In this document: positions 1 through 64,000 of the stretch, in pieces
Position numbering within the stretch: position 1 is the stretch's first letter
Layout: every line of letters begins with the position of its first letter
Source: Clostridia bacterium
GTDB taxonomy: Bacteria; Bacillota; Clostridia; Saccharofermentanales; Saccharofermentanaceae
NCBI GenBank assembly: GCA_024403735.1
Contig: JAKSRG010000007.1
Span: 19,430-83,429 of the forward strand
Reading direction: 5' to 3'
DNA: 64,000 nt
Program-made: the position numbers and the translations under genes
Notes under the pieces: model-generated
Told to the model about the DNA's origin: nothing
The model's input: the letters and a program-made list of their open reading frames with translations, nothing else
The model's database searches: none

Positions 1-159
1 TATTGCTACGCCAACACGGACGTCGAGGCGGTCAGGGCAAATGTTAAACGTCATGATCCTAATTCGCCGTTCCTTATCGGAGGCAGTATGGAAGGCGACA
101 TCATTCGCGTCGCTGAACAGACCAGCTGGATTGATAAGCAGGTTAGGTTAGATATCTGA
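1..159 (+). CDS. 3' end of an unidentified CDS entering from upstream of the window
   Basis: Frame 1 is open from base 1 to TGA 157-159 (...GGSMEGDIIRVAEQTSWIDKQVRLDI*). It is below the ORF-track length cut-off. Family not recognised. Confidence 0.4.
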   Translation, partial: YCYANTDVEAVRANVKRHDPNSPFLIGGSMEGDIIRVAEQTSWIDKQVRLDI

Positions 160-238
160 CACGAATAATTGATACTATGTTTAGTCCTAATTTGTGGACG
201 ATAGCTGTATAATGTATGGCATATACGGAGGGTACAAA

Positions 239-946
239 ATGGATTCATTATATGTTGTAATGCCAGCTTATAACGAGGAAGAGAATATCGAGGCAGTAGT
301 AAGGGCCTGGTATCCAGTCCTTGAGGGGAAGGACGCATCTTCTAGATTGGTTATAGCTGACAACGGAAGTAAGGATGCAACGCATTCAATTCTTCAGAAA
401 CTTCAGGGGGAGTTCCCACAGCTCGCTATCCTGGAAGACTCAGACAAGCAGCACGGACCTAAGGTCATCGCTTTATATAAGTACGCAATCAAAAACGGCA
501 TCGATTATGTTTTCCAGACCGATTCAGACGGTCAGACAAATCCAGCCGAATTCGACGCATTCTGGCAGCTACGCACTCAGCACGACGCCATCCTCGGACA
601 CCGAAATGTCCGCGGCGACGGTAAATCCCGAGCTTTTGTCGAGAAGGTTGTATGTTTGCTCCTACGAATTATCTTTGGTGTAAAAGTGCCTGATGCGAAC
701 GCGCCTTTCAGACTTATGAAGTGCTCGCTGGTGAACAAGTACATCGACAGACTTCCTGCAGACTACAATATCCCAAACATCATGTTCACAACATACTTCG
801 CACACTATAAGGAGAACATCACATTCAGGACTGTATCATTCAAGCCTAGACAGGGCGGCGTTAATTCAATTAACATCCCTAAGATTGTCAAGATCGGTTG
901 GAAGGCCCTCGGCGACTTCATGCGCTTCAAGAAGGGTATGAAGTGA
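239..946 (+). CDS. family 2 glycosyltransferase (soluble GT-A type)
   Basis: ORF 194-946. I prefer ATG 239, with GGAGGG at 227-232. VVMPAYNEEENIE, ADNGSKDAT and QTDSDGQ are GT2-type motifs. Confidence 0.85.
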   Translation: MDSLYVVMPAYNEEENIEAVVRAWYPVLEGKDASSRLVIADNGSKDATHSILQKLQGEFPQLAILEDSDKQHGPKVIALYKYAIKNGIDYVFQTDSDGQTNPAEFDAFWQLRTQHDAILGHRNVRGDGKSRAFVEKVVCLLLRIIFGVKVPDANAPFRLMKCSLVNKYIDRLPADYNIPNIMFTTYFAHYKENITFRTVSFKPRQGGVNSINIPKIVKIGWKALGDFMRFKKGMK

Positions 947-1037
947 TTGTTTTCGAGATGGTCTAAGAACCTTTTTGCGCCTCTCGGAAAAATTTAGTAA
1001 AAATGAAATGATTGAGTTGAAAGTTGGTTGAGCAAAA

Positions 1038-2156
1038 ATGAAATACGATTATTTAGTTGTAGGCGCTGGCCTATACGGCGCAACTTTTGCACGTGAAGCT
1101 ACAGATGCTGGCAAGAAAGTCCTCGTGATAGACAAGCGCGATCACATCGCTGGCAACGTTTATACTGAAGAACAGGAGCGCATCAACGTTCACGTTTATG
1201 GTGCGCATATTTTCCATACTAACAATACTGAAGTTTGGAATTACCTTCAGCGCTTCGCCACATTCAACCGTTTCACTAATAGCCCAGTTGCGAACTACAA
1301 GGGCGAGCTTTACTCACTTCCTTTTAACATGTACACGTTCAACAAGATGTGGGGCGTGATTACTCCAGATGAGGCTGCTGCAAAGATTGAACAGCAGAGA
1401 CGCGAGGCTGGAATTACTGAACCACAAAACCTCGAAGAGCAGGCAATCTCTCTTGTAGGAAAGGATATTTTCGAGAAGCTCATAAAAGGCTACACAGAGA
1501 AGCAGTGGGGCCGCGATTGTAAGGACCTACCTGCATTTATCATCAAGCGACTTCCAGTCCGCTACACATTCGATAACAACTACTTTAACGCGCTCTACCA
1601 GGGTATCCCAGTAGGCGGTTATACAAAACTCGTTGCTAACATGCTCGATGGAATTGATGTCAAACTCGGCGCCGACTACCTCGCTAACAAGGCTGAGTAC
1701 GACGCAATCGCTGATAAGATTATCTACACTGGTCCGATTGATGCATACTTCGGCTATTCACTCGGCTACCTCCAGTATCGATCAGTTCGTTTCGAGAATG
1801 AGACCCTCGATATCCCTAGTTTCCAAGGTAACGCCGCTATGAACTACACAGATCGTGAGACACCATGGACACGAATTATCGAGCACAAGTGGTTCGAATT
1901 CGGTAAGGACTCAGACGGCAACGACATCCCTAAAACAATCATCAGCCGCGAATACTCATCTGAGTGGAAACCAGGTGACGAGCCATACTATCCAGTTAAC
2001 GATGAGGCCAATAGCGCACTCTACCAGAAGTACAAGGAGCTGGCTAAAGGTGAGACTAAGGTCAAGTTCGGAGGCCGCCTCGGCGAGTACAAGTACTACG
2101 ACATGGACGCTGTAGTCGCTTCATCTTTGGAGTTCTGCAAGGCTGAGCTTAAGTGA
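1038..2156 (+). CDS. glf: UDP-galactopyranose mutase
   Basis: 372 aa. The N-terminal FAD fold is YDYLVVGAGLYGATFA, followed by YGAHIFHTNN. Length and overall pattern are typical of Glf. Confidence 0.93.
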   Translation: MKYDYLVVGAGLYGATFAREATDAGKKVLVIDKRDHIAGNVYTEEQERINVHVYGAHIFHTNNTEVWNYLQRFATFNRFTNSPVANYKGELYSLPFNMYTFNKMWGVITPDEAAAKIEQQRREAGITEPQNLEEQAISLVGKDIFEKLIKGYTEKQWGRDCKDLPAFIIKRLPVRYTFDNNYFNALYQGIPVGGYTKLVANMLDGIDVKLGADYLANKAEYDAIADKIIYTGPIDAYFGYSLGYLQYRSVRFENETLDIPSFQGNAAMNYTDRETPWTRIIEHKWFEFGKDSDGNDIPKTIISREYSSEWKPGDEPYYPVNDEANSALYQKYKELAKGETKVKFGGRLGEYKYYDMDAVVASSLEFCKAELK

Positions 2157-2261
2157 TTTTGTTGGGCGTATTTTTGCGTCCGCAGTAGTTATGACAACTT
2201 TAGTTGCGTGTCGCTCTAGGTGCGCAGCAGTGTTGGTACTATAAATATTAGAATTTGAGAG

Positions 2262-2292
2262 ACCATAGTTCAGTGATGGACTATGGTTTTTG
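2262..2292 (+). terminator. intrinsic terminator after glf
   Basis: ACCATAGT (2262-2269) pairs with ACTATGGT (2280-2287) and is followed by a T-run. Confidence 0.7.
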
Positions 2293-2299
2293 TTTGTGC

Positions 2300-2590
2300 T
2301 CTGAAATATTCAGACTATTTGCATTTGTATATAAATAATCTGAATTTCTGATCTGAATAATTCAGATTATTTTTTGATATGAGATTTTAGTCTGAATTTA
2401 CTAATGAGTGGATGCTGGGGAATTCAGATTGTTTTTCACTATCATCATTTAGTCTGAATTTACAAAGGAATTGATAGTTGGAGAATTCAGATTATTTTTA
2501 GTTTTCTTTCATTAGTCTGAAGGTTTTAATATATGCGCATTCCAATGTTCAGACTATTTATAATTCTGCTCTAAAAATCTGAATATGTAT
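2300..2590. repeat. array of about 6 hairpin units built on a CTGAA/TTCAG core (about 61-63 bp period)
   Basis: Arm pairs are ttcagactattt 2309-2320 / aaataatctgaa 2333-2344, palindrome atctgaataattcagat 2351-2367, tagtctgaattta 2389-2401 / gaattcagatt 2420-2430, tagtctgaattta 2450-2462 / gaattcagatt 2482-2492, and agtctgaa 2514-2521 / ttcagact 2548-2555. Confidence 0.75.
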
Positions 2591-2626
2591 GAAATAGATT
2601 GCTCCTTTTAGGTGAATATTATGTAA

Positions 2627-3017
2627 TTGAACTTATAGAACAGAAACAGATTATAAGTTCAATTGAAAAGATGACTTTTTTGAAAATATGCACTTATAAT
2701 TCAAAACACAAATATAAGTTCAACAGATATCATTAGCTGAGATTTCAAATGAACTTATACAGTAAAAATAAGATATAAGTCCAATGGTAGTAGCAGATAG
2801 CACCTCGAGATTGAACCTATACGTCAGAACAAAAATATAGGTTCAATCCATCTCAATAGAGACGAGAAAATGTGTACTTATAAATTCAAACGTAAATATA
2901 AGTTCAATGGATTTCAAAGCAGATCTCAATCGGTGAACTTATATCAAATAATGAAAATATAAGTTCAAAAATTCCACCACATTGAACTTATAGAACAAAA
3001 ACAAAGTATAAGTTCAA
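2627..3017. repeat. array of 7 regularly spaced palindromic units (TGAACTTATA-N14-TATAAGTTCA, about 61 bp period)
   Basis: Left arms start at 2627, 2688, 2749, 2811, 2872, 2933 and 2982. Right arms start at 2652, 2713, 2774, 2836, 2897, 2958 and 3007. Loops are always 14 nt and A-rich. Spacers are 25-26 nt, with the last 13 nt. Confidence 0.9.
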
Positions 3018-3248
3018 CGCCTTACCAAGCCCAACATCACCAACACCACCAATACCTGCAACCCTCACAAGTTCTGCGCGCAATATCTCATTTTTTACCA
3101 AGAATATCTCATAAATGACCTTCTACACCTGAAATCAGCGGCGCTACTAATATTTCCAGCAAATAATCTCAACTCAAAGTTGACTTATTAACAAAATGTT
3201 AGTAAGATGACAAACGTAACATGAAATAACTGTTAGGGGAGAAACTAT

Positions 3249-5207
3249 ATGAGAAAGAGATTAGTATCTGCAATTCTTGCAGTAATTATGGTCTGCACAC
3301 TTTTTACTAGTGTAATGGCAGACGGCGCAGTTAATACTGCGGGCATCAATGACTTCGTAACAAGAATGTATAGCGTATGTCTGAATCGTAATCCTGATCA
3401 GTCTGGTCTTGATTACTGGAGTAACCAGCTTATCAATAAAAAGGCTACAGGATGTTCTGTTGCTGCTGGTTTTATTTTTAGTTCAGAATTCCAGAACAAG
3501 CAGTGCAGTAATGAAGAGTACGCTACTTATATGTACAAGGCGTTCTTTGGTAGAAATCCTGACCAGGGTGGTCTTAATTATTGGGTTGGTCAGCTTAATG
3601 GCGGTATGAGCCGTACAGATGTATTCATTGGTTTTGCTAACTCTAAGGAGTTCGCTGGTCTTTGTAGTAGTTACGGTATTGTTAAGGGTTATTACATCAA
3701 GGGCGTTGATCCTAATCAGGGCGCGATGGTAAGCCTTTTCGTTGAGCGTCTTTATAATGAGATCCTCGGTAGAAGCTGCGATGATGCAGGTATGGCATAT
3801 TGGACTGAGCAGCTTTGCTCACACAAGAAGTCTGGTTCAGAAGTTGCATTTGATTTTGTTTTCTCTAACGAGCTCAAAAACAAAAATCTCTGTAATGATC
3901 ACTATGTAGAGATGCTCTACAAGGCGTTCATGGGCAGATCTTCAGATGCTTCAGGCAAGTCACACTGGATTGATATGCTCAAGGCAGGAACTTCTAGAGA
4001 GGTTGTTTTCAATGGCTTCGCAGCGTCACAGGAGTTCAAGGGTATCTGTGATAGCTACGGAATTATCACTAGTGTAATCACAATAAAGGGCAGCGGAACA
4101 TACGCGCACGGTGCATGTGCTGTTTGCGGTACTGTTACTAACGGCACATCAACAGGAACTACAGGTACAAGCACTGGTACAGGTTCAACAACTGGCACTG
4201 GCTCAACATCAACAGGCACAACAACAACTCAGAAGTCTGGTTGGGTTATTGAGAACAACAAGTACTATTACTATGATCCTTCTACAGGCGAGATGGCTAA
4301 GGGTTGGAAGAAGATTGATAACACTTGGTACTACTTCGATGAGACGTTTGGTTATAAGAAGACTGGTTACCTCAACCAGAATGGCGTTGAATACTATTTC
4401 GATGATGACGGTAAGATGGTAACAGGTTGGGTTCAGAAGGGTGAATATTGGTATTATTACGCTTCTAACGGTGCTCTTCATAAGGGTCTCCTCGAGTACA
4501 ACAACAACCTCTATTACATGTCTGATTACACAGGTGTTATGCTCACTGGATTACGAATGGTAAACGGTGATTACTACTATTTCGAGGACAACGGTAAAGC
4601 ACATTCAGGCTGGCATCAGTCAGGCTCTAGCTGGAGTTACTACGATCCAACAACTAAGAAAGCAACTGTTGGTCTCAAGGAAATCTCTGGTGTCACATAT
4701 TATTTCAGCAGCACTGGCGTGATGCAGACTGGTCTCACAGAGATTAAGAATTACGATGATAATGGCAAGTACCTAAGTAGCGACTACTATTATTTCAAGG
4801 ATAGCGGCGCTATGGTTAAGGGCTTCTACGATGCAGGCAACAATAGCCTCTGGTTCTTCGACGAGACTACTGGTAAAGCACACAAGGCTGGCTGGGTAAA
4901 GGACAGCAAGGGTAATTACTACTACTGTACTGGTGCAACTGGTCAGCTCGCAGTTAGCAAGGTAGTTACTACTAAGAGCGGTTCTAGCTACGTTGGCAAA
5001 GATGGTAAGTGTAAGTACGGCTGGGTAACTGAGGATAAGTATTACACATACTACGCAGACTCAAATGGCTACCTCAAGAGCGGCCTCCAGACAATCGGCG
5101 GCAAGCAGTACTACTTCGATCCAGTTTCATTCTATATGTACAAGAACACATACGTATCAATCAACGGTTCTTACAAATACGTCGACAGTAACGGCGTCGT
5201 TCAGTGA
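3249..5207 (+). CDS. secreted cell-wall-associated protein: signal peptide, 4 DUF4214-type repeats, Thr/Gly linker, choline-type cell-wall-binding repeats
   Basis: The signal-like N-terminus is MRKRLVSAILAVIMVCTLFTSVMA. The motif NR.PD..G..YW...L appears four times. The linker is TSTGTTGTSTGTGSTTGTGSTSTGTTTT. It is followed by many GW...(N/D)..YYF...G.M..G repeats (CW_binding_1-like). Confidence 0.85.
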   Translation: MRKRLVSAILAVIMVCTLFTSVMADGAVNTAGINDFVTRMYSVCLNRNPDQSGLDYWSNQLINKKATGCSVAAGFIFSSEFQNKQCSNEEYATYMYKAFFGRNPDQGGLNYWVGQLNGGMSRTDVFIGFANSKEFAGLCSSYGIVKGYYIKGVDPNQGAMVSLFVERLYNEILGRSCDDAGMAYWTEQLCSHKKSGSEVAFDFVFSNELKNKNLCNDHYVEMLYKAFMGRSSDASGKSHWIDMLKAGTSREVVFNGFAASQEFKGICDSYGIITSVITIKGSGTYAHGACAVCGTVTNGTSTGTTGTSTGTGSTTGTGSTSTGTTTTQKSGWVIENNKYYYYDPSTGEMAKGWKKIDNTWYYFDETFGYKKTGYLNQNGVEYYFDDDGKMVTGWVQKGEYWYYYASNGALHKGLLEYNNNLYYMSDYTGVMLTGLRMVNGDYYYFEDNGKAHSGWHQSGSSWSYYDPTTKKATVGLKEISGVTYYFSSTGVMQTGLTEIKNYDDNGKYLSSDYYYFKDSGAMVKGFYDAGNNSLWFFDETTGKAHKAGWVKDSKGNYYYCTGATGQLAVSKVVTTKSGSSYVGKDGKCKYGWVTEDKYYTYYADSNGYLKSGLQTIGGKQYYFDPVSFYMYKNTYVSINGSYKYVDSNGVVQ

Positions 5208-5213
5208 TTAAGG

Positions 5214-5247
5214 GCGTGGCTGAAGGGTTCCTTCAGTCACGCTTTTT
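5214..5247 (+). terminator. intrinsic terminator
   Basis: A 13-bp stem, GCGTGGCTGAAGG / CCTTCAGTCACGC, has a 3-nt loop and is followed by T5. Confidence 0.85.
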
Positions 5248-5423
5248 GTTTTCGAGAAGTTCGTGGGCGCGCTTTTGACCATCTCGAAAACACGGTCTAA
5301 ACCTTACCGTCAAGAATAATCTGGAATAGTGCCGGCTTTTTCGCTTAAATCAGCGGTTTGAAATCAAATTCATTAATTTATAGTAGAGGAGTGTTAGTTT
5401 ATCAAATGAAATGAGGCATTCAT

Positions 5424-5842
5424 ATGTTAGAAGCAGTTGAATACGATCGCATAGTCGAGCGTGCTAAGCGAATTGACCCTAATGAGGAAGTTGTACATTA
5501 CGATTCAACACCACTCACAGCTGAGCAGGAGATGGCTCGTTTTGAGCGTGAGCAGAAGGCTAAGAGATCAGATGGCGAGAGCGCATCATCATTCGCTTCA
5601 CCTTTTGCACCAGCAGATAAGCAGTATGCACTTGATATGGCGTGCGTAATCTCAACTATGTTCCAGCTGAAAAGCTTGATTTCGTTCCAGTTGAGGAAGA
5701 GGAGGAACTTCCAGTAGGTGACACTGTTGATGGTAAGGCGCTTCTTGAGCGCAAGATGTCTAAGTTCCAGTATTGCCTAACTTGCGGTTTCTTACTTATG
5801 CCAGGTGAGACTGAGTGTTTTAGATGTAAGAAAGATCAGTAA
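5424..5842 (+). pseudogene. acidic protein with a C-terminal Zn-ribbon, split over two frames (frameshifted gene, sequencing indel, or two overlapping small ORFs)
   Basis: ORF 5424-5717 reads sensibly to about ...ADKQYALDMA, then becomes low-plausibility. Frame -1 (open from 5636, track ORF 5642-5842) continues with acidic sequence and ends in CLTC-N11-CFRC. Confidence 0.4.
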
Positions 5843-5862
5843 TAGTTACTATTATTTAATAG

Positions 5863-5893
5863 AGAGGCAAACTTCTGTTTGCCTCTTTGTTTT
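5863..5893 (+). terminator. intrinsic terminator
   Basis: AGAGGCAAAC / GTTTGCCTCT form a 10-bp stem with a 4-nt loop, followed by a T-rich tail. Confidence 0.8.
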
Positions 5894-6289
5894 GTCAAAA
5901 AAGAACATAAATGAGAAAAATCGTGTAATTAGGTAATATCTGTTGCATTGATTATTTACAGTATAGTAACAAGAGGAAGCAAACAGAAATCATAAAACTG
6001 GTTATAATAAAATAGGGCTGTATTAAAGGCAATAAATTTATCCATTTCCTAGAGATTTGGCTTAGGTGGATGTGGTAAGGCACATCTTCTATAAAGGGGA
6101 TTTTGAACATCCTTCTGGAAGATTACTAATGCTCGTATCTAGAACCCCTTTAATTAAGGAGATTGGTAGCTAGAACAGACCGTGGGAAATCTATTCCGAT
6201 AAGAATGGTTTGGGAAATATTTATATGGATAACATAATGAATGTATTAACAGGTTCGTTCAATAATATGATTGATAAGAGGGTATCGTA

Positions 6290-7489
6290 ATGCGTGTATG
6301 GGTGTGTAAAATATGTGATAGTAACAATCAAGTTGCTGATACATTACCAACTAGTTTGATTTGTGGGGTATGTGGCGCTGAATTTTCTGTTAACGAAGTA
6401 TTCGATATTGAGGCGACATCAAGTTCAAAAACAACTGAATATAGTTGTGAGAAATCAACAGAAAGAAAGAGATTATCGAAGACAGGCAAATTATTCTTGG
6501 CTGCAATAAGTTTGTTAATCCTTTTAGGAATCTCAGTTACTGTATATTTTGGTTATATTAAGCCTAATCATATTTTTGAAAGTAAAAAAACAAATAGTTC
6601 TGTTAAAGAAACCAAAGATAAGAAAGATCATGATGGTGGTAATGGTAGTAAGCTAGAGATTGGAGTTGTTCCTGATTTTACACGTAATCTTGATGACGTT
6701 GAGCCGACGGAAGAAACTACCGTGGAAACAGAAGAAACCACTGATGATTCTTGTGAACTTAATTTGGATAATTTCATTTACAGATTATTTGTTCTTATTC
6801 TTGAGAGGGAACCTAATCAATCGGAGAATGATTATTGGCAGAACAGGTTCATGATGGGCCTTTCTGGTTCTGATTGTGCTTATGAGTTTTTTATTAGTAA
6901 CGAATATGCTATCTTGCAAGATACAGATGAAGAATATGTTACAAAATTGTATTTAGTATTTTTGGATAGAGAACCAGATACTGATGGATTCAATTATTGG
7001 ATTAATCAGCTTAATAATGGAAGTAGTAGAGACGAAATATTCGATGGCTTTGCTAATTCTGTGGAATGGGCAGATCTCTGTTTGTTACGAGGTATTTTGG
7101 CAGGAGGAACTGCTGTGCCTTCCATTGAAGTTGAACCATCAGATGAGGTTGTTTCATTTGTTAAAAGCATTTATTTTAAGAGTTCATCAACTGAATTAAG
7201 TGCTGATGAATTATACGATTGCGCTAAAGAGTTAGTAAACAGACGAATTACTTGTGGTGAGGTAATACACTCATTTATTTTTTCTGATTATAATGTGACT
7301 TCTTATGGTACAGATAGAGATTTTGTTGTAGCACTTTATCAGATAATGTTTGATAGAATTCCAAGTGAAGAAGAGATTAATTATTGGACTAATCAATTGA
7401 ATGGTGATACAGATTATGAAACTTTATTTAAGCAATTTGCAGATTCAGATGAATTTAAAAAGATATGTTTCAAGTATTCAATAGGATGA
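6290..7489 (+). CDS. membrane protein: N-terminal Zn-ribbon, one TM helix, three extracytoplasmic DUF4214-type repeats
   Basis: The Zn-ribbon is CKIC-N15-CGVC at residues 6-28. The hydrophobic segment is LFLAAISLLILLGISVTVYFGYI. The motif (R/D)EP(N/D)..(E/G)..YW.N(Q/R) appears three times. Confidence 0.8.
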   Translation: MRVWVCKICDSNNQVADTLPTSLICGVCGAEFSVNEVFDIEATSSSKTTEYSCEKSTERKRLSKTGKLFLAAISLLILLGISVTVYFGYIKPNHIFESKKTNSSVKETKDKKDHDGGNGSKLEIGVVPDFTRNLDDVEPTEETTVETEETTDDSCELNLDNFIYRLFVLILEREPNQSENDYWQNRFMMGLSGSDCAYEFFISNEYAILQDTDEEYVTKLYLVFLDREPDTDGFNYWINQLNNGSSRDEIFDGFANSVEWADLCLLRGILAGGTAVPSIEVEPSDEVVSFVKSIYFKSSSTELSADELYDCAKELVNRRITCGEVIHSFIFSDYNVTSYGTDRDFVVALYQIMFDRIPSEEEINYWTNQLNGDTDYETLFKQFADSDEFKKICFKYSIG

Positions 7490-7525
7490 TCGATTAGATA
7501 TTGCATTTATTTGAGGAGCCTTGTT

Positions 7526-7576
7526 ATGAAAAATCTAGATATGACTGGTAGTTTCGTTGTTTTTGATTGTAGTTAA
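7526..7576 (+). CDS. possible 16-codon micro-ORF (MKNLDMTGSFVVFDCS)
   Basis: GAGGAG at 7513-7518 lies 7 nt upstream of ATG 7526, with TAA at 7574-7576. It sits in the 125-nt gap before the first vWA gene. There is no homology evidence. Confidence 0.25.
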   Translation: MKNLDMTGSFVVFDCS

Positions 7577-7614
7577 TTGATTTAAGAAAGGCCTTTGTAA
7601 GTATTGGAGGGTTA

Positions 7615-8277
7615 ATGGATATATATAGGACAGAATACTTTGTTGATATCGTGATGGTTATTGATTCAACTAATAGTATGGGACGGTTTATTAGAAGACT
7701 TGAGAATGATGCTTCGATTTTTTATCAAAAGTATCTTGAATGGATGGAACAGGGTGGCACTGCATTACCGCAGGTGAGAATAAAAGTAGTTGGTTTTTGT
7801 GATTACAAATGTGGTTGTGAACCGGTTATATGTGAGAGTACCTTCTTTAGTTTGCCGGTTGAAAATGCTGCATTCCATGAGGCTGTAAGTTGTATTGAAG
7901 TTAATGCTATTGGTGACGCTCCTAAGTGTGCTTATGAGGCTTTGGCGTTAGCGATGCAATCTGATTGGATGAAGTATGGTGCTAAGCGTAGACAAGTGAT
8001 ACTTCTATTTACTGATACACCAGTAAATTCTTTTGGAGATTCAAATGCGCTAGTGAATTCTATTCGCTTGAGAGGTATGTGGAACGGATTGAATGGTCTA
8101 GAAACGATTGAACAGCAAGCTAAGCGAATGATCGTTTTCGTTCCAAATGTTGCGTCATGGTCTTTTATACAGGATTGGGACCAAGTTTGGATATCTTACG
8201 TACGTCCTGGTGATGGTTGTAGTGAAGTTGATGTGAATCTGATAATTGAATTGATATCAAATGCTATTGGTATGTGA
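7615..8277 (+). CDS. cytosolic von Willebrand factor A (vWA)-like protein, paralog 1
   Basis: 220 aa with GGAGG at 7606-7610. The MIDAS-like motif is VMVIDSTNSM (DxSxS). Other blocks are VRIKVVGFCDY, YEALALAMQSDW and RRQVILLFTDTP. No signal peptide or TM. Confidence 0.8.
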   Translation: MDIYRTEYFVDIVMVIDSTNSMGRFIRRLENDASIFYQKYLEWMEQGGTALPQVRIKVVGFCDYKCGCEPVICESTFFSLPVENAAFHEAVSCIEVNAIGDAPKCAYEALALAMQSDWMKYGAKRRQVILLFTDTPVNSFGDSNALVNSIRLRGMWNGLNGLETIEQQAKRMIVFVPNVASWSFIQDWDQVWISYVRPGDGCSEVDVNLIIELISNAIGM

Positions 8278-8313
8278 TTAATACATCTTATAGGTTGCTT
8301 TGAAGGAGAGCAT

Positions 8314-9045
8314 ATGGGTATTTTCGAACGAGAACTTTTAGAGAGAAAGAGTTGTTATATTGATGTTGTTTTGGTTATCGATTCAACTGGTAGCATGGAT
8401 ACTGTTATTGATAGAGTAAAAAAAGGTGCTTTGAATTTTTACTTTAAGTGTGTAAATAGTTCATTTGTTACGGAAATGTCGAAGTGTGGCATGGATTTTT
8501 CGCAGGTAAGGATTAAAGTTATCTGTTTTCGTGATTACAAATATGATGGACCTTATGCTATGAAAGAAAGTAGATTTTATGTTTTGCCAGATGAGGTAGA
8601 AGCGTTTCAATCTTTCTTGAATGATATGGAAGGAAAAGGTGGAGGGGACAATCAAGAATGTGCATGTGAAGCGTTAGCTTTAGCAATACGTTCTGATTGG
8701 ACTAATGAAGGGGATAAACGAAGACATGTAATCCTATTACTAACTGATTCTCCAACTTGTGAGTTGGGAGATATTGGCAGGGTTAGTAGCGAATACTATC
8801 CGCCTAATATGCCTAGTAATATTTCTGAATTGCATAGTATGTGGAATGGTTTAGGTGGACAAGAATTGTCTGGAATGCCTGATCAGCGAGCTAAACGAAT
8901 GTTGGTTTTTGCTCCCCCTCATTCAGATTTGGAATTTGTGTATGCTGATTATTGGGATAAAGTTTATTTAGAAGAAACTAGTTTTTCAGATGATATTATT
9001 GACCCTGATATGTTACTACAGTTTATGTATTGTGCAATTGATTAG
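8314..9045 (+). CDS. cytosolic vWA-like protein, paralog 2
   Basis: 243 aa with blocks VLVIDSTGSM, VRIKVICFRDY, CEALALAIRSDW, RRHVILLLTDSP and MWNG. It is clearly paralogous to 7615-8277 and 9064-9780. Confidence 0.8.
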   Translation: MGIFERELLERKSCYIDVVLVIDSTGSMDTVIDRVKKGALNFYFKCVNSSFVTEMSKCGMDFSQVRIKVICFRDYKYDGPYAMKESRFYVLPDEVEAFQSFLNDMEGKGGGDNQECACEALALAIRSDWTNEGDKRRHVILLLTDSPTCELGDIGRVSSEYYPPNMPSNISELHSMWNGLGGQELSGMPDQRAKRMLVFAPPHSDLEFVYADYWDKVYLEETSFSDDIIDPDMLLQFMYCAID

Positions 9046-9063
9046 AGTTGGAGGTGTTGTAAT

Positions 9064-9780
9064 ATGAGTTTATGGTCAAATGAGATGGTTTCAGCATTTT
9101 CGTATGATTGTTGTGCGGATATTGTATTTGTTGTTGATGCCTCTGCTAAGATGAAGCCTATTATCGATGATGTTAAGGATAAAATTCCTGCTATTTGTGA
9201 GAATATATTGAATTATATGGATCAGATGGGCAAACCGGTGCCAGAGCCAAGGGTAAAGATTATAGCCTTTCGAAATTATAGATATGATGGTCAAGATGCT
9301 ATGTTTGAGAGTAAGTTTTTTGATTGGTCTAAGGAACGAACTGAGTTTCTAGAATGTTTGAACGGAATTGAAGCTAGACATGGTGGATATTATGATAGTA
9401 GTGCATATGAAGCATTGGCTTTAGCGATGCGTTCCGATTGGAATGAAGCAGGTCGTGTACGAAGACATGTGATTATTCTTATTACCGATTCCCCGGCAAG
9501 TCCTTTGGGCGATCCCCAAATAATGAGTAATCCTTATTATCCTCAAAATATGCCGAAAAACTTAGAACAATTGGAAAGAATGTGGAATGGAGAAGATCAG
9601 GAAGAATTGCCTGGAATGTCAGTGAATAGAGGTGGTCGATTATTTATTCTTGCGCCATATGTTCCTTCATGGTCTGCCTTGGAGGGTTGGGAGCAGATTT
9701 GGAATATTTATTCACACGCTGGAGCAGATCTTAATGAGTTCGATTTTGATACAATATCTGAACTCCTAGTAGATGTATGA
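9064..9780 (+). CDS. cytosolic vWA-like protein, paralog 3 (degenerate MIDAS)
   Basis: 238 aa with the same conserved blocks (VKIIAFRNYRYDG, YEALALAMRSDW, RRHVIILITDSP, MWNG). The first motif reads VFVVDASAKM, that is DxSxK instead of DxSxS. Confidence 0.8.
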   Translation: MSLWSNEMVSAFSYDCCADIVFVVDASAKMKPIIDDVKDKIPAICENILNYMDQMGKPVPEPRVKIIAFRNYRYDGQDAMFESKFFDWSKERTEFLECLNGIEARHGGYYDSSAYEALALAMRSDWNEAGRVRRHVIILITDSPASPLGDPQIMSNPYYPQNMPKNLEQLERMWNGEDQEELPGMSVNRGGRLFILAPYVPSWSALEGWEQIWNIYSHAGADLNEFDFDTISELLVDV

Positions 9781-9864
9781 GATGAAATGCTAGACTGTTT
9801 TGTTTGATGAATGTGATACAATTGGTGCTAGAAGTGCAATTGTATGTACTCAAGGAGATAGATT

Positions 9865-10146
9865 ATGAAAAAGAGAAACAGAGCAATCATTGCTACAACT
9901 TTATTTGCAGTTGCAATGAACGTTAATGGTTGTGGATTATATGGTCCGCCAGCTGAGGTTGAACCTACGGTTGAAGTTAATTTAACACCTGAAGATTATT
10001 CTAAGTATGTTGATACTGAGGCGGCTTCAGATAGTTCAGCTGAGGGTGATAAAGCTAGCGATAAAGCTAGCGATAAGGCTAGCGAAGACAGTGCTGATGC
10101 TGCTTCTGCAGACGATGTTGAAGTTCAGGATGGAGACGCTGAATAA
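9865..10146 (+). CDS. small acidic lipoprotein
   Basis: AAGGAG lies upstream. The signal plus lipobox is ...FAVAMNVNGC. The mature part is acidic, with a DKAS x3 tandem repeat. Confidence 0.7.
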   Translation: MKKRNRAIIATTLFAVAMNVNGCGLYGPPAEVEPTVEVNLTPEDYSKYVDTEAASDSSAEGDKASDKASDKASEDSADAASADDVEVQDGDAE

Positions 10147-10167
10147 TTTGTAATTTTGGAGTTTTGG

Positions 10168-10596
10168 ATGGATATTTTTGAATTGATTAAGAAGGCTTTT
10201 GGCGGCGGTGACGCTACTTCTGCTAGTGATGCAATCAAGGAATTGTTTGGTAATACTGAGTTTAAGGATATCCCAGAAGAAGCGATGCGCGAGATTAGAA
10301 GACACGCAGGTTCCGATAACATGGACAAGGTTTTCGATATTCTCCAGGAATTTACGGGCCGCAATATGGACGCTGCTAGGGAAGTGGGTAAGTCTGCTCA
10401 GACAACAACTTCTACATACAGCGAGCCGGAGCCAATTAGGGCAGCTGTTGATCCTAATAATGTTCCTGAATATGTTGTGATGGAGATGAAACGCCTCGTT
10501 GACGATGGCTGCAAGATTCAGGCGGTTAAGTACATTCAGGAAGCTACTGGCTGGAATATTGTGGATGCCAAGGCTTTTGTTGAGAGATACGGCTGA
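10168..10596 (+). CDS. small soluble protein with a C-terminal ribosomal L7/L12-CTD-like domain
   Basis: The track ORF starts at TTG 10156. I prefer ATG 10168, with TTGGAG at 10156-10161. The C-terminus EYVVMEMKRLVDDGCKIQAVKYIQEATGWNIVDAKAFVERYG resembles the L7/L12 C-terminal domain pattern (K..AIK.VRE.TGLGL.EAK..VE). Confidence 0.6.
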   Translation: MDIFELIKKAFGGGDATSASDAIKELFGNTEFKDIPEEAMREIRRHAGSDNMDKVFDILQEFTGRNMDAAREVGKSAQTTTSTYSEPEPIRAAVDPNNVPEYVVMEMKRLVDDGCKIQAVKYIQEATGWNIVDAKAFVERYG

Positions 10597-10673
10597 GTTT
10601 GGCGCGTGACTGATGCTGCTATCGGGGTAGCTAATGTGAGTTGTCGCGTACACAAATTTTGATTAGATTACGG

Positions 10674-10705
10674 AATGCTCTTCGCTTAGGCGGAGGGCAT
10701 TTTTG
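10674..10705 (+). terminator. probable terminator of the 6.3-10.6 kb gene string
   Basis: AATGCTCT / AGGGCATT form an 8-bp stem with one G-U pair and a 12-nt loop, followed by T4-5. Confidence 0.5.
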
Positions 10706-10814
10706 CTGTCTTTTAGTATTGTATGGTTGTTCAAATAGAAAAGAGCTCATACCCGTGTGGTAAGGTATAAGCTCTTTTAGGTTTCTATTACATTATGCTA
10801 TGTTCAGCTTGTGA

Positions 10815-11738
10815 TTACTGTGCACTGAATGTGATCTCATCGGTGTCACAGATTGTTCGATATGTGTCTGCGTCGAAGATATGGAATGTCAAGGATACTT
10901 CATCAATTGATGTGATGCCGTTTTCTTCTAATTCTGAACTGAAGATCGTAATGTCATCGATGGCCATTTTGTTGCTATAAACAGTGCAAGAGAAGATTGG
11001 TGTCATCATGAAATTGTTGATGGACATATTCTCTGCGCTTATAGTAACGTTCTTGTCAGATGTGTTCTCGATATAGAGGAGAATTGCTGTTCCCCAGAAG
11101 CTATTCTCATCAACAGTCTTACCAATTATCTTGATACCATCTGCATTATAAAGCTCGATACCATCATCGTTAGCAGGAATACTCATGTTGTTAACTTCGG
11201 AAGTAGTGATCTCAATACACTCAGTATCGTAGATTGTCTCGTAAGTATCGTTATCATAGATGTGGAAATATACTTCAATCTTGCCTACTTTATCGATGCC
11301 TGATGCTTCCAATTCGTTGGAAAGGAAGTAGAGGTTGTCATAGGCATTCTTGCCAGCTGCTACATCAGTTGCGAACAAATCGTTAATCATATAGTCGTTA
11401 ACGATGAGGGCGCTACAGCCCACCATGATGTTGCGATCCGACTTGTTTTCGATAAGAAGCTTGATACCATCGCCCCAAATAGTATCGTGAATATATTCTT
11501 CAGCAGTGATTGTAAGTTCGTCGATGTTGAGGATTTCCTGAGCCTCGATTGTCACTTCCTTCTTGCTGGAAGTTGTTTCTTCAACTACTTCTTCTGTGTC
11601 GTTCTTAGTTTCTTTGGCATCGTCTTTGACAATTGCTTTTGTCTCCTTTGTTCCGCTAGAACTGCTACTAGCGAGTGCCATGAATGCAAATGTTGCTAGG
11701 CACAAAATAAGTGCGATTGATTTAATGAATTTTTTCAT
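10815..11738 (-). CDS. lipoprotein of unknown function with two internal repeat domains (paralog of 56378-57439 and 57625-58623)
   Basis: The signal is MKKFIKSIALILCLATFAFMALA. The ...LIENKSDRNIMV...VNDYMIN...YFHIYDNDTYETIYDTECIEI pattern occurs twice and is shared with the two 56-58 kb genes. Confidence 0.75.
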   Translation of the reverse strand: MKKFIKSIALILCLATFAFMALASSSSSGTKETKAIVKDDAKETKNDTEEVVEETTSSKKEVTIEAQEILNIDELTITAEEYIHDTIWGDGIKLLIENKSDRNIMVGCSALIVNDYMINDLFATDVAAGKNAYDNLYFLSNELEASGIDKVGKIEVYFHIYDNDTYETIYDTECIEITTSEVNNMSIPANDDGIELYNADGIKIIGKTVDENSFWGTAILLYIENTSDKNVTISAENMSINNFMMTPIFSCTVYSNKMAIDDITIFSSELEENGITSIDEVSLTFHIFDADTYRTICDTDEITFSAQ

Positions 11739-12156
11739 AGGTACCCCTCCTAATAATAATTAGCCCTGCAATCGCCGCTGCGACTGCCTCGAAAACAACA
11801 TCTAGCACATCGCTCGTTCCCAAGATAACTCCAGTGAACTGCAATAATTCAAGAGTTGTTCCTAGTAAGGTAACTAGAACGGTTATGGATAGCACGCACT
11901 TTTTCTTGCCACCAATAATCAACTGAATTGCGAATACTAATGAATAACTCCAAAGCATATCGAGCAGGTGGTTTCTCATGAAAAGAAGTACTGGTGTATC
12001 GACAATATTGCTTCTGATGGTGTGTGAACCAAGATGCGATGATACCCACTTAACCAAAATAACATCTGGGGCGAATGCGCAATAGAATAGTCCGCCGAAG
12101 GCTAGCGGAATAGCTATATTCATCACCACAAATGCTATTTCTTTAATCTTGTTCAT
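11722..12156 (-). CDS. small polytopic membrane protein (tentatively VanZ-like)
   Basis: The track ORF runs to 12207. I prefer ATG 12156 (MNKIKEIAFVV...). It has four hydrophobic segments. ...ELLQF...GTSDVLDVVFEAVAAAIAG loosely resembles the VanZ C-terminal motif. It overlaps the downstream lipoprotein gene by 17 nt. Confidence 0.55.
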   Translation of the reverse strand: MNKIKEIAFVVMNIAIPLAFGGLFYCAFAPDVILVKWVSSHLGSHTIRSNIVDTPVLLFMRNHLLDMLWSYSLVFAIQLIIGGKKKCVLSITVLVTLLGTTLELLQFTGVILGTSDVLDVVFEAVAAAIAGLIIIRRGTYEKIH

Positions 12157-12236
12157 ATTTATTACCTTAGGGAAATGGTACCAAAAATGGGCATTAAAAA
12201 TTCCCACCGCCGTGGTGGGAATAAAAAGCTGATATT

Positions 12237-12713
12237 TTAGTTATCTTCGGTTGTATTGACGCTTTTGAGTGCATCAAGATTGTTGGAAATTAGTTCTTGG
12301 TTCAGTTGGTGAATTGTTGAAGATTTCTCGTTGAATTTCATGATCAAGAAGGCATCACGAGGATTTCTAGCATATAGCTGAGCCATTTCATATTTGTTCA
12401 AAGCGCGTTGTGTCTCGTCGAGATTCATGCCTGCTGCATAGCAAATTCTTAGGATTACGTCACGCTGTCTAGTTTTCTTCTCGCCTGACAAAAGCTTGTA
12501 GCCGTAGCCTTCAGAGATATCTGCTCGTAAGAAAAGTTCTTTTTGTGTTAGCTTTTTGTCCTTGAGTATCAATCTTATGTATGCGTAGAAATCGTTACTA
12601 GGAGCAAGCATTGATATGCGGTTGTCGTTCACCACATTTTTGTAATCTGATGAGTGAGCTTCACCTAGAACTTTTAACAATTCGTTAGTGTTCAATTCAG
12701 TCATAGAAATCAC
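12237..12713 (-). CDS. XRE-family helix-turn-helix protein
   Basis: 158 aa. KLTQKELFLRADISEGYGYKLLSGEKKTRQRDVILRICYAAGMNLDETQRAL is an HTH_3-like segment. It is divergent from the kinase gene. Confidence 0.7.
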   Translation of the reverse strand: MISMTELNTNELLKVLGEAHSSDYKNVVNDNRISMLAPSNDFYAYIRLILKDKKLTQKELFLRADISEGYGYKLLSGEKKTRQRDVILRICYAAGMNLDETQRALNKYEMAQLYARNPRDAFLIMKFNEKSSTIHQLNQELISNNLDALKSVNTTEDN

Positions 12714-12798
12714 TCCTTGGATTTTTTACTGATAATATCACTACTTTCTCAAAATGCAATTACAGGTTTGCTATAATCAATCTGAAGGAGTAAAGCAT

Positions 12799-13866
12799 AT
12801 GTACACGCTAGTATCAGTTCTGAATAAAGATCATCAGGTGTTTCTAGTCAGGCGAGATGACGGCAAGATTTGTGTGCAGAAAAATATCAAAATTTATAAC
12901 ATTGCGGTCTACGAATACCTCAAGAATAATCACATCGCTGGAACTCCAATAATATATGATTTCTACGAGCAGAATAATGAACTAATAATAATTGAAGAGT
13001 TCATTGAAGGTGATAGTTTGTCTAGCATAATAGATTCTCAGTGTTCACTGGACATTAACGAAGGCATTCAGTATGTTATCCAGCTCCTTGGAACATTGAA
13101 GAACCTCCATGAGATAAAGCCTTCAATCGTTCATCGTGATCTTAAGCCTTCCAACATAATCATTAACTCTGATAATGAGCCAATCTTGATTGATTTTAAT
13201 GTTGCCAAACTTCATGATGATACATCTATTCAATCACGTGACACTGCACTTTTTGGTACTGTGGGATATGCTGCGCCTGAGCAGTATGGATTTGGTGTAT
13301 CAACAATCAAAACTGACATTTACGCAGTTGGCGTAATCCTTCAAGATATCCTCAATAAATCTATTGATATCAGCAAATCACAGCAGAATGATCTGATTAA
13401 GATTATTGCGAAATGTACAGAACTCAATCCAGATGATAGATTTGAAACTGTCAAGGAGTTGGAGACAGCTCTTCGTAACAATATCAATCTATATTCACGA
13501 AATACAGGTTTCTGGTCATATGTTGGCGCCGTGCTTCGTAAATATGCTTTCCCAGGGTTTCGCACTGGTAAGATATGGAAAATGATTGTCGCATCTTTGG
13601 TATACGCGATGATTATTTTTATCTCTGCTAGAATTACAGTCGAGGGTGGTACAGAGGTAATTATTGCCCTGTATAGAATTATCTTTTTTGCTTTGTCACT
13701 AGCTCTGATATTCTGCACCTTTAATTATAGAAATATCCAACGCTGTGCGCCTTTTGCCAGAAGCAAGAACTTCCTTCTAAGAATTTTTGGCGTCGCACTT
13801 TTTAATATCTGTGTTTTAGGTATGTTCTTATTCTTGTTGGTTCTTGGTGTGAATATATTTGGATAG
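12799..13866 (+). CDS. membrane-anchored Hanks-type Ser/Thr protein kinase
   Basis: The track ORF starts at 12754. I prefer ATG 12799, with GAAGGAG at 12784-12790. The catalytic loop is HRDLKPSNII, followed by DFN and GTVGYAAPE. The C-terminal third has 3-4 TM helices and no PASTA domain. Confidence 0.85.
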   Translation: MYTLVSVLNKDHQVFLVRRDDGKICVQKNIKIYNIAVYEYLKNNHIAGTPIIYDFYEQNNELIIIEEFIEGDSLSSIIDSQCSLDINEGIQYVIQLLGTLKNLHEIKPSIVHRDLKPSNIIINSDNEPILIDFNVAKLHDDTSIQSRDTALFGTVGYAAPEQYGFGVSTIKTDIYAVGVILQDILNKSIDISKSQQNDLIKIIAKCTELNPDDRFETVKELETALRNNINLYSRNTGFWSYVGAVLRKYAFPGFRTGKIWKMIVASLVYAMIIFISARITVEGGTEVIIALYRIIFFALSLALIFCTFNYRNIQRCAPFARSKNFLLRIFGVALFNICVLGMFLFLLVLGVNIFG

Positions 13867-14038
13867 ACTTGGATGGCGGCAGGGTGTTTTCGAGATGGTC
13901 AAATATTCCTTATTGCTTTTTTGTCTAATAAAGGTGGGCTTTTGTCCGATATGTTTATCCAACTGTTCAAGTGTACAAATTCATGCAAAGTAATAAACTT
14001 ATTCTTGCAATATTATTATTTAGGAGCGGTGGCTTTGT

Positions 14039-15268
14039 ATGGAAACTTATGGCATTTTTCTTGAGCTCGCTATTATCGTAATCACTTCGAAGATTTTTGG
14101 CCTTCTTGCTAAGAAGCTCAAAGCACCTCAGGTTGTAGGTCAGATTGTTGCTGGTATCCTTATCGGACCTAGCGTACTCGGCATTGTAAGCCTCACAGAT
14201 TTCTTGAAGCAGATGGCTGAGATTGGCGTAATTCTTCTTATGTTCTCTGCTGGTCTCGAGACAAATCTCCGTGACCTCAAGAAGACTGGTCTCAAAGCAA
14301 CTCTCATCGCATGCTGTGGTGTATTTATCCCACTCATCTGCGGTTCGCTCCTTTACATGGCTTTCTATGGCCCAGCTTCATTCGGTTCAGAGAAGTTCCT
14401 TAAGGCTGTGTTCATCGGCGTTATTTTGACAGCAACTAGCGTTAGTATCACTGTTCAGGCGCTCAAGGAAATGGGTCGTCTCAAGGGTGAAATTGGTACA
14501 ACAATCGTTAGTGCCGCAATTATCGACGACGTTATCGGTATCATCGTTCTTACAGTTGTTGTTGGTTTCAAGAACCCAGAGTCAAAGCCACTCAAGGTTA
14601 TCCTCAGCACAATCATGTTCTTCGCATTCGCGCTTATCGTAGGTGTCGTTCTCTACAAGATAATGAAGGCCCTCGACGGTAAGTACCCACATACAAGAAG
14701 AATTCCAATCATGGGTCTTGCAATCTGCTTTTCATTCGCATACATCGCTGAAGCAGTATTCGGCGTAGCTGATATCACAGGTGCTTACCTCGCAGGTATC
14801 ATCCTCTGCTCACTTAAGGACTCAGAGTACATCGCACGTAAGACAGACATCAATTCTTACATGCTCTTCGGACCAATCTTCTTCGCAAGTATCGGTCTTA
14901 ACACTAACCTCGATAGCATCGACATGAACATTATTCTTTTCACAGTTGCTTTCGTAGTAGTTGGTCTCCTCTCAAAAATCATCGGTTGCGGTCTTATGTC
15001 CAAGGCCCTCAAGTACAAGACTAAGGACTGTATCAAGATCGGCGTCGGCATGATGACACGAGGCGAGGTTGCCCTCATCGTTTCCCAGAAGGGTCGTTCA
15101 GTTGGCCTCGTTGGTGAAGCATATTTCACAGCGGTAATCGTCCTCATCGTGGTATCAAGTATCCTCACTCCAATCATCTTGAAGCTCCTCTACAAGGGTG
15201 AGCCTGATGACACTGTTAAAGCAGTCGAGGCTACTGGAACAGGCGACGCAGGTAAGGCTGCAACATAA
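14039..15268 (+). CDS. cation:proton antiporter (CPA2/Kef-NapA type)
   Basis: 409 aa and polytopic. The N-terminus ...SKIFGLLAKKLKAPQVVGQIVAGILIGPSVLG is typical of Na_H_Exchanger family proteins. Confidence 0.85.
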   Translation: METYGIFLELAIIVITSKIFGLLAKKLKAPQVVGQIVAGILIGPSVLGIVSLTDFLKQMAEIGVILLMFSAGLETNLRDLKKTGLKATLIACCGVFIPLICGSLLYMAFYGPASFGSEKFLKAVFIGVILTATSVSITVQALKEMGRLKGEIGTTIVSAAIIDDVIGIIVLTVVVGFKNPESKPLKVILSTIMFFAFALIVGVVLYKIMKALDGKYPHTRRIPIMGLAICFSFAYIAEAVFGVADITGAYLAGIILCSLKDSEYIARKTDINSYMLFGPIFFASIGLNTNLDSIDMNIILFTVAFVVVGLLSKIIGCGLMSKALKYKTKDCIKIGVGMMTRGEVALIVSQKGRSVGLVGEAYFTAVIVLIVVSSILTPIILKLLYKGEPDDTVKAVEATGTGDAGKAAT

Positions 15269-15332
15269 TTTATAAGTTTGTTCGTGGGCGCCCCCGGGCA
15301 CTTCCTAATTTTTATTGAGTTTGTTTAGATAG

Positions 15333-15360
15333 ATGCTCTCCTTCATCGGGGAGCATTTTT
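15333..15360 (+). terminator. intrinsic terminator
   Basis: ATGCTCTCC / GGGGAGCAT form the stem, followed by T5. Confidence 0.7.
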
Positions 15361-15487
15361 GTTGCGCTCGAAAACACTCTCTTGAGGGGCATTCTTTTGT
15401 TGTAGTCTACGTTTGGGATTTGGGTGCGTGCCAGGTTCTGAACGCGTTCTCTTCGAGACCGCGGTTGAAATGGTTTATGAGATTAAT

Positions 15488-15849
15488 ATTCAGAGTAAGC
15501 GTAGCACCAGCGCGTTCGACTCGTACATCTATACTGAATTTCAGGCTAAAGAGCGTAAAAACTATAAAAATTCAGAGTAAACGTAGCACCAGCGCGTTCG
15601 ACTCGTACATTTATACTGAATTTCAGGCTAAACAGCGTAAAAACTATCAAAATTCAGAGTAAATGTAGCACCAGCGCGTTCGACTCGGACATTTATACTG
15701 AACAATCTCAACCAGCAAGAGTAAATGCACGACTAACGCTTCTGACTCTTGCTGTTACTCTTGATATCCATAGATTTCATGCTCAAAACCGCCTTCAACA
15801 AGAGTAAATGCAAGAGTAACGCTTCTGACTCTTGCTGTTGCTCTTGATA
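15488..15849. repeat. three tandem 82-bp direct repeats followed by two related ~54-nt hairpin copies
   Basis: Units start at 15488, 15570 and 15652 (ATTCAGAGTAA.CGTAGCACCAGCGCGTTCGACTCGTACAT.TATACTGAATTTCAGGCTAAA.AGCGTAAAAACTAT.AAA), and the third is truncated. Then GCAAGAGT-N22-ACTCTTGC hairpins lie at about 15715-15752, with a related copy at about 15797-15836. Confidence 0.85.
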
Positions 15850-16083
15850 ATTCATTTGTTGCGCCGCATACATTCCGTAGAACGACACCTATACACGGTG
15901 TTCTATTTCCAATGAACGTTTCATTCTTCAATGAGCCTTCTGTTTTACCATGTGTGGCGCCTATAACCATTGGAAGTTCAAAATCATTAATAAAAAATAG
16001 AATAATGCACTTGCGGTTTGTGGCGGGAGTTTATAAGATAGTTCTGTTGCGGAAAATATTATTAATTAAAGAGGTGTAGTGAT

Positions 16084-17190
16084 ATGTCTAAGAAGATATT
16101 GGTAATAAATCCAGGTTCAACTTCAACTAAGGTTAGCCTTTTTGAAGATGAGAAGGTTGTTTTCGAGAAGAACTTGTTCCATGAGGCAGATATTTTGCTC
16201 TCTTTCGGACATGTAAATGATCAGCTCGGTTTTAGATATGATGTTATCGAGCAGATGCTTAAGGATGAGGGTGTTGATCCTGATTCTATTGACGCTTTTG
16301 TTGGTCGTGGTGGTTCAGCTTGTACACAGACTGGTGGTGTAACTAGCGTTGATCAGAAGCTCTTCGATGATACTGTTATCGCTGTTGGTGGTTCTGAGCA
16401 CCCAGCTAAGCTCGGCGTAATGCTCGCTTGGCAGTTCTCACAGAAGTTCAATAAGCCTGCTTACACACTTAACCCTACAAACGTTGATGAGTACTGCGAT
16501 TACGCTCGTCTCACAGGTATCAAGGGTATTTATCGTGTATCTCACTCACACGTGCTTAACCAGAAGGCTGTTGCTGAGTATCACGCAAAGAATGTTATGA
16601 ACAAGAAGTATGAGGATTGCAATTTTGTAGTTGCTCATATCGATGGTGGTATCACATGTAGTGCGCATGACCACGGTCGCATGATCGATGGTAACATGGG
16701 TGCTGACGGTGAGGGCGCTTATACTCCTACACGAATTGGTTCAGTTCCAGTTCTCCAGCTCCTCGACTATATTGAAGAGCACTCAGTTCAGGATGTAAGA
16801 CTTAGATGTACACGTGCTGGTGGTTTTGTTGATCTCCTCGGTACATCTAATTCAGATACAGTTCACGCTATGGTTGACGCTGGTGATCCTAAGGCTACAC
16901 TCGTATGGCGCACAATGATCTACAACGTAATCAAGATGATCGGCGAGATGTCAGTTGTTCTTAAGGGTAAGGTTGACGGCATCCTTTTGACTGGTGGCCT
17001 TTTGAGATTTAGCGATGTTGAGGAAATGATTTCTGAACACTGCGGTTGGATCGCGCCAATCACATGCTATCCAGGTGAGATGGAGCAGGAGGCTATGGCT
17101 ATCCCAGTTCTCTCAATCCTCAGAGGCGAGGCAGAAGCTAAGAAGTACTCAGGCAAGAATGTTTGGGACGGCTTCGAATTCATGGACTAA
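16084..17190 (+). CDS. buk: butyrate kinase
   Basis: 368 aa. The N-terminus KILVINPGSTSTKVSLFEDEK and the length are typical of Buk (ASKHA superfamily). Confidence 0.92.
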   Translation: MSKKILVINPGSTSTKVSLFEDEKVVFEKNLFHEADILLSFGHVNDQLGFRYDVIEQMLKDEGVDPDSIDAFVGRGGSACTQTGGVTSVDQKLFDDTVIAVGGSEHPAKLGVMLAWQFSQKFNKPAYTLNPTNVDEYCDYARLTGIKGIYRVSHSHVLNQKAVAEYHAKNVMNKKYEDCNFVVAHIDGGITCSAHDHGRMIDGNMGADGEGAYTPTRIGSVPVLQLLDYIEEHSVQDVRLRCTRAGGFVDLLGTSNSDTVHAMVDAGDPKATLVWRTMIYNVIKMIGEMSVVLKGKVDGILLTGGLLRFSDVEEMISEHCGWIAPITCYPGEMEQEAMAIPVLSILRGEAEAKKYSGKNVWDGFEFMD

Positions 17191-17261
17191 TTGTTTTCGA
17201 TGAGGTCAGATGTGACCCGCTCGAAAACACGCATTAAATATTTACTTTGGAGGTAATTATA

Positions 17262-18260
17262 ATGAGTGGTTTGATTGACAGAATTAAGGCTAAGGCAAGT
17301 AGTGACGTTAAGAAGATTGTTCTTCCAGAAGGTGATGAGGTACGTACAGTAGAGGCTGCTTCAATCCTCAAGAAGGAAGCAATCGCTGAGCCAATCCTTA
17401 TCGGTAACGTTGACAGCGTTAATAAAGTAGCTGCTGAACTCGGCGTAGATATCTCAGGCATTGAGATTATCGACCCAGAGACAAGCGCTCGCACAGCAGA
17501 TTATGCTAAGGAGCTTTACGAACTTCGTAAGGCTAAGGGCATGACAGAAGAGGTTGCTGCTAAGACAGTTCTCGATCCAATGTACTACGGTATCATGATG
17601 ATCAAGCTCGAAGAGGCAGACGGTCTCGTATCAGGTGCAGTTCACACAACAGGTGACATGCTCCGTCCAGCACTTCAGATTATTAAGACAAAGCCAGAGA
17701 TGAAGCTCGTTTCTTCTAGCTTCCTTATGGAAGTTCCTAACAAGGAGCTCGGTGAAGATGGTCTTCTCGTATACGCTGACTGCGTAGTTAACCCATGCCC
17801 AACAGCAGAGGAGCTCGCTTACATCGCAGTTGGTACAGCTGCTACAGCTAAGGCACTTTGCGGTTTTGAGGAGCCACGTGTAGCAATGCTCTCATTCTCA
17901 ACTAAGGGTTCAGCTAAGCACGACCTCGTATCAAAGGTTCAGCAGGCTGTTGATATGGCTCATGAGCTCGCTCCTGACCTTCTCCTCGATGGTGAGATGC
18001 AGTTCGACGCAGCTTTGGTGCCTAAGATTGGTGCTTCAAAGGCTAAGGGTAGCCCAGTTGCAGGCCGCGCTAACATCCTCGTATTCCCTGATCTCCAGGC
18101 TGGTAACATCGGCTACAAGATTACAGAGCGTATCGGTGGTGCTAATTGCTTCGCTGTACTCCAGGGTCTTAAGAAGCCATGTAATGACCTTTCACGTGGT
18201 TGCTCAGTTGACGATATCGTTAACACAGTAGCAATGACAGCAGTTCAGGCTCAGATGTAA
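17262..18260 (+). CDS. pta: phosphate acyltransferase (PTA_PTB family, Pta-like)
   Basis: ATG 17262 follows GGAGG. Supporting motifs are KKIVLPEGDEVRTVEAA, DGLVSGAVHTTGDMLRPALQIIKT and about 333 aa length. Acetyl versus butyryl specificity cannot be read from the sequence. Confidence 0.85.
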   Translation: MSGLIDRIKAKASSDVKKIVLPEGDEVRTVEAASILKKEAIAEPILIGNVDSVNKVAAELGVDISGIEIIDPETSARTADYAKELYELRKAKGMTEEVAAKTVLDPMYYGIMMIKLEEADGLVSGAVHTTGDMLRPALQIIKTKPEMKLVSSSFLMEVPNKELGEDGLLVYADCVVNPCPTAEELAYIAVGTAATAKALCGFEEPRVAMLSFSTKGSAKHDLVSKVQQAVDMAHELAPDLLLDGEMQFDAALVPKIGASKAKGSPVAGRANILVFPDLQAGNIGYKITERIGGANCFAVLQGLKKPCNDLSRGCSVDDIVNTVAMTAVQAQM

Positions 18261-18290
18261 TCAGTATTTGATTAATTATTGGATTTGATG

Positions 18291-18325
18291 ACACCTCCAA
18301 AGCTTCGCGCTTGGGGGTGTTTTGT
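18291..18325 (+). terminator. intrinsic terminator after pta
   Basis: ACACCTCCAA / TTGGGGGTGT form the stem, followed by a T-run. Confidence 0.8.
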
Positions 18326-18436
18326 TGTACTTAAATCCCCTTTCGCCCCAAATAAAAGTCTATTCACCCCTTAATCCACAAATGCAATTTTTGCTGTGCA
18401 ATAATCCCCACAGACTTGAATAGAGAGGATATGTAC

Positions 18437-20476
18437 ATGAAACAAAGTAAATTCAAAAGAATAAGTGCGGCGTGTATCGCTGCTGCTATGTTAATGGGAT
18501 TTGCAGGATGCCATGCGGAGCTTCCTGAGACAGCACAGGATACAAATACATCTGAAACTGCAAAGATTGATTTCGCAAATATTAGTGCCAAAGATGATTT
18601 CTTTGGTTATGCAAATGGAGAGGCTCTTGGCTTTGCTGATATTACGAACAACTATGAATATGCTGGTGCGTTTGGAAAAGTGTCTTCTAATACTGAAGAT
18701 ATCGTTTATGACAGTATTAGGAAAATCGTTAGTTCTAATGAAGAATTCGAATATGGTTCAAAGGAATGGATAATCAAATATGTTTATGATGAGTACTCCG
18801 CATCATTAGATGAAGAGTACATGCAAAGCTATTACGAGAGCGAATTCGAAGACGTAAATGGCGAACTTGAGAAGATCATGAATGCCAAGACTTCTGAGGA
18901 ACTTGTTTCTCTATGTATTAAGAATAAAGTTGGTATATATCCGGTTTTTAAGCTTGCGGTTAACGTCTTTGACCCAACGAATTATTGCTATGAGGTTGAA
19001 CTTTACAAGAAAATTCTTGGTGTTCAGTTCTATGAAATTAATGAAGACACCAATGCGGTAGCTAATAACAACAGCATGTACGTTGATGTTTTCAAAGCAC
19101 TTGGAGATGACGAGGATACGGCAAGAGATAAAGTACTTGCATTTGAGTATCTTGCTATTGATCTTTGCTGGAGTACAGAACCTGATAGGGTTAGTTCATT
19201 AGATTGGAATACAGAATACTTCACTCATGTAAGTAACGATGAACTTAGTAAAATTTTCACTAATTTTGATTATGAAGCAGTCGAGAAAGCTTATGAACTT
19301 GACGGACTAATTGATGATGGATGGTACTGCTATTCAACAGAACAACTTAAGGGTATCAACGCGTGCTATAGCGATGAGAACTTAGAAGCTCTTCGTAATC
19401 TTGCAATCGCTGACTACTGTATCGCGAATGCTGAAGTGCTTTCACTTAAATACGATGACCTCTCAGTAGGTTACTCATTCTCTGGTGATAAAGAATATAA
19501 AGTTCTTTATGAGATCACAAGAAATATGTCTTTTTATCATTTTGTCGAGAAGCTTTATGTTGAGAGTGCTTATGACGAAGAAGCTGATAGAGTATTGAGA
19601 AGTATGTGTGATGACGTTGTTGGAGGGTATAGAGATATAATCAGCCAGGCTGAATGGCTCACACCAGAAACGAGACAGAAGTTAATTGAAAAGCTCGATA
19701 ACATAATATTTCTCACAGCAAAAGATCTTGATTGTGATGAGATTGATACTGAAGTAGCAGACTGTTTTACAGGAGACTACTATAAAACGCTCGAGAATTT
19801 GAATGAACTTAATCTGAGAAGAGAAAAAGAAAAATATCTTAGTGGCGTTAATAGAGAAGAATTGCAATTTGGTATGCACGAAGTGAATGCCTGCTATGAC
19901 GCAATGCTTAATAACGTAACTATTTGCTTGGCTATTCAGTCGTATCCGTTCTTCAGTAAAGACGAGAGCTATGCTTATAACCTTGCGTTTCTTGGTGCAA
20001 CAATCGCACATGAGATTGGTCACGCTTTTGATTCAGAAGGAATTCTATTTGACAAAGATGGTGTATACAACCCTGGATGGCTCAGCCCAGAGGATATTGC
20101 AGCGCTTGAAGAGCGTAATCAAAAAGCAATCCATTATTTCGAGACAGCATTCAAAGTCTACAACATTTACACAATAGACGGTGAGCAGACGCTTGGTGAG
20201 AACTATGCTGACCTAGGCGGAGCTGAAGTTTGTGTTTCACTTCTTGATAGCAAAGAAGAGTATGAGGAATTTTTCGAGTGCTATGCGATGTCTTGGGCAT
20301 CGATCGTAACGGTGAATTCATTGAAGCAACAGATTAAGTATGACGTGCACAGTCCTGAAATCTTAAGGACAAATGCAATTGTAGCTTGTCTTGATGAGTT
20401 CTATGAAACTTACGATGTAAAGCCAGGCGATGGAATGTATATAGCGCCAGAAGACAGAGTTAGTAGATGGTATTAA
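18437..20476 (+). CDS. M13-family (neprilysin/PepO-like) zinc metallopeptidase, lipoprotein
   Basis: The lipobox is MLMGFAGC. The zinc motif is HEIGHAFD, with downstream ENYADLGG (ExxxD). The start is ambiguous among 18416, 18431 and 18437. 18437 has the best spacing to GAGAGGA. Confidence 0.85.
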   Translation: MKQSKFKRISAACIAAAMLMGFAGCHAELPETAQDTNTSETAKIDFANISAKDDFFGYANGEALGFADITNNYEYAGAFGKVSSNTEDIVYDSIRKIVSSNEEFEYGSKEWIIKYVYDEYSASLDEEYMQSYYESEFEDVNGELEKIMNAKTSEELVSLCIKNKVGIYPVFKLAVNVFDPTNYCYEVELYKKILGVQFYEINEDTNAVANNNSMYVDVFKALGDDEDTARDKVLAFEYLAIDLCWSTEPDRVSSLDWNTEYFTHVSNDELSKIFTNFDYEAVEKAYELDGLIDDGWYCYSTEQLKGINACYSDENLEALRNLAIADYCIANAEVLSLKYDDLSVGYSFSGDKEYKVLYEITRNMSFYHFVEKLYVESAYDEEADRVLRSMCDDVVGGYRDIISQAEWLTPETRQKLIEKLDNIIFLTAKDLDCDEIDTEVADCFTGDYYKTLENLNELNLRREKEKYLSGVNREELQFGMHEVNACYDAMLNNVTICLAIQSYPFFSKDESYAYNLAFLGATIAHEIGHAFDSEGILFDKDGVYNPGWLSPEDIAALEERNQKAIHYFETAFKVYNIYTIDGEQTLGENYADLGGAEVCVSLLDSKEEYEEFFECYAMSWASIVTVNSLKQQIKYDVHSPEILRTNAIVACLDEFYETYDVKPGDGMYIAPEDRVSRWY

Positions 20477-20490
20477 GGAATGGTATTAAC

Positions 20491-22941
20491 ATGAAGATTA
20501 TTCTTAAACACACACTTAAAAATATATTTGGTAAGCCAGGCAGAACATTTCTTATTCTTTTCTGCATCACTCTTTGCACATTTGTAGCAATAGTCTCAAC
20601 TGATCTTACGAATGCGATGAATAGTATTATTAGAGGCATGATGAGTGAGATGGCTGGAACAACTGATGTTATGGCTGTTTCTGACGAGCAGATTGATTTA
20701 TCTGACCCTAAGTATCCAGCTAATACTACTTTAGAGGTTAGGGCCTATGAGAATACAAAATATGCTCATGATGAAGAAGCATACTACATTGCGAAAGAGG
20801 AGATGGTTTACATCTATTCAATGAATCTCGATGTAGCTGAGAAGCTTAAGGTCATGAAGACAGATACTAAGAACTTTGGTGATGGCGAGTGTCTCGTGAA
20901 TGAAGGTTACCTCGAGTCTTACAATGTAAATATTGGAGATTCAATTGTCCTAATAGATAGCAACAAGAATGAAGTATCCTTTAAGATTGCTGGCGTTACT
21001 TCTGATATGAGTACGCTTTTCGACGGATATACAGTAATAATTAGCGATGCTGCGATGAATAAGCTCAATCCTAATCAGAAAGAATATAGATATCTTATAG
21101 ATCTCGAAAACGACGACGTAACCAGAGATGTTTATGATCAATTAAGAAATGACTTCCCTCGAGGCAACTTCACAAGCTTAGTTTCTAATGATGCTACTGA
21201 TACGCAGCTCAAGAATGCTAGTAAAATATTCATGCTTATTCTTCTTATCTGCATCCTCATGGTAATCTTTGTAACTATCTCAGTATCAGATAGAGTAATC
21301 TGTGAGCGAATGGCAGTTATTGGTACATTTAGAAGTCTTGGCTTCTCAAGAAATGTGACTACTGGAATTTTACTTGCCGAGAATGCGATTTACGGTCTCG
21401 TTGGATCTTTAATTGGTATTGGTTTATATGCTGCTATCCGTCTTCCATTACTAAATTTAATGCTTGCATTCGACCCTGGTTATGAATTTGAAATGGATTT
21501 TGGTTCGATTAGTCCGCTTGCTGTAGTAGTTATCATTCTTCTTGCGGTATTCATTGAATGTATGTGTTCTATTAAGGAGATTGTAAAGGCTGTCAAAACA
21601 CCAATTCGTGACATTATCTTCTCAACAAAAGATACAGCATATACTACAAATAAGGTTACAACAATCATTGGTATTGTCCTCATGGTTGCTGGTATCGTGC
21701 TTTTCTTTTTCAAGAATATCTTTATCTGCCAGATTATCGCAATTGTTTTTGTTGCATTAGCTATCTCAATGCTTTCTCCTTACTTCTTTATCCTTGTTGG
21801 CAAGTTCCTTTCAAATGTTTTCGAGAAGAACGGAAAAATAATTCCTTCACTTGCAGTTAGAGAAAGTTATACAAAGAAGAATACAGTTGGAGCTAGCGTC
21901 TTGATTACTACAATAGTAACTCTTTGCATCTTGGTAATGGTTTACGCTTCTTCAATTGTCTATGATTATCAGGACACTTCATCAATTAAATATGATGTAG
22001 CAGTTAATGTTGAAGGTGAAGCTATCGAATATAAGTATATAGAGACACTTCCTGGTGTAACTGATGTTGAATATGTTTACACTGATGCGAGTGACACGAT
22101 TGTGATTAATGGTGTATATAGCGATCTCAATATCGTAACACCTATAAATAAAGGTGGATTTAAGTATTATTACAATTCTGTTATTAAGGATCTTCCTACA
22201 GAATTAGGAAAAGATGAGATTTATGTATCAAGATATTTCCTTGATAAATGCAATCTCAAAGTAGGTGATACATATGATTTCATCTTCAAAAAGGGTAGTC
22301 CAGTTGAATTCAATAGATCTCTTAAGATAGCGGGTTATATCCCAAGTACTTTGCCTGAGATGTATGTTAACTTCGATTTCTTCGATGAGATTTATAACAC
22401 CAATTCTGTGGCTAATGTTTATATCAAGACTGACAATCCAGATGAGACAGCGAATACTATCAGAAGATATTCTTCGCTTACAGAAGAAAAGGTTAAGACT
22501 CGTGACGAACAGATAGCTGCTGACAAGAAAGAATCACAGTCATTCGTCGTAGTGATTTATGTCGTCCTCGCAATCGGTTGTATTGTAACTTTCATTGGTG
22601 CTGCTGGTAACCTTTTGCTTGGTTTCGAGAGCCGTAAGAGAGAATGTGCAGTTCTTCTTTCAACATCCCTTAACAGAAAACAGTTAAGTTTCTCGCTCTT
22701 CCTTGAGAGTTTCTTCGCGTCACTTAGTGCGATGGTTCTTGCAATTCCATTTGGTTTCCTTCTCCTTATTCCAATAAAAAATATATTCATTGTTGTAAGT
22801 GAAGGAGTAGTGTTCCATTACGATTTTGGTAGCATGGCACTCACACTATTTATCATGTTGATCGCATTCACATTTACATCAATCCAGCCAATCAGAAAAC
22901 TTCGCAAGATGAAGCTCTCTGAACAGCTTAAGTACGAATAA
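20491..22941 (+). CDS. ABC transporter permease, double FtsX-domain (MacB/BceB-like)
   Basis: About 816 aa, with ATG 20491 after AAGGAA. It has an N-terminal TM, large extracytoplasmic regions and two clusters of 3-4 TM helices. Confidence 0.8.
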   Translation: MKIILKHTLKNIFGKPGRTFLILFCITLCTFVAIVSTDLTNAMNSIIRGMMSEMAGTTDVMAVSDEQIDLSDPKYPANTTLEVRAYENTKYAHDEEAYYIAKEEMVYIYSMNLDVAEKLKVMKTDTKNFGDGECLVNEGYLESYNVNIGDSIVLIDSNKNEVSFKIAGVTSDMSTLFDGYTVIISDAAMNKLNPNQKEYRYLIDLENDDVTRDVYDQLRNDFPRGNFTSLVSNDATDTQLKNASKIFMLILLICILMVIFVTISVSDRVICERMAVIGTFRSLGFSRNVTTGILLAENAIYGLVGSLIGIGLYAAIRLPLLNLMLAFDPGYEFEMDFGSISPLAVVVIILLAVFIECMCSIKEIVKAVKTPIRDIIFSTKDTAYTTNKVTTIIGIVLMVAGIVLFFFKNIFICQIIAIVFVALAISMLSPYFFILVGKFLSNVFEKNGKIIPSLAVRESYTKKNTVGASVLITTIVTLCILVMVYASSIVYDYQDTSSIKYDVAVNVEGEAIEYKYIETLPGVTDVEYVYTDASDTIVINGVYSDLNIVTPINKGGFKYYYNSVIKDLPTELGKDEIYVSRYFLDKCNLKVGDTYDFIFKKGSPVEFNRSLKIAGYIPSTLPEMYVNFDFFDEIYNTNSVANVYIKTDNPDETANTIRRYSSLTEEKVKTRDEQIAADKKESQSFVVVIYVVLAIGCIVTFIGAAGNLLLGFESRKRECAVLLSTSLNRKQLSFSLFLESFFASLSAMVLAIPFGFLLLIPIKNIFIVVSEGVVFHYDFGSMALTLFIMLIAFTFTSIQPIRKLRKMKLSEQLKYE

Positions 22942-22953
22942 GGAGACATATAT

Positions 22954-23628
22954 ATGACACACGTAATTGAAGTTAGTAACGTTAATAAGATTTTTGGTAA
23001 GAATGACACACGTCTTCAGGTTCTCGATAATGCCTGTGTAGAAATCTCAAAGGGCGAGTTCGTTTCTCTTATGGGTCCATCAGGTAGTGGTAAGTCAACA
23101 CTTCTTTACTTGATTGGAGGTCTCGATAGAGAGTTCGAAGGATCAATTAAGGTTGCAGGAGAGGAGATTACGAAACTCAAAGAATCCAAGTTGAGCGAAC
23201 TTCGCCTCAAGAAGATGGGCTTCGTGTTCCAGTTCTATAACCTTGTTCAGAACCTCACAGTTGAAGATAACATTCTTCTTCCGCTCACAGCTCAGGGCAA
23301 GTCCAAGGCATCCCTCGAGAATGATCTTAAGGAAATCCTTGAGATCACAGGTCTTACATCCAAGCGTAAGGTGATGCCAGCTAAGCTTTCAGGTGGTCAG
23401 CAGCAGCGTGTAGCAATTGCCCGCGCACTCCTTGGAAACCCAGAGATTATCTTAGCTGACGAGCCAACTGGTAACCTTGATTCTAAGGCTAGTAAGGAAA
23501 TTCTCGAGCTCTTTAAGCACATCAACGAGGAGAAGGGCGTAACAATTCTTCAAGTTACTCACTCAGATGAAGCTGCATCTTACAGTAACAGAATTGTCCG
23601 TCTTAATAACGGCAAAATTGTTGGATAA
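22954..23628 (+). CDS. ABC transporter ATP-binding protein
   Basis: Walker A is GPSGSGKST, the signature is LSGGQQQRVAIARAL, and Walker B is ILADEPTGNLD. Confidence 0.93.
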   Translation: MTHVIEVSNVNKIFGKNDTRLQVLDNACVEISKGEFVSLMGPSGSGKSTLLYLIGGLDREFEGSIKVAGEEITKLKESKLSELRLKKMGFVFQFYNLVQNLTVEDNILLPLTAQGKSKASLENDLKEILEITGLTSKRKVMPAKLSGGQQQRVAIARALLGNPEIILADEPTGNLDSKASKEILELFKHINEEKGVTILQVTHSDEAASYSNRIVRLNNGKIVG

Positions 23629-23652
23629 GAAATAGATTTTTAAGTTTTTATG

Positions 23653-23688
23653 ACCGGAGCGAAAACAATATTCTTCGCTTCGGTTTTA
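23653..23688 (+). terminator. intrinsic terminator
   Basis: ACCGGAGCGAA / TTCGCTTCGGT form the stem, followed by TTTT. Confidence 0.7.
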
Positions 23689-23766
23689 CTGCGTTTGGTA
23701 ACCACTATTAGATGTATCTTTTGATATACTATTGTTGTATTCCGAATTAGTTAAGGGAGAAACACA

Positions 23767-24495
23767 ATGCGATTTGCAATTGTCGATGATGAAGAAGTTT
23801 TTAGAAGTCAGATTGAGAAAGCTATTTATAAGCTTTGTGGCCCTGAGAATGTGGCATGCTATTTGTATGCCGATGGTAAATCACTCCTGACTTCAATAGG
23901 TAATGGCAATAGATTTGACGCCATCTTCCTCGATATTGAAATGGAAGAAATAGACGGAATGTCTACTGCACGTACCCTTAGAGACAACAATAACAATACA
24001 CCTATTATATTCATCACTAGCCACACTGAAATGGCTATGGACGGCTATGACGTCGCAGCGTTCAGATTTCTTGGTAAGCCTATTGATCCAGAAAGACTTA
24101 AGGTTGTGCTCAGAGATCTTGAGCAAATGCTTTATAAAGAAACTTCAATAACAGTTCAAAAGGATGGAGAGAATATCATCATTCCTATCTCTTCAATCCA
24201 GTATGTTGAGTCTATGGATAATGATGTAATCTATCACCTTTGGAATAGTGGTAAGTCAAATGAACTTCAGGTACGTGGAACTTTGTCGAGTGTTTTCGAG
24301 AAGCTCGTAGAGGTATCAACAGACTTCTATAAAATTCATAGATGCACAATAGTTAACCTCAAAAATGTTAAGCGTTACAGTGCAACAGATGTGACTATGG
24401 AATGTGGAACAAAACTTACAATTGCCAAGAGTATTAGAAGTAAATTTCGCCTCGCGATGTTCGACTTTGTTAAGAAATCCGGACATTCGATTTAA
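23767..24495 (+). CDS. LytTR-family response regulator
   Basis: The receiver region is FAIVDDEE...DAIFLDIEM. The C-terminal region ...IHRCTIVNLKNVKRY... is typical of a LytTR DNA-binding domain. Confidence 0.88.
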   Translation: MRFAIVDDEEVFRSQIEKAIYKLCGPENVACYLYADGKSLLTSIGNGNRFDAIFLDIEMEEIDGMSTARTLRDNNNNTPIIFITSHTEMAMDGYDVAAFRFLGKPIDPERLKVVLRDLEQMLYKETSITVQKDGENIIIPISSIQYVESMDNDVIYHLWNSGKSNELQVRGTLSSVFEKLVEVSTDFYKIHRCTIVNLKNVKRYSATDVTMECGTKLTIAKSIRSKFRLAMFDFVKKSGHSI

Positions 24496-24522
24496 CATGA
24501 TTAGGGATAAGGAGTCTTTCAA

Positions 24523-25911
24523 ATGACTTTGATATTTGGGATTATTGCAGTATTTTTCGAGAGAATTGCTTCTTATGTTGGCGCACATATACTGCTCAAT
24601 AAGGTGTTTCATTGGCGTCAACGCAGATGGTTTCTTATTGCAGTCGCTGTAGGGGGACTATTTGAGTCTTCTATATTTTTATTGAGTACTCATATATCGA
24701 ATGATTTTTTAATCGATATGCTATCGCTAGGTGATGATTTAGCGCTATTGATTGCTTCGTTTATTGCGACAGAAGGTAAATGGTATAAAAAGATATTTGT
24801 CACACTCTCAGTTGTGCCAATAAGCAATTTGTTAATAGGAGATACGATTGCTTCATTTACACAGACTGGTGCTAGAGAAATAACAAACTTAACGTCGTTG
24901 TTAGCTTTTATCGGATTAACATTGTTAGGATTTTTGCTGCTATTTTTTACATCACTTCCTAGCCGTAATATTAAGAGCAGGAGAACAGGCGTCTTAACTA
25001 TAGTTGTATTCTCATTTTTATATGAATTTTTCGATGCAATCCTTGATCCAATGTTTATTGAAGTATGGGAAGCGATGGGCGCAAGACATGCTGCTCAATT
25101 AAAGAACGTAACTGACCTGATTATATTTTTAGGTGAGAGTAGCTTCTTAAGATTTGTCTTCCTCGTAATCCTTCCAGTAACTATTCTATTTGGCATCAAC
25201 TTCTTTATGTCACAGCGCTACTATAGAGAAGAAGCGCAGGTCAACGCTGATTACCTTGAAGCCCAGGCGAAGTACTATGAGAATATCAAAAAGAGCAACA
25301 GCGAGATTCGTAAACTTCGTCATGACTATCGTAATCACCTGACGGTTCTTTCACTCCTTATTGGTAATGGCGATACGGAGAAAGCACTAGATTACATTAA
25401 TGATATGAATGGTAATCTTTTGTCTCCGATTAGTATTTGTAATACTGGTAATGAGACTTCTGATGCCATCATCTCAGATAAGATTAGTAAAGCTACTGAA
25501 CTTGGAATTAATCTTATTGTAGAGGGTAAGTTTAGTTATCCAGATATGAAGCCAATCGACATTTGCACCATTCTTGGAAATGTCTTAGATAATGCAATCG
25601 AGGCTGTAACTCGCGAGAATAAAAAGCACACCCTTCAGAACAAGGATATCCATTTGGCTTTTATCGTTACAAACAATTTCTTTATGATCAACGAAACAAA
25701 TAAGACCGTAACTCCACTTAAATACGATGGTTCAGTTGTAGTGACTTCTAAGAAGGATAGCGGACTTCACGGTCTTGGCCTAAGTAACATCAAGACATCA
25801 GCCGAGAAATACAACGGTGACGTGGAAATCTCATGTACACCTAGTCCTGATGTTGATAACGAATTCGATTATTCAATAAGTATTATGATTCCTATTGTTG
25901 AGAATGATTAA
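24523..25911 (+). CDS. polytopic sensor histidine kinase (AgrC/LytS-like, GHKL ATPase)
   Basis: The N-terminus has 6-7 TM segments. The H-box is LRHDYRNHL, the N-box is LGNVLDNAIEA and the G-box is SGLHGLGLSNI. Confidence 0.85.
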   Translation: MTLIFGIIAVFFERIASYVGAHILLNKVFHWRQRRWFLIAVAVGGLFESSIFLLSTHISNDFLIDMLSLGDDLALLIASFIATEGKWYKKIFVTLSVVPISNLLIGDTIASFTQTGAREITNLTSLLAFIGLTLLGFLLLFFTSLPSRNIKSRRTGVLTIVVFSFLYEFFDAILDPMFIEVWEAMGARHAAQLKNVTDLIIFLGESSFLRFVFLVILPVTILFGINFFMSQRYYREEAQVNADYLEAQAKYYENIKKSNSEIRKLRHDYRNHLTVLSLLIGNGDTEKALDYINDMNGNLLSPISICNTGNETSDAIISDKISKATELGINLIVEGKFSYPDMKPIDICTILGNVLDNAIEAVTRENKKHTLQNKDIHLAFIVTNNFFMINETNKTVTPLKYDGSVVVTSKKDSGLHGLGLSNIKTSAEKYNGDVEISCTPSPDVDNEFDYSISIMIPIVEND

Positions 25912-26116
25912 GCTATTTGTAGTTTAGTCTATACTTTGATACATTCATTGGTTTTGTTTAGGAACATCTATATCAAACTACTAATCACCTTGATTTTGGT
26001 TCACCAAAGTTGTTAATATAGCACGGACGTTATTTGAGGATTGATGATGGCTTCGTTAGAGAGGAACGAGCGTTTCAATCACGTCCATAGGTTGTAGAAG
26101 GTTATAGTAGAAGAAT

Positions 26117-26758
26117 ATGAGAGAACTATTTGAATTGTATTTCGCTTTTTTCAGAATTGGCGGCTTAACATTTGGTGGCGGTCTTACGATGCTCCCAATG
26201 CTCAAACACGAGTTAGTCGAGAAGAAGAACTGGGTTACAGAAGAGGAGCTTCTTGATTATTACGCAGTAGGTCAGTGCACTCCAGGTATCATTGCAGTTA
26301 ATGTTTCTACTTTTATTGGTTATAAGAGAAGAAATATCATCGGATCAATTTTCTCCACGCTTGGCATGATCAGCCCATCGCTCATCATCGTATCGATCCT
26401 TGCGATGTTCCTTGAGCAGTTCATGAGTAATCAGACTGTGGCTCATGCGGTTGGTGGAATTAAGATTGTTGTGTGCGCGCTTATGCTTTGTACAGTTGTG
26501 ACTATGGCGAAAAAGACCGTTAAGAATGTACTCGCTGCAATCATCTGCGGTGTAGCGTGCCTGATGTCACTATTTACACCAGTTCCTACAGTGCTACTTG
26601 TTATTGCAGCTGCAATTGTAGGTATCATTGTTCTCAAGATTGGTGAGCATAAAAAGGCTAGCGTTAGCGAAGCGGCTACTAAGGGCGGTGCCAACAACGG
26701 CGCAGCTGTAGCTGACAAAGACGCTAACTCTGGCGACAACAAAGGAGGGCAGAAATAA
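26117..26758 (+). CDS. chrA: chromate transporter family protein (short ChrA, first of pair)
   Basis: FRIGGLTFGGGLTMLPML plus a polytopic profile. The stop overlaps the next start (ATAATG). Confidence 0.85.
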   Translation: MRELFELYFAFFRIGGLTFGGGLTMLPMLKHELVEKKNWVTEEELLDYYAVGQCTPGIIAVNVSTFIGYKRRNIIGSIFSTLGMISPSLIIVSILAMFLEQFMSNQTVAHAVGGIKIVVCALMLCTVVTMAKKTVKNVLAAIICGVACLMSLFTPVPTVLLVIAAAIVGIIVLKIGEHKKASVSEAATKGGANNGAAVADKDANSGDNKGGQK

Positions 26759-27312
26759 TGGTCTTCCTTGAATTATTTATTGAATTCTTCCAGATTGGAC
26801 TATTTGCTATTGGTGGTGGTCCAGCTACAATTCCATTCCTTATGGATATTCCTACACGTCGTGATTGGTATGAGGTCGCTGACGTAACAAATATGCTCGC
26901 AGTTAGTGAGAGTACGCCGGGACCGATTGGTATTAATATGGCGACTTATGCTGGATTCAAGGCGGCTGGTTTTCTAGGTGGAATAGTTGCGACATTCTCG
27001 CTCGTACTTCCTAGCCTTATCGTAATCGTGCTCATCGCGAAGATCCTCGATAAATTTAGTAAGAATAAGTACATCCAGTCTTCATTCGGCACAATCCGTC
27101 CAGCTGTAACAGGTCTTATCGCGACTGCGGTTATTGGAATTTTCCAGACAGCGATCTTCACAGGCGCAGAAGGAAAGTTCGTATTCCCAATTTTTAGCGT
27201 TGTCCTATGTGTGCTATTTTTTGTGCTCATGAATGTTAAGAAGCTCAAGAAGCTTCACCCAGCATTCTGGATTTTGTGCGGTGCGATAATTGGTATTGTA
27301 TTTAAGTTGTAA
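26758..27312 (+). CDS. chrA: chromate transporter family protein (short ChrA, second of pair)
   Basis: FQIGLFAIGGGPATIPFL plus a polytopic profile. Confidence 0.85.
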   Translation: MVFLELFIEFFQIGLFAIGGGPATIPFLMDIPTRRDWYEVADVTNMLAVSESTPGPIGINMATYAGFKAAGFLGGIVATFSLVLPSLIVIVLIAKILDKFSKNKYIQSSFGTIRPAVTGLIATAVIGIFQTAIFTGAEGKFVFPIFSVVLCVLFFVLMNVKKLKKLHPAFWILCGAIIGIVFKL

Positions 27313-27317
27313 TTAAT

Positions 27318-27357
27318 AAGCCTTCGAGTTCAGGAATGAGCTCGGAGGCTTTAATTT
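27318..27357 (+). terminator. intrinsic terminator
   Basis: AAGCCTTCGAG / CTCGGAGGCTT form the stem, followed by a T-rich tail. Confidence 0.7.
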
Positions 27358-27407
27358 TGGCTTTTCACGTTTTTGGGGTGAATGCTGTTCTTAGTACTGC
27401 GTCTGCT

Positions 27408-27625
27408 TAAACACCCTCTCAGTACAAATATTTGATAGTATCTGCGAAAAATTTGTACTGATATTTGTACTGGAGCGCCCTAAATACCCTCTCAGTACAA
27501 ATATTTGATAGTATCTGCGGAAAATTTGTACTGATATTTGTACTGGAGCGCCTAAACACCCTCTCAGTACAAATATTTGATAGTATCCGCGAAAAGTTTG
27601 TACTGATATTTGTACTGGAGCGCTT
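27408..27625. repeat. three tandem 72-73-bp repeats, each containing a 12-bp perfect inverted repeat
   Basis: Units start at 27408, 27481 and 27553. Each carries CAGTACAAATAT-N29-ATATTTGTACTG. Confidence 0.9.
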
Positions 27626-27688
27626 GGAGCGCAGACAATACTTAGCGTCCAATTTCCCAAGTTTCCGTGAAGAACCTTAATTTTTCAA

Positions 27689-28405
27689 TTATCTTACAAT
27701 CTCACACTTGATAAGTACTACGCCGTCACGCTTGATTGCGAAGATTTCTTTATCATCAATCACGTCCTTGCAGATAGACAAAACGTCGTGCTCGACTGCC
27801 TGACCAGCGTACTGAATCTCGAGCTCCCTAATAGGCTTCTCGATAAGGTCCTTAACTTCGTAAGTGTTCAGGATGAACTTAGGGTACTCCTTGTTGTTAG
27901 TGTGCTGGAGATAGTCGATGTTCGTGTATTTAATCTTCACAGTGTCAATCTCAGGGAGCTCATTTTTAGGGAAACGAGTGAATTGGAGCTTGGATAGTGG
28001 CTCATGAATCTCGAAGTCCTCGCCGACGCCTACTGTATCAACCTTGCGAATTTTGCCTGTATCGAGATCAAGGCTCACGGCTTCGACCTTAGCATATGAA
28101 CACAAATCACCATCGCTGTTACGGATAGCGACATCAATCTGCATCGAAGCGACAGACTTCTTACTAAAGAAAGCAGACGCGCTATAGCTCGCCTTCCACT
28201 CAATCGGCTTAATCATCTCGATACGTGTCTTGAGGAACACCCAGCAGGCGTTGAACTTCTCAGCTACAGTGAAGCCGTCGATCCCGAGTTCGCCGTATAG
28301 CTCAGTTACGCATTCTTCGACCGTCTCGAAAACACCCACTACAGACAAATATGATGTTGCATCCATCTTGGATGACGTTACTGTGAAATCTTTTGTATAT
28401 ATCAT
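27689..28405 (-). CDS. acyl-ACP thioesterase family protein
   Basis: The track ORF runs to 28501. I prefer ATG 28405, with AGGGAG upstream. It is about 238 aa with a double hot-dog style layout (MIYTKDFTVTSSKMD...YTNIDYLQHTNNKEY). Confidence 0.7.
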   Translation of the reverse strand: MIYTKDFTVTSSKMDATSYLSVVGVFETVEECVTELYGELGIDGFTVAEKFNACWVFLKTRIEMIKPIEWKASYSASAFFSKKSVASMQIDVAIRNSDGDLCSYAKVEAVSLDLDTGKIRKVDTVGVGEDFEIHEPLSKLQFTRFPKNELPEIDTVKIKYTNIDYLQHTNNKEYPKFILNTYEVKDLIEKPIRELEIQYAGQAVEHDVLSICKDVIDDKEIFAIKRDGVVLIKCEIVR

Positions 28406-28585
28406 GATTAATCTCCCTTGCGTCCTATTCCAGTCGAGATTATACAACAAATGGACTTCGCGAACATATCCAATTGAATTATCAGTTTTACACGATTGCA
28501 TAATTATGCTGCTGATGAGTTCTTTTTCTTATGTGATATAATCGCTCTGTAACACTATGTGACATTTGTTTATAAGGATTATCGT

Positions 28586-30145
28586 ATGAAGATTTTTAAT
28601 AAATTATTAGTTGGAATTCTCGTACTTGCCATCGTAGCTGGAATGGCTGGATGTGTTAAGGAGACTCCAGCTGAGACAGTAGCGACTGCTGATGGTACTA
28701 CAGAGACAATTGCTACTGAGACAACAGTAGCCGAGACTACTATCGCTGTTGAGAGTACTGATGTTACTGAAGCATCTATCGAGGGAGCTGACCAGGAACT
28801 TCCAATTACTGATGCGAATGGCGCGAAAACAATCGACGGATTAACATTCGAGACAATGTACGGCAGCCAGCTCATTAATTACTTAAATCACCAGTACTAC
28901 TTTGATGACATCAAAATTCCAAAGGCAGAAGCAAATTTCTATTTCATTCATGCTTTTAAAGAAATCTCAAGAGAAGCTTCAGTGCTTGGTTATTATCCAG
29001 TAACTAGCGAAGGTTATGTTGATTTGTCCTATCCGTTCGTTAATGGTCAGATAGGTAATTTCTCTTTTGATACATTTGGAGATTACTTTAGAGAGTACTC
29101 AGAGAATATGATCTTGAGTACTTATATCGTTATTAGTCTTGCCAATGAACAGGGTGTTTTCCTGTCAGATGAGACAGTTGCAGAGATTGATGATTACATG
29201 GTTATCCTTGATCAGACAGCTAGTGCATATGGTCTTACATTAGATGAGTACCTTGCGATTTTCTATGGACCAGATATGGATAAGGATACATTCCGTGGAA
29301 TACTCGATCGCTATTATTTGTCTACACTTTATTCAGAAGAATATGTTGCGAATTATGTTTTCGATGACGAGGAATTATATGCTCCTAGAATTTGCCACGC
29401 GCTCTTCTTGGCGTTGGAGGGTACTTCATCTGAGGAGGATATGAATGTCGCACTCGAGGGAGCTCAGGTTATGCTCGAAGAATGCGAGAAGCCAGAAGAT
29501 ATCCTCACTATCGGTAACGCATTAATGTCTTCAGGCATTGTAATTCAGTGTGAAGAGTACAATGTTCAGAGCAGTTCAGTTCCTGAACTTGAGAGCCTCG
29601 TTAGCTGGGCATATGACCCTGAAAGACAGGTAGGCGACATGGATATTGTCCAGACTAGCTTTGGTTATAACGTAGTTGGATACTTGGGCGCCGACGAGCT
29701 TAGTGAAGAAGAGAAGAATAGTGTTGCGCTCTTGGCTCTTAATGATGAGATTGGTGCGATTGCTTTCTCTAAGGTGCACGAGTTCTATACAGAAGATGAG
29801 ATTATTACTCCTTCACCTGTTGGGACTGAGGAGCCTACAACAGTGGAGACTACAGAAATTAATCCATCTATTAATCTTGATGAAGACGGCAATATCGTAA
29901 TTGAGGACACTACACCTACAACTACAGTGCTCTCAGTTACTCCTACTCCACCAGTAGTAAGACCTAAGTTTAATGCTCTTAATATCACATCAATTGTAGT
30001 TGGTATCATCGCATTTATCCTTTCAGGTATTTTTATTGGTCTTTCAATTGCCAAGGGTAGAGAGAATGGCGAGTCTAAGTCCAAGGCTAAGGCTTCATCT
30101 GATAGCAAAGCAAAGTCAGACGATAAGACTAGCGACAAGGAATAA
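28586..30145 (+). CDS. PrsA/PpiC-like foldase-type lipoprotein with a C-terminal TM anchor (paralog A)
   Basis: The lipobox is AGMAGC. The parvulin-like end is ...ICHALFLA...GDMDIVQTSFGYNVVGYLG. The C-terminal TM is SIVVGIIAFILSGIFIGLSIA, followed by a charged tail. Confidence 0.7.
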   Translation: MKIFNKLLVGILVLAIVAGMAGCVKETPAETVATADGTTETIATETTVAETTIAVESTDVTEASIEGADQELPITDANGAKTIDGLTFETMYGSQLINYLNHQYYFDDIKIPKAEANFYFIHAFKEISREASVLGYYPVTSEGYVDLSYPFVNGQIGNFSFDTFGDYFREYSENMILSTYIVISLANEQGVFLSDETVAEIDDYMVILDQTASAYGLTLDEYLAIFYGPDMDKDTFRGILDRYYLSTLYSEEYVANYVFDDEELYAPRICHALFLALEGTSSEEDMNVALEGAQVMLEECEKPEDILTIGNALMSSGIVIQCEEYNVQSSSVPELESLVSWAYDPERQVGDMDIVQTSFGYNVVGYLGADELSEEEKNSVALLALNDEIGAIAFSKVHEFYTEDEIITPSPVGTEEPTTVETTEINPSINLDEDGNIVIEDTTPTTTVLSVTPTPPVVRPKFNALNITSIVVGIIAFILSGIFIGLSIAKGRENGESKSKAKASSDSKAKSDDKTSDKE

Positions 30146-30280
30146 GCTTTATTTAGGAACAGGCACAGAGGAATATGTGTTAGGGCGATAGGGGATAGGC
30201 CCAGAATGCACAAATTGTCATATCAGTGGATTATGTTATAATTGGTCTGTATGCCAATTTGGCTTGAAGGAGTTATATAT

Positions 30281-31783
30281 ATGAAGAATTTTAATAAATT
30301 TTTGGCTGGCACATGTGCGCTCGCTCTTATTATGAGCGTTGCTGGTTGTGCCAAGTCTGAAGTACCAGCAGAGACTTCTACAGATAATTCTAATGTTGAG
30401 ATTACTGTAGCAGTAGATATGACTGATGTTACTACAGTATCAGATGTAGTAGCTGAGGCTGCTGACGACGAGCTTCCAGTTACAAATGAGAAGGGTGAGA
30501 AAACAGTTGACGGCGCTACTTTCGAGACATTCTATGGTAGCCAGCTCGGTAGTTATCTTAACCATCAGTATTACTATGACGATGTTGCTATTCCAGTAGC
30601 TGAGGCAAACTTCTACTTTGTTCACCAGTTCACAGACCTTTCTAGACAGGCTTATATCTATGGATACTATCCACTTACTAGTGAAGGTTTTGTAGATCTT
30701 GCTTATGTGTTCACTAATGGTCAGCTCGAGACATTCTCATTCGATACTTTCGGTGATTACTTTAGAGAGTATGCAGAGAACCAGATCTTCAGTACATATA
30801 TCGTTCTTGATATGGCTGCTGAGGAAGGCGTAGTTCTCCCTGATGAGACATATGAAGAGATTGATAATTATGTAGCTGCAGTTACTGATATTGCTACTAG
30901 CTTTGGCCTCACACTTGATGAGTATCTCCATGTTATCTATGGTCCATCAATGAATGAGTCTGATTTCCGTGATGTCCTCGAGAGATATTACCTCTCAACA
31001 CTTTACACAGAATTGTATATCCAGAACTATGAGTTCACAGAAGAAGAGTTATATATTCCAAAGGTATGCCATTCATTGTTCATGGCTATGGAAGGCGTAG
31101 CTTCTGAGGAAGAAATGACAATCGCTCTTGAAGGTGCTGAAGCAATGCTCGCAGAGTGCACAACACCAGACGATATCGTACAAATGGGTAACACATTGTT
31201 CGCTTCAGGTACTGTAGCTGAGTGTGCTGAGTATACAGTTCAGAAGGGCCTTTTCGTTCCAAAGTTCGAGAACTGGGCATATGATCCAGAGAGACAGGTT
31301 GGCGATATGGGTATCGTTCAGACAAGCTATGGTTATCACGTAATGGGTTACCTTGGTCTCGAAGAAATTGATGATGATGCTAAGACGAATATCGCTTTGC
31401 AGGCACTTAACGATACAATCGGTGAGATTGCATTCTCAGATGTTCATAAGTTCTATACTCCAGATGAGATTATTGATCCTGAGCCAGTTGTTCCTACAGA
31501 TGATACAGATATTACAGTTGCTACTTCAGAAGTTAATCCTTCAATGAACCTCGATGAGGATGGCAACATTATTATCGATCAGCCAGCAGCAACTGAAGAG
31601 ACAACAATTCCTGTTACATCAGTTGATTCAAGTTCTTCATCTAAGCCTAAGAACACAACTGCAATTATCGCAATCGTTGCTGGTGTTATCGCACTCGGTG
31701 GTGCTGGATGCCTCGCAGTTACTTCTATGAAGGGTAAGAAGAACGACAGCAAGGATGAGAATTCTGGCGACAGCGAAGAATAA
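30281..31783 (+). CDS. PrsA/PpiC-like foldase-type lipoprotein with a C-terminal TM anchor (paralog B)
   Basis: ATG 30281 follows GAAGGAG. The lipobox is MSVAGC. It is collinear with 28586-30145 (...VCHSLFMA...GDMGIVQTSYGYHVMGYLG) and has a C-terminal TM. Confidence 0.7.
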   Translation: MKNFNKFLAGTCALALIMSVAGCAKSEVPAETSTDNSNVEITVAVDMTDVTTVSDVVAEAADDELPVTNEKGEKTVDGATFETFYGSQLGSYLNHQYYYDDVAIPVAEANFYFVHQFTDLSRQAYIYGYYPLTSEGFVDLAYVFTNGQLETFSFDTFGDYFREYAENQIFSTYIVLDMAAEEGVVLPDETYEEIDNYVAAVTDIATSFGLTLDEYLHVIYGPSMNESDFRDVLERYYLSTLYTELYIQNYEFTEEELYIPKVCHSLFMAMEGVASEEEMTIALEGAEAMLAECTTPDDIVQMGNTLFASGTVAECAEYTVQKGLFVPKFENWAYDPERQVGDMGIVQTSYGYHVMGYLGLEEIDDDAKTNIALQALNDTIGEIAFSDVHKFYTPDEIIDPEPVVPTDDTDITVATSEVNPSMNLDEDGNIIIDQPAATEETTIPVTSVDSSSSSKPKNTTAIIAIVAGVIALGGAGCLAVTSMKGKKNDSKDENSGDSEE

Positions 31784-31804
31784 GTAACTCATAGAGGAAG
31801 ATAA

Positions 31805-33355
31805 GTGAAAGCTTTTACTAAAACAAAACGTGAAAACGGTATTTCAAGGGCGATAATATTCGCCCTTGCTATTTTTGTGCAGCTTTTATGGATTTTGGGA
31901 TTTCTACTCTTTCTAAGTAGATACTTTCCATATGTATCAGTAGTCGCATCAGTAATCGCGCTCATCGTAGCGCTCGGCTTGTTCGGTAAGGACATGAACT
32001 CAGCGTTCAAGTTATCTTGGATGATACTAATCCTCGCATTCCCACTATTTGGACTGATGCTGTACTTCTTAACTGGTCACTCACGAATTGATAGAAGACA
32101 GATTAGAAGATTTAACGTTGTAGGTGAGAGAATTAGGGCGCTCGCTATGCAGGAAATCTCGGATGTCGATTATGGCGATATGGATTTATCCATTGTTAAC
32201 CAGTCCAAGTATATTTCGAATGTTGCTCAGTATAAGGCTCATCTAGGTAGTGACGTTAAGTATTTCCCAGATGCAGCTGAATGCTTCCGTTCAATGCTCA
32301 AGGATATTCGTGAAGCTAAGAAATTCATTTTCATGGAATACCATGCGATCGAGAACTGTGCGTATTTCGCTGAGCTCGCAGACGTATTGGAAGAGAAGTC
32401 TAAAAACGGCGTCGAGGTTCGTATTATCTATGACGACTTAGGAAGTCTCTTCTTTATCAACAAGAAATTCGCTGCAACTATGCAGAAACGCGGAATGGCC
32501 TGCAGAATTTTTAATCCAATCATGCCTACAATTAACGTCCTTATGAATAACCGTGATCATAGAAAGATTACAGTAATCGATGGAACAATTAGTTATACAG
32601 GTGGATTTAATCTCGCAGACGAGTACTTTAACCTCGTGTCACCTTATGGACATTGGAAAGATACTGGTGTCCGAATTGAGGGCCCAGCTTCCATTAATTT
32701 GACTACTATATTCCTTGAGATGTGGAATCAGATTGAGGCATCAGATAGCGAGGACCAGATTAAGCAGTTCCTTCGTGCATCTATTAAGGCTCAATCTTCT
32801 GATAAGACTAGCCTTGTTCAGCCTTTTGGCGATACACCTCTTGATACAGAGAATGTTGGCGAGAATATTTATCTTAATATCATCTCTGCGGCTAAGAAGT
32901 ATTTGTATATTTCTACTCCATATCTGATCATTGACGATGAGCTCGCATCAGCCTTGAAGCTCGCTGCAAGAAGAGGCGTTGATGTTCGAGTTATGATCCC
33001 TGAGATCCCAGATAAGAAGCTCGTTTATAAGTCCACCAAGTCTTATGCGACACTTCTTGCCAAGAATGGCGTTAAGATTTATAAGTACACACCTGGATTT
33101 AACCACGCAAAGCAGGTCGTTTGCGATGACGAGATTGCTTGCTGCGGTACAGTTAATTTCGACTACAGAAGTTTGTATTTCCATTTTGAGAACGGCGTGA
33201 TTTTCACGAACCCTGAAGCTGTTATGGATATGCGTAAAGATTTCGAGAGTGTTTTCGAGCAGTCCGAGGACGCTACAGAGAGCCTCAAGAACAGATTGTC
33301 GTTCAACACAGTTATCTACGATACAGTCCTAAGAATTATTTCGCCGCTTTTCTGA
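31805..33355 (+). CDS. cls: cardiolipin synthase (PLD superfamily)
   Basis: GTG start after AGAGGAAG. It has two N-terminal TM helices and two HKD motifs (HRKITVIDG and NHAKQVVCDD). Confidence 0.9.
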   Translation: MKAFTKTKRENGISRAIIFALAIFVQLLWILGFLLFLSRYFPYVSVVASVIALIVALGLFGKDMNSAFKLSWMILILAFPLFGLMLYFLTGHSRIDRRQIRRFNVVGERIRALAMQEISDVDYGDMDLSIVNQSKYISNVAQYKAHLGSDVKYFPDAAECFRSMLKDIREAKKFIFMEYHAIENCAYFAELADVLEEKSKNGVEVRIIYDDLGSLFFINKKFAATMQKRGMACRIFNPIMPTINVLMNNRDHRKITVIDGTISYTGGFNLADEYFNLVSPYGHWKDTGVRIEGPASINLTTIFLEMWNQIEASDSEDQIKQFLRASIKAQSSDKTSLVQPFGDTPLDTENVGENIYLNIISAAKKYLYISTPYLIIDDELASALKLAARRGVDVRVMIPEIPDKKLVYKSTKSYATLLAKNGVKIYKYTPGFNHAKQVVCDDEIACCGTVNFDYRSLYFHFENGVIFTNPEAVMDMRKDFESVFEQSEDATESLKNRLSFNTVIYDTVLRIISPLF

Positions 33356-34187
33356 TTGTCACGAAGCAATAGCCCAGGCCGTCCTCGCTGAGTGTAACTT
33401 CGCCATCGAAGTTAACAGGGACAGTGACAGCGTCTAGTGGCATTCGTCCGATGATGTAATCCTCGTATTCGTAGAATTTGTTAGGCTCATAAAGTTCCGC
33501 ATAGTCATCGAAAACAATCGAGTTGTCCTCAATTATCTTACTATGTGGGAGACCGACATATCTTATGTGCCATGGTTCGTACGCGAAGCCCGTGTAGTCC
33601 TGCATCGCATATGGATATCGGATTATGTAACCGTAGTCGTAGCAGTTCGAATTAACGAACTGACCTTCGTCAGACTTAATGAAAGCACCGCCACCGAAAT
33701 ACATAACGTATACATCCTGCGCGAGGCCTGTCTGATGTTCAGATGTCCCTGGCTGCGCAGCGATTGCTGGTCCTTCTTCCTCGAGCACGCGCACCTGATC
33801 TTCGTAACTTCTGTAGCTACTAGATACGTAGAGTGAGTTGTTGAATTTATTAGTGATAGCTGCGGATAGGCTAGAGTAGTCCTCGATTACGCACTCGTTC
33901 ATGAGGACGCCAGATGTTTTATATTCCACAACATTAGATGGGTAATCTTCTGAGATTGGATGAGCTTCGTTAACGAGGAGCAACGCCTGATTAGTAGGGT
34001 ACATGCTAGCCGCCTGCTCGAATGGGATAGTGATGGTCTCAATATCGCTGATACTAGTCTCCTTGAGCGGATTAGATCTGATACTTCTCGCGTGGACTGC
34101 CTTTGGCTGGAAATATAGGAACATACCAGCGAGCATAACGAAGATTATCGCGATACCTATGAATGCCTGAATAATAAACTTTTTCAT
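33336..34187 (-). CDS. VanY/M15B-family D-alanyl-D-alanine carboxypeptidase
   Basis: Motifs are SEHQTGLAQDV and EPWHIRYVG, with an N-terminal membrane anchor. The start is one of the TTG/ATG/ATG codons at 34193, 34190 and 34187. 34187 has the best spacing to GGGAGG. The 3' end overlaps cls by 20 nt (convergent). Confidence 0.85.
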   Translation of the reverse strand: MKKFIIQAFIGIAIIFVMLAGMFLYFQPKAVHARSIRSNPLKETSISDIETITIPFEQAASMYPTNQALLLVNEAHPISEDYPSNVVEYKTSGVLMNECVIEDYSSLSAAITNKFNNSLYVSSSYRSYEDQVRVLEEEGPAIAAQPGTSEHQTGLAQDVYVMYFGGGAFIKSDEGQFVNSNCYDYGYIIRYPYAMQDYTGFAYEPWHIRYVGLPHSKIIEDNSIVFDDYAELYEPNKFYEYEDYIIGRMPLDAVTVPVNFDGEVTLSEDGLGYCFVTIRKAAK

Positions 34188-34232
34188 CATCAACCTCCCG
34201 TTGTGATACTATATTACTATAATTGACGCGGG

Positions 34233-35666
34233 ATGGATAAAATGTGTTTCACTACTTCACAGTTTGAATATCTTAAGAAGCTTTCCAAGTTGGATTTTAG
34301 TCCCAACGAGGAGGCTCGTATGCGCGCTGAACTCGAGACATTCATTAATTATTTGGATGTGATCAGGAGTTACGACTTTGGCACGATTACTAATATTAGT
34401 GAGAATTCAGCGAGCTTTATTAACGCTAAGGTAGAAGAGCGCTCATATGCTCCAATTAGTTACACTAAGCCATCACGAACACACGTGAACTCAGATATCT
34501 ACAATGTTTTTATGGACGAACCAGATTTGTCCCTAGGCGACAAAGCAATCGCAGTTAAGGACAACATCTTGATTAAAGGCATGAAGGCCACTGCTGGCTC
34601 CAATATGCTCCGCGACTATGTTGCTACATATGACGCAGATGTCATCACCAAACTTAAGGCTGCTGGCTATACTTTCGCTGGTAAGACCAACATGGACGAG
34701 TTCGCTATGGGATTTGATTCCAGTACGAGCTATAAGGGCAGGGTACTTAATCCACTAGATACCACTCGTAGTGCAGGTGGATCGTCAGGCGGTTCAGCTG
34801 CCGCAGTTGCTGCTGGTCTTACAAAGCTAGCGCTAGGTAGTGACACTGGTGGATCAATCTTGCAGCCTGCTTCATACATGGGATTGGTCGGCCTAAGGTG
34901 CGCAGGTACCGTATCAAGACAGGGCCTCATATCCTATGCGTCTTCTATTGATACTATTGGCCCAATTACTACGAATGTTGATGATTGTGTGACCATCTAT
35001 AAAACAATCTGCGATGAAGAATTCATTCCGTCAGAACCTCAGACAGAGGCCACTTCAGGAATAAATCCTGGCGACTGCGAGATTTGGGTTCCAGATAATC
35101 TTTTGGTGCTGTCAGCTAATAAAGACGTTATACTTAACGCTGCTTATAACCTCGGAGGAGGTAAAGTAGTTCATTTTGACATGCCATTTGTTGATGAACT
35201 TGTGGCTAGTTACTATGTAGTGACATGCGCGCTCGCGAGTTCTAATCTCGCTAGATATGATGAAGACCGCTATATGAGTAGAGATGAAGGGTTCGGCTTC
35301 GAGGTCAAGAAGCGAATTCTCCTCGGTAACTTTGTCCTCTCCCATGGCTTCTACGATGACTATTTTAGGAAGGCATATGAGATACGTAAGGCAGTTACTG
35401 GAATTGTTAATGAAATTGCTAGCGGCAATCGCTATATCGTGATGCCAGTAACTAAGACTACAGCGCCACTCATTACTGATCTCGACGCGCCTCTTCGAAA
35501 ATACACCGACGATGTTTTCACATGCTGGGCTGACAAAGCTATCACGGTGCCTTGTGGCAATGACGAAGTTGGTCTTCCTGTTGGACTTCAGATTGTATCT
35601 TCTAATATTTCAGGAATGTTAGGCCTCGCTAAGCATATCGAGGATATGGTAGGAGGGTTCTTCTGA
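34233..35666 (+). CDS. gatA: Glu/Asp-tRNA amidotransferase subunit A with an N-terminal GatC-like segment (GatC-GatA fusion)
   Basis: The amidase signature is GGSSGGSAAAVAAG...GSDTGGSILQPAS, with the catalytic Lys in AVKDNI. The first ~50 aa (FEYLKKLSKLDFSPNEEARMRAELETFINYLDVIRSYDFG) follow the GatC pattern. Confidence 0.8.
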   Translation: MDKMCFTTSQFEYLKKLSKLDFSPNEEARMRAELETFINYLDVIRSYDFGTITNISENSASFINAKVEERSYAPISYTKPSRTHVNSDIYNVFMDEPDLSLGDKAIAVKDNILIKGMKATAGSNMLRDYVATYDADVITKLKAAGYTFAGKTNMDEFAMGFDSSTSYKGRVLNPLDTTRSAGGSSGGSAAAVAAGLTKLALGSDTGGSILQPASYMGLVGLRCAGTVSRQGLISYASSIDTIGPITTNVDDCVTIYKTICDEEFIPSEPQTEATSGINPGDCEIWVPDNLLVLSANKDVILNAAYNLGGGKVVHFDMPFVDELVASYYVVTCALASSNLARYDEDRYMSRDEGFGFEVKKRILLGNFVLSHGFYDDYFRKAYEIRKAVTGIVNEIASGNRYIVMPVTKTTAPLITDLDAPLRKYTDDVFTCWADKAITVPCGNDEVGLPVGLQIVSSNISGMLGLAKHIEDMVGGFF

Positions 35667-37084
35667 TGGGAAATACATACGAGACAATAATTGGATTAGA
35701 GATTCATGTTGAACTCCTTACTTCGCATAAGGCTTTCTGCTCATGTCCTAATAGATTTGGAGATATTCCTAATACGAACAAGTGCCCTATCTGTGAAGGT
35801 CTCCCTGGTGCAATCCCAGTATTTAACGATGAAGTTAAGGGTGTTGCGACTAAGGCTGGATTAATACTCAATTGTGAGATTAATGATTTTAGCGCATTTG
35901 ATAGAAAGAACTATTTCTATCCAGACCTTCCTAAAGGATTTCAGATTACTCAGTTTCATAAGCCATTATGTACTAATGGTTATCTTGACCTGCCTTCCAG
36001 CGGTAGACGAATTAATATTACTGAGATTCATATTGAAGAGGATGCTGCAAAGTTAATCCATGAGGGTGACAAAGTATTCGTCGACTATAATCGCTGCGGC
36101 GTTCCACTTATTGAGATTGTAACTGCACCAGATTTCAGAGACGCTACTGAGGTAGTTGAGTTCCTCTCGATTGTGCAGCGTAGCTTCGTGTACGCTAATA
36201 TCTCAGACTGTAAGATTGAGCAAGGTTCAATGCGCGCAGATGTTAATCTATCTGTTCATAGACCAGGCGAAGCTATGGGAACTAGGACTGAGACTAAGAA
36301 TATGGCGTCGTTCAAGGCGATTACCAAAGCAATCGAGACAGAGACTAATCGTCAGATTGCGCTCCTTGAGGCAGGCAAAGTAGTTACGCAAGAGACTAGA
36401 AGATGGGATGAGAATTCAAGTCAGACAATCTTTATGCGTATCAAAGAAGACGCTAATGACTATAAGTATCACGTCGAGCCAGATCTTAGTCCTATAGTTA
36501 TTGGTGAAGATTTCTTATCGGAGGTTCGTAGTAGTATTCCTGAACTTCCTTACGAGAGGGCTATGAGATATGGTCGTGAGTATGGCTTAACAGAGTACGA
36601 GGCTGATATTCTTACAAGTTCAGCAGGACTTATTAACTTATATGAGGGTACTATTGCAGCTAATAATCTTCCTAAGGCTAGCTGCAACTGGATACTTACA
36701 CATGTCCTTAAGCTCATGAATGACTATGAATTAACACTTAATCCAGTGAGTTTTGCAGCGCTAGTTAGCCTCGTCGAAGAAGGCAAGATTAGTAGTAATG
36801 CTGGTCGAGAGATCTTGAAGGCGCTATTTACTGAAGACTTCGACGTATATGATTACGCAGTAGCTAATAGCATGCTGATGATTACTGATGAGGAGCAGAT
36901 AAGGAGCGCTGTGAGGGCGGCACTCGAACTTGAGGAGTGTAGTAAAGCGGTGAGCGATTACCTTGGTGGCAATGAGAAGACATTCGGCTTTTTGATGGGT
37001 AGGGCGATGCGTCTACTCGGTGGTAAGGCCGACCCTTCAATAGTTGGCAATATTATGCGCGCTGAACTTGATACAAAAAAATGA
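35666..37084 (+). CDS. gatB: Glu/Asp-tRNA amidotransferase subunit B
   Basis: YETIIGLEIHVEL..., NRCGVPLIEIVTAPD and a C-terminal YqeY-like tail. The ATGA overlap with gatA suggests translational coupling. Confidence 0.93.
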   Translation: MGNTYETIIGLEIHVELLTSHKAFCSCPNRFGDIPNTNKCPICEGLPGAIPVFNDEVKGVATKAGLILNCEINDFSAFDRKNYFYPDLPKGFQITQFHKPLCTNGYLDLPSSGRRINITEIHIEEDAAKLIHEGDKVFVDYNRCGVPLIEIVTAPDFRDATEVVEFLSIVQRSFVYANISDCKIEQGSMRADVNLSVHRPGEAMGTRTETKNMASFKAITKAIETETNRQIALLEAGKVVTQETRRWDENSSQTIFMRIKEDANDYKYHVEPDLSPIVIGEDFLSEVRSSIPELPYERAMRYGREYGLTEYEADILTSSAGLINLYEGTIAANNLPKASCNWILTHVLKLMNDYELTLNPVSFAALVSLVEEGKISSNAGREILKALFTEDFDVYDYAVANSMLMITDEEQIRSAVRAALELEECSKAVSDYLGGNEKTFGFLMGRAMRLLGGKADPSIVGNIMRAELDTKK

Positions 37085-37199
37085 TGTAAAACTCCTTGAA
37101 ATATCGTATAATACAATCTTAATTAAGGCGTTGTGGTTAAAACAATCGATGGAACGCCTTAGAGATCAGTTGATCTTTTGGAAAGGATAGGAGAACAAA

Positions 37200-38555
37200 G
37201 TGCCTGAAGGCGTCGGGAAAATTTTTATTGATTTAGCAATAGTATTTATATTTATTTTGATTAATGCATTCTTCGCAGGAACAGAGATGGCGGTTATCAC
37301 GCTGAACGACGCGAAGATGAATAAGATGGCCGAAGAAGGTCATAAAGGCGCGAAAAAGGTTATAAAGTTCATCAACAATCCTGGTACATTCCTCGCAACA
37401 ATTCAGGTTGGTGTTACTCTAGCGGGCTTCTTGTCCTCAGCTTTTGCTGCCAATAATTTCTCAGAGTTACTTACAAAGGCCATCGACCCAGCTGGCAAAC
37501 ATACATGGATCGACCCAATCAGTACAGTACTTATTACAATCGTACTCTCATACTTTTCACTCGTATTCGGTGAGTTGGTTCCTAAGAGAGTAGCTCAGAA
37601 GAACCCTGAGAAGTGGTCATTCCTCGCAGCAGGTCTAGTAAGAGGATTTGGCTTTATCGCTACACCATTCGTTAAGTTCCTTACATTCTCAACAAATATT
37701 ATCCTTCGTATCTTCGGTATTGACCCTAACGATAACGACAAAGAAGTAACTGAAGAAGAGATTAGAATGCTCGTTGATGTTGCTAACGAGTCAGATACTA
37801 TCGAAGATAGCGAGAAGGAAATGATCGAGAACATTTTCGAGTTCAACGACAAAGATGTATCCGAGGTAATGACACATCGTAAGAAGATTGTGTCACTCTC
37901 AATTGACGCTCCATATGACGAAGTTATCAGATTAGCTCGTAATGAAAAGTACACACGAATTCCTGTCTACAGAGGCACAATCGATGACGTTGTAGGAATT
38001 CTCCATATCAAGGATCTCCTCGGCATGTCTGAGACAGAGATTAAGAACTTCAAGCTCAAGACTTATGTCCGCGAGCCACTCTTCGTTCACGAGACTAAAA
38101 AGATTTCATCACTATTCAACGAGATGAAGACTTGTGGTATCCAGCTCGCTGTTATCCTTGATGAGTACGGTGGAACAATGGGTATCGTTACAATCGAGGA
38201 TATGATTGAAGAGATTGTAGGTAATATTTTCGATGAGTTCGACGACGCTGATCAGGAATGCATCCACCTATCTAACGGCGACTTAATTGTTGCAGGCGAT
38301 ATGACACTTTCTGACCTTGAAGGCGAGCTCGACATCGAACTTACAGACGATGAGTACGACACAATCGCAGGTCTTGTTATCCAGTTATTAGACCGCGTGC
38401 CTGAGGCTCACGAGAAGCCAACTGTTAAATACAAGAATTTGGATATCAAGGTTTTGCAGGTTCAGGAGAGATGGATTTCTAAGGTTCTTATACATATTAA
38501 TCCGGTAGTTGAAGAGACTAGCGAGGACGAGGATAAGAATGATAAAGACGAGTGA
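37200..38555 (+). CDS. CNNM/TlyC-family protein (DUF21 TM domain, CBS pair, CorC_HlyC)
   Basis: GTG start. INAFFAGTEMAVITL marks DUF21, followed by a CBS-pair region and a C-terminal CorC-type domain with an acidic tail. Confidence 0.85.
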   Translation: MPEGVGKIFIDLAIVFIFILINAFFAGTEMAVITLNDAKMNKMAEEGHKGAKKVIKFINNPGTFLATIQVGVTLAGFLSSAFAANNFSELLTKAIDPAGKHTWIDPISTVLITIVLSYFSLVFGELVPKRVAQKNPEKWSFLAAGLVRGFGFIATPFVKFLTFSTNIILRIFGIDPNDNDKEVTEEEIRMLVDVANESDTIEDSEKEMIENIFEFNDKDVSEVMTHRKKIVSLSIDAPYDEVIRLARNEKYTRIPVYRGTIDDVVGILHIKDLLGMSETEIKNFKLKTYVREPLFVHETKKISSLFNEMKTCGIQLAVILDEYGGTMGIVTIEDMIEEIVGNIFDEFDDADQECIHLSNGDLIVAGDMTLSDLEGELDIELTDDEYDTIAGLVIQLLDRVPEAHEKPTVKYKNLDIKVLQVQERWISKVLIHINPVVEETSEDEDKNDKDE

Positions 38556-39210
38556 TAATCGTTACGACTGCGTGCTCTACGACTTCGACGGAACGCTCGG
38601 CGATACGGTCCCACTAATCTTATCGTCGTTCGAGGAGGCATATATCGAGGTCTTTGGTGAGTGCAAGAGGACCCGCGAAGACTTCAAGCGCTACATTGGT
38701 CTCCCACTAACTAAGACATTTGAGATGCACGATGCTGATACTTCTCGAAAACTACTCGACGCATACTTAAGAATTAACTGCGCTCATTTAGCTAATAACG
38801 AAGTAAAACTTTTCGATGGCGTCCTAGACGAACTATATAAGCTCAAAGAGATGGGCATTACTCAGGGAATAGTCACTTCTAAAAGACGAAGCTCGCTGAT
38901 GATAACTATCGAACTACTAGGGTTGCAGGATGTTTTCGAGATAATCGTAGTTAACGAGGATACGGATAAACATAAGCCAGACGCGGAGCCGATATTGTTC
39001 GCATCGAGACAGCTCGGAATTCCTGTAGACAGAATGATGTACGTAGGTGACGCGAAGGGTGATATCCAGTGTGCCATCAATGCCAAGTGCGATTCGGTGT
39101 TCGTGGAATGGTCAGAGATGCCCAAGGAACCTATATTGGAGCTCGGACCGACATATATTATTAAAGAAATAAATGAGCTTTCTTGCATTATTAAGGCTCG
39201 CGAATTATAA
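38539..39210 (+). CDS. HAD-superfamily hydrolase (PpaX/phosphoglycolate phosphatase-like)
   Basis: Motif I is VLYDFDGTLGDT, followed by VTSK and VGDAKGD. I prefer ATG 38539, which overlaps the previous gene by 17 nt. Confidence 0.8.
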   Translation: MIKTSDNRYDCVLYDFDGTLGDTVPLILSSFEEAYIEVFGECKRTREDFKRYIGLPLTKTFEMHDADTSRKLLDAYLRINCAHLANNEVKLFDGVLDELYKLKEMGITQGIVTSKRRSSLMITIELLGLQDVFEIIVVNEDTDKHKPDAEPILFASRQLGIPVDRMMYVGDAKGDIQCAINAKCDSVFVEWSEMPKEPILELGPTYIIKEINELSCIIKAREL

Positions 39211-39256
39211 TGAAGATTGTTTTGCGATAAATCTAATGAAGAGGATGATATAAATC

Positions 39257-40798
39257 ATGGCAAGTAATAAAAAGAATACAAGCAACAGTAATGTTAGCAA
39301 GGGAATGAAGTATAAGACAAAGAATAACATTATCATGGGTACTGTTATCGCAGTTCTCATTTTGTCTATCGTAGGATACTTCGTATATATTTCAGGTTTC
39401 TTAGCAAAGGTTGTACCAGCTGTTAAGGTTGAGCAGACTGTTAACGGTCAGACAAAGACAGTTGCTAAAATCTACACACCTGAGCTCAATTACTACTATG
39501 CTCAGCTTGTATCTGTATATCAGATGTATGGTATGAACATTGGTGAGGAATATCTCAACACAATGAATGAGGAAATGCAGAAGACTAACGGTCAGCTTCT
39601 TTATGATGCAGCTGCTGAGCAGGCTATGAACGTTTACCTCGTTAATGATTATGCTAGCAAGGATCCGGATTTCTATTGCGGTGCTAAGAGATATGCAGAA
39701 CACGAGTTGTACTTCTTCAGCCTCCGTGCTCAGAACAACAAAACAGTAACAGATAAGTATCTCGCTTACCTCTACGGTACAGGTATGTCATCTAGAATGT
39801 ATAAGGATATCGTTGCAAGACAGGAGACAACACAGGAGTACGAGCAGTACATCAGACAGTTCAAGTTCATGCCATCTTACGATGAGCTCATGGCTGTATA
39901 TAATGAAGATTCTTCATTGTTCGAGCGTGCAAGCTTCAACTCATTCTTCTTCTCAGCAGTTTCTTACCCAGACGGTGAAGCAGAGAAGATGGCACAGGCT
40001 GTAGCTGATGCTTCAGTATCAAGCGGTGCATTTGGTGTAGCTCTTACACAGCAGCTTGGTCCTGAGATGAGCGAGGCTATGGGTTTGACAGCTAACGGCA
40101 ACGAGACATACGTTGAGAGTTTGACAAAGACAGTTGCTGAGGATACAACAAAGTACCCAGAAGGTTTCGCAGATTTCGTTTTCGATAAGGGCAACATCGG
40201 TACAGCAACAGTACTTACAAATGAGCTCGGTTCATATGTAGTATTCCTTGATGATATTAAGGTTAACGACGAAGCAACATTCACATACAGAGTTCTCAAG
40301 TTGGAGAACGAGGCTTACAAGGACCTCGAAGCTGGTGAAGTTCCTACAGATGCTGATGTAGCTAAGGGATTGACAGATTGCCAGAACAAGGCTAACGAGA
40401 TTATTGCTGGTACAACAGATGAGCGTTCATTCGTAGTAGCAGTTAAGGACAACACAGATGATTACGACTCAATCACAACAGGTGGTTACGTTAACGGAAC
40501 ACTTGCTTCAGCATTTGAAGGTGAGAACGTTTCAGCTGATGATCAGTTATTAGGCGCATGGCTCACAGATCCAGCAAGAAAGCCTGGTGACATGATTGCA
40601 ATCACAAGTGCAGACAGCAGATCAGTAAGCATTTACTACTTCTCATACACAATGCCATCTTGGATGAACACTCTCGCACAGGAGAAGGTTACAACTGAGG
40701 TTAACAACTGGTCAACAAATGAACTTCAGGTTCAGAACACAGTACCACTTGTTTCATACGATGTAGTTGATACACTTACATATCGTGCAAGTAACTGA
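39257..40798 (+). CDS. membrane-anchored SurA-N/PrsA-like chaperone-type protein
   Basis: The N-terminal TM is IIMGTVIAVLILSIVGYFVYI. It is distantly similar in layout to 28586-30145 and 30281-31783 (...PGDMIAITSADSRSVSIYYFSY). Function is tentative. Confidence 0.6.
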   Translation: MASNKKNTSNSNVSKGMKYKTKNNIIMGTVIAVLILSIVGYFVYISGFLAKVVPAVKVEQTVNGQTKTVAKIYTPELNYYYAQLVSVYQMYGMNIGEEYLNTMNEEMQKTNGQLLYDAAAEQAMNVYLVNDYASKDPDFYCGAKRYAEHELYFFSLRAQNNKTVTDKYLAYLYGTGMSSRMYKDIVARQETTQEYEQYIRQFKFMPSYDELMAVYNEDSSLFERASFNSFFFSAVSYPDGEAEKMAQAVADASVSSGAFGVALTQQLGPEMSEAMGLTANGNETYVESLTKTVAEDTTKYPEGFADFVFDKGNIGTATVLTNELGSYVVFLDDIKVNDEATFTYRVLKLENEAYKDLEAGEVPTDADVAKGLTDCQNKANEIIAGTTDERSFVVAVKDNTDDYDSITTGGYVNGTLASAFEGENVSADDQLLGAWLTDPARKPGDMIAITSADSRSVSIYYFSYTMPSWMNTLAQEKVTTEVNNWSTNELQVQNTVPLVSYDVVDTLTYRASN

Positions 40799-40843
40799 TA
40801 GCTATTTAATAAATAGTAAGTAGATAATTAAATGACACATTAT

Positions 40844-40889
40844 TACCCCTTCCCAAATCGAAAAATATTTTTGGGATAGGGGTATTTTA
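40844..40889 (+). terminator. intrinsic terminator
   Basis: TACCCCTTCCCAAA / TTTGGGATAGGGGTA form a long stem, followed by a T-rich tail. Confidence 0.75.
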
Positions 40890-40892
40890 TAG

Positions 40893-40921
40893 TTGACAAT
40901 TCTAGACATCGCCTATATAAT
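40893..40921 (+). promoter_or_regulatory. consensus sigma-A promoter for rpoBC
   Basis: TTGACA (40893-40898), a 17-nt spacer, then TATAAT (40916-40921). This implies a ~160-nt leader before rpoB. Confidence 0.7.
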
Positions 40922-41088
40922 CTTATACTGTTTCGTACTGTGGGATAACTATGCCCTTATTGTACGGGATGTGGTTTTTTGTACGTAAGTATTGGAACCA
41001 GAGAACAACAGGCCGCTAAGAAGTGCCACTTAACAGCATATGTTAGTAGGTATTTCTGAAGCATATTTATTCGAGAGGTGATGTGATA

Positions 41089-44000
41089 ATGGTTCGTTCC
41101 ATCAAGCAGGGCAAGACAGAGCGTATGTCCTATTCTCGTATCGACGAGGTTATTGAAGTACCAAATCTCATTGAAATCCAAAAGGATTCCTACAATTGGT
41201 TCATGAATGAAGGTATTTATGAAGTTTTCCAGGAGATTTCTCCAATTACAGATGCACAGGGTATTTGGGAACTCTACTTTTTAGACAGAGAGTTCGATCC
41301 AGAGAACCCAGTATGTGGTCTTGACGAATGTAAGGAGAAGGACAGTAACTATGCTGCTCCACTTAGATTGAATCTCCGTCTTCGTAATACACGTACAGGT
41401 GAAGTTAAGGATTCTCCAGCATATGTTGGTGAGTTCCCAATCATGACTGATCACGGTACATTCATTATCAATGGTGCAGAGCGTGTTATTATCAGCCAGA
41501 TTGTACGTTCACCAGGAGCATATTTCGGTAAGACATACGGTAAGCTCGGTGTAGAAGAGTTCACTTCTCAGATTATCCCTAACCGTGGTGCTTGGCTCGA
41601 GCTCGAAGAGGATGAGAACGGTGTTATCAGCGTTCGTGTTGACCGTGCGCGTAAATTCCCAGTTACAATCCTCCTCCGTTCACTTGACACTAAGGATCTC
41701 GATATTTCTCTTGAGACTAATGAAGACATCCTCAACTTCTTCGGTAACGTTAGAGGTCTTCAGGTTACTATGGAGAAAGATACATGTAAGAATCACGCTG
41801 ACTCACTTAATGAGTTCTATAAGAAAGTTCGTCCAGGCGAGCCTTTCAGTGTTGAAGCTGCAGAGAATCACCTCAAGGGTTTGTTCTTTGATTCAAGAAG
41901 ATATGATCTTGCTAGAGTAGGTATCTATAAGCTCAATAAGAAGCTTAGCCTCTCAGCTAGAATCGTTGGCCACAAGGCTGCAGAAGATATCGTTACACTT
42001 GATAACGAGTTGCTCCTTAAGGCTGGCACAGTTATTACAAGACAGCAGGCTATCGACATCGAGGATGCTGGTGTTTCTGCTGTTAAGGTTTTCCCAATCA
42101 TCAAGATCGGTGATAGCATCTCTTTCTCTGATACAGCTGTACGTGTTATCGGTAACGGCCGTGTTGACGCTGAGAAGTACATTAAGGCTTCATTTAAGGC
42201 TAAGGAGATTAAGGGCTTTAAGATTGAGGATACAAAGATTAATGAGCGCGTAAGAGCTTCAGTTCTTCGTGACATTATTGTTAATATTCGTGAGAACTAT
42301 AGCGAGGATCAGTACGTTGAGCAGCTTATCATTGCTTTGAATGATAAGAAGTCAGAGCTCATGCCTAAGGCACTCGTACTTGAAGATATCGTAGCTATGA
42401 TCTCTTACTACCTCGGCCTCCGTGAGCAGGTTGGTAGCATCGACAACATCGACCACCTTGGTAATCGTCGTATTCGTTCTGTAGGTGAACTCCTCCAGAA
42501 TCAGATGCGTCAGGGTATGGCTCGTGTTGAGAAGAATGTTCGTGAGAGAATGGCAAGCATTAGCGACGAAGAGTCTGAGAAGATTACAGCTCCTACAATC
42601 GTTAATACACGTCCACTTAGTGCTTCTTTCAGAGAGTTCTTCGGTTCATCACAGCTCTCACAGTTCGGTGACCAGCAGAATCCACTCGCTGAGCTCACAC
42701 ATAAGAGAAGACTTTCAGCATTAGGACCTGGTGGTCTTTCAAGAGACCGTGCTTCATTCGAAGTTCGAGACGTTCACTCTTCACACTATGGTCGTATGTG
42801 TCCTATCGAGACACCTGAAGGACCTAATATCGGTCTTATTACTTCACTTGCTACATATGCTCGTGTTAACCGTTACGGCTTTATCGAGACACCTTACCGT
42901 CGTTATGACAAGGAGAAGGGTATCGTTACACGTGAAGTTGAGTATATGACAGCTGATAGAGAGGACTTGTACAATATCGCTCAGGCTAACGAGCCACTCG
43001 ATAGTGAAGGTCACTTCATCAGTAAGAAGATTATTTGTAGACACCTTGATGAGTTCTTGGAGCTTTCACCAAATAACGTAGATTATATGGACGTATCTCC
43101 TAAGCAGCTCGTATCAGTATCTACAAGCCTTATCCCATTCTTGGGTAACGACGATGCTAACCGTGCTCTCATGGGCTCTAACATGCAGCGTCAGGCAGTT
43201 CCACTTATTAAGCCAGAAGCTCCAATTATCGGTACAGGTATGGAGTATCGTGCTGCTAAGGACTCAGGTGTATGTAAGGTAGCTAAGAACGGCGGTGTTG
43301 TTAAGTTCGTTGCTGCTGACTACATTGAGATTGAGCGCGAAGATGGCGGTATTGATGCATATAAGCTTTCTAAGTATCAGAGATCTAACCAGAGTAACTG
43401 TATTAACCAGAGACCAATCGTTAAGATGGGTGAGAAGATCGAGGCTGGCGATGTAATCGCTGACGGTCCTTCTACAGATAATGGTGAGCTTGCTCTTGGT
43501 AAGAACGTTCTCATCGGCTTCATGACATGGGAAGGTTACAACTACGAGGACGCCGTTTTGATTAATGAGCGTATCGTTCGTGATGATGTTTATACATCTA
43601 TCCATATTGAAGAGTACGAGTGTGAAGCTCGTGATACAAAGCTCGGACCTGAGGAGATCACAAGAGAAATCCCTAACGTTGGTGATGATGCTCTTACAAA
43701 TCTCGATGAGTACGGTGTAATCCGTGTAGGTGCTGAGGTTAGAGCTGGTGATATCCTTGTTGGTAAGGTTTCTCCTAAGGGTGAGACAGACCTTACAGCT
43801 GAAGAAAGACTTTATAGAGCAATCTTCGGTGACAAGGCTAGAGAAGTTAGAGATACATCTCTCCATGTACCACATGGTGAGTCTGGTGTAGTTATCGGTG
43901 TTGATATCTTCACTAAGGATACAAATCCTAACCTCAAGAACTCAGTTAACAGACTCGTTAGAGTATATGTTGCTCAGAAGCGTAAGCTCTCTGTTGGTGA

Positions 44001-44850
44001 TAAGATGGCCGGTCGTCACGGTAACAAGGGTGTAGTTTCAAGAATTCTTCCAGAAGAGGATATGCCATTCCTTCCAGATGGTACTCCACTTGATATCGTA
44101 CTTAACCCTCTCGGCGTACCTTCACGTATGAACATTGGTCAGCTCCTCGAGGTTCACCTTGGTCGTGCTGCACGTGCTCTTAACTGGAAGGTTGCTACTC
44201 CAGTATTCGACGGCGCTAACGAGAATGATATCGTTGAAGCATTCCAGCTCGCTGGTATTGATAGAGACGGTAAGACAATCCTTTACGATGGACGTACAGG
44301 TCAGCCATTCGAGAACAGAATTACTGTTGGTGTAATGTACTACTTGAAGCTCCACCACCTCGTAGACGATAAGATGCATGCTCGTTCTATCGGACCTTAC
44401 TCACTTGTTACTCAGCAGCCATTGGGTGGTAAAGCTCAGTTTGGTGGTCAGAGATTTGGTGAGATGGAGGTATGGGCTCTCGAGGCTTATGGTGCTGCTC
44501 ATACACTTCAGGAAATCCTCACAGTTAAGTCTGATGATATCGAAGGTAGATCTAAGACATACGACGCTATTATTCGTGGTAAGAATGTTCCTGCTGCAGG
44601 TGTTCCAGAATCATTTAAGGTTCTTATCAGAGAACTCCAGGCTCTTGCTCTTGACGTAAGAATTTACGACGCAGAAGGCAAGGAATACGATTTGAAGTCT
44701 GAGGCTTCTTCAGAGGGCGATTACGAGCCAAGTAGAGAAGTTAAGGAAGAGATTAACAGCTATGCTTCAAAAGAGGGTAGTGATGTTGCAGAAGGTATGC
44801 ACGCAACAACTCTTGAAGAAGAGAGCAGTAACATCGACGAATTAAATTAA
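41089..44850 (+). CDS. rpoB: DNA-directed RNA polymerase subunit beta
   Basis: Start at ATG 41089 after AGAGGTG (GTG 41083 is also possible). Canonical beta blocks are present (e.g. [28 protein letters not shown]). It has an acidic C-terminal tail. Confidence 0.98.
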
Positions 44851-44881
44851 GTTCTAGTAGAAGGAAGGAGACTTCTAAGAT

Positions 44882-47800
44882 ATGTTTGAAACAAGTCATT
44901 TTGGTTCAATTGATATTAAGCTTGCTTCACCTGAGCGTATTAAAGAGTTAGGTAGAAACGAAGTTAAGAAACCAGAGACAATTAATTATCGTACTCAAAA
45001 GCCAGAAGCTGATGGTCTTTTCTGCGAAAAGATTTTTGGACCTATGAAGTCATGGGAATGTAGCTGCGGTAAGTATAAGAAGATCCGTTATAAGGGTGTT
45101 ACTTGCGAGAGATGTGGTGTTGAAGTAACAAAGAATACTGTACGTCGTGAGCGTATGGGTCATATCATGCTCGCTGCTCCTGTAGCACACACATGGTATT
45201 TCCGTGGTATCCCAAGTAGAATTAGCCTTTTGCTTGACATCCCACCTAAGACACTCTCAAAGGTTATTTACTTTGCTCAGTATATCGTCGTTAATCCAGG
45301 TAATACTTCTTATGTTAAGAAGCAGACTATCGACGAAGTAGAGTATCGTGAAGTTATGAGAGATCCTAATCGTGGTAGCTTCGATGCACGTATGGGTGCT
45401 GAGGCTATTATGGACCTCTTGAAGGAACTCGACATTGACGAGTTGGCAGAGACTCTCGAGAAGGAGAGAAAGAACGCTTCTGGTCAGAAGAAGGGTAGAA
45501 TCATCAAGAGACTCGAGGTTGTTGAGGCTTTCAAGAACTCAGCTAACAAGCCTGAGTGGATGATCCTTACAGTTCTTCCTGTACTCCCACCAGAGATCCG
45601 TCCTATGGTACCTCTTGATGGTGGCCGTTATGCTACATCAGACCTTAACGATCTCTATAGAAGAGTTATTAACAGAAATAACCGTCTTAAGAAGCTTCTT
45701 AACATCAAGGCTCCTGATATCATTGTTAGAAATGAAAAGAGAATGCTTCAGGAAGCAGTTGATGCTTTGATTGATAATAGTAAGAAGAGTTCACGTGGTG
45801 TAACAGGTTCTACATCTGCTACAAACAACAGACAGCTCAAGTCACTCACAGATATGCTCAAGGGTAAGCAGGGACGTTTCCGTCAGAACCTCTTGGGTAA
45901 GCGTGTTGACTATTCTGGACGTTCTGTTATCGTTGTAGGTCCTACACTTAAGATGCACCAGTGTGGTCTTCCTAAGGAGATGGCTCTCGAGCTCTTTAAG
46001 CCATTCGTAATTAAGAAGCTCGTTGAGAAAGGTCTCACACAGAATATTAAGACAGGTCGCCGTATGGTTGACCGTGCTAATGCCCAGGTTTGGGATATTT
46101 TGGAGGATGTAATCAAGGATCACCCAGTTATGCTTAACCGTGCTCCTACACTCCACAGACTTGGTATCCAGGCATTCGAGCCTGTACTCGTTGAAGGTCG
46201 TGCTATTAAGCTCCACCCACTCGTATGTACAGCTTTTAACGCTGACTTCGATGGTGACCAGATGGCTGTACACGTACCTCTCTCAGCAGAGGCTCAGGCA
46301 GAAGCTCGTTTCTTGATGCTTTCATCTAACAACCTCTTGAAGCCTCAGGATGGTAACCCAGTTACTGTTCCTACACAGGATATGATCCTCGGTTGTTACT
46401 ACCTCACAATTTGCCGTCCAGGTGCAAAGGGTGAAGGCATGGTATTCTCATCTATCGATGAGGCTTTCATGGCTTATGATGAGCACCAGATCGAACTCCA
46501 CTCTAAGGTTCGTATCCGTATCACACGTATGGTTAACGGCGTTGAGACAACAGGTCTCGTAGAGAGCTCATTCGGTAGATTTATCTTCAACGATATCATC
46601 CCACAGGATTTGGGCTATGTAGATCGTTCTATCGAAGGCAATGAGTTGCTCCTCGAGTGTGACTTCGTAGTAGGTAAGAAACAGCTCGGTAAGATTATTT
46701 CACGTTCTATTGCTGTTCATGGTTCAGCTTCAACAGCTGCACTTCTTGATAACATCAAGGAACTTGGTTATAAGTACTCAACACGTGGTGGTATCTCTAT
46801 CGGTATCGAAGATATGATCGTTCCTGACGTTAAGGAAAAGATGATCAAGGAAGCTGAAGCTAAGGTTGAACTTATCAACAACAAGTTTGATAAGGGTTTC
46901 CTTAATGAGAATGGTCGTTATAAGGCTGTTATCAAGATTTGGGAAACAACAACAGAGGCTATTACTAAGGCTCTTATCGATAACCTTGGTGAGTATAACC
47001 CAATCAAGATGATGGCTGACTCTGGTGCCCGTGGTTCTGCTCAGCAGATCAAGCAGCTCGCTGGTATGCGTGGTAACATGGCTGATACATCAGGTAAGAC
47101 AATCGAAATTCCTATCAAGTCTAACCTCCGTGAAGGTATGAACGTATTGGAGTTCTTTATTTCTTCACACGGTGCTCGTAAGGCCCTCTCTGATACAGCT
47201 CTTAAGACTGCTGACTCAGGTTACCTTACACGTCGTCTCGTAGACGTAGCTCAGGAAGTTATCATCAGTGAAGAAGACTGTGGTACAGAAGACTTCACAT
47301 GGGTTAAGGAAATTGCTATTAAGGCTAATGGTAAGAAGGATATCGTTAAGACTCTTGCTGATAGACTTACTGGTAGATACGCTGCAGAGCAGGTTGTTGA
47401 CCCAGAGACAAATAAGGTATTGATCGAGAAGAATCAGCTCATCGATGCTATCACAGCTGGTAAGATTGAAGACGCTGGCTTCAAGAAGGTTAAGATTAGA
47501 TCAGTATTCGATTGTAAGTCTAGACACGGCGTATGCTCTAAGTGTTACGGCTTGAACCTCGCTACAGGTCTTCCTACAACTGGTGGTGAGGCAGTTGGTA
47601 TCATGGCTGCTCAGTCAATCGGTGAGCCTGGTACACAGCTTACAATGAGAACATTCCATACTGGTGGTATCGCTACTGGTGAAGATATTACTCAGGGTCT
47701 TCCTAGAGTTGAGGAGCTCTTTGAGGCTCGTAAGCCAAAGGGTGAAGCTATCATCTCTGCTATCGATGGTGTTGTACACATCGAGGAAGGTGCAAAGGGT

Positions 47801-48718
47801 AAGAGAGAGATTATCGTTACAGCTGCTGCTAACAGTGAGTTCAAGGACGATGATGGAAAGGCAATCACAGAGTGCCGTTATCCAGTACCTCTCGCTGCTA
47901 CACTTAAGGTTAGCGATGGCGATACAGTAGAAGCTGCTGATATGCTCACAGACGGTACTGTTAACCCATCTGAGATTATGAAGATTAAGGGCGAGCGTGG
48001 TGTACAGAAGTACATCGTTTCAGAAGTTCTTAAGGTTTATAAGAGCGGTGGTGTTACTATCAATGATAAGCATATCGAGGTTATTACTCGTCAGATGATG
48101 AGAAGAGTTCGTATCGACGATCCAGGTACAACATCATTTGTATCAGGTACAACAGTTGATATGTTCGACTTCGAAGCAGCAGTTGAAGAGCTTAAGAAGG
48201 AGATGGATCGTCTCCCTGAGATTAACGCTCAGATTGCTGAAGAGAACGAGAAGATTGCTGAAGAGAATGCAAAGATCATGGAAGAGAACGCTTCATTGCC
48301 AGAAGGCAAGCAGAAGAAGTTGTTGCCACTTAAGGAAGAGAAGACAGTTATTCTTCCAAGCGGTAAGAGACAGCTCCTCGGTATTACAAAGGCATCTCTT
48401 GCAACAGACTCATTCCTTTCTGCTGCATCATTCCAGGAGACAGCAAAGGTTCTTACAGATGCTGCTGTTAAGGGTAAGAAGGATCCACTCATCGGTCTCA
48501 AGGAGAACGTTATCATTGGTAGCCTTATCCCTGCTGGTACTGGTGTTGCTAGATACAGAAACATCACAGCAGTTCCTGTAATTAAGGAGAACTGTGAAAT
48601 TATCACTGGTCACGCTTATGGTGATGAGCCATCTGAGGAAGATCAGGAGCAGTTCGCTAATGAGTTCTATGAGGACTTGGTAGCAAAAGAGAAGCTCGAA
48701 GAAGAGCAGGACGCTTAA
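44882..48718 (+). CDS. rpoC: DNA-directed RNA polymerase subunit beta'
   Basis: The Zn-finger is [20 protein letters not shown]. The catalytic motif is [12 protein letters not shown]. Trigger-loop and C-terminal blocks are present. Confidence 0.98.
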
Positions 48719-48748
48719 GCTATCTTCGTGATTAAATTGATTTCATGG

Positions 48749-48781
48749 GGAGCTTCGCCTTTTGGCGAAGCTTCTCTTTTT
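48749..48781 (+). terminator. intrinsic terminator after rpoC
   Basis: GGAGCTTCGCC / GGCGAAGCTTC form an 11-bp stem with a TTTT loop, followed by a T-run. Confidence 0.85.
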
Positions 48782-48809
48782 AGAACATAACAAGTAAGAG
48801 GATAATTAT

Positions 48810-50039
48810 ATGACAAGAAATGTATACGATATTCTTGAAGAGCGCGGTTATATCTCACAGGCTACTCATAGAGATGAAATCTATGAGATGCTCGGTAAGC
48901 CAGGCGTAACATTCTATATCGGTTTTGATCCAACAGCTGATAGCCTTCATGTTGGTCACTTCGTACAGATGATGGTTATGAGCCACATGCAGAAGGCTGG
49001 TCATAGACCAATTGCTCTCATGGGTGGTGGTACAGCTATGATCGGTGACCCATCAGGTAGATCTGATATGCGTCAGATGATGACAGTTGAGACAATTGAC
49101 CACAACGTTGAGTGTTTCAAGAAGCAGATGGGTAAGGTTGTAGATTTTAGTGATGGTAAGGCACTCATCGTTAACAACGGTGACTGGCTCCGTAACTTGA
49201 ATTTTATGGATTTCATGCGTGACATTGGACCACACTTCTCAGTTAACAGAATGCTCACAGCTGAGTGCTACAAGCAGCGTCTCGAGAAGGGTCTTACATT
49301 CCTTGAGTTCACATATATGCTCATGCAGAGCTACGATTTCTACTATCTCCACCAGAAGTATGATTGCTGCCTTGAATTAGGTGGTGACGACCAGTGGTCA
49401 AATATTATTGGTGGTGTAGAGCTCGTTCGTCGTAAGGACCAGGCACAGGCTTATGGTCTTACATTCACACTCCTTACTAACAGTGAAGGTAAGAAGATGG
49501 GTAAGACAGCTAAGGGTGCTGTATGGCTCGATCCTAACAAGACAACACCATTCGATTTCTACCAGTATTGGAGAAACGTTGATGATGCTGATGTTATTAA
49601 GTGCATGAAGCTTTTGACATTCCTCCCAATGGAAGAGATTAACGAGTATGCTAAGCTCACAGATGCAGCAATCAACGAAGCTAAGAAAAAGCTTGCTTAC
49701 GAAGTAACAAAGATTGTTCACGGCGAAGAGATTGCAGATCAGGTTAAGAAGCAGACTGAGGATATTTTCGAGAACAACGGTCGTTCAGAGAACATGAATA
49801 CAACTGAGATCACAGCTGATGCTTTGGCTGCTGGAATTCAGGTTGCAGATATTCTCGTTGAGGCTGGTCTCATGAAGTCTAAGGGTGAAGCTAAGAGAAT
49901 GATCCAGCAGAAGGGTGTATACCTTAACGATGTAGTAGTTGAGGATCCATTCTACACACTTAAGGATTCAGACTTCACAGATTCAGAAGCTATCATCCGT
50001 AAGGGTAAGAAAGTATTCCACAGACTTCTCATCAAGTAA
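48810..50039 (+). CDS. tyrS: tyrosine--tRNA ligase
   Basis: HIGH is DSLHVGH and KMSKS is KKMGKT. It has a C-terminal S4-like domain and is 409 aa. Confidence 0.95.
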
Positions 50040-50223
50040 TGTGAACTAGAAAAATACGAAATAGCACAGATTTTACTATTTTTAATAGATATATGTGCGA
50101 AAAGAACGAAATAGACACTTTTTTTCGACATATTGTGTATATTTGATTAGTAGAAATAAAATTTATGTGTGATAGAATTTATGTGTGATTAAACACAAGA
50201 ATAAATATATGGAGGTTATTCTC

Positions 50224-50751
50224 ATGAAGGGTTTAAAGGGAATTGTTTCAGTTCTTCTTATTGGTGCTATGGCACTTTCACTTTGTGCTTGTGGCGTTAA
50301 GGAAGTTGCTCCAAAGGAGTTTAAGTCTATTGTTAAGGAAGCATTGGATTGCGATAAGGAAGATCTTTACGAGTCAGAAGGTTACTACGATTATATCGAG
50401 ACACGTATCTCTTATTCTGGTGAAGATTACGATAAGTACACTGTAATTCTTACAGAGTATGAGGACGAAGAGGCTGCTAAGTACGCATTTGATGTTGAGA
50501 CAAACAGCATGAACTTCAAGAAGTCACATGATCAGATCGATGGTAAGTGCAAGATTGCTAAGAACTACATCACAATCGATGCTGAAGTAACATATGGTTA
50601 CGATGGAAACGACGAGGATGTATACGGTGGTGTTTACATGGCTGGTAACTACATTATCGAAGTTTACACATACACAGGTAAGGACAAGGATAAGGACGTA
50701 ATCGATGAGGTTATCGATGCACTCGGTTATCCAAAGCCAAGCAGAGCTTAA
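50224..50751 (+). CDS. small lipoprotein of unknown function
   Basis: ATG 50224 follows GGAGGT. The signal plus lipobox is MKGLKGIVSVLLIGAMALSLCAC. Confidence 0.7.
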   Translation: MKGLKGIVSVLLIGAMALSLCACGVKEVAPKEFKSIVKEALDCDKEDLYESEGYYDYIETRISYSGEDYDKYTVILTEYEDEEAAKYAFDVETNSMNFKKSHDQIDGKCKIAKNYITIDAEVTYGYDGNDEDVYGGVYMAGNYIIEVYTYTGKDKDKDVIDEVIDALGYPKPSRA

Positions 50752-50775
50752 TTAAAGCTTGAATTTGTTTTCTAG

Positions 50776-50805
50776 ATGGCGATCAGAAATGGTCGCCATT
50801 TTTTA
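50776..50805 (+). terminator. intrinsic terminator
   Basis: ATGGCGA / TCGCCAT form the stem, followed by T6. Confidence 0.75.
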
Positions 50806-50930
50806 TGCTGTTTTTCTGTTCAGGCAATCAATACGACCCGGTCGAAAACACCCTGCCAAGCTGAAGGATTATCCTCACGAAATATGCTAAAATCAAATAT
50901 AATTAATATTCATGATTAGGAGTAAAACAT

Positions 50931-52061
50931 ATGATATATAGAGATTTTCAGGATTTGAAGTTATCTAATCTTGGCTTTGGAATGATGAGACTACCAACCT
51001 TAGATAGTAAGAAGACAGAGATTGACATGGAGCAGCTATCAAAGATGGTTGCATATGCAATCGAGCATGGTGTTAATTACTTTGACACAGCATGGGGCTA
51101 TCACGAAGGTATGTCTGAACTTGCTGCAGGCGAAGTGCTTTCCAAGTATCCAAGAGATAGCTTCTATCTTGCTAGTAAGTTCCCTGGCTACGACACTAAT
51201 AACTTCCCAAAGGTAAAGGAAATATTTGAAAAGCAGCTCGAGAAGTGCAAGACTGAGTATTTTGATTTCTACCTATTCCATAATGTATGCGATACAAATA
51301 TCGAGTACTATCTAGATCCTAAGTACGGAGTTGATGAGTATCTCTGCGAGCAGAAGAGATTAGGCAGAATTAAGCATCTTGGTATGTCTCATCACGGAAC
51401 ATTTGATGCTTTTAAGGCTTTCCTCGAGAAGTATGGCGACCACATTGAATTCTGCCAGCTTCAGCTCAACTACATCGATTGGGATTTCCAGGAAGCCAAG
51501 CTTAGAGTAGAACTTCTAAAGAAGTACAACATTCCAGTATGGGTTATGGAACCACTTCGAGGTGGTAAACTCGTAAAGATTGATGACAAGGGTATGGAGA
51601 AACTTAGCGCTCTTCGTCCAGGTGCATCTGCTGTAGAATGGGCATTCAGATATTTGCAGACAATCCCTGATGTGAAGGTAATATTGTCTGGTATGTCTAC
51701 TATGGATCAGATAGTAGATAACGTTAGAATCTTTGAAGAAGATAAGCCACTTAACGACGAAGAGATGGCTGCGCTATATGATACAGCATCCAATGGAATT
51801 CTAGCTGGAACACTACCTTGTACAGGCTGCAGATACTGTACTGAGTACTGTCCAATGGGATTAGATATTCCAATGTATATGGTTCTTTACAACGAGGAAA
51901 AGATGACACCAGGAACTCATTATATTAAGATGGCGCTTCGTAATATGCCAGCCGATAAACTACCAACAGTTTGTCTTGGTTGTGGCGCGTGCGAGGCAGT
52001 ATGTCCACAATCTCTTAAGATCGCAGATATGATGACTGAGTTCCAGAGTTTTATAAAGTAG
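50931..52061 (+). CDS. aldo/keto reductase with a C-terminal 4Fe-4S dicluster domain
   Basis: The AKR N-terminus is LGFGMMRLP...YFDTAWGYH. Two Cys clusters are present, CTGCRYCTEYCP and CLGCGACEAVCP. Confidence 0.85.
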   Translation: MIYRDFQDLKLSNLGFGMMRLPTLDSKKTEIDMEQLSKMVAYAIEHGVNYFDTAWGYHEGMSELAAGEVLSKYPRDSFYLASKFPGYDTNNFPKVKEIFEKQLEKCKTEYFDFYLFHNVCDTNIEYYLDPKYGVDEYLCEQKRLGRIKHLGMSHHGTFDAFKAFLEKYGDHIEFCQLQLNYIDWDFQEAKLRVELLKKYNIPVWVMEPLRGGKLVKIDDKGMEKLSALRPGASAVEWAFRYLQTIPDVKVILSGMSTMDQIVDNVRIFEEDKPLNDEEMAALYDTASNGILAGTLPCTGCRYCTEYCPMGLDIPMYMVLYNEEKMTPGTHYIKMALRNMPADKLPTVCLGCGACEAVCPQSLKIADMMTEFQSFIK

Positions 52062-52080
52062 TATCGATATCTAATTAAGG

Positions 52081-54651
52081 GTGGTAGCAGTGAATCAATT
52101 TAAGTTTTTGGTAAAAAAAATAGGTGATAGTTTATCATCAGATCAGCCACGTGTATATTTCTGTGCTACTGCTAATGATTATAAGAAGTACTTTGAAGAG
52201 ATTAGCGATGACATATTGTTTAACAAAAGAGATGTAGCTATATATTATCTAGACAATCCTGATATGAGAATAGACGAGGCAGATATAGAGGCGAAAGAAG
52301 AGTTTGTAGCTTGTCTAGAAGAGATGCAGTTGTTTGTGGTTTTGCTCACTTATGATTTCTTGTTAACAGATAATAGAGCTAGATTGTTTGATTATGAGAT
52401 AGCTATAGCAAAGAATATTCCAGTTTTTATCATTGCTCTCGATGAGGGATTAAGCAAATCTGTTCCGGGATTTAATGATTTGATTAAGAGAAGACAATAT
52501 GTTAACAAGAAATCTATTGACTATGATCATATCTCCTATGACAAGCATTTAAGTTCACTTTTGGCTTCTTTTCTTGTTAATGATGAATTGAGAAGTGAAG
52601 TGAGAGATGCTTTTGATTCATATATATTTCTAAGTTATCGCAAGAAAGATCGTAAATATATTAAAGAAATAATGAAGAATATTCATGAGAATGAAGCATG
52701 CAGAGATGTTGCTATCTGGTATGATGAATATATTTCGCTTGGTGAAGATTTCAGTTCATCTATTAAGAGTGCTTTTGATAAGAGTAATCTATTCGTACTT
52801 GCTGTAACACCTAGTCTCCTAGAGGAGAATAATTATGTCATGAGAATAGAATATCCTATGGCTATTAAGAATAATGTTACAGTCCTACCTATAGAAGTTG
52901 TTCCGACAAACAGAGATATGTTAGAGAAATACTATGAAGGTATTCCTGAATGTATTTCTGGTTCTTCTGAGATAGCTTCATGGTTAGAAACATTTGCAAA
53001 AACATCCCTGAGAACTCTAAATAATAGTGCAAGACATTTGTATCTTATAGGATTAGCATATCTGCATGGTATTGACGTAGAGATAGATTATTCAAGAGCA
53101 ATTGATTTATTGACACGCGCTGCAGAGATGAATCTCCCTGAGGCCTACGAAGAACTCATATCAATATATGACAATGGATTAGGCGTAAATGTGGATTACG
53201 ATATTTCTATTAAATGGCACGAGAAGTATCTGAAGTATTTAAAGGATTTGTATCTTAAGTGTCCAAGTGATGATAATAGAAGAGTTCTACTAAATAAAGG
53301 TAACGATCTGATTGATCATTACAATTATGCGGGAAAATATGAATTATGTATACGCTTCTGTTTGGAATTATTAGAATTTGCTCAAGAAAAAAGTGATACT
53401 AGATATAAAGGCTTAATTTATTTATTCTTATCAAGATCATATATAGGTATTGGTAAATTTGATGAAGCTCAACAGTGTTGTGAAAATGCTATTGATGTTT
53501 TTGATTATATGATAGAGGCGACAACTCATAATTATGATTATATTAAGTTAGCTGATTGTTATTTAAGATTAGCTGATGTGTTTGTTTATGATAGACGTTA
53601 TGATGAATGTCAAAAGAGTATACATAAGGCTAAAGAGATCATAGAATCAATTAGTACTGAAGATTCGACTAATGAAGAGTGGATAAGTATTCAAAGATTA
53701 TTAGGTTCATGTTACAGGAAATTATCTGATATCTTGTTTATGGTAGATTCTTATGAAGACGCAAAAAAATTTGGGTTAATGCGAATAGAGATCCGTAAGA
53801 AGATAGCAATGATGACTAGGAAAAACCAGGATTTTGCTTTATTGGCTGATGCTTATCATGATTATGGTTCATGGTTAAACAGATTTGGTGATTCAGATGA
53901 TGCTCTTGCGTATTTTGAGAATGCAGTGGGAATTGCAAATGATCTTGAAGATGAAGAAGATCCTGATTCACTTATTAGATTAGTATCTATTTATGATAGT
54001 ATTGGATACTACTTTGAGATGGCAGGTGCACTGGAAGAAGCCAAAGAGTTCTATTTGGATACTATAGAATGGATGCATAAGGTGCTTGGTAAGTGCGATA
54101 TAGTTACTAACTGGATTAGACTTGTACATCAATATAGTCGTATGGGTTGTTTGCTAAGAGCAGAAGGTAATAATGAGGAAGCCAAGGAATATTTATTTAA
54201 AGCACTAGATATATATACAAAATACAAGACAAACAACGAGAACACTTATGATTTGCGATTATTATCAAAAATCTATATGTACTTAGGAGATGTATTCTGT
54301 AAAGAGAATTGTTTTGTAAAAGCAAAACAGTACTATGAAAAAGTGTATGAGATAAGCATTTATATCTATGAAATAGCTCATACTTCAAACAACATGAGAC
54401 TGGTTGCAGCTTCTATCAGAAAATTTGCTTGGCTATTCCAGTTAGAAGGCAGATGGGCCGAAGCAGAAAAGAAGCATATTGAATGTTTGGATATTTATTT
54501 GACTTTGTGTAATAAGTTGCATCTGGAAAGTGACATTAGGATTGTTAATCGAATTTACCAGGATTTATTACGAATTTGTGATGCAATAAATGATGCAGAT
54601 AAAAAAGCCTTTTATGAGTGCGAATTAAAGAAGTTCACAGAAGGCATATAA
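52081..54651 (+). CDS. tandem TIR-like domains, Sel1-like repeats and a long TPR-like solenoid (no NTPase motif seen)
   Basis: Residues ~180-275 (IFLSYRKKDRKYIKEIM...VAIWYDEYISLGEDFSSSIKSAFDKSNLFVLAVTPSLLEENNYVMRIEYPMAI...VLPIEV) match the TIR_2 pattern. Residues ~24-125 form a more divergent copy. LIGLAYLHGIDVEIDYSRAIDLLTRAA...GLGVNVDYDISIKWHEKY are Sel1-like. The remaining ~480 aa are helical-repeat-like. The start is uncertain between GTG 52081 and GTG 52090. Confidence 0.75.
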   Translation: MVAVNQFKFLVKKIGDSLSSDQPRVYFCATANDYKKYFEEISDDILFNKRDVAIYYLDNPDMRIDEADIEAKEEFVACLEEMQLFVVLLTYDFLLTDNRARLFDYEIAIAKNIPVFIIALDEGLSKSVPGFNDLIKRRQYVNKKSIDYDHISYDKHLSSLLASFLVNDELRSEVRDAFDSYIFLSYRKKDRKYIKEIMKNIHENEACRDVAIWYDEYISLGEDFSSSIKSAFDKSNLFVLAVTPSLLEENNYVMRIEYPMAIKNNVTVLPIEVVPTNRDMLEKYYEGIPECISGSSEIASWLETFAKTSLRTLNNSARHLYLIGLAYLHGIDVEIDYSRAIDLLTRAAEMNLPEAYEELISIYDNGLGVNVDYDISIKWHEKYLKYLKDLYLKCPSDDNRRVLLNKGNDLIDHYNYAGKYELCIRFCLELLEFAQEKSDTRYKGLIYLFLSRSYIGIGKFDEAQQCCENAIDVFDYMIEATTHNYDYIKLADCYLRLADVFVYDRRYDECQKSIHKAKEIIESISTEDSTNEEWISIQRLLGSCYRKLSDILFMVDSYEDAKKFGLMRIEIRKKIAMMTRKNQDFALLADAYHDYGSWLNRFGDSDDALAYFENAVGIANDLEDEEDPDSLIRLVSIYDSIGYYFEMAGALEEAKEFYLDTIEWMHKVLGKCDIVTNWIRLVHQYSRMGCLLRAEGNNEEAKEYLFKALDIYTKYKTNNENTYDLRLLSKIYMYLGDVFCKENCFVKAKQYYEKVYEISIYIYEIAHTSNNMRLVAASIRKFAWLFQLEGRWAEAEKKHIECLDIYLTLCNKLHLESDIRIVNRIYQDLLRICDAINDADKKAFYECELKKFTEGI

Positions 54652-54730
54652 TACAGTCCTTGTTTTTCGTTTTCAACTTCAATCTGTACGGACAGACGAT
54701 GATAACACAAATAATGTCCCATTATTGGCA

Positions 54731-54759
54731 TTTACAAACATATGTTCGCGTGTTAGAAT
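54731..54759 (+). promoter_or_regulatory. sigma-A-type promoter overlapped by a LexA/DinR-type (Cheo-like) box
   Basis: TTTACA (54731-54736), a 17-nt spacer, then TAGAAT (54754-54759). CAAACATATGTTCG at 54735-54748 differs at one position from the palindrome CGAACATATGTTCG. Confidence 0.55.
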
Positions 54760-54788
54760 TCCTTCACAGTATATGAGGAGGTAATGAC

Positions 54789-55529
54789 ATGCTTAATAGT
54801 ACGGTTAATAAGTTTAGTTATGATGGAACTATTGAAGGGTTTCTATCAGTATTTGATTATTGTATAGAGAATAAGGTTATGCCTGTAAATATTAAGCCTG
54901 ATTACCTCGTCTATGGGACTATTATTGAGCGTGAGTATTTACGAATTCCAACTAATTATCAGCTAGCAGACAGAATGTATAGATTAGTTGGCAGACGTTC
55001 ATCTCCTGAAGTTCAGCAGATGATGAGCGATTGTTTTCTAACAAGTCTTCCAGATATGGAGATGGATTTGTTTATTATGATCTGTAAGGCTATTAAGTAT
55101 GGTGCTGTCATTGCTGAGGATTATAAGGATCAGTTACTGCATCGAATCCAGTTCGCGATTAGGGATTTATATAGAGAGGCACATAGTGTTGTTCATGCTG
55201 TTAATGCAGTGAAGATAGACGATGTGTCTTATGCAATTATTAACCCACGTAATAATGTCCTTCCAATAATTGAGAAGTCTTTGCTTAATAACTATGATTA
55301 CGATGATTTTATCGTCTATGACAAGAGACATCATATTGCTTTGCTGAGGATTGATGATAGGAATTCTATGGTAGATATTAAGCGTATTATGACCTGTGAG
55401 GTTAATTCCATTGAGGATTTGAGATCTAGGATATGGGTATATTTCCGAGAGACAACCAATATGCCTGCTAGGGATGTGCGGGGTATGAGGGCAGATTCAC
55501 TTACGAGATTATGGTATATCGCTAGCTAA
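54789..55529 (+). CDS. TIGR03915/DUF4130-family 'probable DNA metabolism protein'
   Basis: The N-terminus ...FSYDGTIEGFLSVFDYC... and the ~245 aa size fit my memory of this family. GAGGAGG lies 7 nt upstream. No radical-SAM partner gene is present in the window. Confidence 0.6.
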   Translation: MLNSTVNKFSYDGTIEGFLSVFDYCIENKVMPVNIKPDYLVYGTIIEREYLRIPTNYQLADRMYRLVGRRSSPEVQQMMSDCFLTSLPDMEMDLFIMICKAIKYGAVIAEDYKDQLLHRIQFAIRDLYREAHSVVHAVNAVKIDDVSYAIINPRNNVLPIIEKSLLNNYDYDDFIVYDKRHHIALLRIDDRNSMVDIKRIMTCEVNSIEDLRSRIWVYFRETTNMPARDVRGMRADSLTRLWYIAS

Positions 55530-55687
55530 AATTTGTTTGACTTTTATTAATAAAGCCTTAATAAATACACCCTATCCATTATGGTATTATTGAATCATCA
55601 GAATTGTGTAAGTACTTAATTAGTTTTGTGAATTAACGATAGTTTGGTTGTAGATTAAGTACAATCTAGAAGGATTTAGGGTGAATA

Positions 55688-56200
55688 ATGATGTTAACTA
55701 AATCGATTGTATTAATAGGTATGCCTGGATCAGGCAAGTCTACAGTGGGTAAGGCTCTAGCTAGAAAATATGATGTAGATTTCTGTGATACTGATAATCT
55801 GATTATTGAGAACACAGGTGAGAGTTTGCAGGATACATTGGATCGCTTAGGGAGAGATGGTTTTCTAGAGGAAGAGCGACAGGCTTTGTTAGGATATACT
55901 CCATCTAAGCCACAGGTTATTGCTACTGGTGGAAGTGTTGTTTTACATGACGATGCTATGCAGCATCTCAAAAGTATAGGAACAGTTATTTTTCTTGATG
56001 CTGATTTACCACTCATTAAGAAAAGGCTTTGGAATATTGATACACGTGGCATTGTTTTTAATAGTAATGAAGACGATGTAATCGGCGTATATCGTGAGCG
56101 CGAGCCGCTTTATTATAAGTATTCAGATGCAAGAGTTCATATTAGAGGCAAGAGAATAGCGAATATTATTGATGCTATTGATGCAATTGTTGAGAAGTAA
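55688..56200 (+). CDS. aroK: shikimate kinase
   Basis: Walker A is LIGMPGSGKSTVGKALA, followed by DTD and ATGGS. About 170 aa. Confidence 0.88.
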   Translation: MMLTKSIVLIGMPGSGKSTVGKALARKYDVDFCDTDNLIIENTGESLQDTLDRLGRDGFLEEERQALLGYTPSKPQVIATGGSVVLHDDAMQHLKSIGTVIFLDADLPLIKKRLWNIDTRGIVFNSNEDDVIGVYREREPLYYKYSDARVHIRGKRIANIIDAIDAIVEK

Positions 56201-56377
56201 TTTGAATTACAATCTTGAGTTGTCTAGCAAAATGTTAAAAAATATTGCGATTGTTTCTTGTTTTGTTGCCAAAAGCTAGAAACATTTGCCTAAAACTTGA
56301 CTAATCTTGAATATTGACTTGCTTTGTTTTATCATTATAAGGCAGTAAAATATATCCACATGGAGGAGTAGATTATT

Positions 56378-57439
56378 ATGAAGAAGCTTAAGACTTTTTT
56401 GGTTTTGCTTATTTGTCTTGCTATGATGGCAGGTTCATTAGTAGCATGTGATTCTTCTTCAAGCAAGAAGTCATCTAAGAAGGATAAGAAGGTCGAGAAA
56501 GAAGACGACGAAGACGAAGATGACGACGATGAAGATGATGATGACGATGATGATGAAGACGAAGATGACGATGATGAAGATGACGACGATGATGACGACG
56601 ACAAGCCTTCAAAGCCAGCTAAGCCTTCAATCGATGATGACGATGATGATCCAATAATCATTGATGATGATGACGATGATGATATTCGTGCATCTGATTT
56701 GTCAATTGACGAGCAGGTTCTTTACGATGATGGTGATATCGTAATTACAGCTACAGGTATCGTTTACGATGATTGGTATGGCGATAAGCTCGAAGTTTTG
56801 ATTGAGAATAATTCAGATGTTATGGTTACATTCAGCTGTTCATACATGCTTATCAATAACTGTGTAAATGATTATATTGGTTTGTATGAGGATGTTAAGG
56901 CTGGTGGTAAGACATATGCTACACTCTCATTGAACTCAGATGATATGAATGAATACTATGGAATCAAGAACTTCGGTCAGATTGATCTTGCTTTCAAGGG
57001 TTACGATGATAACTACAACACAGTATTCCAGACAGATAACATCACAATTAAGACTAACAAGTTTGATAAGATGGATGAGGCTACACCATTTGATGGTACA
57101 GTTCTCGTAGATGAAGAAGGCGTATATGCTGTTATCAAGATGGGCGAAGTAAGCGATTGGTCAACAGAGCTTCTCGTATTCGTACATAACGATACAGATA
57201 AGACAGTTTATCTCTCAACAAATTCTTTGACAATTAATGGTTTTGAAGTTGATGGTTATTTGAGTGCTTCAGTTCCAGCTGGTGCTTATGGCGCAGATAC
57301 AGTTTGGATTTATTCTGATGATCTCGAAGAGAGCCACATCGATGAGATTGAGACAATTGAGATGTCTGTTAAGGTTATGGATTATGATAGTTACAAGACA
57401 CTCTTCACAACAGATGAGGTTGAGATCCCTGTAAACTAA
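56378..57439 (+). CDS. lipoprotein with a long poly-Asp/Glu linker and two repeat domains (paralog family)
   Basis: The lipobox is GSLVAC. It has 34 consecutive D/E residues plus two further D6-D7 runs. The domain blocks LIENNSD...INNCVNDY... are shared with 10815-11738 and 57625-58623. Confidence 0.8.
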   Translation: MKKLKTFLVLLICLAMMAGSLVACDSSSSKKSSKKDKKVEKEDDEDEDDDDEDDDDDDDEDEDDDDEDDDDDDDDKPSKPAKPSIDDDDDDPIIIDDDDDDDIRASDLSIDEQVLYDDGDIVITATGIVYDDWYGDKLEVLIENNSDVMVTFSCSYMLINNCVNDYIGLYEDVKAGGKTYATLSLNSDDMNEYYGIKNFGQIDLAFKGYDDNYNTVFQTDNITIKTNKFDKMDEATPFDGTVLVDEEGVYAVIKMGEVSDWSTELLVFVHNDTDKTVYLSTNSLTINGFEVDGYLSASVPAGAYGADTVWIYSDDLEESHIDEIETIEMSVKVMDYDSYKTLFTTDEVEIPVN

Positions 57440-57624
57440 TTATTAGTTAAATAGTTTGACTTGATTACTGCCGCAGAGCTTTATGAGCTTTGTGGCAGTT
57501 TTTTGTGCAATAAAAGGTTGTATTTTGCCTTTTGAATATATGTGTTTTGAAAAGAATACTTTAGAATGATACTATAAAGAAGACTGAGAAAATTTTGACA
57601 AGTCATAAGGGAGATATAAGATTT

Positions 57625-58623
57625 ATGAAAAGATTTGCACTTGCTATTATTGCGAGCCTTCTTGTTCTGAGTGTTGCTAGTTGTAGTGTGATTGATCAGC
57701 TTAATGAGATGACTGCTAGTGAAAAGAAGATTATTACTGAGCAGGATATTGATTATGAAGAAGATATCGCTGAGACTGATACTGAATTGGATGAAGCAGA
57801 AGAGGATGTTGAAGAGGATGGCGATGGATATAATTTTGGTGTTCATAAAGTAGCACCATGGGAGATAAAGCCAACTTTGATATGTAATGATAAAGATATT
57901 ATTGTTACAGCAGAGGAGTTAATAGAAGCTGGCAGAAATGGAGATGCTTATGCCCTTGTTCTCTGGGTTGGAAATGATAGAAAAGATGACATTATCCTTG
58001 GTATTCATGAGTTGTATGTCAATAATTTCATCTGGAGATATGATGATGAAGAATACGAAGTGATTAAGGCTGGTGAACAGAAGGAAGTATATTTGTATTT
58101 CCATCAGGATGACCTTAGTGAATATATGTTAAGTGATATTGGTCTCGTATCTTTATCTGTTTCTGCATATACAGATAACAACTATAAGCTATTTGAGAGC
58201 GATCTCGTTGAGATGGAGACATCAGGATTTAAGACAATGTCAATCCCACGCTTACGAGGAGGATATGCGGTTGTAGATGATGATAAAGCTCTGATTCAGA
58301 TCGTAAGATATGGTAAGACAAACGATGAGAGAAAAATCGGAATATTCGCTACTAATAAGACAGACAAAAAGATTTTTATATATGGTGAGAATATTACGAT
58401 AAACGGTAAGAGCATTACGTCATACACAGAGATGGATATTCCAGCAGGTAAATCCCAGTTCTTCTATTACGATTTCGAAGACGATTATGATGTTTATGCT
58501 GCTATTGGTAGTTATGATTTTAATAGTATGGTGATTTCTGTTGGCTATAGAACAGATAACACATTGGATTTTGATAACTATGGTGTAGTAGCTATTGATT
58601 TCACAGAAGATATAGAACACTAA
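57625..58623 (+). CDS. lipoprotein, paralog of 56378-57439 and 10815-11738
   Basis: ATG 57625 follows AAGGGAG. The lipobox is LSVASC. It has an acidic linker followed by two repeat domains. Confidence 0.75.
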   Translation: MKRFALAIIASLLVLSVASCSVIDQLNEMTASEKKIITEQDIDYEEDIAETDTELDEAEEDVEEDGDGYNFGVHKVAPWEIKPTLICNDKDIIVTAEELIEAGRNGDAYALVLWVGNDRKDDIILGIHELYVNNFIWRYDDEEYEVIKAGEQKEVYLYFHQDDLSEYMLSDIGLVSLSVSAYTDNNYKLFESDLVEMETSGFKTMSIPRLRGGYAVVDDDKALIQIVRYGKTNDERKIGIFATNKTDKKIFIYGENITINGKSITSYTEMDIPAGKSQFFYYDFEDDYDVYAAIGSYDFNSMVISVGYRTDNTLDFDNYGVVAIDFTEDIEH

Positions 58624-58708
58624 TATTCTCGTAGTTTATATGGTGCACACCTCAGCAGGGAAGTGTAAGATGTTTTCGAGATGTTCGTGATATATTAAGG
58701 CATAAAGT

Positions 58709-58748
58709 AAGGGCTTTCTCTTAAGAAATTACTTAGGAGAAAGCCCTT
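58709..58748. terminator. hairpin between convergent genes (possible bidirectional terminator)
   Basis: AAGGGCTTTCTC...GAGAAAGCCCTT form a long stem. The flanking T-runs are weak. Confidence 0.5.
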
Positions 58749-58775
58749 TAATTTGCTTTGAATTAGTAATGAGAA

Positions 58776-61133
58776 TTACTTGTTCTCATCATCCTTACGG
58801 ATAGCTACACGACGGATCTTACCAGAGATTGTCTTAGGAAGCTCTTCAACGAACTCAACGATACGTGGGTACTTGTATGGAGCTGTCTTTTCCTTAACGT
58901 AGTTCTGGATTTCCTTCTTGAGCTCTTCTGAAGCCTCAGCCTTACCAGGAACGAGAACGATAGTAGCCTTAACTACGATACCACGAACACCCTGTGGGTC
59001 AGGTGCACCAGTTACAGCACACTCGAGAACGTATGGGAGCTCCATGATTACTGACTCAATTTCGAATGGTCCGATACGGTAACCAGAAGACTTGATAACA
59101 TCGTCGATACGACCAACGTACCAGATGTAACCATCTTCATCCATCCAAGCTGTATCACCTGTGTGATAGTAGCCATCGTGCCATGCTTCAACTGTCTTCT
59201 CTTCATTTCTGTAGTAGCATGTGTAGAGACCTGTTGGAACTTTCTCAGAAGTCTTGATACAAATTTCACCAGTCTCACCAGGCTTACAATCCTTATCATC
59301 TGCATCGAGGATGTGGATGTCATAAAGTGGGTTTGGCTTACCCATTGAACCCATACGGATTGATGAACCAACGAGGTTAGCGATAGCGAGTGTTGTCTCT
59401 GTCTGACCGAAACCTTCCATCAAACGGATACCTGTTGCCTTAATCCACTGGTTGAATACTTCAGGGTTAAGAGCCTCACCAGCTGTTGTAGCGTACTTGA
59501 TAGAAGTGAGATCGTACTTAGAAAGATCTTCCTTAACAAGGAAACGGAACATTGTAGGTGGAGCACAGAATGTTGTGATGCCATACTTAGCGAACATTGG
59601 GAGGATCTCATCTGACTTGAACTTATCGAAGTCGAATGTGAATACAGGTGCTTCACAGAGCCACTGTCCATAGATCTTACCCCAGAGAGCCTTACCCCAA
59701 CCTGTATCAGAGATTGTGAAGTGGAGGCCATTAGGGTCAACGTTGTGCCAGTGCTTAGCTGTTGTGATGTGGCCTAATGCATAGAGGTGTGAGTGCATAG
59801 CCATCTTTGGATAACCTGTTGTACCAGATGTGAAGAACATTACCATTGGCTCTGAACCACATGAGCAATCCTCAGGACGCTCGAAAACATCTGAACACTC
59901 TTCGATACCCTTATCAAAGTCGAGCCACTCACCACGAGCGCCGTTAACCATCATGAACTTTGTAGGAGCATCTGCACCCATAGCCTTAGCAGCCTTCATA
60001 GCTTCCTCAGCTGTATCTCCATCTGGTGTCATTACTACTGCAGATACACCAGCAGCCTTATAACGATAATCGAAGTCATGCTCACGGAGGAGGCAAGTAG
60101 CAGGGATTGCAACAGCACCGAGCTTCTCAAGACCTACGATAGAGAACCAGAACTGGTAGTGTCTCTTGAGGATAAGCATTACCTTATCGCCCTTCTTGAT
60201 ACCGAGGCTCTTGAAGTAGTTAGCAGCCTGGTTTGTCTTCTTGCTCATCTCTTCGAATGTGAATCTGTGGTCTGTTACGCCATCCTTAGCAACCCACATC
60301 ATAGCTGTCTTATCTGGTGTCTTCTTAGCGATTTCATCTACAACGTCGAAACCGAAGTTGAACTTAGCACATGCATTCTCGTGGAAACCAACCTTAACGA
60401 GCTTGCCTGTTGCATCGAACTCATCGTAGAAGAAGTGCTTGTAAACAGGATCTACTACATTTGTAGCGAGGTCTGTATTTGTTACGCTATCTGTCTTGAG
60501 CTCAACCTTAAGAGTTTCCTTACGTGTCTTACCCTCTGTCCATGACTCTGGGTTGAAGATAACTGATGTGAATTCGCAGCTCTCACCACCAACAGCACAC
60601 TCATAGTGAGGTGTCATTGAATCGAAGAAGATTGAATCGCCTTCGTGGAGGATTTCTGAATTCTCACCAAGGAGAACCTTAAGAGTACCCTTTGTAACAA
60701 CGAACATCTCCTGACCAGCATGTGAGTGCATCTCATATGGTGGGTTAAGAGCATCGTCTGAATAAGGGATCTCTACATGATATGGCTCGAAATACTTGTT
60801 TCTGAAACGTGAACCAAGGCGCTCGAACTTGTAACCATCACGTCTTGCGATGTTACGACCTTCACCCTTACGAGTAACTGTGTACTCTGTGAGGGAAGGA
60901 GCAGAACCTTCCATAACTTCACTGATATCGATTTCAGCTACAGTTGCGAACTTGCTCAAGAAACTGTAGTTGAAGTCCTTCTCGCCGTGCTCGTAATAAA
61001 CATATTCAGACTCTGGCATGCCCATCTTCTCAGCCATCTCAGCGAGAGTGAGTTCCATGTCAAGACGGATAGCCTTGAGACGATCAGCGATTTCCTGAAT
61101 ATTCTTATTCATGTTCACTTCATTGTTTGACAT
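58776..61133 (-). CDS. fusion protein: XRE-type HTH, cupin, and AMP-forming acyl-CoA synthetase (medium-chain/ACSM-like)
   Basis: The track ORF runs to 61241. I prefer ATG 61133, with GGAGGC upstream. The HTH is LTLAEMAEKMGMPESEYVYYEHGEK. The cupin is HSHAGQEMFVVTKGTL...GDSIFFDS..PH. The AMP-binding motif is TSGTTGYPK, followed by YHTGDTAWMDEDGYIWYVGRIDDVIKSSGYRIGPFEIE. Confidence 0.85.
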   Translation of the reverse strand: MSNNEVNMNKNIQEIADRLKAIRLDMELTLAEMAEKMGMPESEYVYYEHGEKDFNYSFLSKFATVAEIDISEVMEGSAPSLTEYTVTRKGEGRNIARRDGYKFERLGSRFRNKYFEPYHVEIPYSDDALNPPYEMHSHAGQEMFVVTKGTLKVLLGENSEILHEGDSIFFDSMTPHYECAVGGESCEFTSVIFNPESWTEGKTRKETLKVELKTDSVTNTDLATNVVDPVYKHFFYDEFDATGKLVKVGFHENACAKFNFGFDVVDEIAKKTPDKTAMMWVAKDGVTDHRFTFEEMSKKTNQAANYFKSLGIKKGDKVMLILKRHYQFWFSIVGLEKLGAVAIPATCLLREHDFDYRYKAAGVSAVVMTPDGDTAEEAMKAAKAMGADAPTKFMMVNGARGEWLDFDKGIEECSDVFERPEDCSCGSEPMVMFFTSGTTGYPKMAMHSHLYALGHITTAKHWHNVDPNGLHFTISDTGWGKALWGKIYGQWLCEAPVFTFDFDKFKSDEILPMFAKYGITTFCAPPTMFRFLVKEDLSKYDLTSIKYATTAGEALNPEVFNQWIKATGIRLMEGFGQTETTLAIANLVGSSIRMGSMGKPNPLYDIHILDADDKDCKPGETGEICIKTSEKVPTGLYTCYYRNEEKTVEAWHDGYYHTGDTAWMDEDGYIWYVGRIDDVIKSSGYRIGPFEIESVIMELPYVLECAVTGAPDPQGVRGIVVKATIVLVPGKAEASEELKKEIQNYVKEKTAPYKYPRIVEFVEELPKTISGKIRRVAIRKDDENK

Positions 61134-61149
61134 AATGTGCCTCCTTAGA

Positions 61150-61445
61150 TTATTACGGGCTTTTTTTAAGCAAAAAAAAAGCCCAAGCATTAAATTACTG
61201 CTTGAGACGAAATAAATTCCGCGGTACCACTCAAATTGCAACCATTACGTTGCCACCTTATTGGATTCTAACAAACCCCTTGCCTTAACGCGGCTGCCTT
61301 CGGGTATAGTCTACTAATGAGATAACTCATATTCGGTATACCAGCTCAGAAGCGATAATCTTTGGTAAATAATAATGTCAACTCTCAGCAACACGTTGAC
61401 TCTCTGTGAGAATTATCTGCCAGACCTTCTTCGTCATAGCTTTTG
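61150..61445 (-). promoter_or_regulatory. T-box riboswitch leader (tRNA-sensing transcription attenuator)
   Basis: All elements are on the minus strand. The T-box motif is AAUUUGAGUGGUACCGCGG (plus-strand 61219-61237). The terminator stem is CUCAAGC/GCUUGGG (61182-61188 / 61200-61206), followed by U9 (61172-61180). UUGAG in the T-box can alternatively pair with the same CUCAA (antiterminator). Stem I has K-turn-like AUGA/UGA, an AGAGAG bulge and a GUCAAC/GUUGAC distal helix. The promoter is TTGACA-17-TATTCT at 61492-61464. Confidence 0.8.
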
Positions 61446-61700
61446 AATATAGAACATAGACGTAGAATAATATCAATAAACATAATTGTCAACAGTGTTT
61501 TCAAGAATTCAAAAGAAAATGAATTAATGTGTCAAAAAAGAGCAAAAATTCAACACAAATGCGCAAAATCGTACAGTTTTAATACTTTGTTTACACATTA
61601 AGACGAAACCAGTATGTTTGTTAACAAATTGTCAAAGCAATCATAATATTCGATTAGCAAAATATAGGCATAAGGTCGATTACTATACGGAGGAATGATT

Positions 61701-62693
61701 ATGTGTAAGCAATATCTTGTTACAGGCGGAGCGAGCCAGTTAGGTGAACACTTAGTAAAGATGTTACTTGAAAGAGGCGATAAGGTACGTATCCTCATTG
61801 GCGCCGATGATGACGACACAGCATTCGAAGGCATGGACGTTGAGATTTTCAGAGGCGAAACATTCCAGAAAGATACAATGAAGGATTTCTTCACAATCGA
61901 AGATCCAAGAAGTGCTATTCTTGTTCACGCTGACGAGCGTGTATCAATTACTAATTCCAAAGACCTTCTTATGAGAAGAGTTAATGTTTCAGGCGCAGTA
62001 AATATCATTGATTTGTGTATTAAGAATAAGATTGGAAGACTTGTATATCTCAGTTCAGCATATGCGCTCCCACCATCAAAAGATGGTTACGTATCTGGTC
62101 AGGAGTTCACTTTCAATCGTTATGCAGTAGAAGGTGATTATGCTCAGACTAAGGCTGAGGCTTCTTCTTACTTGATGGAGAAGATTACTCTTAACAAGTT
62201 CGATGCAGTTCTTGTACTTCCTACATTTATCATTGGTCCAGGCGCACGTAAGGATTCTGATATTGGTAAGGTTCTTAACGGTTATCTTACACACAACGTT
62301 GATCTCGTTAACGGCGGTCACGTATTCGTAGATGTAAGAGATGTTGTAGCAGGCATCATTGCAGCAGCTGAGAAGGGTGTTAGAGGTGCTGGCTATATTC
62401 TTACAGGCGAGTACAGAAGCACAGTTGATTTCTTCCAGGATGTATGCGAGGCTACAGGCGTTGATAAGGGTCAGAAGACACTTCCTAACTGGATCCTCAA
62501 TAAGTCAGTTGCTAAGTTCGTAGATACTTACTACAAGCTCGTTCATAAGAAGAATCCAAAGGATGTATATGCACTCTTTACTACATCCCCTGACACACGT
62601 TACGATTCATCAAGCGCTAGCGAGATCCTCGAGCTCGACGGTCAGACAAGCTTCAAGGATTCACTTAAGGAAACAATCTCAAGCGCTATCTAA
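61701..62693 (+). CDS. NAD(P)-dependent epimerase/dehydratase-family (extended SDR) protein
   Basis: ATG 61701 lies 6 nt after ACGGAGGA. The Rossmann motif is VTGGASQLGEHLV and the catalytic motif is YAQTK (YxxxK). Confidence 0.8.
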   Translation: MCKQYLVTGGASQLGEHLVKMLLERGDKVRILIGADDDDTAFEGMDVEIFRGETFQKDTMKDFFTIEDPRSAILVHADERVSITNSKDLLMRRVNVSGAVNIIDLCIKNKIGRLVYLSSAYALPPSKDGYVSGQEFTFNRYAVEGDYAQTKAEASSYLMEKITLNKFDAVLVLPTFIIGPGARKDSDIGKVLNGYLTHNVDLVNGGHVFVDVRDVVAGIIAAAEKGVRGAGYILTGEYRSTVDFFQDVCEATGVDKGQKTLPNWILNKSVAKFVDTYYKLVHKKNPKDVYALFTTSPDTRYDSSSASEILELDGQTSFKDSLKETISSAI

Positions 62694-62730
62694 TATTTAA
62701 TAACTTATATACTTAATAGTAATCACGCGA

Positions 62731-62766
62731 AGACTGCCTCGAAAACAACCGTGGCAGTCTTTCTTT
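62731..62766 (+). terminator. intrinsic terminator
   Basis: AGACTGCC / GGCAGTCT form the stem, followed by TTCTTT. The loop carries the dispersed CTCGAAAACA motif. Confidence 0.7.
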
Positions 62767-62891
62767 GTGCGCGGATTTTTTGTTGTTTTTAGCACGCCGC
62801 TCCAACAAGCGGTGAGGGATAGCAACCAACAAAAAACGGATGCCCAAGTAAAATGAACATCCGTTTGTTAATCAAATCAAGTATGAATTAA

Positions 62892-64000
62892 TTAGATACC
62901 GAACAATTCTTTGATTGCTTCCTTATCAACCTTGCTACCGATGAAGCAAAGTTTACCGATAACATCTGATGAACCATATCTAACCTCGAACTCACCAGGT
63001 ACATAGTCGAAGTGAATCCATTTGCCTTCCTCAGTAGAAGGAACAATACCTTTAGCTCTCAAGATCATGCCGCAATCTGCATCATCGAGCTCGTTAAGAG
63101 CTTCTTCAAGCTTTGTCTTGTCGAACTTTGTTGTTGTCTCGAAGCCGATGCTATCGAAAACTTCATCAGCATGATGATGGTGGTGATGATCATGGTCGTG
63201 ACAACCACATGTGCAGTCTTCGCCGTGCTCATGGTGATGATGCTCGTGCTCATCATGATCGTGGTCGTGATCATGGTCGTGACAACCACATGTGCAATCT
63301 TCGCCGTGATCGTGATGGTGATGCTCGTGCTCATCATGATCGTGGTCATGGTCATGGCAACCGCAAGTGCAGTCCTCACCATGCTCATGGTGGTGATGGT
63401 GCTCATGCTCATGCTCGTGGAGAAGTTCTTCTGCCATCTTTGCAACTGTGTCATTCTTTACCATTGCATCGAAAATCTGCTTGCCGTCGAGCTCATCCCA
63501 TGGAGTTGTGATAACAACTGCTGAAGTGTTGATGCCTCTGATGAGGGACATAGCTTCCTCAATCTTAGCTGGCTTAACAGACTGTGTTCTGGAAAGAATA
63601 ATTGTTGAAGCATGCTCAATCTGGTTCTCATAGAACTCCTTGAAGTTCTTGAGGTAAATCTTAAGCTTTGAAGCATCTGCAACTGTAGTAACTGATGCGA
63701 TGTCTGTACCTTCGCAGTCAGCAACTGCCTTATATACGTCTGAGAGCTTACCAACACCTGATGGCTCGATAAGAATTCTGTCTGGGTTATATGTCTCGAT
63801 AACTTTAGCGAGGGCCTTGCCGAAATCGCCAACGAGGCTGCAGCAGATACAACCTGAGTTCATTTCTGTTACTTCGATACCAGCATCCTTAAGGAAACCG
63901 CCATCAATACCAATCTGACCGAACTCGTTCTCGATAAGAACAATCTTCTGACCAGCATAAACTTCAGAGAGAAGCTTCTTGATGAGAGTTGTTTTACCAG
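62892..64000 (-). CDS. COG0523/CobW-family GTPase metallochaperone with a His/Cys-rich triplicated insert (5' end outside the window)
   Basis: The frame stays open upstream of the track start (63863) to the window edge and reads ...GKTTLIKKLL (P-loop) ...ENEFG...EMNSGCICCSL (CxCC). The C-terminal CobW_C-like domain is present. The His-rich region lies at 63171-63419. Confidence 0.85.
   Translation of the reverse strand, partial: GKTTLIKKLLSEVYAGQKIVLIENEFGQIGIDGGFLKDAGIEVTEMNSGCICCSLVGDFGKALAKVIETYNPDRILIEPSGVGKLSDVYKAVADCEGTDIASVTTVADASKLKIYLKNFKEFYENQIEHASTIILSRTQSVKPAKIEEAMSLIRGINTSAVVITTPWDELDGKQIFDAMVKNDTVAKMAEELLHEHEHEHHHHHEHGEDCTCGCHDHDHDHDEHEHHHHDHGEDCTCGCHDHDHDHDHDEHEHHHHEHGEDCTCGCHDHDHHHHHHADEVFDSIGFETTTKFDKTKLEEALNELDDADCGMILRAKGIVPSTEEGKWIHFDYVPGEFEVRYGSSDVIGKLCFIGSKVDKEAIKELFGI

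Follow-up and report, generated by a model that had tools for sequence, protein, structure and literature searches.

The AT-rich gene block at 6290-10596 of the 64-kb stretch of DNA analysed here (the window) raises the question of whether it encodes a new system or part of a known one. The original prediction described it as an undescribed module of six genes, whose products would form a trans-envelope sensing or assembly system. Six intact ORFs were indeed called on the plus strand, encoding a 399-aa DUF4214 membrane protein (6290-7489), three vWA proteins of 220 aa (7615-8277), 243 aa (8314-9045) and 238 aa (9064-9780), a 93-aa acidic putative lipoprotein (9865-10146) and an L12-like protein of 146 or 142 aa (10156/10168-10596). 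The ORFs are spaced by 125, 36, 18, 84 and 21 nt, and the last value requires the L12-like gene to start at the ATG at 10168, which is also the start called in its relatives. On the same strand, a terminator-like hairpin with a T run lies at 5858-5891 (dG -21.1 kcal/mol, z -6.2) and an intrinsic terminator lies 3' of the L12-like gene at 10670-10703 (dG -24.3, z -5.2), while a hairpin scan detected no terminator-like hairpin between 7489 and 10670. The region 6290-9780 has a GC content of 33-38% and a GC3 of 0.22-0.29, compared with a GC3 of 0.42-0.55 in the flanks. Thus, ORF, hairpin and composition analyses all confirmed the predicted layout, and the low GC3, together with the strain variability described below, bore out the view that the AT-rich block is accessory DNA.

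The 220-, 243- and 238-aa proteins are mutually paralogous (phmmer, 1e-34 to 1e-47), and the motif blocks listed for them in the original prediction are present in their alignment. Their Pfam vWA matches are weak to moderate (VWA_2 at 2.9e-8 for the 238-aa protein, VWA_4 at 2.2e-7 for the 243-aa protein and only 1e-3 for the 220-aa protein), and a PDB profile search also supports the vWA identity of the family. A Foldseek comparison of the AlphaFold (AF2) model of the 238-aa protein (pLDDT 77, pTM 0.80) matched the vWA domains of integrin beta-I and Med25 (E about 2e-8), confirming a vWA fold for the modelled structure. None of the three proteins contains a TM-grade hydrophobic stretch, which, together with the vWA matches, supports their assignment as cytosolic vWA paralogs of the TerY type. 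A MIDAS motif of the DxSxS type had been assigned to all three; it is intact as DxTxS in the 220- and 243-aa proteins but reads DxSxK in the 238-aa protein. The 243-aa protein, which also keeps the GGGDxPE and TD motifs and 36 of 42 family-conserved positions, is the best preserved, whereas the GGGDxPE loop is degenerate in the 220-aa protein (28/42) and replaced by HGGYYDS in the 238-aa protein (32/42). The family-invariant residues of the MIDAS loop are thus eroded in two of the three paralogs. In phylogenetic terms, the three paralogs cluster with the PP2C-adjacent vWA242; they are lineage-specific duplicates with long branches.

To place these genes, we surveyed 65 non-redundant loci carrying a close member of the vWA family. 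A Ser/Thr kinase (STK) lies within 6 kb of the vWA gene in 41 of them, and in 18 of the 23 well-flanked loci (4 kb or more on each side) the kinase adjoins the vWA gene or genes. The gene usually found between vWA and STK encodes a PP2C, its profile matching solved PP2C/PPM phosphatases (E about 1e-8), and the vWA-PP2C-STK order also occurs in two plasmid examples. Most family loci therefore correspond to the published TerY-P triad of a TerY-like vWA protein, a PP2C and an STK with a C-terminal Zn ribbon. This triad is a predicted phosphorylation switch that senses metals, and a variant of it has been shown to have antiphage activity (PMC10542128). PMC10542128 and PMC4978471 attribute the triad to Anantharaman, Iyer and Aravind 2012. 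Genes for FtsK-like ATPases and nucleases are associated with TerY-P islands, in which internal deletions are frequent and have been documented in H. pylori (PMC4978471). One surveyed locus (L022) has a vWA trio with TerD alongside. Kinase-less single vWA genes occur in Cytophagales and Verrucomicrobiota loci. The family shares a cytosolic MIDAS-type vWA domain with vWA-MoxR/BatA and NTPase-linked vWA conflict systems, but MoxR AAA+ and DUF58 genes are absent from the window and the family neighbourhoods, and STAND NTPase genes from the window and the conserved neighbourhood of the family.

The 399-aa protein fits this family context as well. It contains three DUF4214 repeats (Pfam, E 7.6e-37), which are paralogous to those of the upstream 652-aa choline-binding-repeat protein and are predicted to be extracytoplasmic, and a single TM helix at residues 68-86. 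Its residues 3-39 give a weak match to NZF/TFIIB-type Zn ribbons; this N-terminal, predicted cytoplasmic ribbon is RanBP2/NZF-like (WxCxxC...N...CxxCG). A ribbon HMM showed that the same ribbon adjoins or is fused to an STK in about 15 loci, mostly in proteins with a ribbon-TM-variable ectodomain layout. The recurrence of this ribbon in family loci upholds the proposed linkage of a Zn-ribbon membrane protein to the vWA genes and, as judged from sequence, the 399-aa protein is probably the local counterpart of the Zn-ribbon proteins in TerY-P loci.

The fate of the missing partners was revealed by a sister strain, here called strain A, whose contig is about 95-98% identical to the window in the backbone and 99-100% identical in the vWA genes. 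Between the same flanks, strain A carries 13.2 kb more, and its island is 17.8 kb long. As typed by Pfam and PADLOC, the extra genes encode a TGase-like protein, a vWA protein, a PP2C, a Ser/Thr kinase, a Zn-ribbon protein, a SUKH immunity protein, a Tox-GHH nuclease, a VirD4/HerA-like ATPase, an M48 peptidase, TerD (E 1e-39) and another vWA protein. The intact island thus has five TerY-like vWA paralogs in an operon-like array and two RanBP2-like Zn-ribbon proteins, of which one is soluble and the other is anchored in the membrane and exposes DUF4214 repeats outside the cell. In the window, the plus strand at 6045-6275 carries the stump of a TerY-like vWA pseudogene, orthologous to the gene of the 245-aa vWA protein of strain A. 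The 56 codons at 6090-6257 are 68% identical to residues 188-243 of that protein (tblastn, E 4e-23) and contain an in-frame stop, with indels upstream. These features show that the window has lost DNA, and not that the sister strain has gained it. The junction lies at about 6014-6045, where the upstream promoter region of the island is retained, and the strain-variable island as it survives in the window spans 5234-9852 according to blastn breakpoints. At its left edge, two overlapping small plus-strand ORFs of 97 and 66 aa (5424-5842), the latter ending in CxxC...CxxC, correspond to shorter, split ORFs in strain A and are possibly a decaying gene.

These data do not support an undescribed module that lacks TerY partners, since PP2C, STK and TerD genes occupy the same locus in strain A and were lost from the window through the 13.2-kb deletion. 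The remnant contains no Ser/Thr kinase, and neither PP2C nor TerD is encoded in the 64-kb window. The earlier statement that no partner is adjacent is therefore literally true within the window, but it overlooked a membrane Ser/Thr kinase gene at 12754-13866 (Pkinase, E 3e-27).

This kinase, encoded 3 kb downstream of the trio, might have taken the place of the TerY-P kinase that was lost and now drive the vWA proteins, as the strain combines the truncated island with the kinase segment. We regard this as very improbable, because the window kinase has no detectable kinship to the island kinase of strain A beyond the generic fold (no phmmer match at 1e-2). Moreover, its gene belongs to a different variable segment (10708-13855, 3.1 kb), which is present in an island-less strain (L099) and absent from strain A, and it is divergently paired with an HTH gene, with neither a PP2C nor a Zn ribbon.

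The last two genes of the block have a different history from the rest. In three sister strains (L021, L098 and L099), the island is absent and an unrelated stretch of about 85 bp is found instead, the blastn breakpoints in the window being 5232/5233 and 9853. In these strains, the lipoprotein and L12-like genes directly follow the upstream surface-protein gene, and no vWA or Zn-ribbon gene is found at this locus. All five strain contexts have the two genes, whether the island is there or not. Because they are kept in strains without the vWA and Zn-ribbon genes, this sequence comparison identifies them as backbone genes unrelated to the island. An extended -10-like element, TGATACAAT (9813-9821), lies just inside the right edge of the island. 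Such an element is found ahead of the lipoprotein gene in the window as well as in the strains with an empty site. The two genes probably have their own promoter.

A single operon of all six genes, as originally proposed, would accord with the common strand, the short gaps, the lack of a hairpin from 7489 to 10670 and the island-like GC3 (0.22) of the lipoprotein gene, which encodes a small acidic protein with a signal peptide and Cys23. However, this explanation seems the least credible of those considered here, given the three strains that keep only the last two genes. In addition, the GC3 of the L12-like gene (0.45) is backbone-like, the 90%-identity cluster of the L12-like protein contains 7 distinct sequences vs 2-3 for the island proteins, and neither of the last two genes has a homolog among about 65 other vWA-family loci. 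The strain distribution and this absence from other vWA loci contradict a role of the two proteins as module partners. Therefore, the block in substance belongs to a known operon type, and its vWA, Zn-ribbon/DUF4214 and L12-like genes do not co-occur more widely; it is not a new six-gene system, because the island lost its enzymes by deletion and the last two genes are ordinary backbone.

The label of the L7/L12-CTD-like protein depends on a stretch of about 30 residues at its C terminus, which matches Pfam profile positions 9-36 of 67 below the cutoff (E 4.7e-4); the match to TIGR00855 has an E of 0.029, and no PDB sequence match was found. This short match is backed by a sensitive search that recovered 217 distant representative relatives, aligned only over residues ~90-140; in each of the ten that were scanned, 2-6 partial Ribosomal_L12 repeats were found. 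For the N-terminal 85 residues, relatives occur only within this lineage. Like non-ribosomal L7/L12-CTD-repeat proteins (PF00542 partial), the 142-aa protein matches the repeat at residues ~100-140, but it has a single C-terminal copy, in contrast to the 2-6 copies of the best-scoring relatives. It is not ribosomal L7/L12, since it lacks the L12 N-terminal dimerisation domain.

Compared with known systems, the locus most resembles TerY-P islands in that its vWA family adjoins PP2C and STK in most loci, a RanBP2-like Zn ribbon accompanies the kinase in related loci, and the strain A island contains TerD, an FtsK/VirD4-like ATPase and an HNH-fold nuclease. It differs in that PP2C, STK, TerD and effector genes are missing from the window, in that the island has five vWA paralogs, reduced in the window to three and a stump, and in that the Zn ribbons are on separate proteins, one of them (the 399-aa protein, with its ribbon at the N terminus) a membrane protein with DUF4214, rather than fused to a kinase. 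Plasmid R478-type tellurite-resistance (ter) clusters have several TerY paralogs beside TerD-family genes. The locus shares with them multiple TerY-type vWA paralogs and, in strain A, a TerD-domain gene, but TerZABCE, TerW and TerX were not seen and the window itself lacks TerD. The antiphage TerY-P of Gao et al. [quoted passage not shown] PADLOC was negative for the window: five of the six proteins had no match in PADLOC-DB 2.0 at E<=1, and the L12-like protein had only a chance-level match (PDC-S49, E 0.052). In strain A, only the kinase (mad6, 4.6e-23; best matches mad6 and PD-T4-6) and the ATPase (mad8, 2e-11) were matched. Neither the vWA nor the PP2C proteins, in the window or in strain A, were matched by a PADLOC model, indicating that this clade is distant from any TerY-P models in the library.

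From the observed homology, deletion, family-wide neighbourhood and strain distribution, we consider window 5234-9852 to be what a truncation has left of an accessory TerY-P/TerD-type island, with a probability of about 0.8. Islands of this known type are stress or defence islands under kinase/phosphatase control. How the vWA and Zn-ribbon proteins act, and that function has been lost, is inferred. In the intact island, the kinase/phosphatase pair would constitute a phosphorylation switch acting with MIDAS vWA proteins, as suggested by the TerY-P literature. The vWA paralogs would serve as sensors or adaptors that have diversified, and the Zn-ribbon proteins would dock with them, one of these proteins tethering the system to the membrane and surface. 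The nuclease, ATPase and peptidase would provide the output. The internal deletion of 13.2 kb began just after the first promoter region of the island and ended midway through the fourth vWA gene, taking the kinase, the phosphatase, TerD and every candidate effector and leaving the vWA stump, the Zn-ribbon-TM-DUF4214 gene and the three intact vWA paralogs.

Alternatively, the four intact genes could be an autonomous functional sub-module, in which DUF4214 senses or binds at the surface and the cytoplasmic ribbon recruits a hetero-oligomeric vWA scaffold, with no dedicated kinase/phosphatase or with such enzymes encoded elsewhere. The ORFs are intact, their substitutions show a synonymous bias (8 nonsynonymous vs 12 synonymous pooled over the trio, binomial p 4e-4; dN/dS 0.12-0.31), the upstream region of the island is kept at the junction, and ribbon-TM-ectodomain proteins recur in family loci. 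Five long loci lack a kinase, and L006 has seven tandem vWA genes without PP2C/STK nearby, its neighbours being GDPD, QueD and QueE. However, according to the ribbon HMM the kinase-less arrays L006 and L010-L013 have no Zn-ribbon gene, the vWA genes are paired with STK in most well-flanked loci, invariant MIDAS-loop residues have disappeared from two of the three paralogs, and three sister strains lack the whole block. Moreover, hardly any selection after the deletion can be read from vWA genes that are 99-100% identical between the two strains and have almost not evolved since. An autonomous sub-module thus appears unlikely.

The truncated island is most likely a signalling-dead leftover with neither switch nor output. 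The remnant may nevertheless still be transcribed and still form Zn-ribbon/vWA complexes, and a PP2C/STK pair encoded outside the 64-kb window could act on it in trans. Its four intact genes, synonymous bias and retained promoter region suggest that the remnant may still be useful to the strain.

ORF scanning and Pfam searches resolved the block into six plus-strand genes, encoding a 399-aa Zn-ribbon/DUF4214 membrane protein (6290-7489), three tandem vWA paralogs of 220 aa (7615-8277), 243 aa (8314-9045) and 238 aa (9064-9780), a 93-aa lipoprotein without a Pfam match (9865-10146) and an L7/L12-like (L12-like) protein of 146 or 142 aa (10156 or 10168 to 10596). The shared strand and short intergenic gaps described in the original prediction were reproduced, and so was its AT-richness, with a GC3 of 0.22-0.29 in the block versus 0.42-0.55 in the flanks; the exception is the L12-like gene, whose GC3 (0.45) is like that of the backbone. 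Strong plus-strand terminator hairpins lie at 5858-5891 and 10670-10703. The 399-aa protein contains three DUF4214 repeats (E 7.6e-37) and weakly matches NZF/TFIIB-type Zn ribbons. The vWA proteins are clear paralogs of one another with weak to moderate vWA matches, and none of the three has a hydrophobic stretch of transmembrane (TM) grade. The AlphaFold prediction for the 238-aa protein (pLDDT 77) matched the vWA domains of integrin beta-I and Med25. PADLOC and NCBIfam searches over the six proteins returned no defence system and no named family, the single match being a below-cutoff one of the L12-like protein to PRK06771/L12.

A word-indexed search with the 238-aa vWA protein retrieved only four relatives, two of which map to a single 23-kb Logan contig, SRR17543909_12368, from a sister strain (strain A). 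By blastn the contig and the window are collinear: contig positions 196-3909, 17113-21829 and 21833-23045 correspond to window positions 2309-6014 (95.5% identity), 6045-10708 (95.6%) and 13855-15067 (98.3%), respectively. Between the first two matches, at window ~6014/~6045, strain A carries an extra 13.2 kb that is missing from the window. Typed by Pfam and PADLOC, the extra genes encode, in order, a transglutaminase-core protein, a 242-aa vWA paralog, a 708-aa PP2C-like protein, a 536-aa Ser/Thr kinase (STK) whose top PADLOC match is MADS mad6, a 317-aa protein that shares the N-terminal Zn ribbon of the 399-aa protein, a SUKH immunity protein together with a Tox-GHH HNH/EndoVII nuclease, a TrwB/VirD4-like ATPase similar to mad8 (PADLOC), a 410-aa protein with no assigned function, an M48 peptidase, a TerD-domain protein with a Cys-rich N-terminal extension and a fifth vWA paralog of 245 aa. 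Immediately behind this last gene come the 399-aa gene and the vWA trio. The gene combination of the full island was recorded at reverse coordinates 3954-17343 of the strain A contig (L001/L005 among the compared loci).

The difference could in principle reflect either an insertion in strain A or a deletion in the lineage of the window. At window positions 6090-6257, 56 codons are 68% identical to residues 188-243 of the 245-aa vWA protein of strain A (tblastn, E 4e-23). The aligned codons include an in-frame stop, and several indels appear farther upstream in the nucleotide alignment. Because this vWA pseudogene stump has been kept in the window, an insertion in strain A was rejected and the difference is read as a deletion, which removed the phosphatase, the kinase, the TerD protein and all candidate effectors. 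The window block is thus probably, at roughly 80% by our estimate from the compared sequences, the leftover of a TerY-P/TerD island. Identity between the two strains is mosaic, being 65-85% over 6015-6453 (the stump plus the 5' end of the 399-aa gene, which encodes the ribbon) and 99-100% over 6754-9873, above the 95-98% of the backbone; this near-identical tract suggests that island segments have recently been exchanged between strains by recombination.

Due to the few homologs found in word-indexed searches, the neighbourhoods of the vWA family were collected by pattern scans of species-representative genomes and metagenome contigs, which yielded 65 non-redundant loci with a close member; neighbours were called by phmmer with the strain A proteins against six-frame ORFs. 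An STK lies within 6 kb of the vWA gene in 41 of the 65 loci, and is present in 18 of the 23 that are flanked by 4 kb or more on each side. The vWA-STK pair usually has another gene between them. Since phmmer with the long PP2C-like protein was insensitive (27/65 loci), a profile was built from 14 of these intervening genes and checked against the PDB, where it matched solved bacterial and human PP2C/PPM phosphatases with E about 1e-8. The vWA/PP2C/STK order is kept on two annotated plasmids, from Herpetosiphon and Calothrix. Judged by gene content, the neighbourhood of this vWA family is the TerY-P triad as the literature defines it, namely a TerY-like vWA protein, a PP2C phosphatase and an STK with a C-terminal Zn ribbon, which is predicted to form a metal-sensing phosphorylation switch and of which one variant was shown to be antiphage (PMC10542128). 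TerY-P associates with FtsK-like ATPases and nucleases, and its Helicobacter pylori copies are often deleted internally (PMC4978471). The window block lacks the two enzymes that define the triad because they were deleted. Taken with strain A, these loci overturn the proposal of a new system: the block derives by deletion from an island type that was already known.

The lipoprotein and L12-like genes had been counted as members of the module. The only close relative of the L12-like protein in a word-indexed search was its own ortholog, which led to strain L021, and its cluster members led to strains L098 and L099. In all three strains the blastn match to the upstream DUF4214/choline-binding surface-protein gene ends at window position 5232/5233 and is followed by ~85 bp of unrelated sequence and then by window sequence from 9853 onward, which contains the lipoprotein and L12-like genes; no small ORFs, Zn-ribbon gene or vWA genes are found at the site. 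These empty-site breakpoints place the variable island of the window at 5234-9852. The lipoprotein and L12-like genes are present in 5/5 strain contexts, while the island is present in 2/5 and complete in one, and no homologs of either gene were found in the other vWA-family loci. Upstream of the lipoprotein gene, the window and the empty-site strains alike have an extended -10-like element. Both are backbone genes, kept without the island in three strains, and are withdrawn from the module. The acidic lipoprotein varies in length among strains (93, 97 and 89 aa; orthologs in L005, L021 and L099), and the gaps in the alignment between the window and strain A lie in its acidic C-terminal half with SDKA repeats. 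A sensitive search found relatives of the L12-like protein only for residues ~90-140, and all ten that were scanned contain 2-6 partial repeats resembling the L7/L12 C-terminal domain; the N-terminal 85 residues are lineage-specific. The Pfam match to the L7/L12 C-terminal domain covers ~30 residues and is below threshold, and a PDB sequence search gave nothing significant.

At the left edge of the island, two overlapping plus-strand ORFs of 97 and 66 aa (5424-5842) may represent a decaying gene. The 66-aa ORF ends in CxxC-x12-CxxC, with a strong terminator following, the equivalent region of strain A is split into shorter ORFs, and this candidate gene did not match the TerY-P ribbon HMM. Farther upstream, the backbone surface protein (652 aa, 3249-5207) shares DUF4214 repeats with the 399-aa protein (phmmer ~1e-40), so that the island ectodomain resembles that of a neighbouring host cell-wall protein; the repeats could serve as recombination substrates. 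The intergenic region upstream of this gene (2300-3000) has 28% GC and internal repeats, and differs by ~320 bp between strains.

A 370-aa membrane STK with C-terminal TM helices, overlooked in the original prediction, is encoded downstream on the plus strand (12754-13866) and was considered as the missing TerY-P partner. It belongs to a second strain-variable segment of 3.1 kb (10708-13855, blastn between strains), in which the kinase gene is divergent from minus-strand genes for a 307-aa lipoprotein-like protein, a 161-aa membrane protein and an HTH_26 regulator. The segment is missing from strain A, L021 and L098 and is present in L099, which has no island, indicating that it varies independently of the TerY-P island. 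Moreover, the kinase shows no detectable relation to the island kinase and has neither a PP2C nor a ribbon gene beside it, and it was rejected as the partner.

A word-indexed search with the Zn-ribbon N-terminus found no homologs. An HMM trained on three ribbons (those of the 399-aa and 317-aa proteins and of one metagenomic neighbour) detected the ribbon (WxCxxC-x3-N-x(5-10)-CxxCG) in about 15 loci, either in a gene adjoining the STK on one side or the other or at the STK C-terminus. Most of these ribbon proteins have 1-4 N-terminal ribbons, a linker, at least one TM helix and a variable outside part, which may consist of LRR, Ig-like repeats or multi-pass domains, and of DUF4214 repeats in the window. 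Ribbon-TM-ectodomain genes adjoin the STK in loci L003, L007, L024, L026/L028/L029, L039, L045, L046, L055 and L059. Their recurrence points to a membrane-tethered arm of TerY-P, of which the 399-aa protein is, by its predicted architecture, the local version. The proposed association of the ribbon protein with the vWA proteins is thereby retained, as the ribbon recurs beside the STK in vWA loci, although within a known system. In the TerY-P triad the Zn ribbon is the C-terminal tail of the kinase, whereas on a tentative reading the Clostridia-type islands would also have a separate, recurrent ribbon-TM-ectodomain protein.

In a neighbour-joining tree, the trio groups with the PP2C-adjacent 242-aa vWA protein of strain A as lineage-specific duplicates on long branches, and the 245-aa paralog falls in an older clade. 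Conservation was scored over the 42 positions shared by 85% or more of the vWA family, of which 36 are retained in the 243-aa protein, 32 in the 238-aa protein and 28 in the 220-aa protein. The GGGDxPE loop has become HGGYYDS in the 238-aa protein, whose metal-binding MIDAS motif reads DxSxK, and AIGDAPK in the 220-aa protein. Most loci have one copy, and separate expansions occurred in L022/L023 (two or three copies) and L006 (seven). The last, from an uncultured Lachnospiraceae MAG, encodes seven TerY-like paralogs on one strand (3386-11527), the last six in tandem, with a GDPD membrane protein gene between the first copy and the rest and QueD and QueE genes after the last. Neither PP2C nor kinase was found in this 13-kb locus, which is an independent and larger kinase-less vWA array; an ORF at 1971-3404, considered as a partner candidate, proved to be an artefact, lying antisense in a GC-rich contig.

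In the window, all four island genes remain intact, which raises the question of whether the remnant has an autonomous role. Kinase-less vWA genes exist elsewhere, as the L006 array and as single genes in Cytophagales loci, and leave room for such a role. Between the window and strain A, dN/dS is 0.12-0.31 and the pooled substitutions of the trio are biased towards synonymous changes (binomial p 4e-4). The two strains share 99-100% identity in their vWA genes, which makes this bias too weak to indicate selection after the deletion, and dN/dS was discarded as a sign of it. We consider an autonomous role unlikely, and the best reading of the gene content is that the remnant is a signalling-dead leftover, a loss of function held somewhat less firmly than its origin. 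More doubtful still is the idea that the ribbon-TM-ectodomain protein and the expanded vWA proteins (3, 5 or 7 copies) would together make up a sensing arm, tethered to the membrane and diversifying, that is independent of kinase and phosphatase. If true, the four genes of the window would be a working minimal TerY-P surface-sensing arm, of which we found no description as far as checked, the original 2012 TerY-P account lying outside the comparison.

The main value of these results is corrective, in that an apparent orphan new system is a deletion derivative in which two of the six genes are bystanders, and strain-level comparison can settle such calls. The kind of system is already known; mildly new, as compared without the original 2012 description, is the variant architecture of this vWA clade, in which several diverged vWA paralogs occur together with a ribbon protein that is encoded separately, anchored in the membrane and variable in its ectodomain. 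The full strain A island joins TerY-P and TerD with a Tox-GHH/SUKH pair, a VirD4/TrwB-like ATPase, an M48 peptidase and a transglutaminase-like protein, and the full island, the truncated island and the empty site in near-identical strains offer a ready genetic comparison series. Two further points concern the study of TerY-P and related conflict systems: Zn-ribbon proteins that are anchored in the membrane and differ in their ectodomains are found repeatedly in these loci, and the vWA component has been tandemly expanded several times independently, a hint that the vWA and ribbon parts may be the diversifying end of the switch, possibly sensing ligands or surfaces.

What the first reader, a model, noticed from the sequence alone, without database searches (positions are those of the whole stretch)
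52081..54651. 856-aa tandem-TIR / Sel1 / TPR protein with no NTPase: defence-like, in an AT-rich insert between housekeeping genes
**Domains.**
- Residues ~180-275 match the bacterial TIR_2 pattern, including the conserved acidic position in ...NYVMRIEYPMAI.
- Residues ~24-125 form a second, more divergent TIR-like copy (VYFC...VAIYY...LFVVLLT...LFDYEIAIAKNIPVFIIAL).
- Two Sel1-like repeats follow, and then ~480 aa of TPR-like helical repeats.
- I see no Walker A/B motif, so this is not a classical STAND/Avs protein. No Thoeris ThsA-like partner is nearby.

**Context.**
- The gene starts 19-28 nt after an aldo/keto reductase gene with no intervening terminator.
- It is visibly more AT-rich than its neighbours.
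- It is followed by an SOS-box-controlled DNA-metabolism gene.

**Interpretation.** TIR domains in bacteria are commonly NAD+-consuming or signal-generating effectors of anti-phage systems. A single-polypeptide layout of repeat sensor plus two TIR domains is, to my knowledge, not a characterised system.
Basis: partly seen in the sequence, partly recalled or inferred. Interest (0 to 1): 0.68.

Follow-up and report, generated by a model that had tools for sequence, protein, structure and literature searches.

The report
Tandem-TIR, Sel1, TPR protein of gut Clostridia
The gene is real and encodes two TIR domains followed by Sel1 and TPR-like repeats; it is a diverged member of a very large, uncharacterised protein family of gut and rumen Clostridia that resembles an immune receptor lacking the usual ATPase switch, but nothing in its surroundings shows that it defends against phages.

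Summary
ORF 52081/52090..54651 encodes TIR-like module 1, a TIR_2 domain, two Sel1 repeats and about 470 aa of helical repeats. It has no P-loop and no transmembrane segment.

The protein is not an orphan. Its N module defines about 2,000 protein clusters (50% identity), nearly all from gut or rumen Clostridia. Several copies per genome and tandem arrays are common.

No partner gene is conserved. Neighbours are mostly housekeeping, and the family is essentially absent from phage, plasmid and viral-contig collections. Across the family, gene GC equals flank GC.

Many members carry 47-aa repeats that are up to 73% identical to each other, including at third codon positions, with variation confined to a few positions. 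This resembles the diversifying receptor repeats of fungal NLRs. The window's copy is diverged: degenerate repeats, module-1 Glu replaced by Asp, 31-36% identity to its relatives.

Whether the invariant module-2 Glu is the catalytic Glu is unresolved. Two profile alignments differ by two residues.

A single-protein TIR+TPR anti-phage system (E. coli TIR-II) and a two-gene BcTir/Tpr system are already published. I therefore rate this a new variant of a known kind.

Best reading (confidence about 0.45): a repeat-sensor-gated TIR NADase. Interest is moderate.

The parts
52090..54651 (+). Coding sequence of the tandem-TIR/Sel1/TPR protein: 853 aa from GTG 52090. The longest-ORF start at GTG 52081 gives 856 aa. 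The stop codon is at 54649-54651.
   Evidence: ORF list; sequence at the start; database entry P0001 of 853 aa at 100% identity; the same gene with the same neighbours on Logan contig SRR17543913_17571.
52078..52084 (+). Shine-Dalgarno-like AGGGTGG, 5 nt upstream of GTG 52090. The alternative GTG at 52081 lies inside it.
   Evidence: Read directly from the sequence.
52138..52509 (+). Module 1 (residues 17-140): a diverged TIR-like domain. In the window protein, residues that are conserved across the family are changed: CHP to ATA, P85 to L, E101 to D.
   Evidence: BLASTP against module 2, E=5e-7; hhalign 97.9% probability; AF2 model pLDDT 91.6 with an alternating beta/alpha topology; Foldseek PDB hits mostly TIR domains; TIR_2 hits for 6 of 34 homologous N modules; column counts.
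52390..52392 (+). Codon GAT for Asp101. At this position of the family alignment, 90 of 118 sequences have Glu, 18 have Asp and 10 have another residue. It aligns with the invariant Glu of module 2.
   Evidence: Column counts; hhalign of A2 against A4; hhalign of A2 against canonical TIRs places this column on the canonical catalytic Glu.
52606..52905 (+). Module 2 (residues 173-272): TIR_2 domain and the most conserved part of the protein. Homologues average 59% identity to the window protein here. S182, D187, W210, D212, E213, G218, N248 and E254 are invariant.
   Evidence: Pfam TIR_2, 33.9 bits above the cut-off of 28; profile hits to AbTir, BtTir and SARM1/TIR-1 chains; hhalign against canonical TIRs 98.2% probability; conservation.
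52723..52749 (+). Predicted BB-loop of module 2 (residues 212-220, DEYISLGED), after strand betaB. Within module 2, this is the only segment with pLDDT below 50 in the full-length model (residues 215-219).
   Evidence: Full-length AF2 model and its secondary structure. Calling it the BB-loop is an inference from its position after the WYDE motif, which it shares with AbTir.
52849..52851 (+). It is invariant in 118 of 118 sequences and is the candidate catalytic Glu, but its register is unresolved.
   Evidence: Invariance; helix 249-260; the Pfam TIR_2 register places canonical Glu column 71 on residue 252 and Glu254 on column 73; hhalign of module 2 gives the same result, while hhalign of module 1 supports equivalence through a 2-residue loop insertion.
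53026..53244 (+). Two Sel1-like repeats (residues 313-385), strongly conserved across the family. G321, A323, Y324, L325, D329, E331, A352 and G363 are invariant.
   Evidence: Pfam Sel1, 33.7 bits above the cut-off of 30.7; solved Sel1 proteins 6ok3 and 4bwr; invariant columns; regional conservation.
53245..54648 (+). TPR-like alpha-solenoid tail (residues 386-853), about 23 helices. It is the least conserved region (19% identity to homologues). In this copy the family's 47-aa periodicity is nearly erased (self-identity 0.14).
   Evidence: Pfam TPR_12, TPR_10 and TPR_2; AF2 helices; Foldseek hits to LGN, OGT, Ctr9 and kinesin-light-chain-type TPR solenoids; repeat analysis; conservation.

Best explanation
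The gene encodes a cytoplasmic, single-polypeptide sensor-effector. It belongs to a large paralogous family of Clostridia built like a receptor without a nucleotide switch.

- **Sensor.** The variable C-terminal TPR-like solenoid is proposed to bind a protein ligand. A phage or other invader component is the most likely ligand.
- **Assembly.** Ligand binding would bring the N-terminal heads together or release them. Each head is TIR module 1, TIR module 2 and the Sel1 pair.
- **Effector.** TIR-TIR assembly would order the BB-loop and switch on NAD+ cleavage by the highly conserved module 2. The result would be either NAD+ depletion or production of an ADPR-derived signal.
- **Module 1.** In this protein module 1 is diverged and has Asp in place of the family's Glu. 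It is proposed to serve as a non-catalytic or regulatory TIR partner of module 2.

Shown: the architecture, the duplication, the conservation gradient, the family's size, the paralogy and the repeat dynamics.

Inferred: NADase activity, the ligand, oligomerisation and any immune role.
For: - **Enzyme-grade conservation of module 2.** It is a bona fide TIR_2 domain. It shows profile similarity to the NADases AbTir, BtTir and SARM1/TIR-1 and 98% hhalign probability against canonical TIRs. S182, D187, W210, D212-E213, G218, N248 and E254 are invariant in 118 sequences. This level of conservation suits an enzyme better than a passive scaffold.
- **Conservation gradient.** Identity to the window protein falls from module 2 (59%) to the Sel1 pair (48%), module 1 (33%) and the tail (19%). 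This fits a constant effector head joined to a variable recognition tail.
- **Repeat dynamics.** The tail has a 47-aa period in 117 of 120 homologues. Adjacent units are up to 73% identical, against about 10% after shuffling. Variation is confined to a few positions of the unit. DNA units reach 77% identity, and third codon positions are 64-74% identical. This indicates concerted evolution with copy-number change. The same is documented for recognition repeats of fungal NLRs, including kinesin-light-chain-type TPRs (PMC4986451).
- **Paralogy and clustering.** About 2,068 clusters at 50% identity carry the N module. At least 534 loci exist in species-representative genomes, and 8 assemblies have 2-3 loci among the top 79. 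Tandem arrays occur in 11 of 78 loci. Some neighbours are TIR-LRR, TIR-NB-ARC-TPR and TIR-only proteins.
- **Precedents.** The single-protein TIR+TPR system TIR-II protects E. coli, and its TIR active site is required (PMC11350192). BcTir/Tpr pairs a Glu-less TIR with an NADase-TPR protein (bioRxiv 2023.05.26.542521).
- **Model features.** The full-length AF2 model is confident (pLDDT 89.4, pTM 0.80). Within module 2 only the BB-loop is disordered, which I take to be typical of inactive TIRs (the comparison rests on general knowledge, not on a test here).
Against: - **No genomic signature of defence.** No partner gene is conserved; 524 neighbours fall into 449 clusters. Among 148 ORFs at positions +-1 and +-2, only about a dozen hit PADLOC models. 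Five of those are sigma-factor cross-hits. The rest of the neighbours are sigma factors, histidine kinases, transporters and oxidoreductases.
- **Not on mobile elements.** There is no match in 50,697 phage or 72,556 plasmid records. Only 2 of 2.9 million viral contigs carry a member.
- **No compositional sign of transfer.** Family genes have the same GC as their flanks (mean difference 0.000).
- **No defence-model match.** PADLOC has no model for the protein beyond weak hits to ThsB-like TIR models (best 3e-4) and to a SAVED-TIR model (0.024), plus a generic TPR hit.
- **Catalytic Glu uncertain.** The canonical catalytic Glu column maps to variable residue 252 (Arg here) in two of three alignments. 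The invariant Glu is two residues later.
- **The window's copy may be relaxed or repurposed.** Its repeats are degenerate, and it lies in an apparent operon with a housekeeping-type oxidoreductase.
- **No experimental data exist for any member.**
Confidence: 0.45

Rival explanations
1. The family is a non-immune, housekeeping or regulatory family of Clostridia. The TIR head acts as an NAD-linked signalling enzyme or an oligomerisation scaffold. The Sel1/TPR solenoid recruits cellular client proteins, for example in envelope, sporulation or stress pathways.
For: - Chromosomal contexts are dominated by housekeeping and regulatory genes, and there is no defence-island signal.
- GC equals that of the flanks.
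- The family is absent from phage and plasmid records and nearly absent from viral contigs (2 of 2.9 million).
- In the window, the gene follows an oxidoreductase gene by 28 nt with no terminator between them.
- Sel1 and TPR are generic protein-interaction modules.
Against: - Gene position is not conserved between genomes (449 clusters for 524 neighbours). That is unusual for a core pathway component.
- Copy number per genome varies, tandem paralogues occur, and the repeats are homogenised at the DNA level with hypervariable positions. These features point to diversification rather than a fixed client.
- Members cluster with TIR-LRR and TIR-NB-ARC-TPR proteins.
Confidence: 0.27
2. The protein is a Thoeris-like signal generator whose effector is encoded elsewhere. 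The TIR head would make a cADPR-type or ADPR-conjugate signal on sensing a trigger. An unlinked receptor-effector, for example a CARF/Card1-type nuclease, would execute the response.
For: - There is a weak ThsB-like PADLOC hit (3e-4).
- A CARF/Card1-like nuclease lies directly upstream in 3 of 78 loci: L013, L023 and L079.
- Many newly described Thoeris types use diverse effectors (bioRxiv 2025.12.03.692087).
Against: - No effector gene is linked in the window or in 75 of the 78 loci.
- Thoeris ThsB proteins are, to my knowledge, short TIR proteins without a large repeat sensor.
- Two of the three CARF loci are orthologous to each other, so they count as about two independent cases.
Confidence: 0.13
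3. The window's copy is a decaying or repurposed relic of the family. Its sensor is no longer functional and its activity is unrelated to the family's original role.
For: - It is only 31-36% identical to its best relatives.
- Module 1 has lost family-conserved residues.
- The repeat periodicity is almost erased: 0.14, against a family median of 0.31 and about 0.10 after shuffling.
- GC3 of 0.26 is well below that of its neighbours.
Against: - The 2.56-kb ORF is intact.
- Every invariant residue of module 2 and of the Sel1 pair is retained.
- AF2 folds the whole chain confidently.
- An identical copy with the same neighbours exists in an independent sequencing run.
Confidence: 0.1

Closest known systems
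TIR-II anti-phage system of E. coli (single-protein TIR + TPR; Nat Commun 2024, PMC11350192)
   Same: TIR and TPR lie in one polypeptide. About 70% of TIR-II members have no ATPase. No partner gene is required. The TIR active-site residues are required for defence.
   Different: - The sequence relationship could not be tested, because the accessions are in supplements that are not held.
- TIR-II is reported in Caudoviricetes. This family has no hit in phage or plasmid records.
- The present family also has a second TIR module, a conserved Sel1 pair and 47-aa repeats, and it is found mainly in Clostridia.
BcTir/Tpr two-gene system of Bacillus cereus (bioRxiv 10.1101/2023.05.26.542521)
   Same: A TIR whose catalytic Glu is naturally substituted (E to K there, E to D in module 1 here) is combined with an NAD+-cleaving domain attached to a TPR domain that tunes its activity. 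The solved 'Bacillus cereus TIR protein' 8fz9 is among the fold matches of module 1.
   Different: - BcTir/Tpr has two separate genes, both required. Here there is one polypeptide.
- The NADase domain of BcTpr is described there as a glycosidase domain, not as TIR_2.
- Homology was not tested. That system has no Sel1 pair.
Bacterial TIR NADases AbTir, BtTir, PdTIR and BtpA (Pfam TIR_2)
   Same: Module 2 matches the TIR_2 profile and AbTir/BtTir at the sequence level, including the WYDE...G BB-loop motif. Module 1 matches their folds.
   Different: - Those proteins carry one TIR with a coiled-coil or no partner domain.
- The position of the catalytic Glu relative to this family's invariant Glu differs by two residues in the most parsimonious alignment.
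STAND/NLR-type receptors with TIR effectors and TPR sensors (Avs, bacterial TIR-NB-ARC-TPR, plant TNLs, fungal NLRs with highly internally conserved TPR repeats; PMC4986451)
   Same: All share an N-terminal TIR effector and a C-terminal superstructure-forming repeat sensor. Kinesin-light-chain-type TPRs show high internal conservation, repeat-number variation and a few hypervariable positions. A true TIR-NB-ARC-TPR gene lies next to a family member in L011.
   Different: There is no NTPase or NOD module at all. Oligomerisation cannot be nucleotide-gated. A second TIR and a Sel1 pair occupy the place of the NOD.
Thoeris ThsB
   Same: Both are TIR-domain proteins. There are weak hits to PADLOC ThsB models (3e-4 and 0.01).
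   Different: No ThsA or other effector gene is adjacent in the window or in most related loci. The present protein also carries a large repeat region.

Membership tests
TIR domain superfamily (Pfam TIR_2, PF13676) | Match to the family profile above the curated gathering score | tested here: met
   Module 2 scores 33.9 bits against a cut-off of 28, ORF residues 182-274. Module 1 of the window protein has no hit of its own. Six of 34 homologous N modules do, and hhalign links module 1 to module 2 at 97.9% probability.
TIR domain superfamily (Pfam TIR_2, PF13676) | Flavodoxin-like alternating beta/alpha fold resembling solved TIR domains | tested here: met
   AF2 models are confident (pLDDT 91.6 and 89.4). 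For module 1, Foldseek PDB hits are mostly TIRs (RPS4, AbTir, BtpA, TLR1, PdTIR, SARM1) at E about 1e-4 and TM 0.5-0.68. Rank 1 is a generic GTPase. Module 2 was not searched on its own.
TIR NADases (AbTir/SARM1 type) | Catalytic Glu on helix alphaC at the canonical position | tested here: inconclusive
   AbTir E208 and the Glu of a canonical TIR both end at TIR_2 profile column 71. Family residue 252 (variable; Arg here) falls on column 71, and invariant E254 on column 73. hhalign of module 2 agrees with this. hhalign of module 1 instead places the homologous Glu on the canonical Glu through a 2-residue loop insertion. E254 is the only invariant acidic residue of the helix.
TIR NADases (AbTir/SARM1 type) | NAD+ cleavage activity | not testable with these tools
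   This needs a biochemical assay.
Thoeris | thsB-type TIR gene adjacent to an effector gene (SIR2-SLOG, Macro-TM and others) | tested here: not met
   The window neighbours are an aldo/keto reductase, a DUF4130 protein and shikimate kinase. No neighbour is conserved across 78 loci. The PADLOC ThsB hit is only 3e-4.
STAND / Avs / NLR-like NTPases | P-loop NTPase (NACHT, NB-ARC or other STAND) between effector and repeats | tested here: not met
   There is no NTPase family in the Pfam, NCBIfam or PADLOC scans. There is no Walker A string, and only 2 of 120 homologues have one.
TIR-II (E. coli TIR+TPR defence system) | TIR and TPR domains in one protein acting alone | tested here: met
   Architecture; no conserved partner.
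TIR-II (E. coli TIR+TPR defence system) | Sequence homology to the validated TIR-II protein | not tested
   The accession numbers are only in supplementary files that are not held. One indirect hint argues against close kinship: TIR-II is reported in phages, whereas this family's head has no phage or plasmid match.
TIR-II (E. coli TIR+TPR defence system) | Protection against phage | not testable with these tools
   This needs an experiment.
BcTir/Tpr | Two-gene operon, both genes required | tested here: not met
   This is a single ORF. The resemblance is functional only: a Glu-less TIR combined with a conserved NAD-cleaving module and TPRs.
Sel1-like repeat proteins | Sel1 profile match above the gathering score | tested here: met
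   33.7 bits against a cut-off of 30.7. 6ok3 and 4bwr align over residues 314-383.
Receptors with highly internally conserved, concertedly evolving repeats (fungal NLR type) | High identity between repeats within one protein, with repeat-number variation | tested here: inconclusive
   For the family this is met in part. Seventeen of 78 loci have at least 50% identity between adjacent units, the maximum is 72-73%, and DNA identity reaches 77%. This is below the 85% criterion used for fungi. For the window protein it is not met (0.14).
Defence-island residents | Enrichment of known defence genes in the neighbourhood | tested here: not met
   148 neighbours from 78 loci contain three CARF nucleases, two or three MADS components, one AbiEii and five sigma-factor cross-hits. 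The rest are housekeeping. No formal background rate was computed.

The most novel reading that the evidence does not exclude
Gut and rumen Clostridia maintain a large, rapidly diversifying repertoire of intracellular receptors that lack a NOD module. Each has a tandem-TIR head, a Sel1 pair and a concertedly evolving 47-aa TPR array. The second TIR and the Sel1 pair would replace the nucleotide-switch module of NLRs as the assembly device. The two TIR modules would form a built-in asymmetric pair that completes an NADase active site only on ligand-driven clustering. This would be a bacterial counterpart of TLR/TNL repertoires that uses a different activation logic. The invariant Glu may be displaced by two residues from the canonical catalytic position.
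Probability: 0.25. Interest if true: 0.75.

Novelty: new variant of a known kind. Interest (0 to 1): 0.5.

Why it matters
If the family is immune, it would be one of the most abundant TIR-based systems in the dominant Firmicutes of animal guts, organisms in which defence systems have hardly been tested. It would also be missed by island-based discovery, because it is not found in defence islands and has no partner gene. A recent systematic TIR survey explicitly discarded standalone TIR proteins.

Mechanistically, the family would show how a TIR effector can be gated by repeats without a STAND NTPase, and what a covalently linked second TIR contributes.

If the family is not immune, it is a cautionary case: a TIR domain plus repeats is not sufficient to call defence. 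It would then point to NAD-linked signalling in the normal physiology of Clostridia.

The window's own copy is a diverged member, so by itself it is of moderate interest.

Tried and rejected
- **Strain or species comparison to test the 'insert' idea.** Exact look-ups of the two flanking proteins found only the same Logan contig and one NCBI assembly without DNA. A metagenome scan with the aldo/keto-reductase protein returned 80 loci at 64% identity or less over at least 245 aa (one 115-aa fragment reached 70%). None carried tyrS, the TIR gene, DUF4130 or aroK nearby. There is no usable synteny.
- **Insertion scars.** Only short chance repeats are present, and the window has no tRNA.
- **Conserved partner gene.** None was found.
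- **Defence models.** PADLOC gives only weak TIR-model hits (ThsB-like, SAVED-TIR) and a generic TPR hit. NCBIfam gives nothing relevant.
- **Phage, plasmid and viral-contig searches.** No match, no match, and 2 loci respectively.
- **A solved structure with the same overall architecture.** The full-length Foldseek and profile searches return only generic TPR and Sel1 proteins. PDB 9m0n/9umd, an 824-aa 'Tetratricopeptide repeat protein', weakly matches the TIR profile at its N-terminus (E=0.15). It could not be inspected, and no paper cites it.
- **Direct comparison with TIR-II.** The sequences were not obtainable.
- **Fixing the catalytic Glu by sequence.** HMMER against PDB, Pfam fragment mapping and hhalign give two registers that differ by 2 residues. 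The tools return no coordinates, so I could not superpose structures.
- **STAND/Avs reading.** Rejected, because there is no NTPase.
- **Secreted Tcp-like host-modulating effector.** Considered unlikely. There is no signal peptide or hydrophobic segment and the protein is large and repeat-rich. This was not otherwise tested.

Full report
**1. The observation**

The ORF is present as described: 52081..54651, plus strand, 856 aa.

- The sequence around the start reads TAAGGGTGGTAGCAGTG. This places an AGGGTGG ribosome-binding site 5 nt before a GTG at 52090.
- The 853-aa product from that start is the form held in the protein collection (P0001, 100% identity). It is also the form on an independent Logan contig with the same neighbours.
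- I use P0001 numbering below.

Pfam places these domains above their gathering cut-offs (ORF numbering in this list):

- TIR_2 at residues 182-274: 33.9 bits against a cut-off of 28.
- Sel1 at residues 321-351: 33.7 bits against 30.7.
- TPR_12: 81.8 bits in five stretches, with TPR_10 and TPR_2.

Solved Sel1 proteins align over residues 314-383, which is two repeats. No NTPase family appears in Pfam, NCBIfam or PADLOC. There is no Walker A string and no hydrophobic segment.

**2. The second TIR**

It is correct.

- The protein's own two modules align by BLASTP at E=5e-7.
- The family alignment of the N module (A2) matches that of module 2 (A4) by hhalign at 97.9% probability, E=3e-13. The conserved Asp after strand A and the helix-C Glu fall in the same columns.
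- Six of 34 homologous N modules hit Pfam TIR_2 on their own. The window's does not.
- An AlphaFold2 model of the N module is confident (pLDDT 91.6, pTM 0.86) and has the alternating strand/helix order of a flavodoxin-like fold.
- Its PDB matches at E about 1e-4 are mostly TIR domains: RPS4, AbTir, BtpA, TLR1, PdTIR, SARM1 and a Bacillus cereus TIR. TM-scores reach 0.68. The first hit is a generic GTPase, so the fold evidence alone would be weak.

**3. The family**

The protein is a diverged member of a very large family.

- A word-indexed search returned 1,816 hits from a capped candidate list. Apart from the window's own entry (P0001), the 120 best listed are 28-42% identical and carry TIR_2 and TPR-type repeats, most of them also Sel1.
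- An exhaustive HMMER search with the N-module profile found 2,068 clusters (50% identity) at E<=1e-10. The module is almost always at residue 1, and the profile matches twice per protein.
The best 79 are almost all from gut or rumen Clostridia: Oscillospiraceae, Lachnospiraceae, Acutalibacteraceae, Ruminococcus, Gemmiger, Pseudoflavonifractor and Faecalibacterium. There is one Spirochaetaceae MAG and one Muribaculaceae MAG.
- Eight assemblies contribute 2-3 loci to those 79. Eleven of 78 loci hold two or three members within the fetched stretch, some in tandem.

**4. Conservation pattern**

Identity of homologues to the window protein varies by region:

| Region | Identity to window protein |
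|---|---|
| TIR module 2 | 59% |
| Sel1 pair | 48% |
| Module 1 | 33% |
| Repeat tail | 19% |

- In module 2, S182, D187, W210, D212, E213, G218, N248 and E254 are invariant in 118 sequences.
- In module 1, the position homologous to E254 is Glu in 90 sequences, Asp in 18 (including the window protein) and another residue in 10.
- The window protein has also lost the family's CHP and PVT motifs.

**5. The catalytic Glu**

It is invariant and lies in the predicted alphaC helix, as the sixth residue of helix 249-260. Its register is not settled.

- HMMER aligns AbTir E208 and the BtTir Glu 2-4 residues upstream of it.
- I calibrated the Pfam TIR_2 profile with fragments ending at AbTir E208 and at the Glu of a canonical TIR from locus L005. 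Both end at profile column 71.
- Fragments of this family stop at column 66-67, at residues 247-248 (N247/N248). Ungapped extension then puts column 71 on residue 252 and E254 on column 73. Residue 252 is variable and is Arg in the window protein.
- hhalign of module 2 against nine canonical TIRs gives the same register. hhalign of module 1 instead inserts two residues in the preceding loop and puts the homologous Glu exactly on the canonical Glu.
- On a helical wheel, E254 shares a face with the conserved V250/M251 and M257/A258. Residues 252 and 253 are variable. This favours the loop-insertion reading, but it is an inference.
- A three-dimensional superposition would settle the point. The tools return no coordinates.

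**6. The repeat tail**

- The C-terminal region has a 47-residue period in 117 of 120 homologues. Adjacent units are 31% identical at the median and up to 73%, against about 10% after shuffling. Protein length ranges from 609 to 1,433 aa.
- Within one protein, the units differ at only a handful of positions.
- At the DNA level, 141-nt units are up to 77% identical. Third codon positions are 64-74% identical, so the similarity reflects recent duplication or gene conversion and not only protein constraint.
- This is the pattern described for the recognition repeats of fungal NLRs, including kinesin-light-chain-type TPRs. There it accompanies repeat-number polymorphism and positive selection on the binding surface (PMC4986451).
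- The values here are below the 85% criterion used in that work. I did not test for selection.
- The window protein's own tail has almost lost the periodicity (0.14).

**7. Genomic context**

In the window:

- The gene follows an aldo/keto-reductase-ferredoxin gene by 28 nt, with no terminator-like site between them.
- A clear terminator precedes that upstream gene (50774-50801). Co-transcription is therefore likely.
- Downstream lie a DUF4130/TIGR03915-type gene and the shikimate kinase gene.
- The gene is AT-rich: GC 0.323 and GC3 0.258, against 0.407 for the window.
- There are no flanking repeats, tRNA or mobility genes.

Across 78 related loci:

- 524 ORFs within four genes of the focal gene fall into 449 clusters, so no partner is conserved.
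- Of 148 ORFs at positions +-1 and +-2, PADLOC models at E<=1e-5 match only a small minority. The families shown are three CARF/Card1-type nucleases, two or three MADS components, one AbiEii and five 'MzaA' hits that Pfam shows to be sigma-70 factors.
- The remainder are histidine kinases, transporters, oxidoreductases and the like.
- Family genes have the same GC as their flanks: mean difference 0.000, sd 0.036.
- The tandem-TIR head has no tblastn match in 50,697 phage or 72,556 plasmid records. Only 2 of 2.9 million viral contigs carry a member.
- What does recur nearby is other TIR-repeat proteins: TIR-LRR (BspA type), TIR-NB-ARC-TPR, TIR-only proteins and paralogues of the family itself.

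**8. Structure**

- The full-length model is confident (pLDDT 89.4, pTM 0.80). It shows two alpha/beta modules, a two-hairpin Sel1 unit and about 23 further helices.
- Confidence falls below 50 at residues 215-219, which is the BB-loop position after WYDE, and in the inter-module linker at 143-147.
- Full-length Foldseek and profile searches of the PDB return only generic TPR and Sel1 proteins. No solved protein of the same overall build was found.

**9. Comparison with published work**

- E. coli TIR-II is a single-protein TIR+TPR system. It protects against phages, requires its TIR active site, and was called the most widespread of the systems tested. About 30% of its relatives also carry an ATPase (PMC11350192).
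- BcTir/Tpr of B. cereus is a two-gene system. A TIR with its Glu replaced by Lys works with an NAD+-cleaving protein whose TPR domain tunes the product (bioRxiv 10.1101/2023.05.26.542521).
- A recent systematic survey of TIR signalling systems discarded standalone TIR proteins. It also reports a Thoeris effector whose TPR domain may sense cADPR (bioRxiv 10.64898/2025.12.03.692087).
- A TIR joined to TPRs without an NTPase is therefore a known kind.
- I found no description of the tandem-TIR/Sel1/47-aa-repeat family of Clostridia. I could not obtain the TIR-II sequence to test kinship.

**10. Verdict**

- The best-supported mechanism is a repeat-sensor-gated TIR NADase, with module 1 acting as a non-catalytic partner in this copy.
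- The argument for a receptor role rests on conservation, paralogy and repeat dynamics. The argument against rests on context.
- Confidence is about 0.45. The main rival is a non-immune role, at about 0.27.
- I rate it a new variant of a known kind and give interest 0.5. The family as a whole is more interesting than the diverged copy in this window.

Noticed in passing
window 6290-9780: A second low-GC3 block (GC3 0.21-0.29). It holds a 399-aa protein with an N-terminal CxxC zinc-ribbon-like motif and three DUF4214 repeats. Three paralogous vWA-like proteins of 220-243 aa follow it. The function is unknown and the layout looks like an operon.
   Followed up: partly
window 54731-55529: A LexA (Cheo) box with one mismatch, CAAACATATGTTCG (54735-54748), lies between the hexamers of a promoter-like site, TTTACA-17-TAGAAT. 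It sits upstream of a DUF4130/TIGR03915-type 'putative DNA repair' gene that scores below the NCBIfam cut-off (84.8 against 112). To my knowledge this family is usually paired with a radical-SAM gene, and none is adjacent here. About 1.15 such boxes are expected per window by chance.
   Followed up: partly
window 56378-58623: Two consecutive lipoprotein-like ORFs. The first contains a poly-Asp/Glu tract of about 50 residues. The antisense 'poly-Ser' ORF at 56335-56661 is an artefact of that tract.
   Followed up: no
L048:9015-14051; L071:12992-15565; L011:7614-10109; L005:15563-15964: Other TIR-repeat proteins lie within 10 kb of family members:
- TIR + BspA-type LRR, 1,678 aa (L048) and 857 aa (L071)
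- TIR + NB-ARC + TPR, 831 aa (L011)
- a TIR-only protein of 133 aa (L005)

These Clostridia appear to hold mixed clusters of TIR-repeat genes.
   Followed up: partly
L013:8544-9788; L023:8563-9807; L079:8623-9897: A CARF/Card1-like nuclease gene lies directly upstream of the family member in three loci. Two of these loci are orthologous to each other. It could be a receptor-effector for a TIR-made signal, or a coincidence.
   Followed up: partly
L033:5305-13286; L042:9998-18475: Triple same-strand arrays of family members. The array in L042 comes from a Spirochaetaceae MAG, outside the usual range in Clostridia.
   Followed up: no
L022, L067, L004, L009, L018 (focal genes): In these members the 141-nt repeat units are 74-77% identical at the DNA level, including 67-74% at third codon positions. 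This implies recent unit duplication or gene conversion.
   Followed up: partly
PDB 9m0n / 9umd (not in the window): A solved 824-residue 'Tetratricopeptide repeat protein' (10 chains in two entries) weakly matches the module-2 TIR profile at its residues 16-84 (E=0.15). No paper in the library cites it. It may be a solved TIR-TPR protein worth comparing.
   Followed up: partly

What the first reader, a model, noticed from the sequence alone, without database searches (positions are those of the whole stretch)
61150..61445. T-box riboswitch controlling an acyl-CoA-synthetase fusion gene rather than an aaRS, biosynthesis or transporter gene
**Evidence for the T-box (minus strand).**
- The promoter is TTGACA-17-TATTCT.
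- Stem I has a K-turn-like AUGA/UGA, an AGAGAG bulge and a GUCAAC/GUUGAC distal helix.
- The conserved T-box sequence is AAUUUGAGUGGUACCGCGG.
- UUGAG/CUCAA antiterminator pairing competes with a CUCAAGC/GCUUGGG-U9 terminator.
- The RBS and ATG at 61133 follow.

**Why the target is unusual.**
- T-boxes are known to regulate aminoacyl-tRNA synthetases, amino-acid biosynthesis and transport.
- Here the only downstream gene is an HTH-cupin-AMP-ligase fusion.
- That implies tRNA-charging control of an acyl-activating enzyme, perhaps one acting on an amino-acid-derived acid.

**Specifier.** It cannot be fixed by eye. The loop reads ...AUUUACCAAAG..., and the candidates are ACC (Thr, my best guess), CCA (Pro), UAC (Tyr) and AAA (Lys).

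**Other feature.** The U9 tract is followed by a complementary A7 tract, giving the alternative GGGC-U9...A7-GCCC pairing.
Basis: partly seen in the sequence, partly recalled or inferred. Interest (0 to 1): 0.62.

Follow-up and report, generated by a model that had tools for sequence, protein, structure and literature searches.

The report
Isoleucine T-box controlling branched-acid CoA ligase
A genuine tRNA-sensing T-box RNA switch tuned to isoleucine (not threonine) controls an enzyme that most likely activates the fermentation acid 2-methylbutyrate, probably so this rumen-type bacterium can rebuild isoleucine from it, which gives candidate genes and a regulator for a pathway known only from 1960s physiology.

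Summary
Rfam RF00230 matches window 61446..61200 (minus strand) over the whole model at 90.5 bits (E 2e-20). That is just under Rfam 15's 93-bit gathering score, so a default scan misses it.

The specifier is AUC (Ile), at 61356..61354.

Of 80 orthologous loci, 65 carry the same leader. All 63 leaders that could be read have AUC, while the surrounding helices covary.

The ligase part is 54% identical to MacsMa (PDB 3ETC), and its best curated family match is MbcS. Both are 2-methylbutyrate-preferring CoA ligases.

The genome also has a VorB-family 2-oxoacid:ferredoxin oxidoreductase, class-IV aminotransferases, and a Phe T-box before a PaaK-like ligase. Related genomes have Val and Leu T-boxes before other acid-CoA ligases.

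Best reading: Ile shortage induces 2-methylbutyrate activation for reductive carboxylation to isoleucine. Supply of anteiso fatty-acid primer is the main rival.

I found no published description. No expression data were available, and no tRNA-Ile gene is in the assembly.

The parts
61464..61492 (-). Sigma-70-type promoter TTGACA-17-TATTCT of the leader
   Evidence: 10 of 12 matches. No other promoter-like site on this strand lies between it and the ATG.
61200..61446 (-). T-box leader as matched by RF00230 (stem I, stem II, IIA/B region, stem III, antiterminator)
   Evidence: 90.5 bits, E 2.3e-20, model 1-219; the structure is supported by covariation across 62 leaders.
61344..61440 (-). Stem I. 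It contains the K-turn base (GC..AUGA / UGAGC), the specifier loop, the AGAGAG bulge (61405..61400) and the distal GUCAAC/GUUGAC helix with a GCUGAGA loop.
   Evidence: helices 1, 2, 4 and 5: 84-100% of cells paired, with compensatory changes.
61354..61356 (-). Specifier codon AUC (Ile), followed by G61353 and the helix CUUC
   Evidence: aligned to the model's specifier triplet; the same columns hold UUC in the Phe leader and AUC in the ilvA leader. ATC is invariant in all aligned orthologous leaders.
61219..61237 (-). Conserved T-box sequence AAUUUGAGUGGUACCGCGG. The UGGU bulge (61229..61226) would pair with the tRNA 3' end ACCA.
   Evidence: AGTGGTACCGCG is present in 65 of 80 orthologous loci.
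61202..61234 (-). Antiterminator: UUGAG/CUCAA outer helix, 7-nt bulge, GCGGA/UUCGU inner helix
   Evidence: consensus-structure line.: -6.0 kcal/mol. helices 9 and 10: 98-100% paired.
61172..61208 (-). Intrinsic terminator: hairpin 61208..61181 (9-nt loop) plus U9 at 61180..61172. Its 5' arm overlaps the antiterminator's 3' strand.
   Evidence: -10.3 kcal/mol; orthologues have equivalent, often longer, terminators.
61157..61184 (-). Second hairpin GGGC-U7 / A7-GCCC, which encloses the U tract. Function unknown.
   Evidence: -14.5 kcal/mol. Analogous GGGGC-U8-GCCCC occurs only in L012, L015-L018 and roughly L046. Strain variants at 61161 and 61167.
58776..61133 (-). Regulated gene: 785-aa fusion of XRE-type HTH (residues 19-72), cupin (134-191) and an adenylate-forming acyl-CoA ligase (about 256-785). 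RBS AAGGAGG at 61146..61140.
   Evidence: 53.7% identity to MacsMa (3ETC); best NCBIfam match is MbcS.

Best explanation
This is a class-I transcriptional T-box riboswitch specific for tRNA-Ile (specifier AUC).

How the switch works:
- When isoleucine is plentiful, charged tRNA-Ile cannot stabilise the antiterminator. The terminator (61208..61181 plus U9) forms and transcription stops before the gene.
- When tRNA-Ile is uncharged, its anticodon GAU pairs with AUC in stem I. Its free ACCA end pairs with the UGGU bulge, the antiterminator holds, and the gene is transcribed.

What the gene does: it encodes an HTH-cupin module fused to a short branched-chain acid-CoA ligase that most likely makes 2-methylbutyryl-CoA from external 2-methylbutyrate.

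Inferred pathway: the acyl-CoA is reductively carboxylated by the genome's unlinked VorB-family 2-oxoacid:ferredoxin oxidoreductase to 2-oxo-3-methylvalerate. That is then transaminated to isoleucine. This is the rumen pathway of Robinson and Allison.

Basis of each step:
- Shown here: the RNA family, the specifier, conservation and covariation, and the enzyme's relatives.
- Inferred: the substrate, the carboxylation step, and regulation in vivo.
For: RNA:
- Full-length RF00230 match, E 2.3e-20.
- The Rfam consensus structure, projected on an unbiased MAFFT alignment of 62 leaders, gives 79.5% of cells paired against 34-48% for slid partners. 304 cells change on both sides against 130 +/- 10 in shuffles, and 0 of 500 shuffles reach the observed value.
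- RNAalifold finds compensatory changes in 22 of 31 pairs.

Specifier:
- AUC sits on the model's specifier columns.
- It is invariant in 63 of 63 readable orthologous leaders while its neighbours vary.
- The leader closely resembles the AUC leader of the ilvA-like gene in the same genome.

Conservation:
- 65 of 80 orthologous loci have the leader.
- 12 of the 13 evaluable loci without it form one Ruminococcus paralogue clade.

Enzyme:
- 53.7% identity to MacsMa/3ETC. Its preferred substrate, and the only one that completes the reaction, is 2-methylbutyrate (PMC10455477).
- The best NCBIfam match is MbcS, which is selective for 2-methylbutyrate and isobutyrate (PMC10026030).

Rest of the pathway in the genome:
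- VorB-family alpha subunit at 552 bits, above the 399-bit cut-off, with delta, beta and gamma subunits.
- Two class-IV aminotransferases.

Parallel cases that fit amino-acid synthesis:
- Phe (UUC) T-box before a PaaK-like ligase, in this genome and in L074.
- Val (GUA) T-boxes before tandem sister ligases in L082 and L087, and Leu (CUC) T-boxes before another ligase fusion in L028 and L038.

Physiology: 2-methylbutyrate to Ile, isobutyrate to Val, isovalerate to Leu and phenylacetate to Phe are documented rumen routes (PMC7356843 and its references).
Against: - No transcript data. The five runs that hold the sequence behave as metagenome assemblies.
- No tRNA-Ile gene is in the assembly (35 tRNAs), so anticodon and discriminator pairing could not be checked.
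- The substrate is inferred from homologues at 54% identity. The NCBIfam MbcS score (428 bits) is far below its equivalog cut-off of 850.
- The VOR genes are unlinked to the ligase and have no T-box. None of the 80 loci has an oxidoreductase within 4 kb.
- The genome also keeps ilvA-, ilvB- and leuA-like genes under T-boxes, so the route would be a supplement and not a necessity.
- The base after the codon is G here and C in 18 orthologues, where A is usual.
- The role of the HTH-cupin module is unexplained.
Confidence: 0.62

Rival explanations
1. The RNA switch is the same, but the purpose of the 2-methylbutyryl-CoA is to prime anteiso branched-chain fatty-acid synthesis, as MbcS does in Staphylococcus aureus. 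When isoleucine is scarce the cell cannot derive the primer from Ile, so it scavenges the acid instead.
For: - The best curated family match is MbcS, whose documented role is supply of branched-chain fatty-acid primer (PMC10026030).
- The Ile, Val and Leu acids are all primers for branched-chain fatty acids.
- The ligase is not clustered with VOR.
Against: - The same genomes put a Phe T-box before a phenylacetate-type ligase. Phenylacetyl-CoA has no role as a lipid primer.
- T-boxes report tRNA charging, that is, demand from protein synthesis.
- The two fates are not exclusive, because one acyl-CoA pool can serve both.
Confidence: 0.2
2. The ligase activates propionate or another short straight-chain acid. 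Propionyl-CoA is then carboxylated to 2-oxobutyrate, which enters the ordinary Ile pathway downstream of threonine dehydratase.
For: - The other Ile T-box in the genome controls the ilvA-like gene, which makes 2-oxobutyrate.
- MacsMa adenylates C3-C8 acids (PMC10455477).
Against: - MacsMa completes the CoA step only with 2-methylbutyrate.
- Recently duplicated Val-tuned sister ligases fit a pairing of 2-methylbutyrate with Ile and isobutyrate with Val. They do not fit propionate.
Confidence: 0.07
3. The protein is mainly a transcription factor (XRE HTH plus ligand-binding cupin) whose ligase part serves as a sensor. The T-box would then control a regulator and not a metabolic step.
For: - HTH_3 and Cupin_2 matches.
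- The predicted fold resembles the Vibrio cholerae HTH_3 regulator 1Y9Q.
- The N-terminal module is under strong constraint, with 33 invariant positions in 25 sequences.
Against: - All adenylate-forming core motifs and the catalytic Lys are intact.
- The same fold search ranks the enzymes HppE and HEPD equally high, and in those the HTH-like domain is not known to bind DNA (my own knowledge).
- The HTH_3 score is barely above its cut-off (24.1 against 23).
- The putative recognition helix is rich in Glu and Tyr.
- No operator-like repeat was found in this leader or promoter.
Confidence: 0.06
4. The leader is a decaying or non-functional T-box, since it scores below Rfam's gathering score, and the gene is expressed constitutively.
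For: It scores 90.5 bits against a 93-bit cut-off. The T-box sequence reads GAGUGG where GGGUGG is the consensus.
Against: - The match is full-length at E 2e-20, and every functional element is intact.
- GAGUGG is shared by all 65 orthologous leaders, and the partner CUCA keeps the pairing (helix 9).
- 4 of this genome's 9 T-boxes fall below the cut-off, including the leaders of the trpE-like and ilvA-like genes.
- The 40 nt between the terminator and the ATG leave no room for a second promoter.
Confidence: 0.02

Closest known systems
Ile-specific transcriptional T-box leaders (Rfam RF00230), as before ileS in Bacillus subtilis and before ilv genes in Clostridia
   Same: It has stem I with a K-turn, a specifier loop with AUC, an AG bulge and distal loop, stems II and III, the T-box sequence with a UGGN bulge, and mutually exclusive antiterminator and terminator. 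The expected logic is also the same: uncharged tRNA-Ile switches the gene on.
   Different: The controlled gene is a carboxylic-acid CoA ligase fused to an HTH-cupin module. It is not an aminoacyl-tRNA synthetase, a classical biosynthesis gene or a transporter. The T-box surveys I could read (Wels 2008 PMC2494555, Sun 2013 PMC3766115, TBDB PMC7778990) never mention CoA ligases. The score lies just below Rfam 15's gathering score.
MacsMa, medium-chain acyl-CoA synthetase of Methanosarcina acetivorans (PDB 3ETC)
   Same: 53.7% identity over 523 residues of the ligase part, with all core motifs aligned. 2-Methylbutyrate is MacsMa's preferred substrate.
   Different: MacsMa is archaeal. It has no HTH-cupin extension and no T-box. 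The substrate of the window's enzyme is untested.
MbcS, methylbutyryl-CoA synthetase of Staphylococcus aureus (NCBIfam NF047394)
   Same: It is the best curated family match (428 bits, positions 12-522 of the 525-position profile). MbcS is selective for 2-methylbutyrate and isobutyrate.
   Different: The score is far below the equivalog cut-off of 850. MbcS serves fatty-acid priming and is not known to be T-box controlled. It lacks the N-terminal module.
Two-domain XRE-HTH plus cupin proteins: HppE/HEPD enzymes and HTH_3-cupin regulators (PDB 1ZZ7, 1Y9Q)
   Same: The predicted N-terminal fold is a five-helix HTH domain plus a cupin barrel. The H138, E142 and H176 triad aligns with the metal ligands of HppE.
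   Different: Here the module is fused to a ligase. TM-scores are low (0.26-0.29 on the query) because the domain orientation differs and the linkers are modelled with low confidence. Neither DNA binding nor metal binding has been tested.

Membership tests
T-box leader (RF00230) | Significant match to the family covariance model over its whole length | tested here: met
   90.5 bits, E 2.3e-20, model 1-219 of 219. The score is 2.5 bits under the curated gathering score of 93, so the strict Rfam criterion is narrowly missed.
T-box leader (RF00230) | Stem I with a K-turn at the base, a specifier loop, an AG bulge and a distal loop that docks the tRNA elbow | tested here: met
   sequence and consensus-structure line., helices 1, 2, 4 and 5: 84-100% paired with compensatory changes (for example AU 34 against GC 27 at the K-turn helix).
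T-box leader (RF00230) | A specifier codon at the 3' side of the specifier loop that matches one tRNA | tested here: met
   AUC at 61356..61354 lies on the model's specifier columns. It is invariant in 63 of 63 readable orthologues.
T-box leader (RF00230) | A conserved T-box sequence forming a bulged antiterminator that competes with a terminator followed by a U run | tested here: met
   antiterminator -6.0 and terminator -10.3 kcal/mol, sharing 61208..61202, then U9. One search, helices 9 and 10.
T-box leader (RF00230) | UGGN bulge complementary to NCCA of the cognate tRNA; a cognate tRNA is present | not testable with these tools
   The bulge reads UGGU, which expects discriminator A. ARAGORN finds only 35 tRNAs and no tRNA-Ile in the assembly.
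T-box leader (RF00230) | tRNA-dependent antitermination | not testable with these tools
   This needs in vitro transcription or reporter assays. The available sequencing runs gave no transcript information.
Adenylate-forming (ANL) acyl-CoA synthetases, MacsMa/MbcS branch | AMP-binding and AMP-binding_C domains with intact core motifs (TSGTTGxPK, GxGQTE, YHTGD, GRxDD...SGxxI, PKTxSGKIxR) | tested here: met
   PF00501 at 207.6 bits and PF13193 at 70.4 bits. The motifs can be read in the translation and align to 3ETC.
Adenylate-forming (ANL) acyl-CoA synthetases, MacsMa/MbcS branch | Equivalog-level match to MbcS (NF047394) | tested here: not met
   428.3 bits against a cut-off of 850. It is the best-matching named family but not an equivalog.
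Adenylate-forming (ANL) acyl-CoA synthetases, MacsMa/MbcS branch | Preference for 2-methylbutyrate | not testable with these tools
   Inferred from 53.7% identity to MacsMa and from the Ile specifier. An enzyme assay is needed.
XRE-HTH plus cupin transcription regulators (PuuR-like) | An HTH_3 domain followed by a Cupin_2 domain | tested here: met
   HTH_3 at 24.1 bits (cut-off 23) and Cupin_2 at 45.6 bits. The model shows five helices plus a barrel.
XRE-HTH plus cupin transcription regulators (PuuR-like) | Sequence-specific DNA binding, with an operator near regulated genes | tested here: inconclusive
   No palindrome other than RNA elements was found in this promoter or leader. The fold matches both a regulator (1Y9Q) and the enzymes HppE and HEPD.

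The most novel reading that the evidence does not exclude
Rumen and gut Clostridia may run a modular acid-salvage regulon sensed through tRNA charging. T-boxes for Ile, Val, Leu and Phe would each gate the CoA ligase for the matching fermentation acid: 2-methylbutyrate, isobutyrate, isovalerate and phenylacetate. In addition, the HTH-cupin module fused to the Ile and Val ligases would make them trigger enzymes. It would sense a metal, an acid or a 2-oxoacid and bind DNA or RNA to co-ordinate the unlinked carboxylating oxidoreductase. The pathway would then be switched by both demand (tRNA charge) and supply (acid availability).
Probability: 0.15. Interest if true: 0.8.

Novelty: new variant of a known kind. 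Interest (0 to 1): 0.62.

Why it matters
Rumen and gut anaerobes have been known since the 1960s to build Ile, Val, Leu and Phe by carboxylating 2-methylbutyrate, isobutyrate, isovalerate and phenylacetate. These iso-acids are fed to ruminants to boost fibre digesters. To my knowledge the genes for the activation step, and their regulation, have not been assigned.

An invariant Ile codon in a T-box in front of a 2-methylbutyrate-type ligase, across dozens of species, is an independent functional label written by evolution. It nominates the ligase, predicts when it is expressed, and makes the pathway testable in cultured Ruminococcus.

The finding also extends the T-box regulon to a fourth class of target, precursor-acid activation. 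It further shows that Rfam 15's 93-bit cut-off hides many genuine T-boxes in these genomes: 4 of 9 here, and 7 of the 9 T-box-bearing loci scanned at the gathering score.

Tried and rejected
- Rfam at gathering score on the window found nothing. The explanation is the strict cut-off, not absence of the element.
- Transcript evidence: five runs hold the sequence, but their contigs cover gene and spacer evenly, like metagenomes. They give no 5' ends and no attenuation signal.
- Cognate tRNA: there is no tRNA-Ile gene in the 59-contig assembly.
- Operon with the carboxylating enzyme: no OFOR or IOR homologue lies within 4 kb in any of the 80 loci, so synteny does not support the pathway in this orthologue set.
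- Paralogues in this genome: none. The next best hit is 27% identical.
- Operator for the HTH: nothing in this leader. A conserved pair of complementary boxes flanking the T-box exists only in another clade.
- Fold of the N-terminal module: it matches both enzymes and regulators, so it does not decide the question.
- Literature: no paper in the searched library (open-access PubMed Central and bioRxiv full text) holds both 'T-box' and 'phenylacetate-CoA ligase'. Searches combining T-box with acyl-CoA terms found no paper describing T-box control of an acyl-CoA ligase. Vitreschak 2008, Gutierrez-Preciado 2009 and Robinson and Allison 1969 are not held, so prior mention there cannot be excluded.

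Full report
**1. What is there**

On the minus strand, a near-consensus promoter (TTGACA-17-TATTCT, 61492..61464) is followed by a 247-nt stretch (61446..61200). This stretch matches the Rfam T-box model RF00230 from its first to its last position at 90.5 bits, E 2.3e-20. A default scan of the window lists nothing, because Rfam 15 sets the gathering score at 93 bits. In this 2.66-Mb genome, nine T-box matches score 85-142 bits and four of them fall below the cut-off. Those four include the leaders of the trpE-like and ilvA-like genes.

- the K-turn base of stem I (GCUAUGA...UGAGC);
- AGAGAG (61405..61400);
- the GUCAAC/GUUGAC distal helix;
- the T-box sequence AAUUUGAGUGGUACCGCGG (61237..61219);
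- an antiterminator (-6.0 kcal/mol) whose 3' strand is shared with a terminator hairpin (61208..61181, -10.3 kcal/mol), followed by U9;
- AAGGAGG and the ATG at 61133.

The simple terminator scan missed the hairpin only because its loop is 9 nt. Only 40 nt separate the U tract from the ATG, and no promoter-like site lies there.

**2. The specifier**

In Rfam's alignment, the triplet on the model's specifier columns is AUC (61356..61354). It is followed by G and the helix CUUC that pairs with GAAG. The same columns hold UUC in the genome's Phe leader and AUC in the leader of its ilvA-like gene. That ilvA leader is nearly identical to ours around the stem I base.

**3. Is it conserved?**

The fusion protein belongs to a very large family. 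All 8000 scored candidates matched at E <= 0.001. All 120 hits listed, at 58-92% identity, carry the cupin and ligase domains, and most also a precomputed HTH domain. The closest named relative is from a Saccharofermentans MAG at 91% identity.

I fetched 80 loci from named genomes, out of at least 591. They are mostly rumen and gut Oscillospiraceae, Ruminococcus, Acutalibacteraceae and Lachnospiraceae.
- 65 loci have AGTGGTACCGCG 84-275 nt upstream of the gene.
- Of the 15 without it, two have under 200 nt of upstream sequence.
- 12 of the other 13 form a single Ruminococcus paralogue clade (98% SH-aLRT). One MAG holds both a copy with the T-box and a copy without it.
- The window's protein sits in a 99%-supported clade whose evaluable members all carry the leader.

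In 56 loci a rule-based parse finds ATC before the stem I base helix. Seven more show it by eye, and two are cut by contig ends. In a MAFFT alignment of 62 leaders the three letters are invariant, while the flanking helices change.

A sample of leaders was confirmed by Rfam at 87-115 bits.

**4. Is the structure real?**

RNAalifold recovers the stem I distal helix, stem II, the IIA/B region and stem III. Compensatory changes occur in 22 of 31 pairs.

I then projected Rfam's consensus structure for the window onto the same alignment, which was not fitted to that structure:
- 79.5% of cells are paired, against 34-48% when partners are slid by 1-3 columns.
- 304 cells change on both sides, against 130 +/- 10 in shuffles (0 of 500 reach the observed value).
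- The covariation score is 0.288, against 0.05-0.17 for the slid controls.

Two helices (3 and 8) pair poorly in this projection. Part of stem I and stem III align one column out of register with the window's row. RNAalifold's own call for stem III shows 25 compensatory sequences at one pair.

**5. The regulated gene**

The 785-aa product has HTH_3 (residues 19-72), Cupin_2 (134-191), AMP-binding (266-629) and AMP-binding_C (691-772) domains. The in-frame TTG at 61241 that the ORF list offers lies inside the T-box. The ATG at 61133, with its RBS, matches the length of the homologues. The next gene downstream is convergent, so the transcript carries one gene.

The ligase part is 53.7% identical over 523 residues to MacsMa of Methanosarcina acetivorans (3ETC, E 2e-191). 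MacsMa's preferred substrate is 2-methylbutyrate, and that is the only substrate with which it completes the CoA step (PMC10455477).

The best NCBIfam match is MbcS of Staphylococcus aureus, at 428 bits and below the equivalog cut-off of 850. MbcS is selective for 2-methylbutyrate and isobutyrate (PMC10026030).

**6. The rest of the pathway**

The genome encodes a four-subunit 2-oxoacid:ferredoxin oxidoreductase at C34:100.9-103.6 kb. Its alpha subunit passes the NCBIfam VorB model at 552 bits, above the 399-bit cut-off. It also encodes two IorAB-type enzymes, one of them next to a PaaK-like ligase, and two class-IV aminotransferases.

So activation, reductive carboxylation and transamination are all encoded. 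They are not linked, and none of the 80 loci has an oxidoreductase within 4 kb of the ligase.

- This genome has a Phe (UUC) T-box (93.3 bits) directly before a PaaK-like phenylacetate-CoA ligase. Three fetched loci happen to contain the same pair; L074 was confirmed at 95.3 bits.
- In L082 and L087 the Ile-controlled ligase is followed in tandem by a second copy with its own promoter and a T-box whose specifier is GUA (Val), at 88.5 and 95.1 bits. In L082 the two copies are 66% identical, and the Val copy groups with the Ile copies of L082 and L087 (100% support, order within the group unresolved). That is the pattern expected from a duplication followed by a specifier switch.
- In L028 and L038 a Leu (CUC) T-box (120 and 129 bits) precedes a different fusion, a TIM-barrel domain plus a fatty-acid-CoA-ligase-family domain.

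The acid-to-amino-acid pairs implied here are exactly the routes described for rumen bacteria: 2-methylbutyrate to Ile, isobutyrate to Val, isovalerate to Leu and phenylacetate to Phe (PMC7356843 citing Allison and co-workers).

**8. Mechanism proposed**

Uncharged tRNA-Ile stabilises the antiterminator and the ligase is made. External 2-methylbutyrate becomes 2-methylbutyryl-CoA. VOR carboxylates it reductively to 2-oxo-3-methylvalerate, and a transaminase gives isoleucine.

- Shown here: the RNA family, its specifier, its conservation and covariation, and the enzyme's nearest characterised relatives.
- Inferred: substrate, carboxylation and regulation in vivo.

The main rival is supply of the anteiso fatty-acid primer, which is the documented role of MbcS. 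It is compatible with the same switch and may operate in parallel. The Phe/PaaK-like parallel argues that amino-acid supply is the primary logic.

**9. The N-terminal module**

It is strongly conserved, with 33 invariant positions in 25 sequences. The model (pLDDT 74, both domains above 80, linkers low) shows a five-helix HTH domain and a cupin barrel. H138, E142 and H176 align with the metal ligands of HppE. Foldseek ranks the enzymes HppE and HEPD and a Vibrio HTH_3 regulator equally (E about 1e-10, TM 0.26-0.29 because the domain orientation differs). Whether it binds DNA, a metal or a metabolite stays open.

**10. The U9/A7 hairpin**

It is real (61184..61157, -14.5 kcal/mol). It is transcribed only after the termination decision, so it cannot act as a classical anti-terminator. 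Relatives L012, L015-L018 and roughly L046 have GGGGC-U8-GCCCC at the same place; most other loci do not. Strains in public runs differ by one A in the A tract and by one substitution in the loop. Its function is unknown.

**11. Novelty**

In the searchable literature I found no description of T-box control of any acyl- or aryl-CoA ligase. Three T-box surveys never mention CoA. Two key reviews are not held.

Notes from earlier agents of this scan describe the same kind of element in other genomes. I treated them as leads. I confirmed the Val-tuned twin and the Phe case with my own data. I did not find the reported linkage to VOR in my set of loci.

Noticed in passing
G000:C5:38576-40219 (locus L005 1501-1746 plus downstream), outside the window: A Phe (UUC) T-box (93.3 bits) lies directly before a 438-aa PaaK-like phenylacetate-CoA ligase (524 bits to TIGR02155, below its 646-bit cut-off). 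A second PaaK-like gene sits next to iorAB at C23:151110-154724. This points to phenylacetate-to-Phe salvage under T-box control.
   Followed up: partly
L082 6316-6559 and L087 6317-6563: Val (GUA) T-boxes precede a second, tandem HTH-cupin-ligase copy placed right after the Ile-controlled copy. In L082 the copies are 66% identical, and the Val copy groups with the Ile copies of L082 and L087 in the tree (100% support). This fits duplication followed by a specifier switch.
   Followed up: partly
L028 9505-9759 (-) and L038 3296-3549 (-): Leu (CUC) T-boxes (120 and 129 bits) precede an 840-860-aa fusion of a TIM-barrel (xylose-isomerase-like) domain and a fatty-acid-CoA-ligase-family domain. 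The same fusion sits just upstream of the Ile T-box in seven other loci. It is a candidate isovalerate activator.
   Followed up: partly
G000:C12:17873-18165 (L006), L039 7953-8200 (-), L070 around 8006 (-): A T-box precedes a sodium:solute symporter. The conserved loop GAA-UAC-(A/C) suggests Tyr, whereas Rfam's alignment of the own-genome copy would read ACC. In four loci this transporter lies within a few kb of the ligase gene, immediately adjacent in three.
   Followed up: partly
About 40 loci, e.g. L037, L044, L048, L054, L058, L063 (5' of stem I and 3' of the terminator): A near-invariant AAATTTGAATATCAC lies between the -10 box and stem I. A complementary TATTCAAATTT lies just after the terminator, and its variants are A-to-G changes that would keep G-U pairs. 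This could be a long-range RNA helix closing the whole leader, or paired operator half-sites. It is absent from the window.
   Followed up: no
window 61695-62693 (+): A divergently transcribed NAD-dependent epimerase/dehydratase-family gene has weak similarity to NAD_binding_4 and thioester-reductase domains. It is a conserved divergent neighbour of the T-box-ligase unit in 7 loci of the window's clade (46-68% identity). Its role is unknown.
   Followed up: partly
window 61161 and 61167: All four public assemblies that hold this stretch lack one A of the A7 tract and carry T>A at 61167. This is strain-level variation inside the U9/A7 hairpin.
   Followed up: no
whole genome G000: Only nine T-boxes were found, and only one precedes an aminoacyl-tRNA synthetase (thrS). 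One leader runs into a contig end with its gene unseen. The other seven control biosynthesis, acid-CoA ligase or transporter genes. Four of the nine score below Rfam 15's gathering score.
   Followed up: partly
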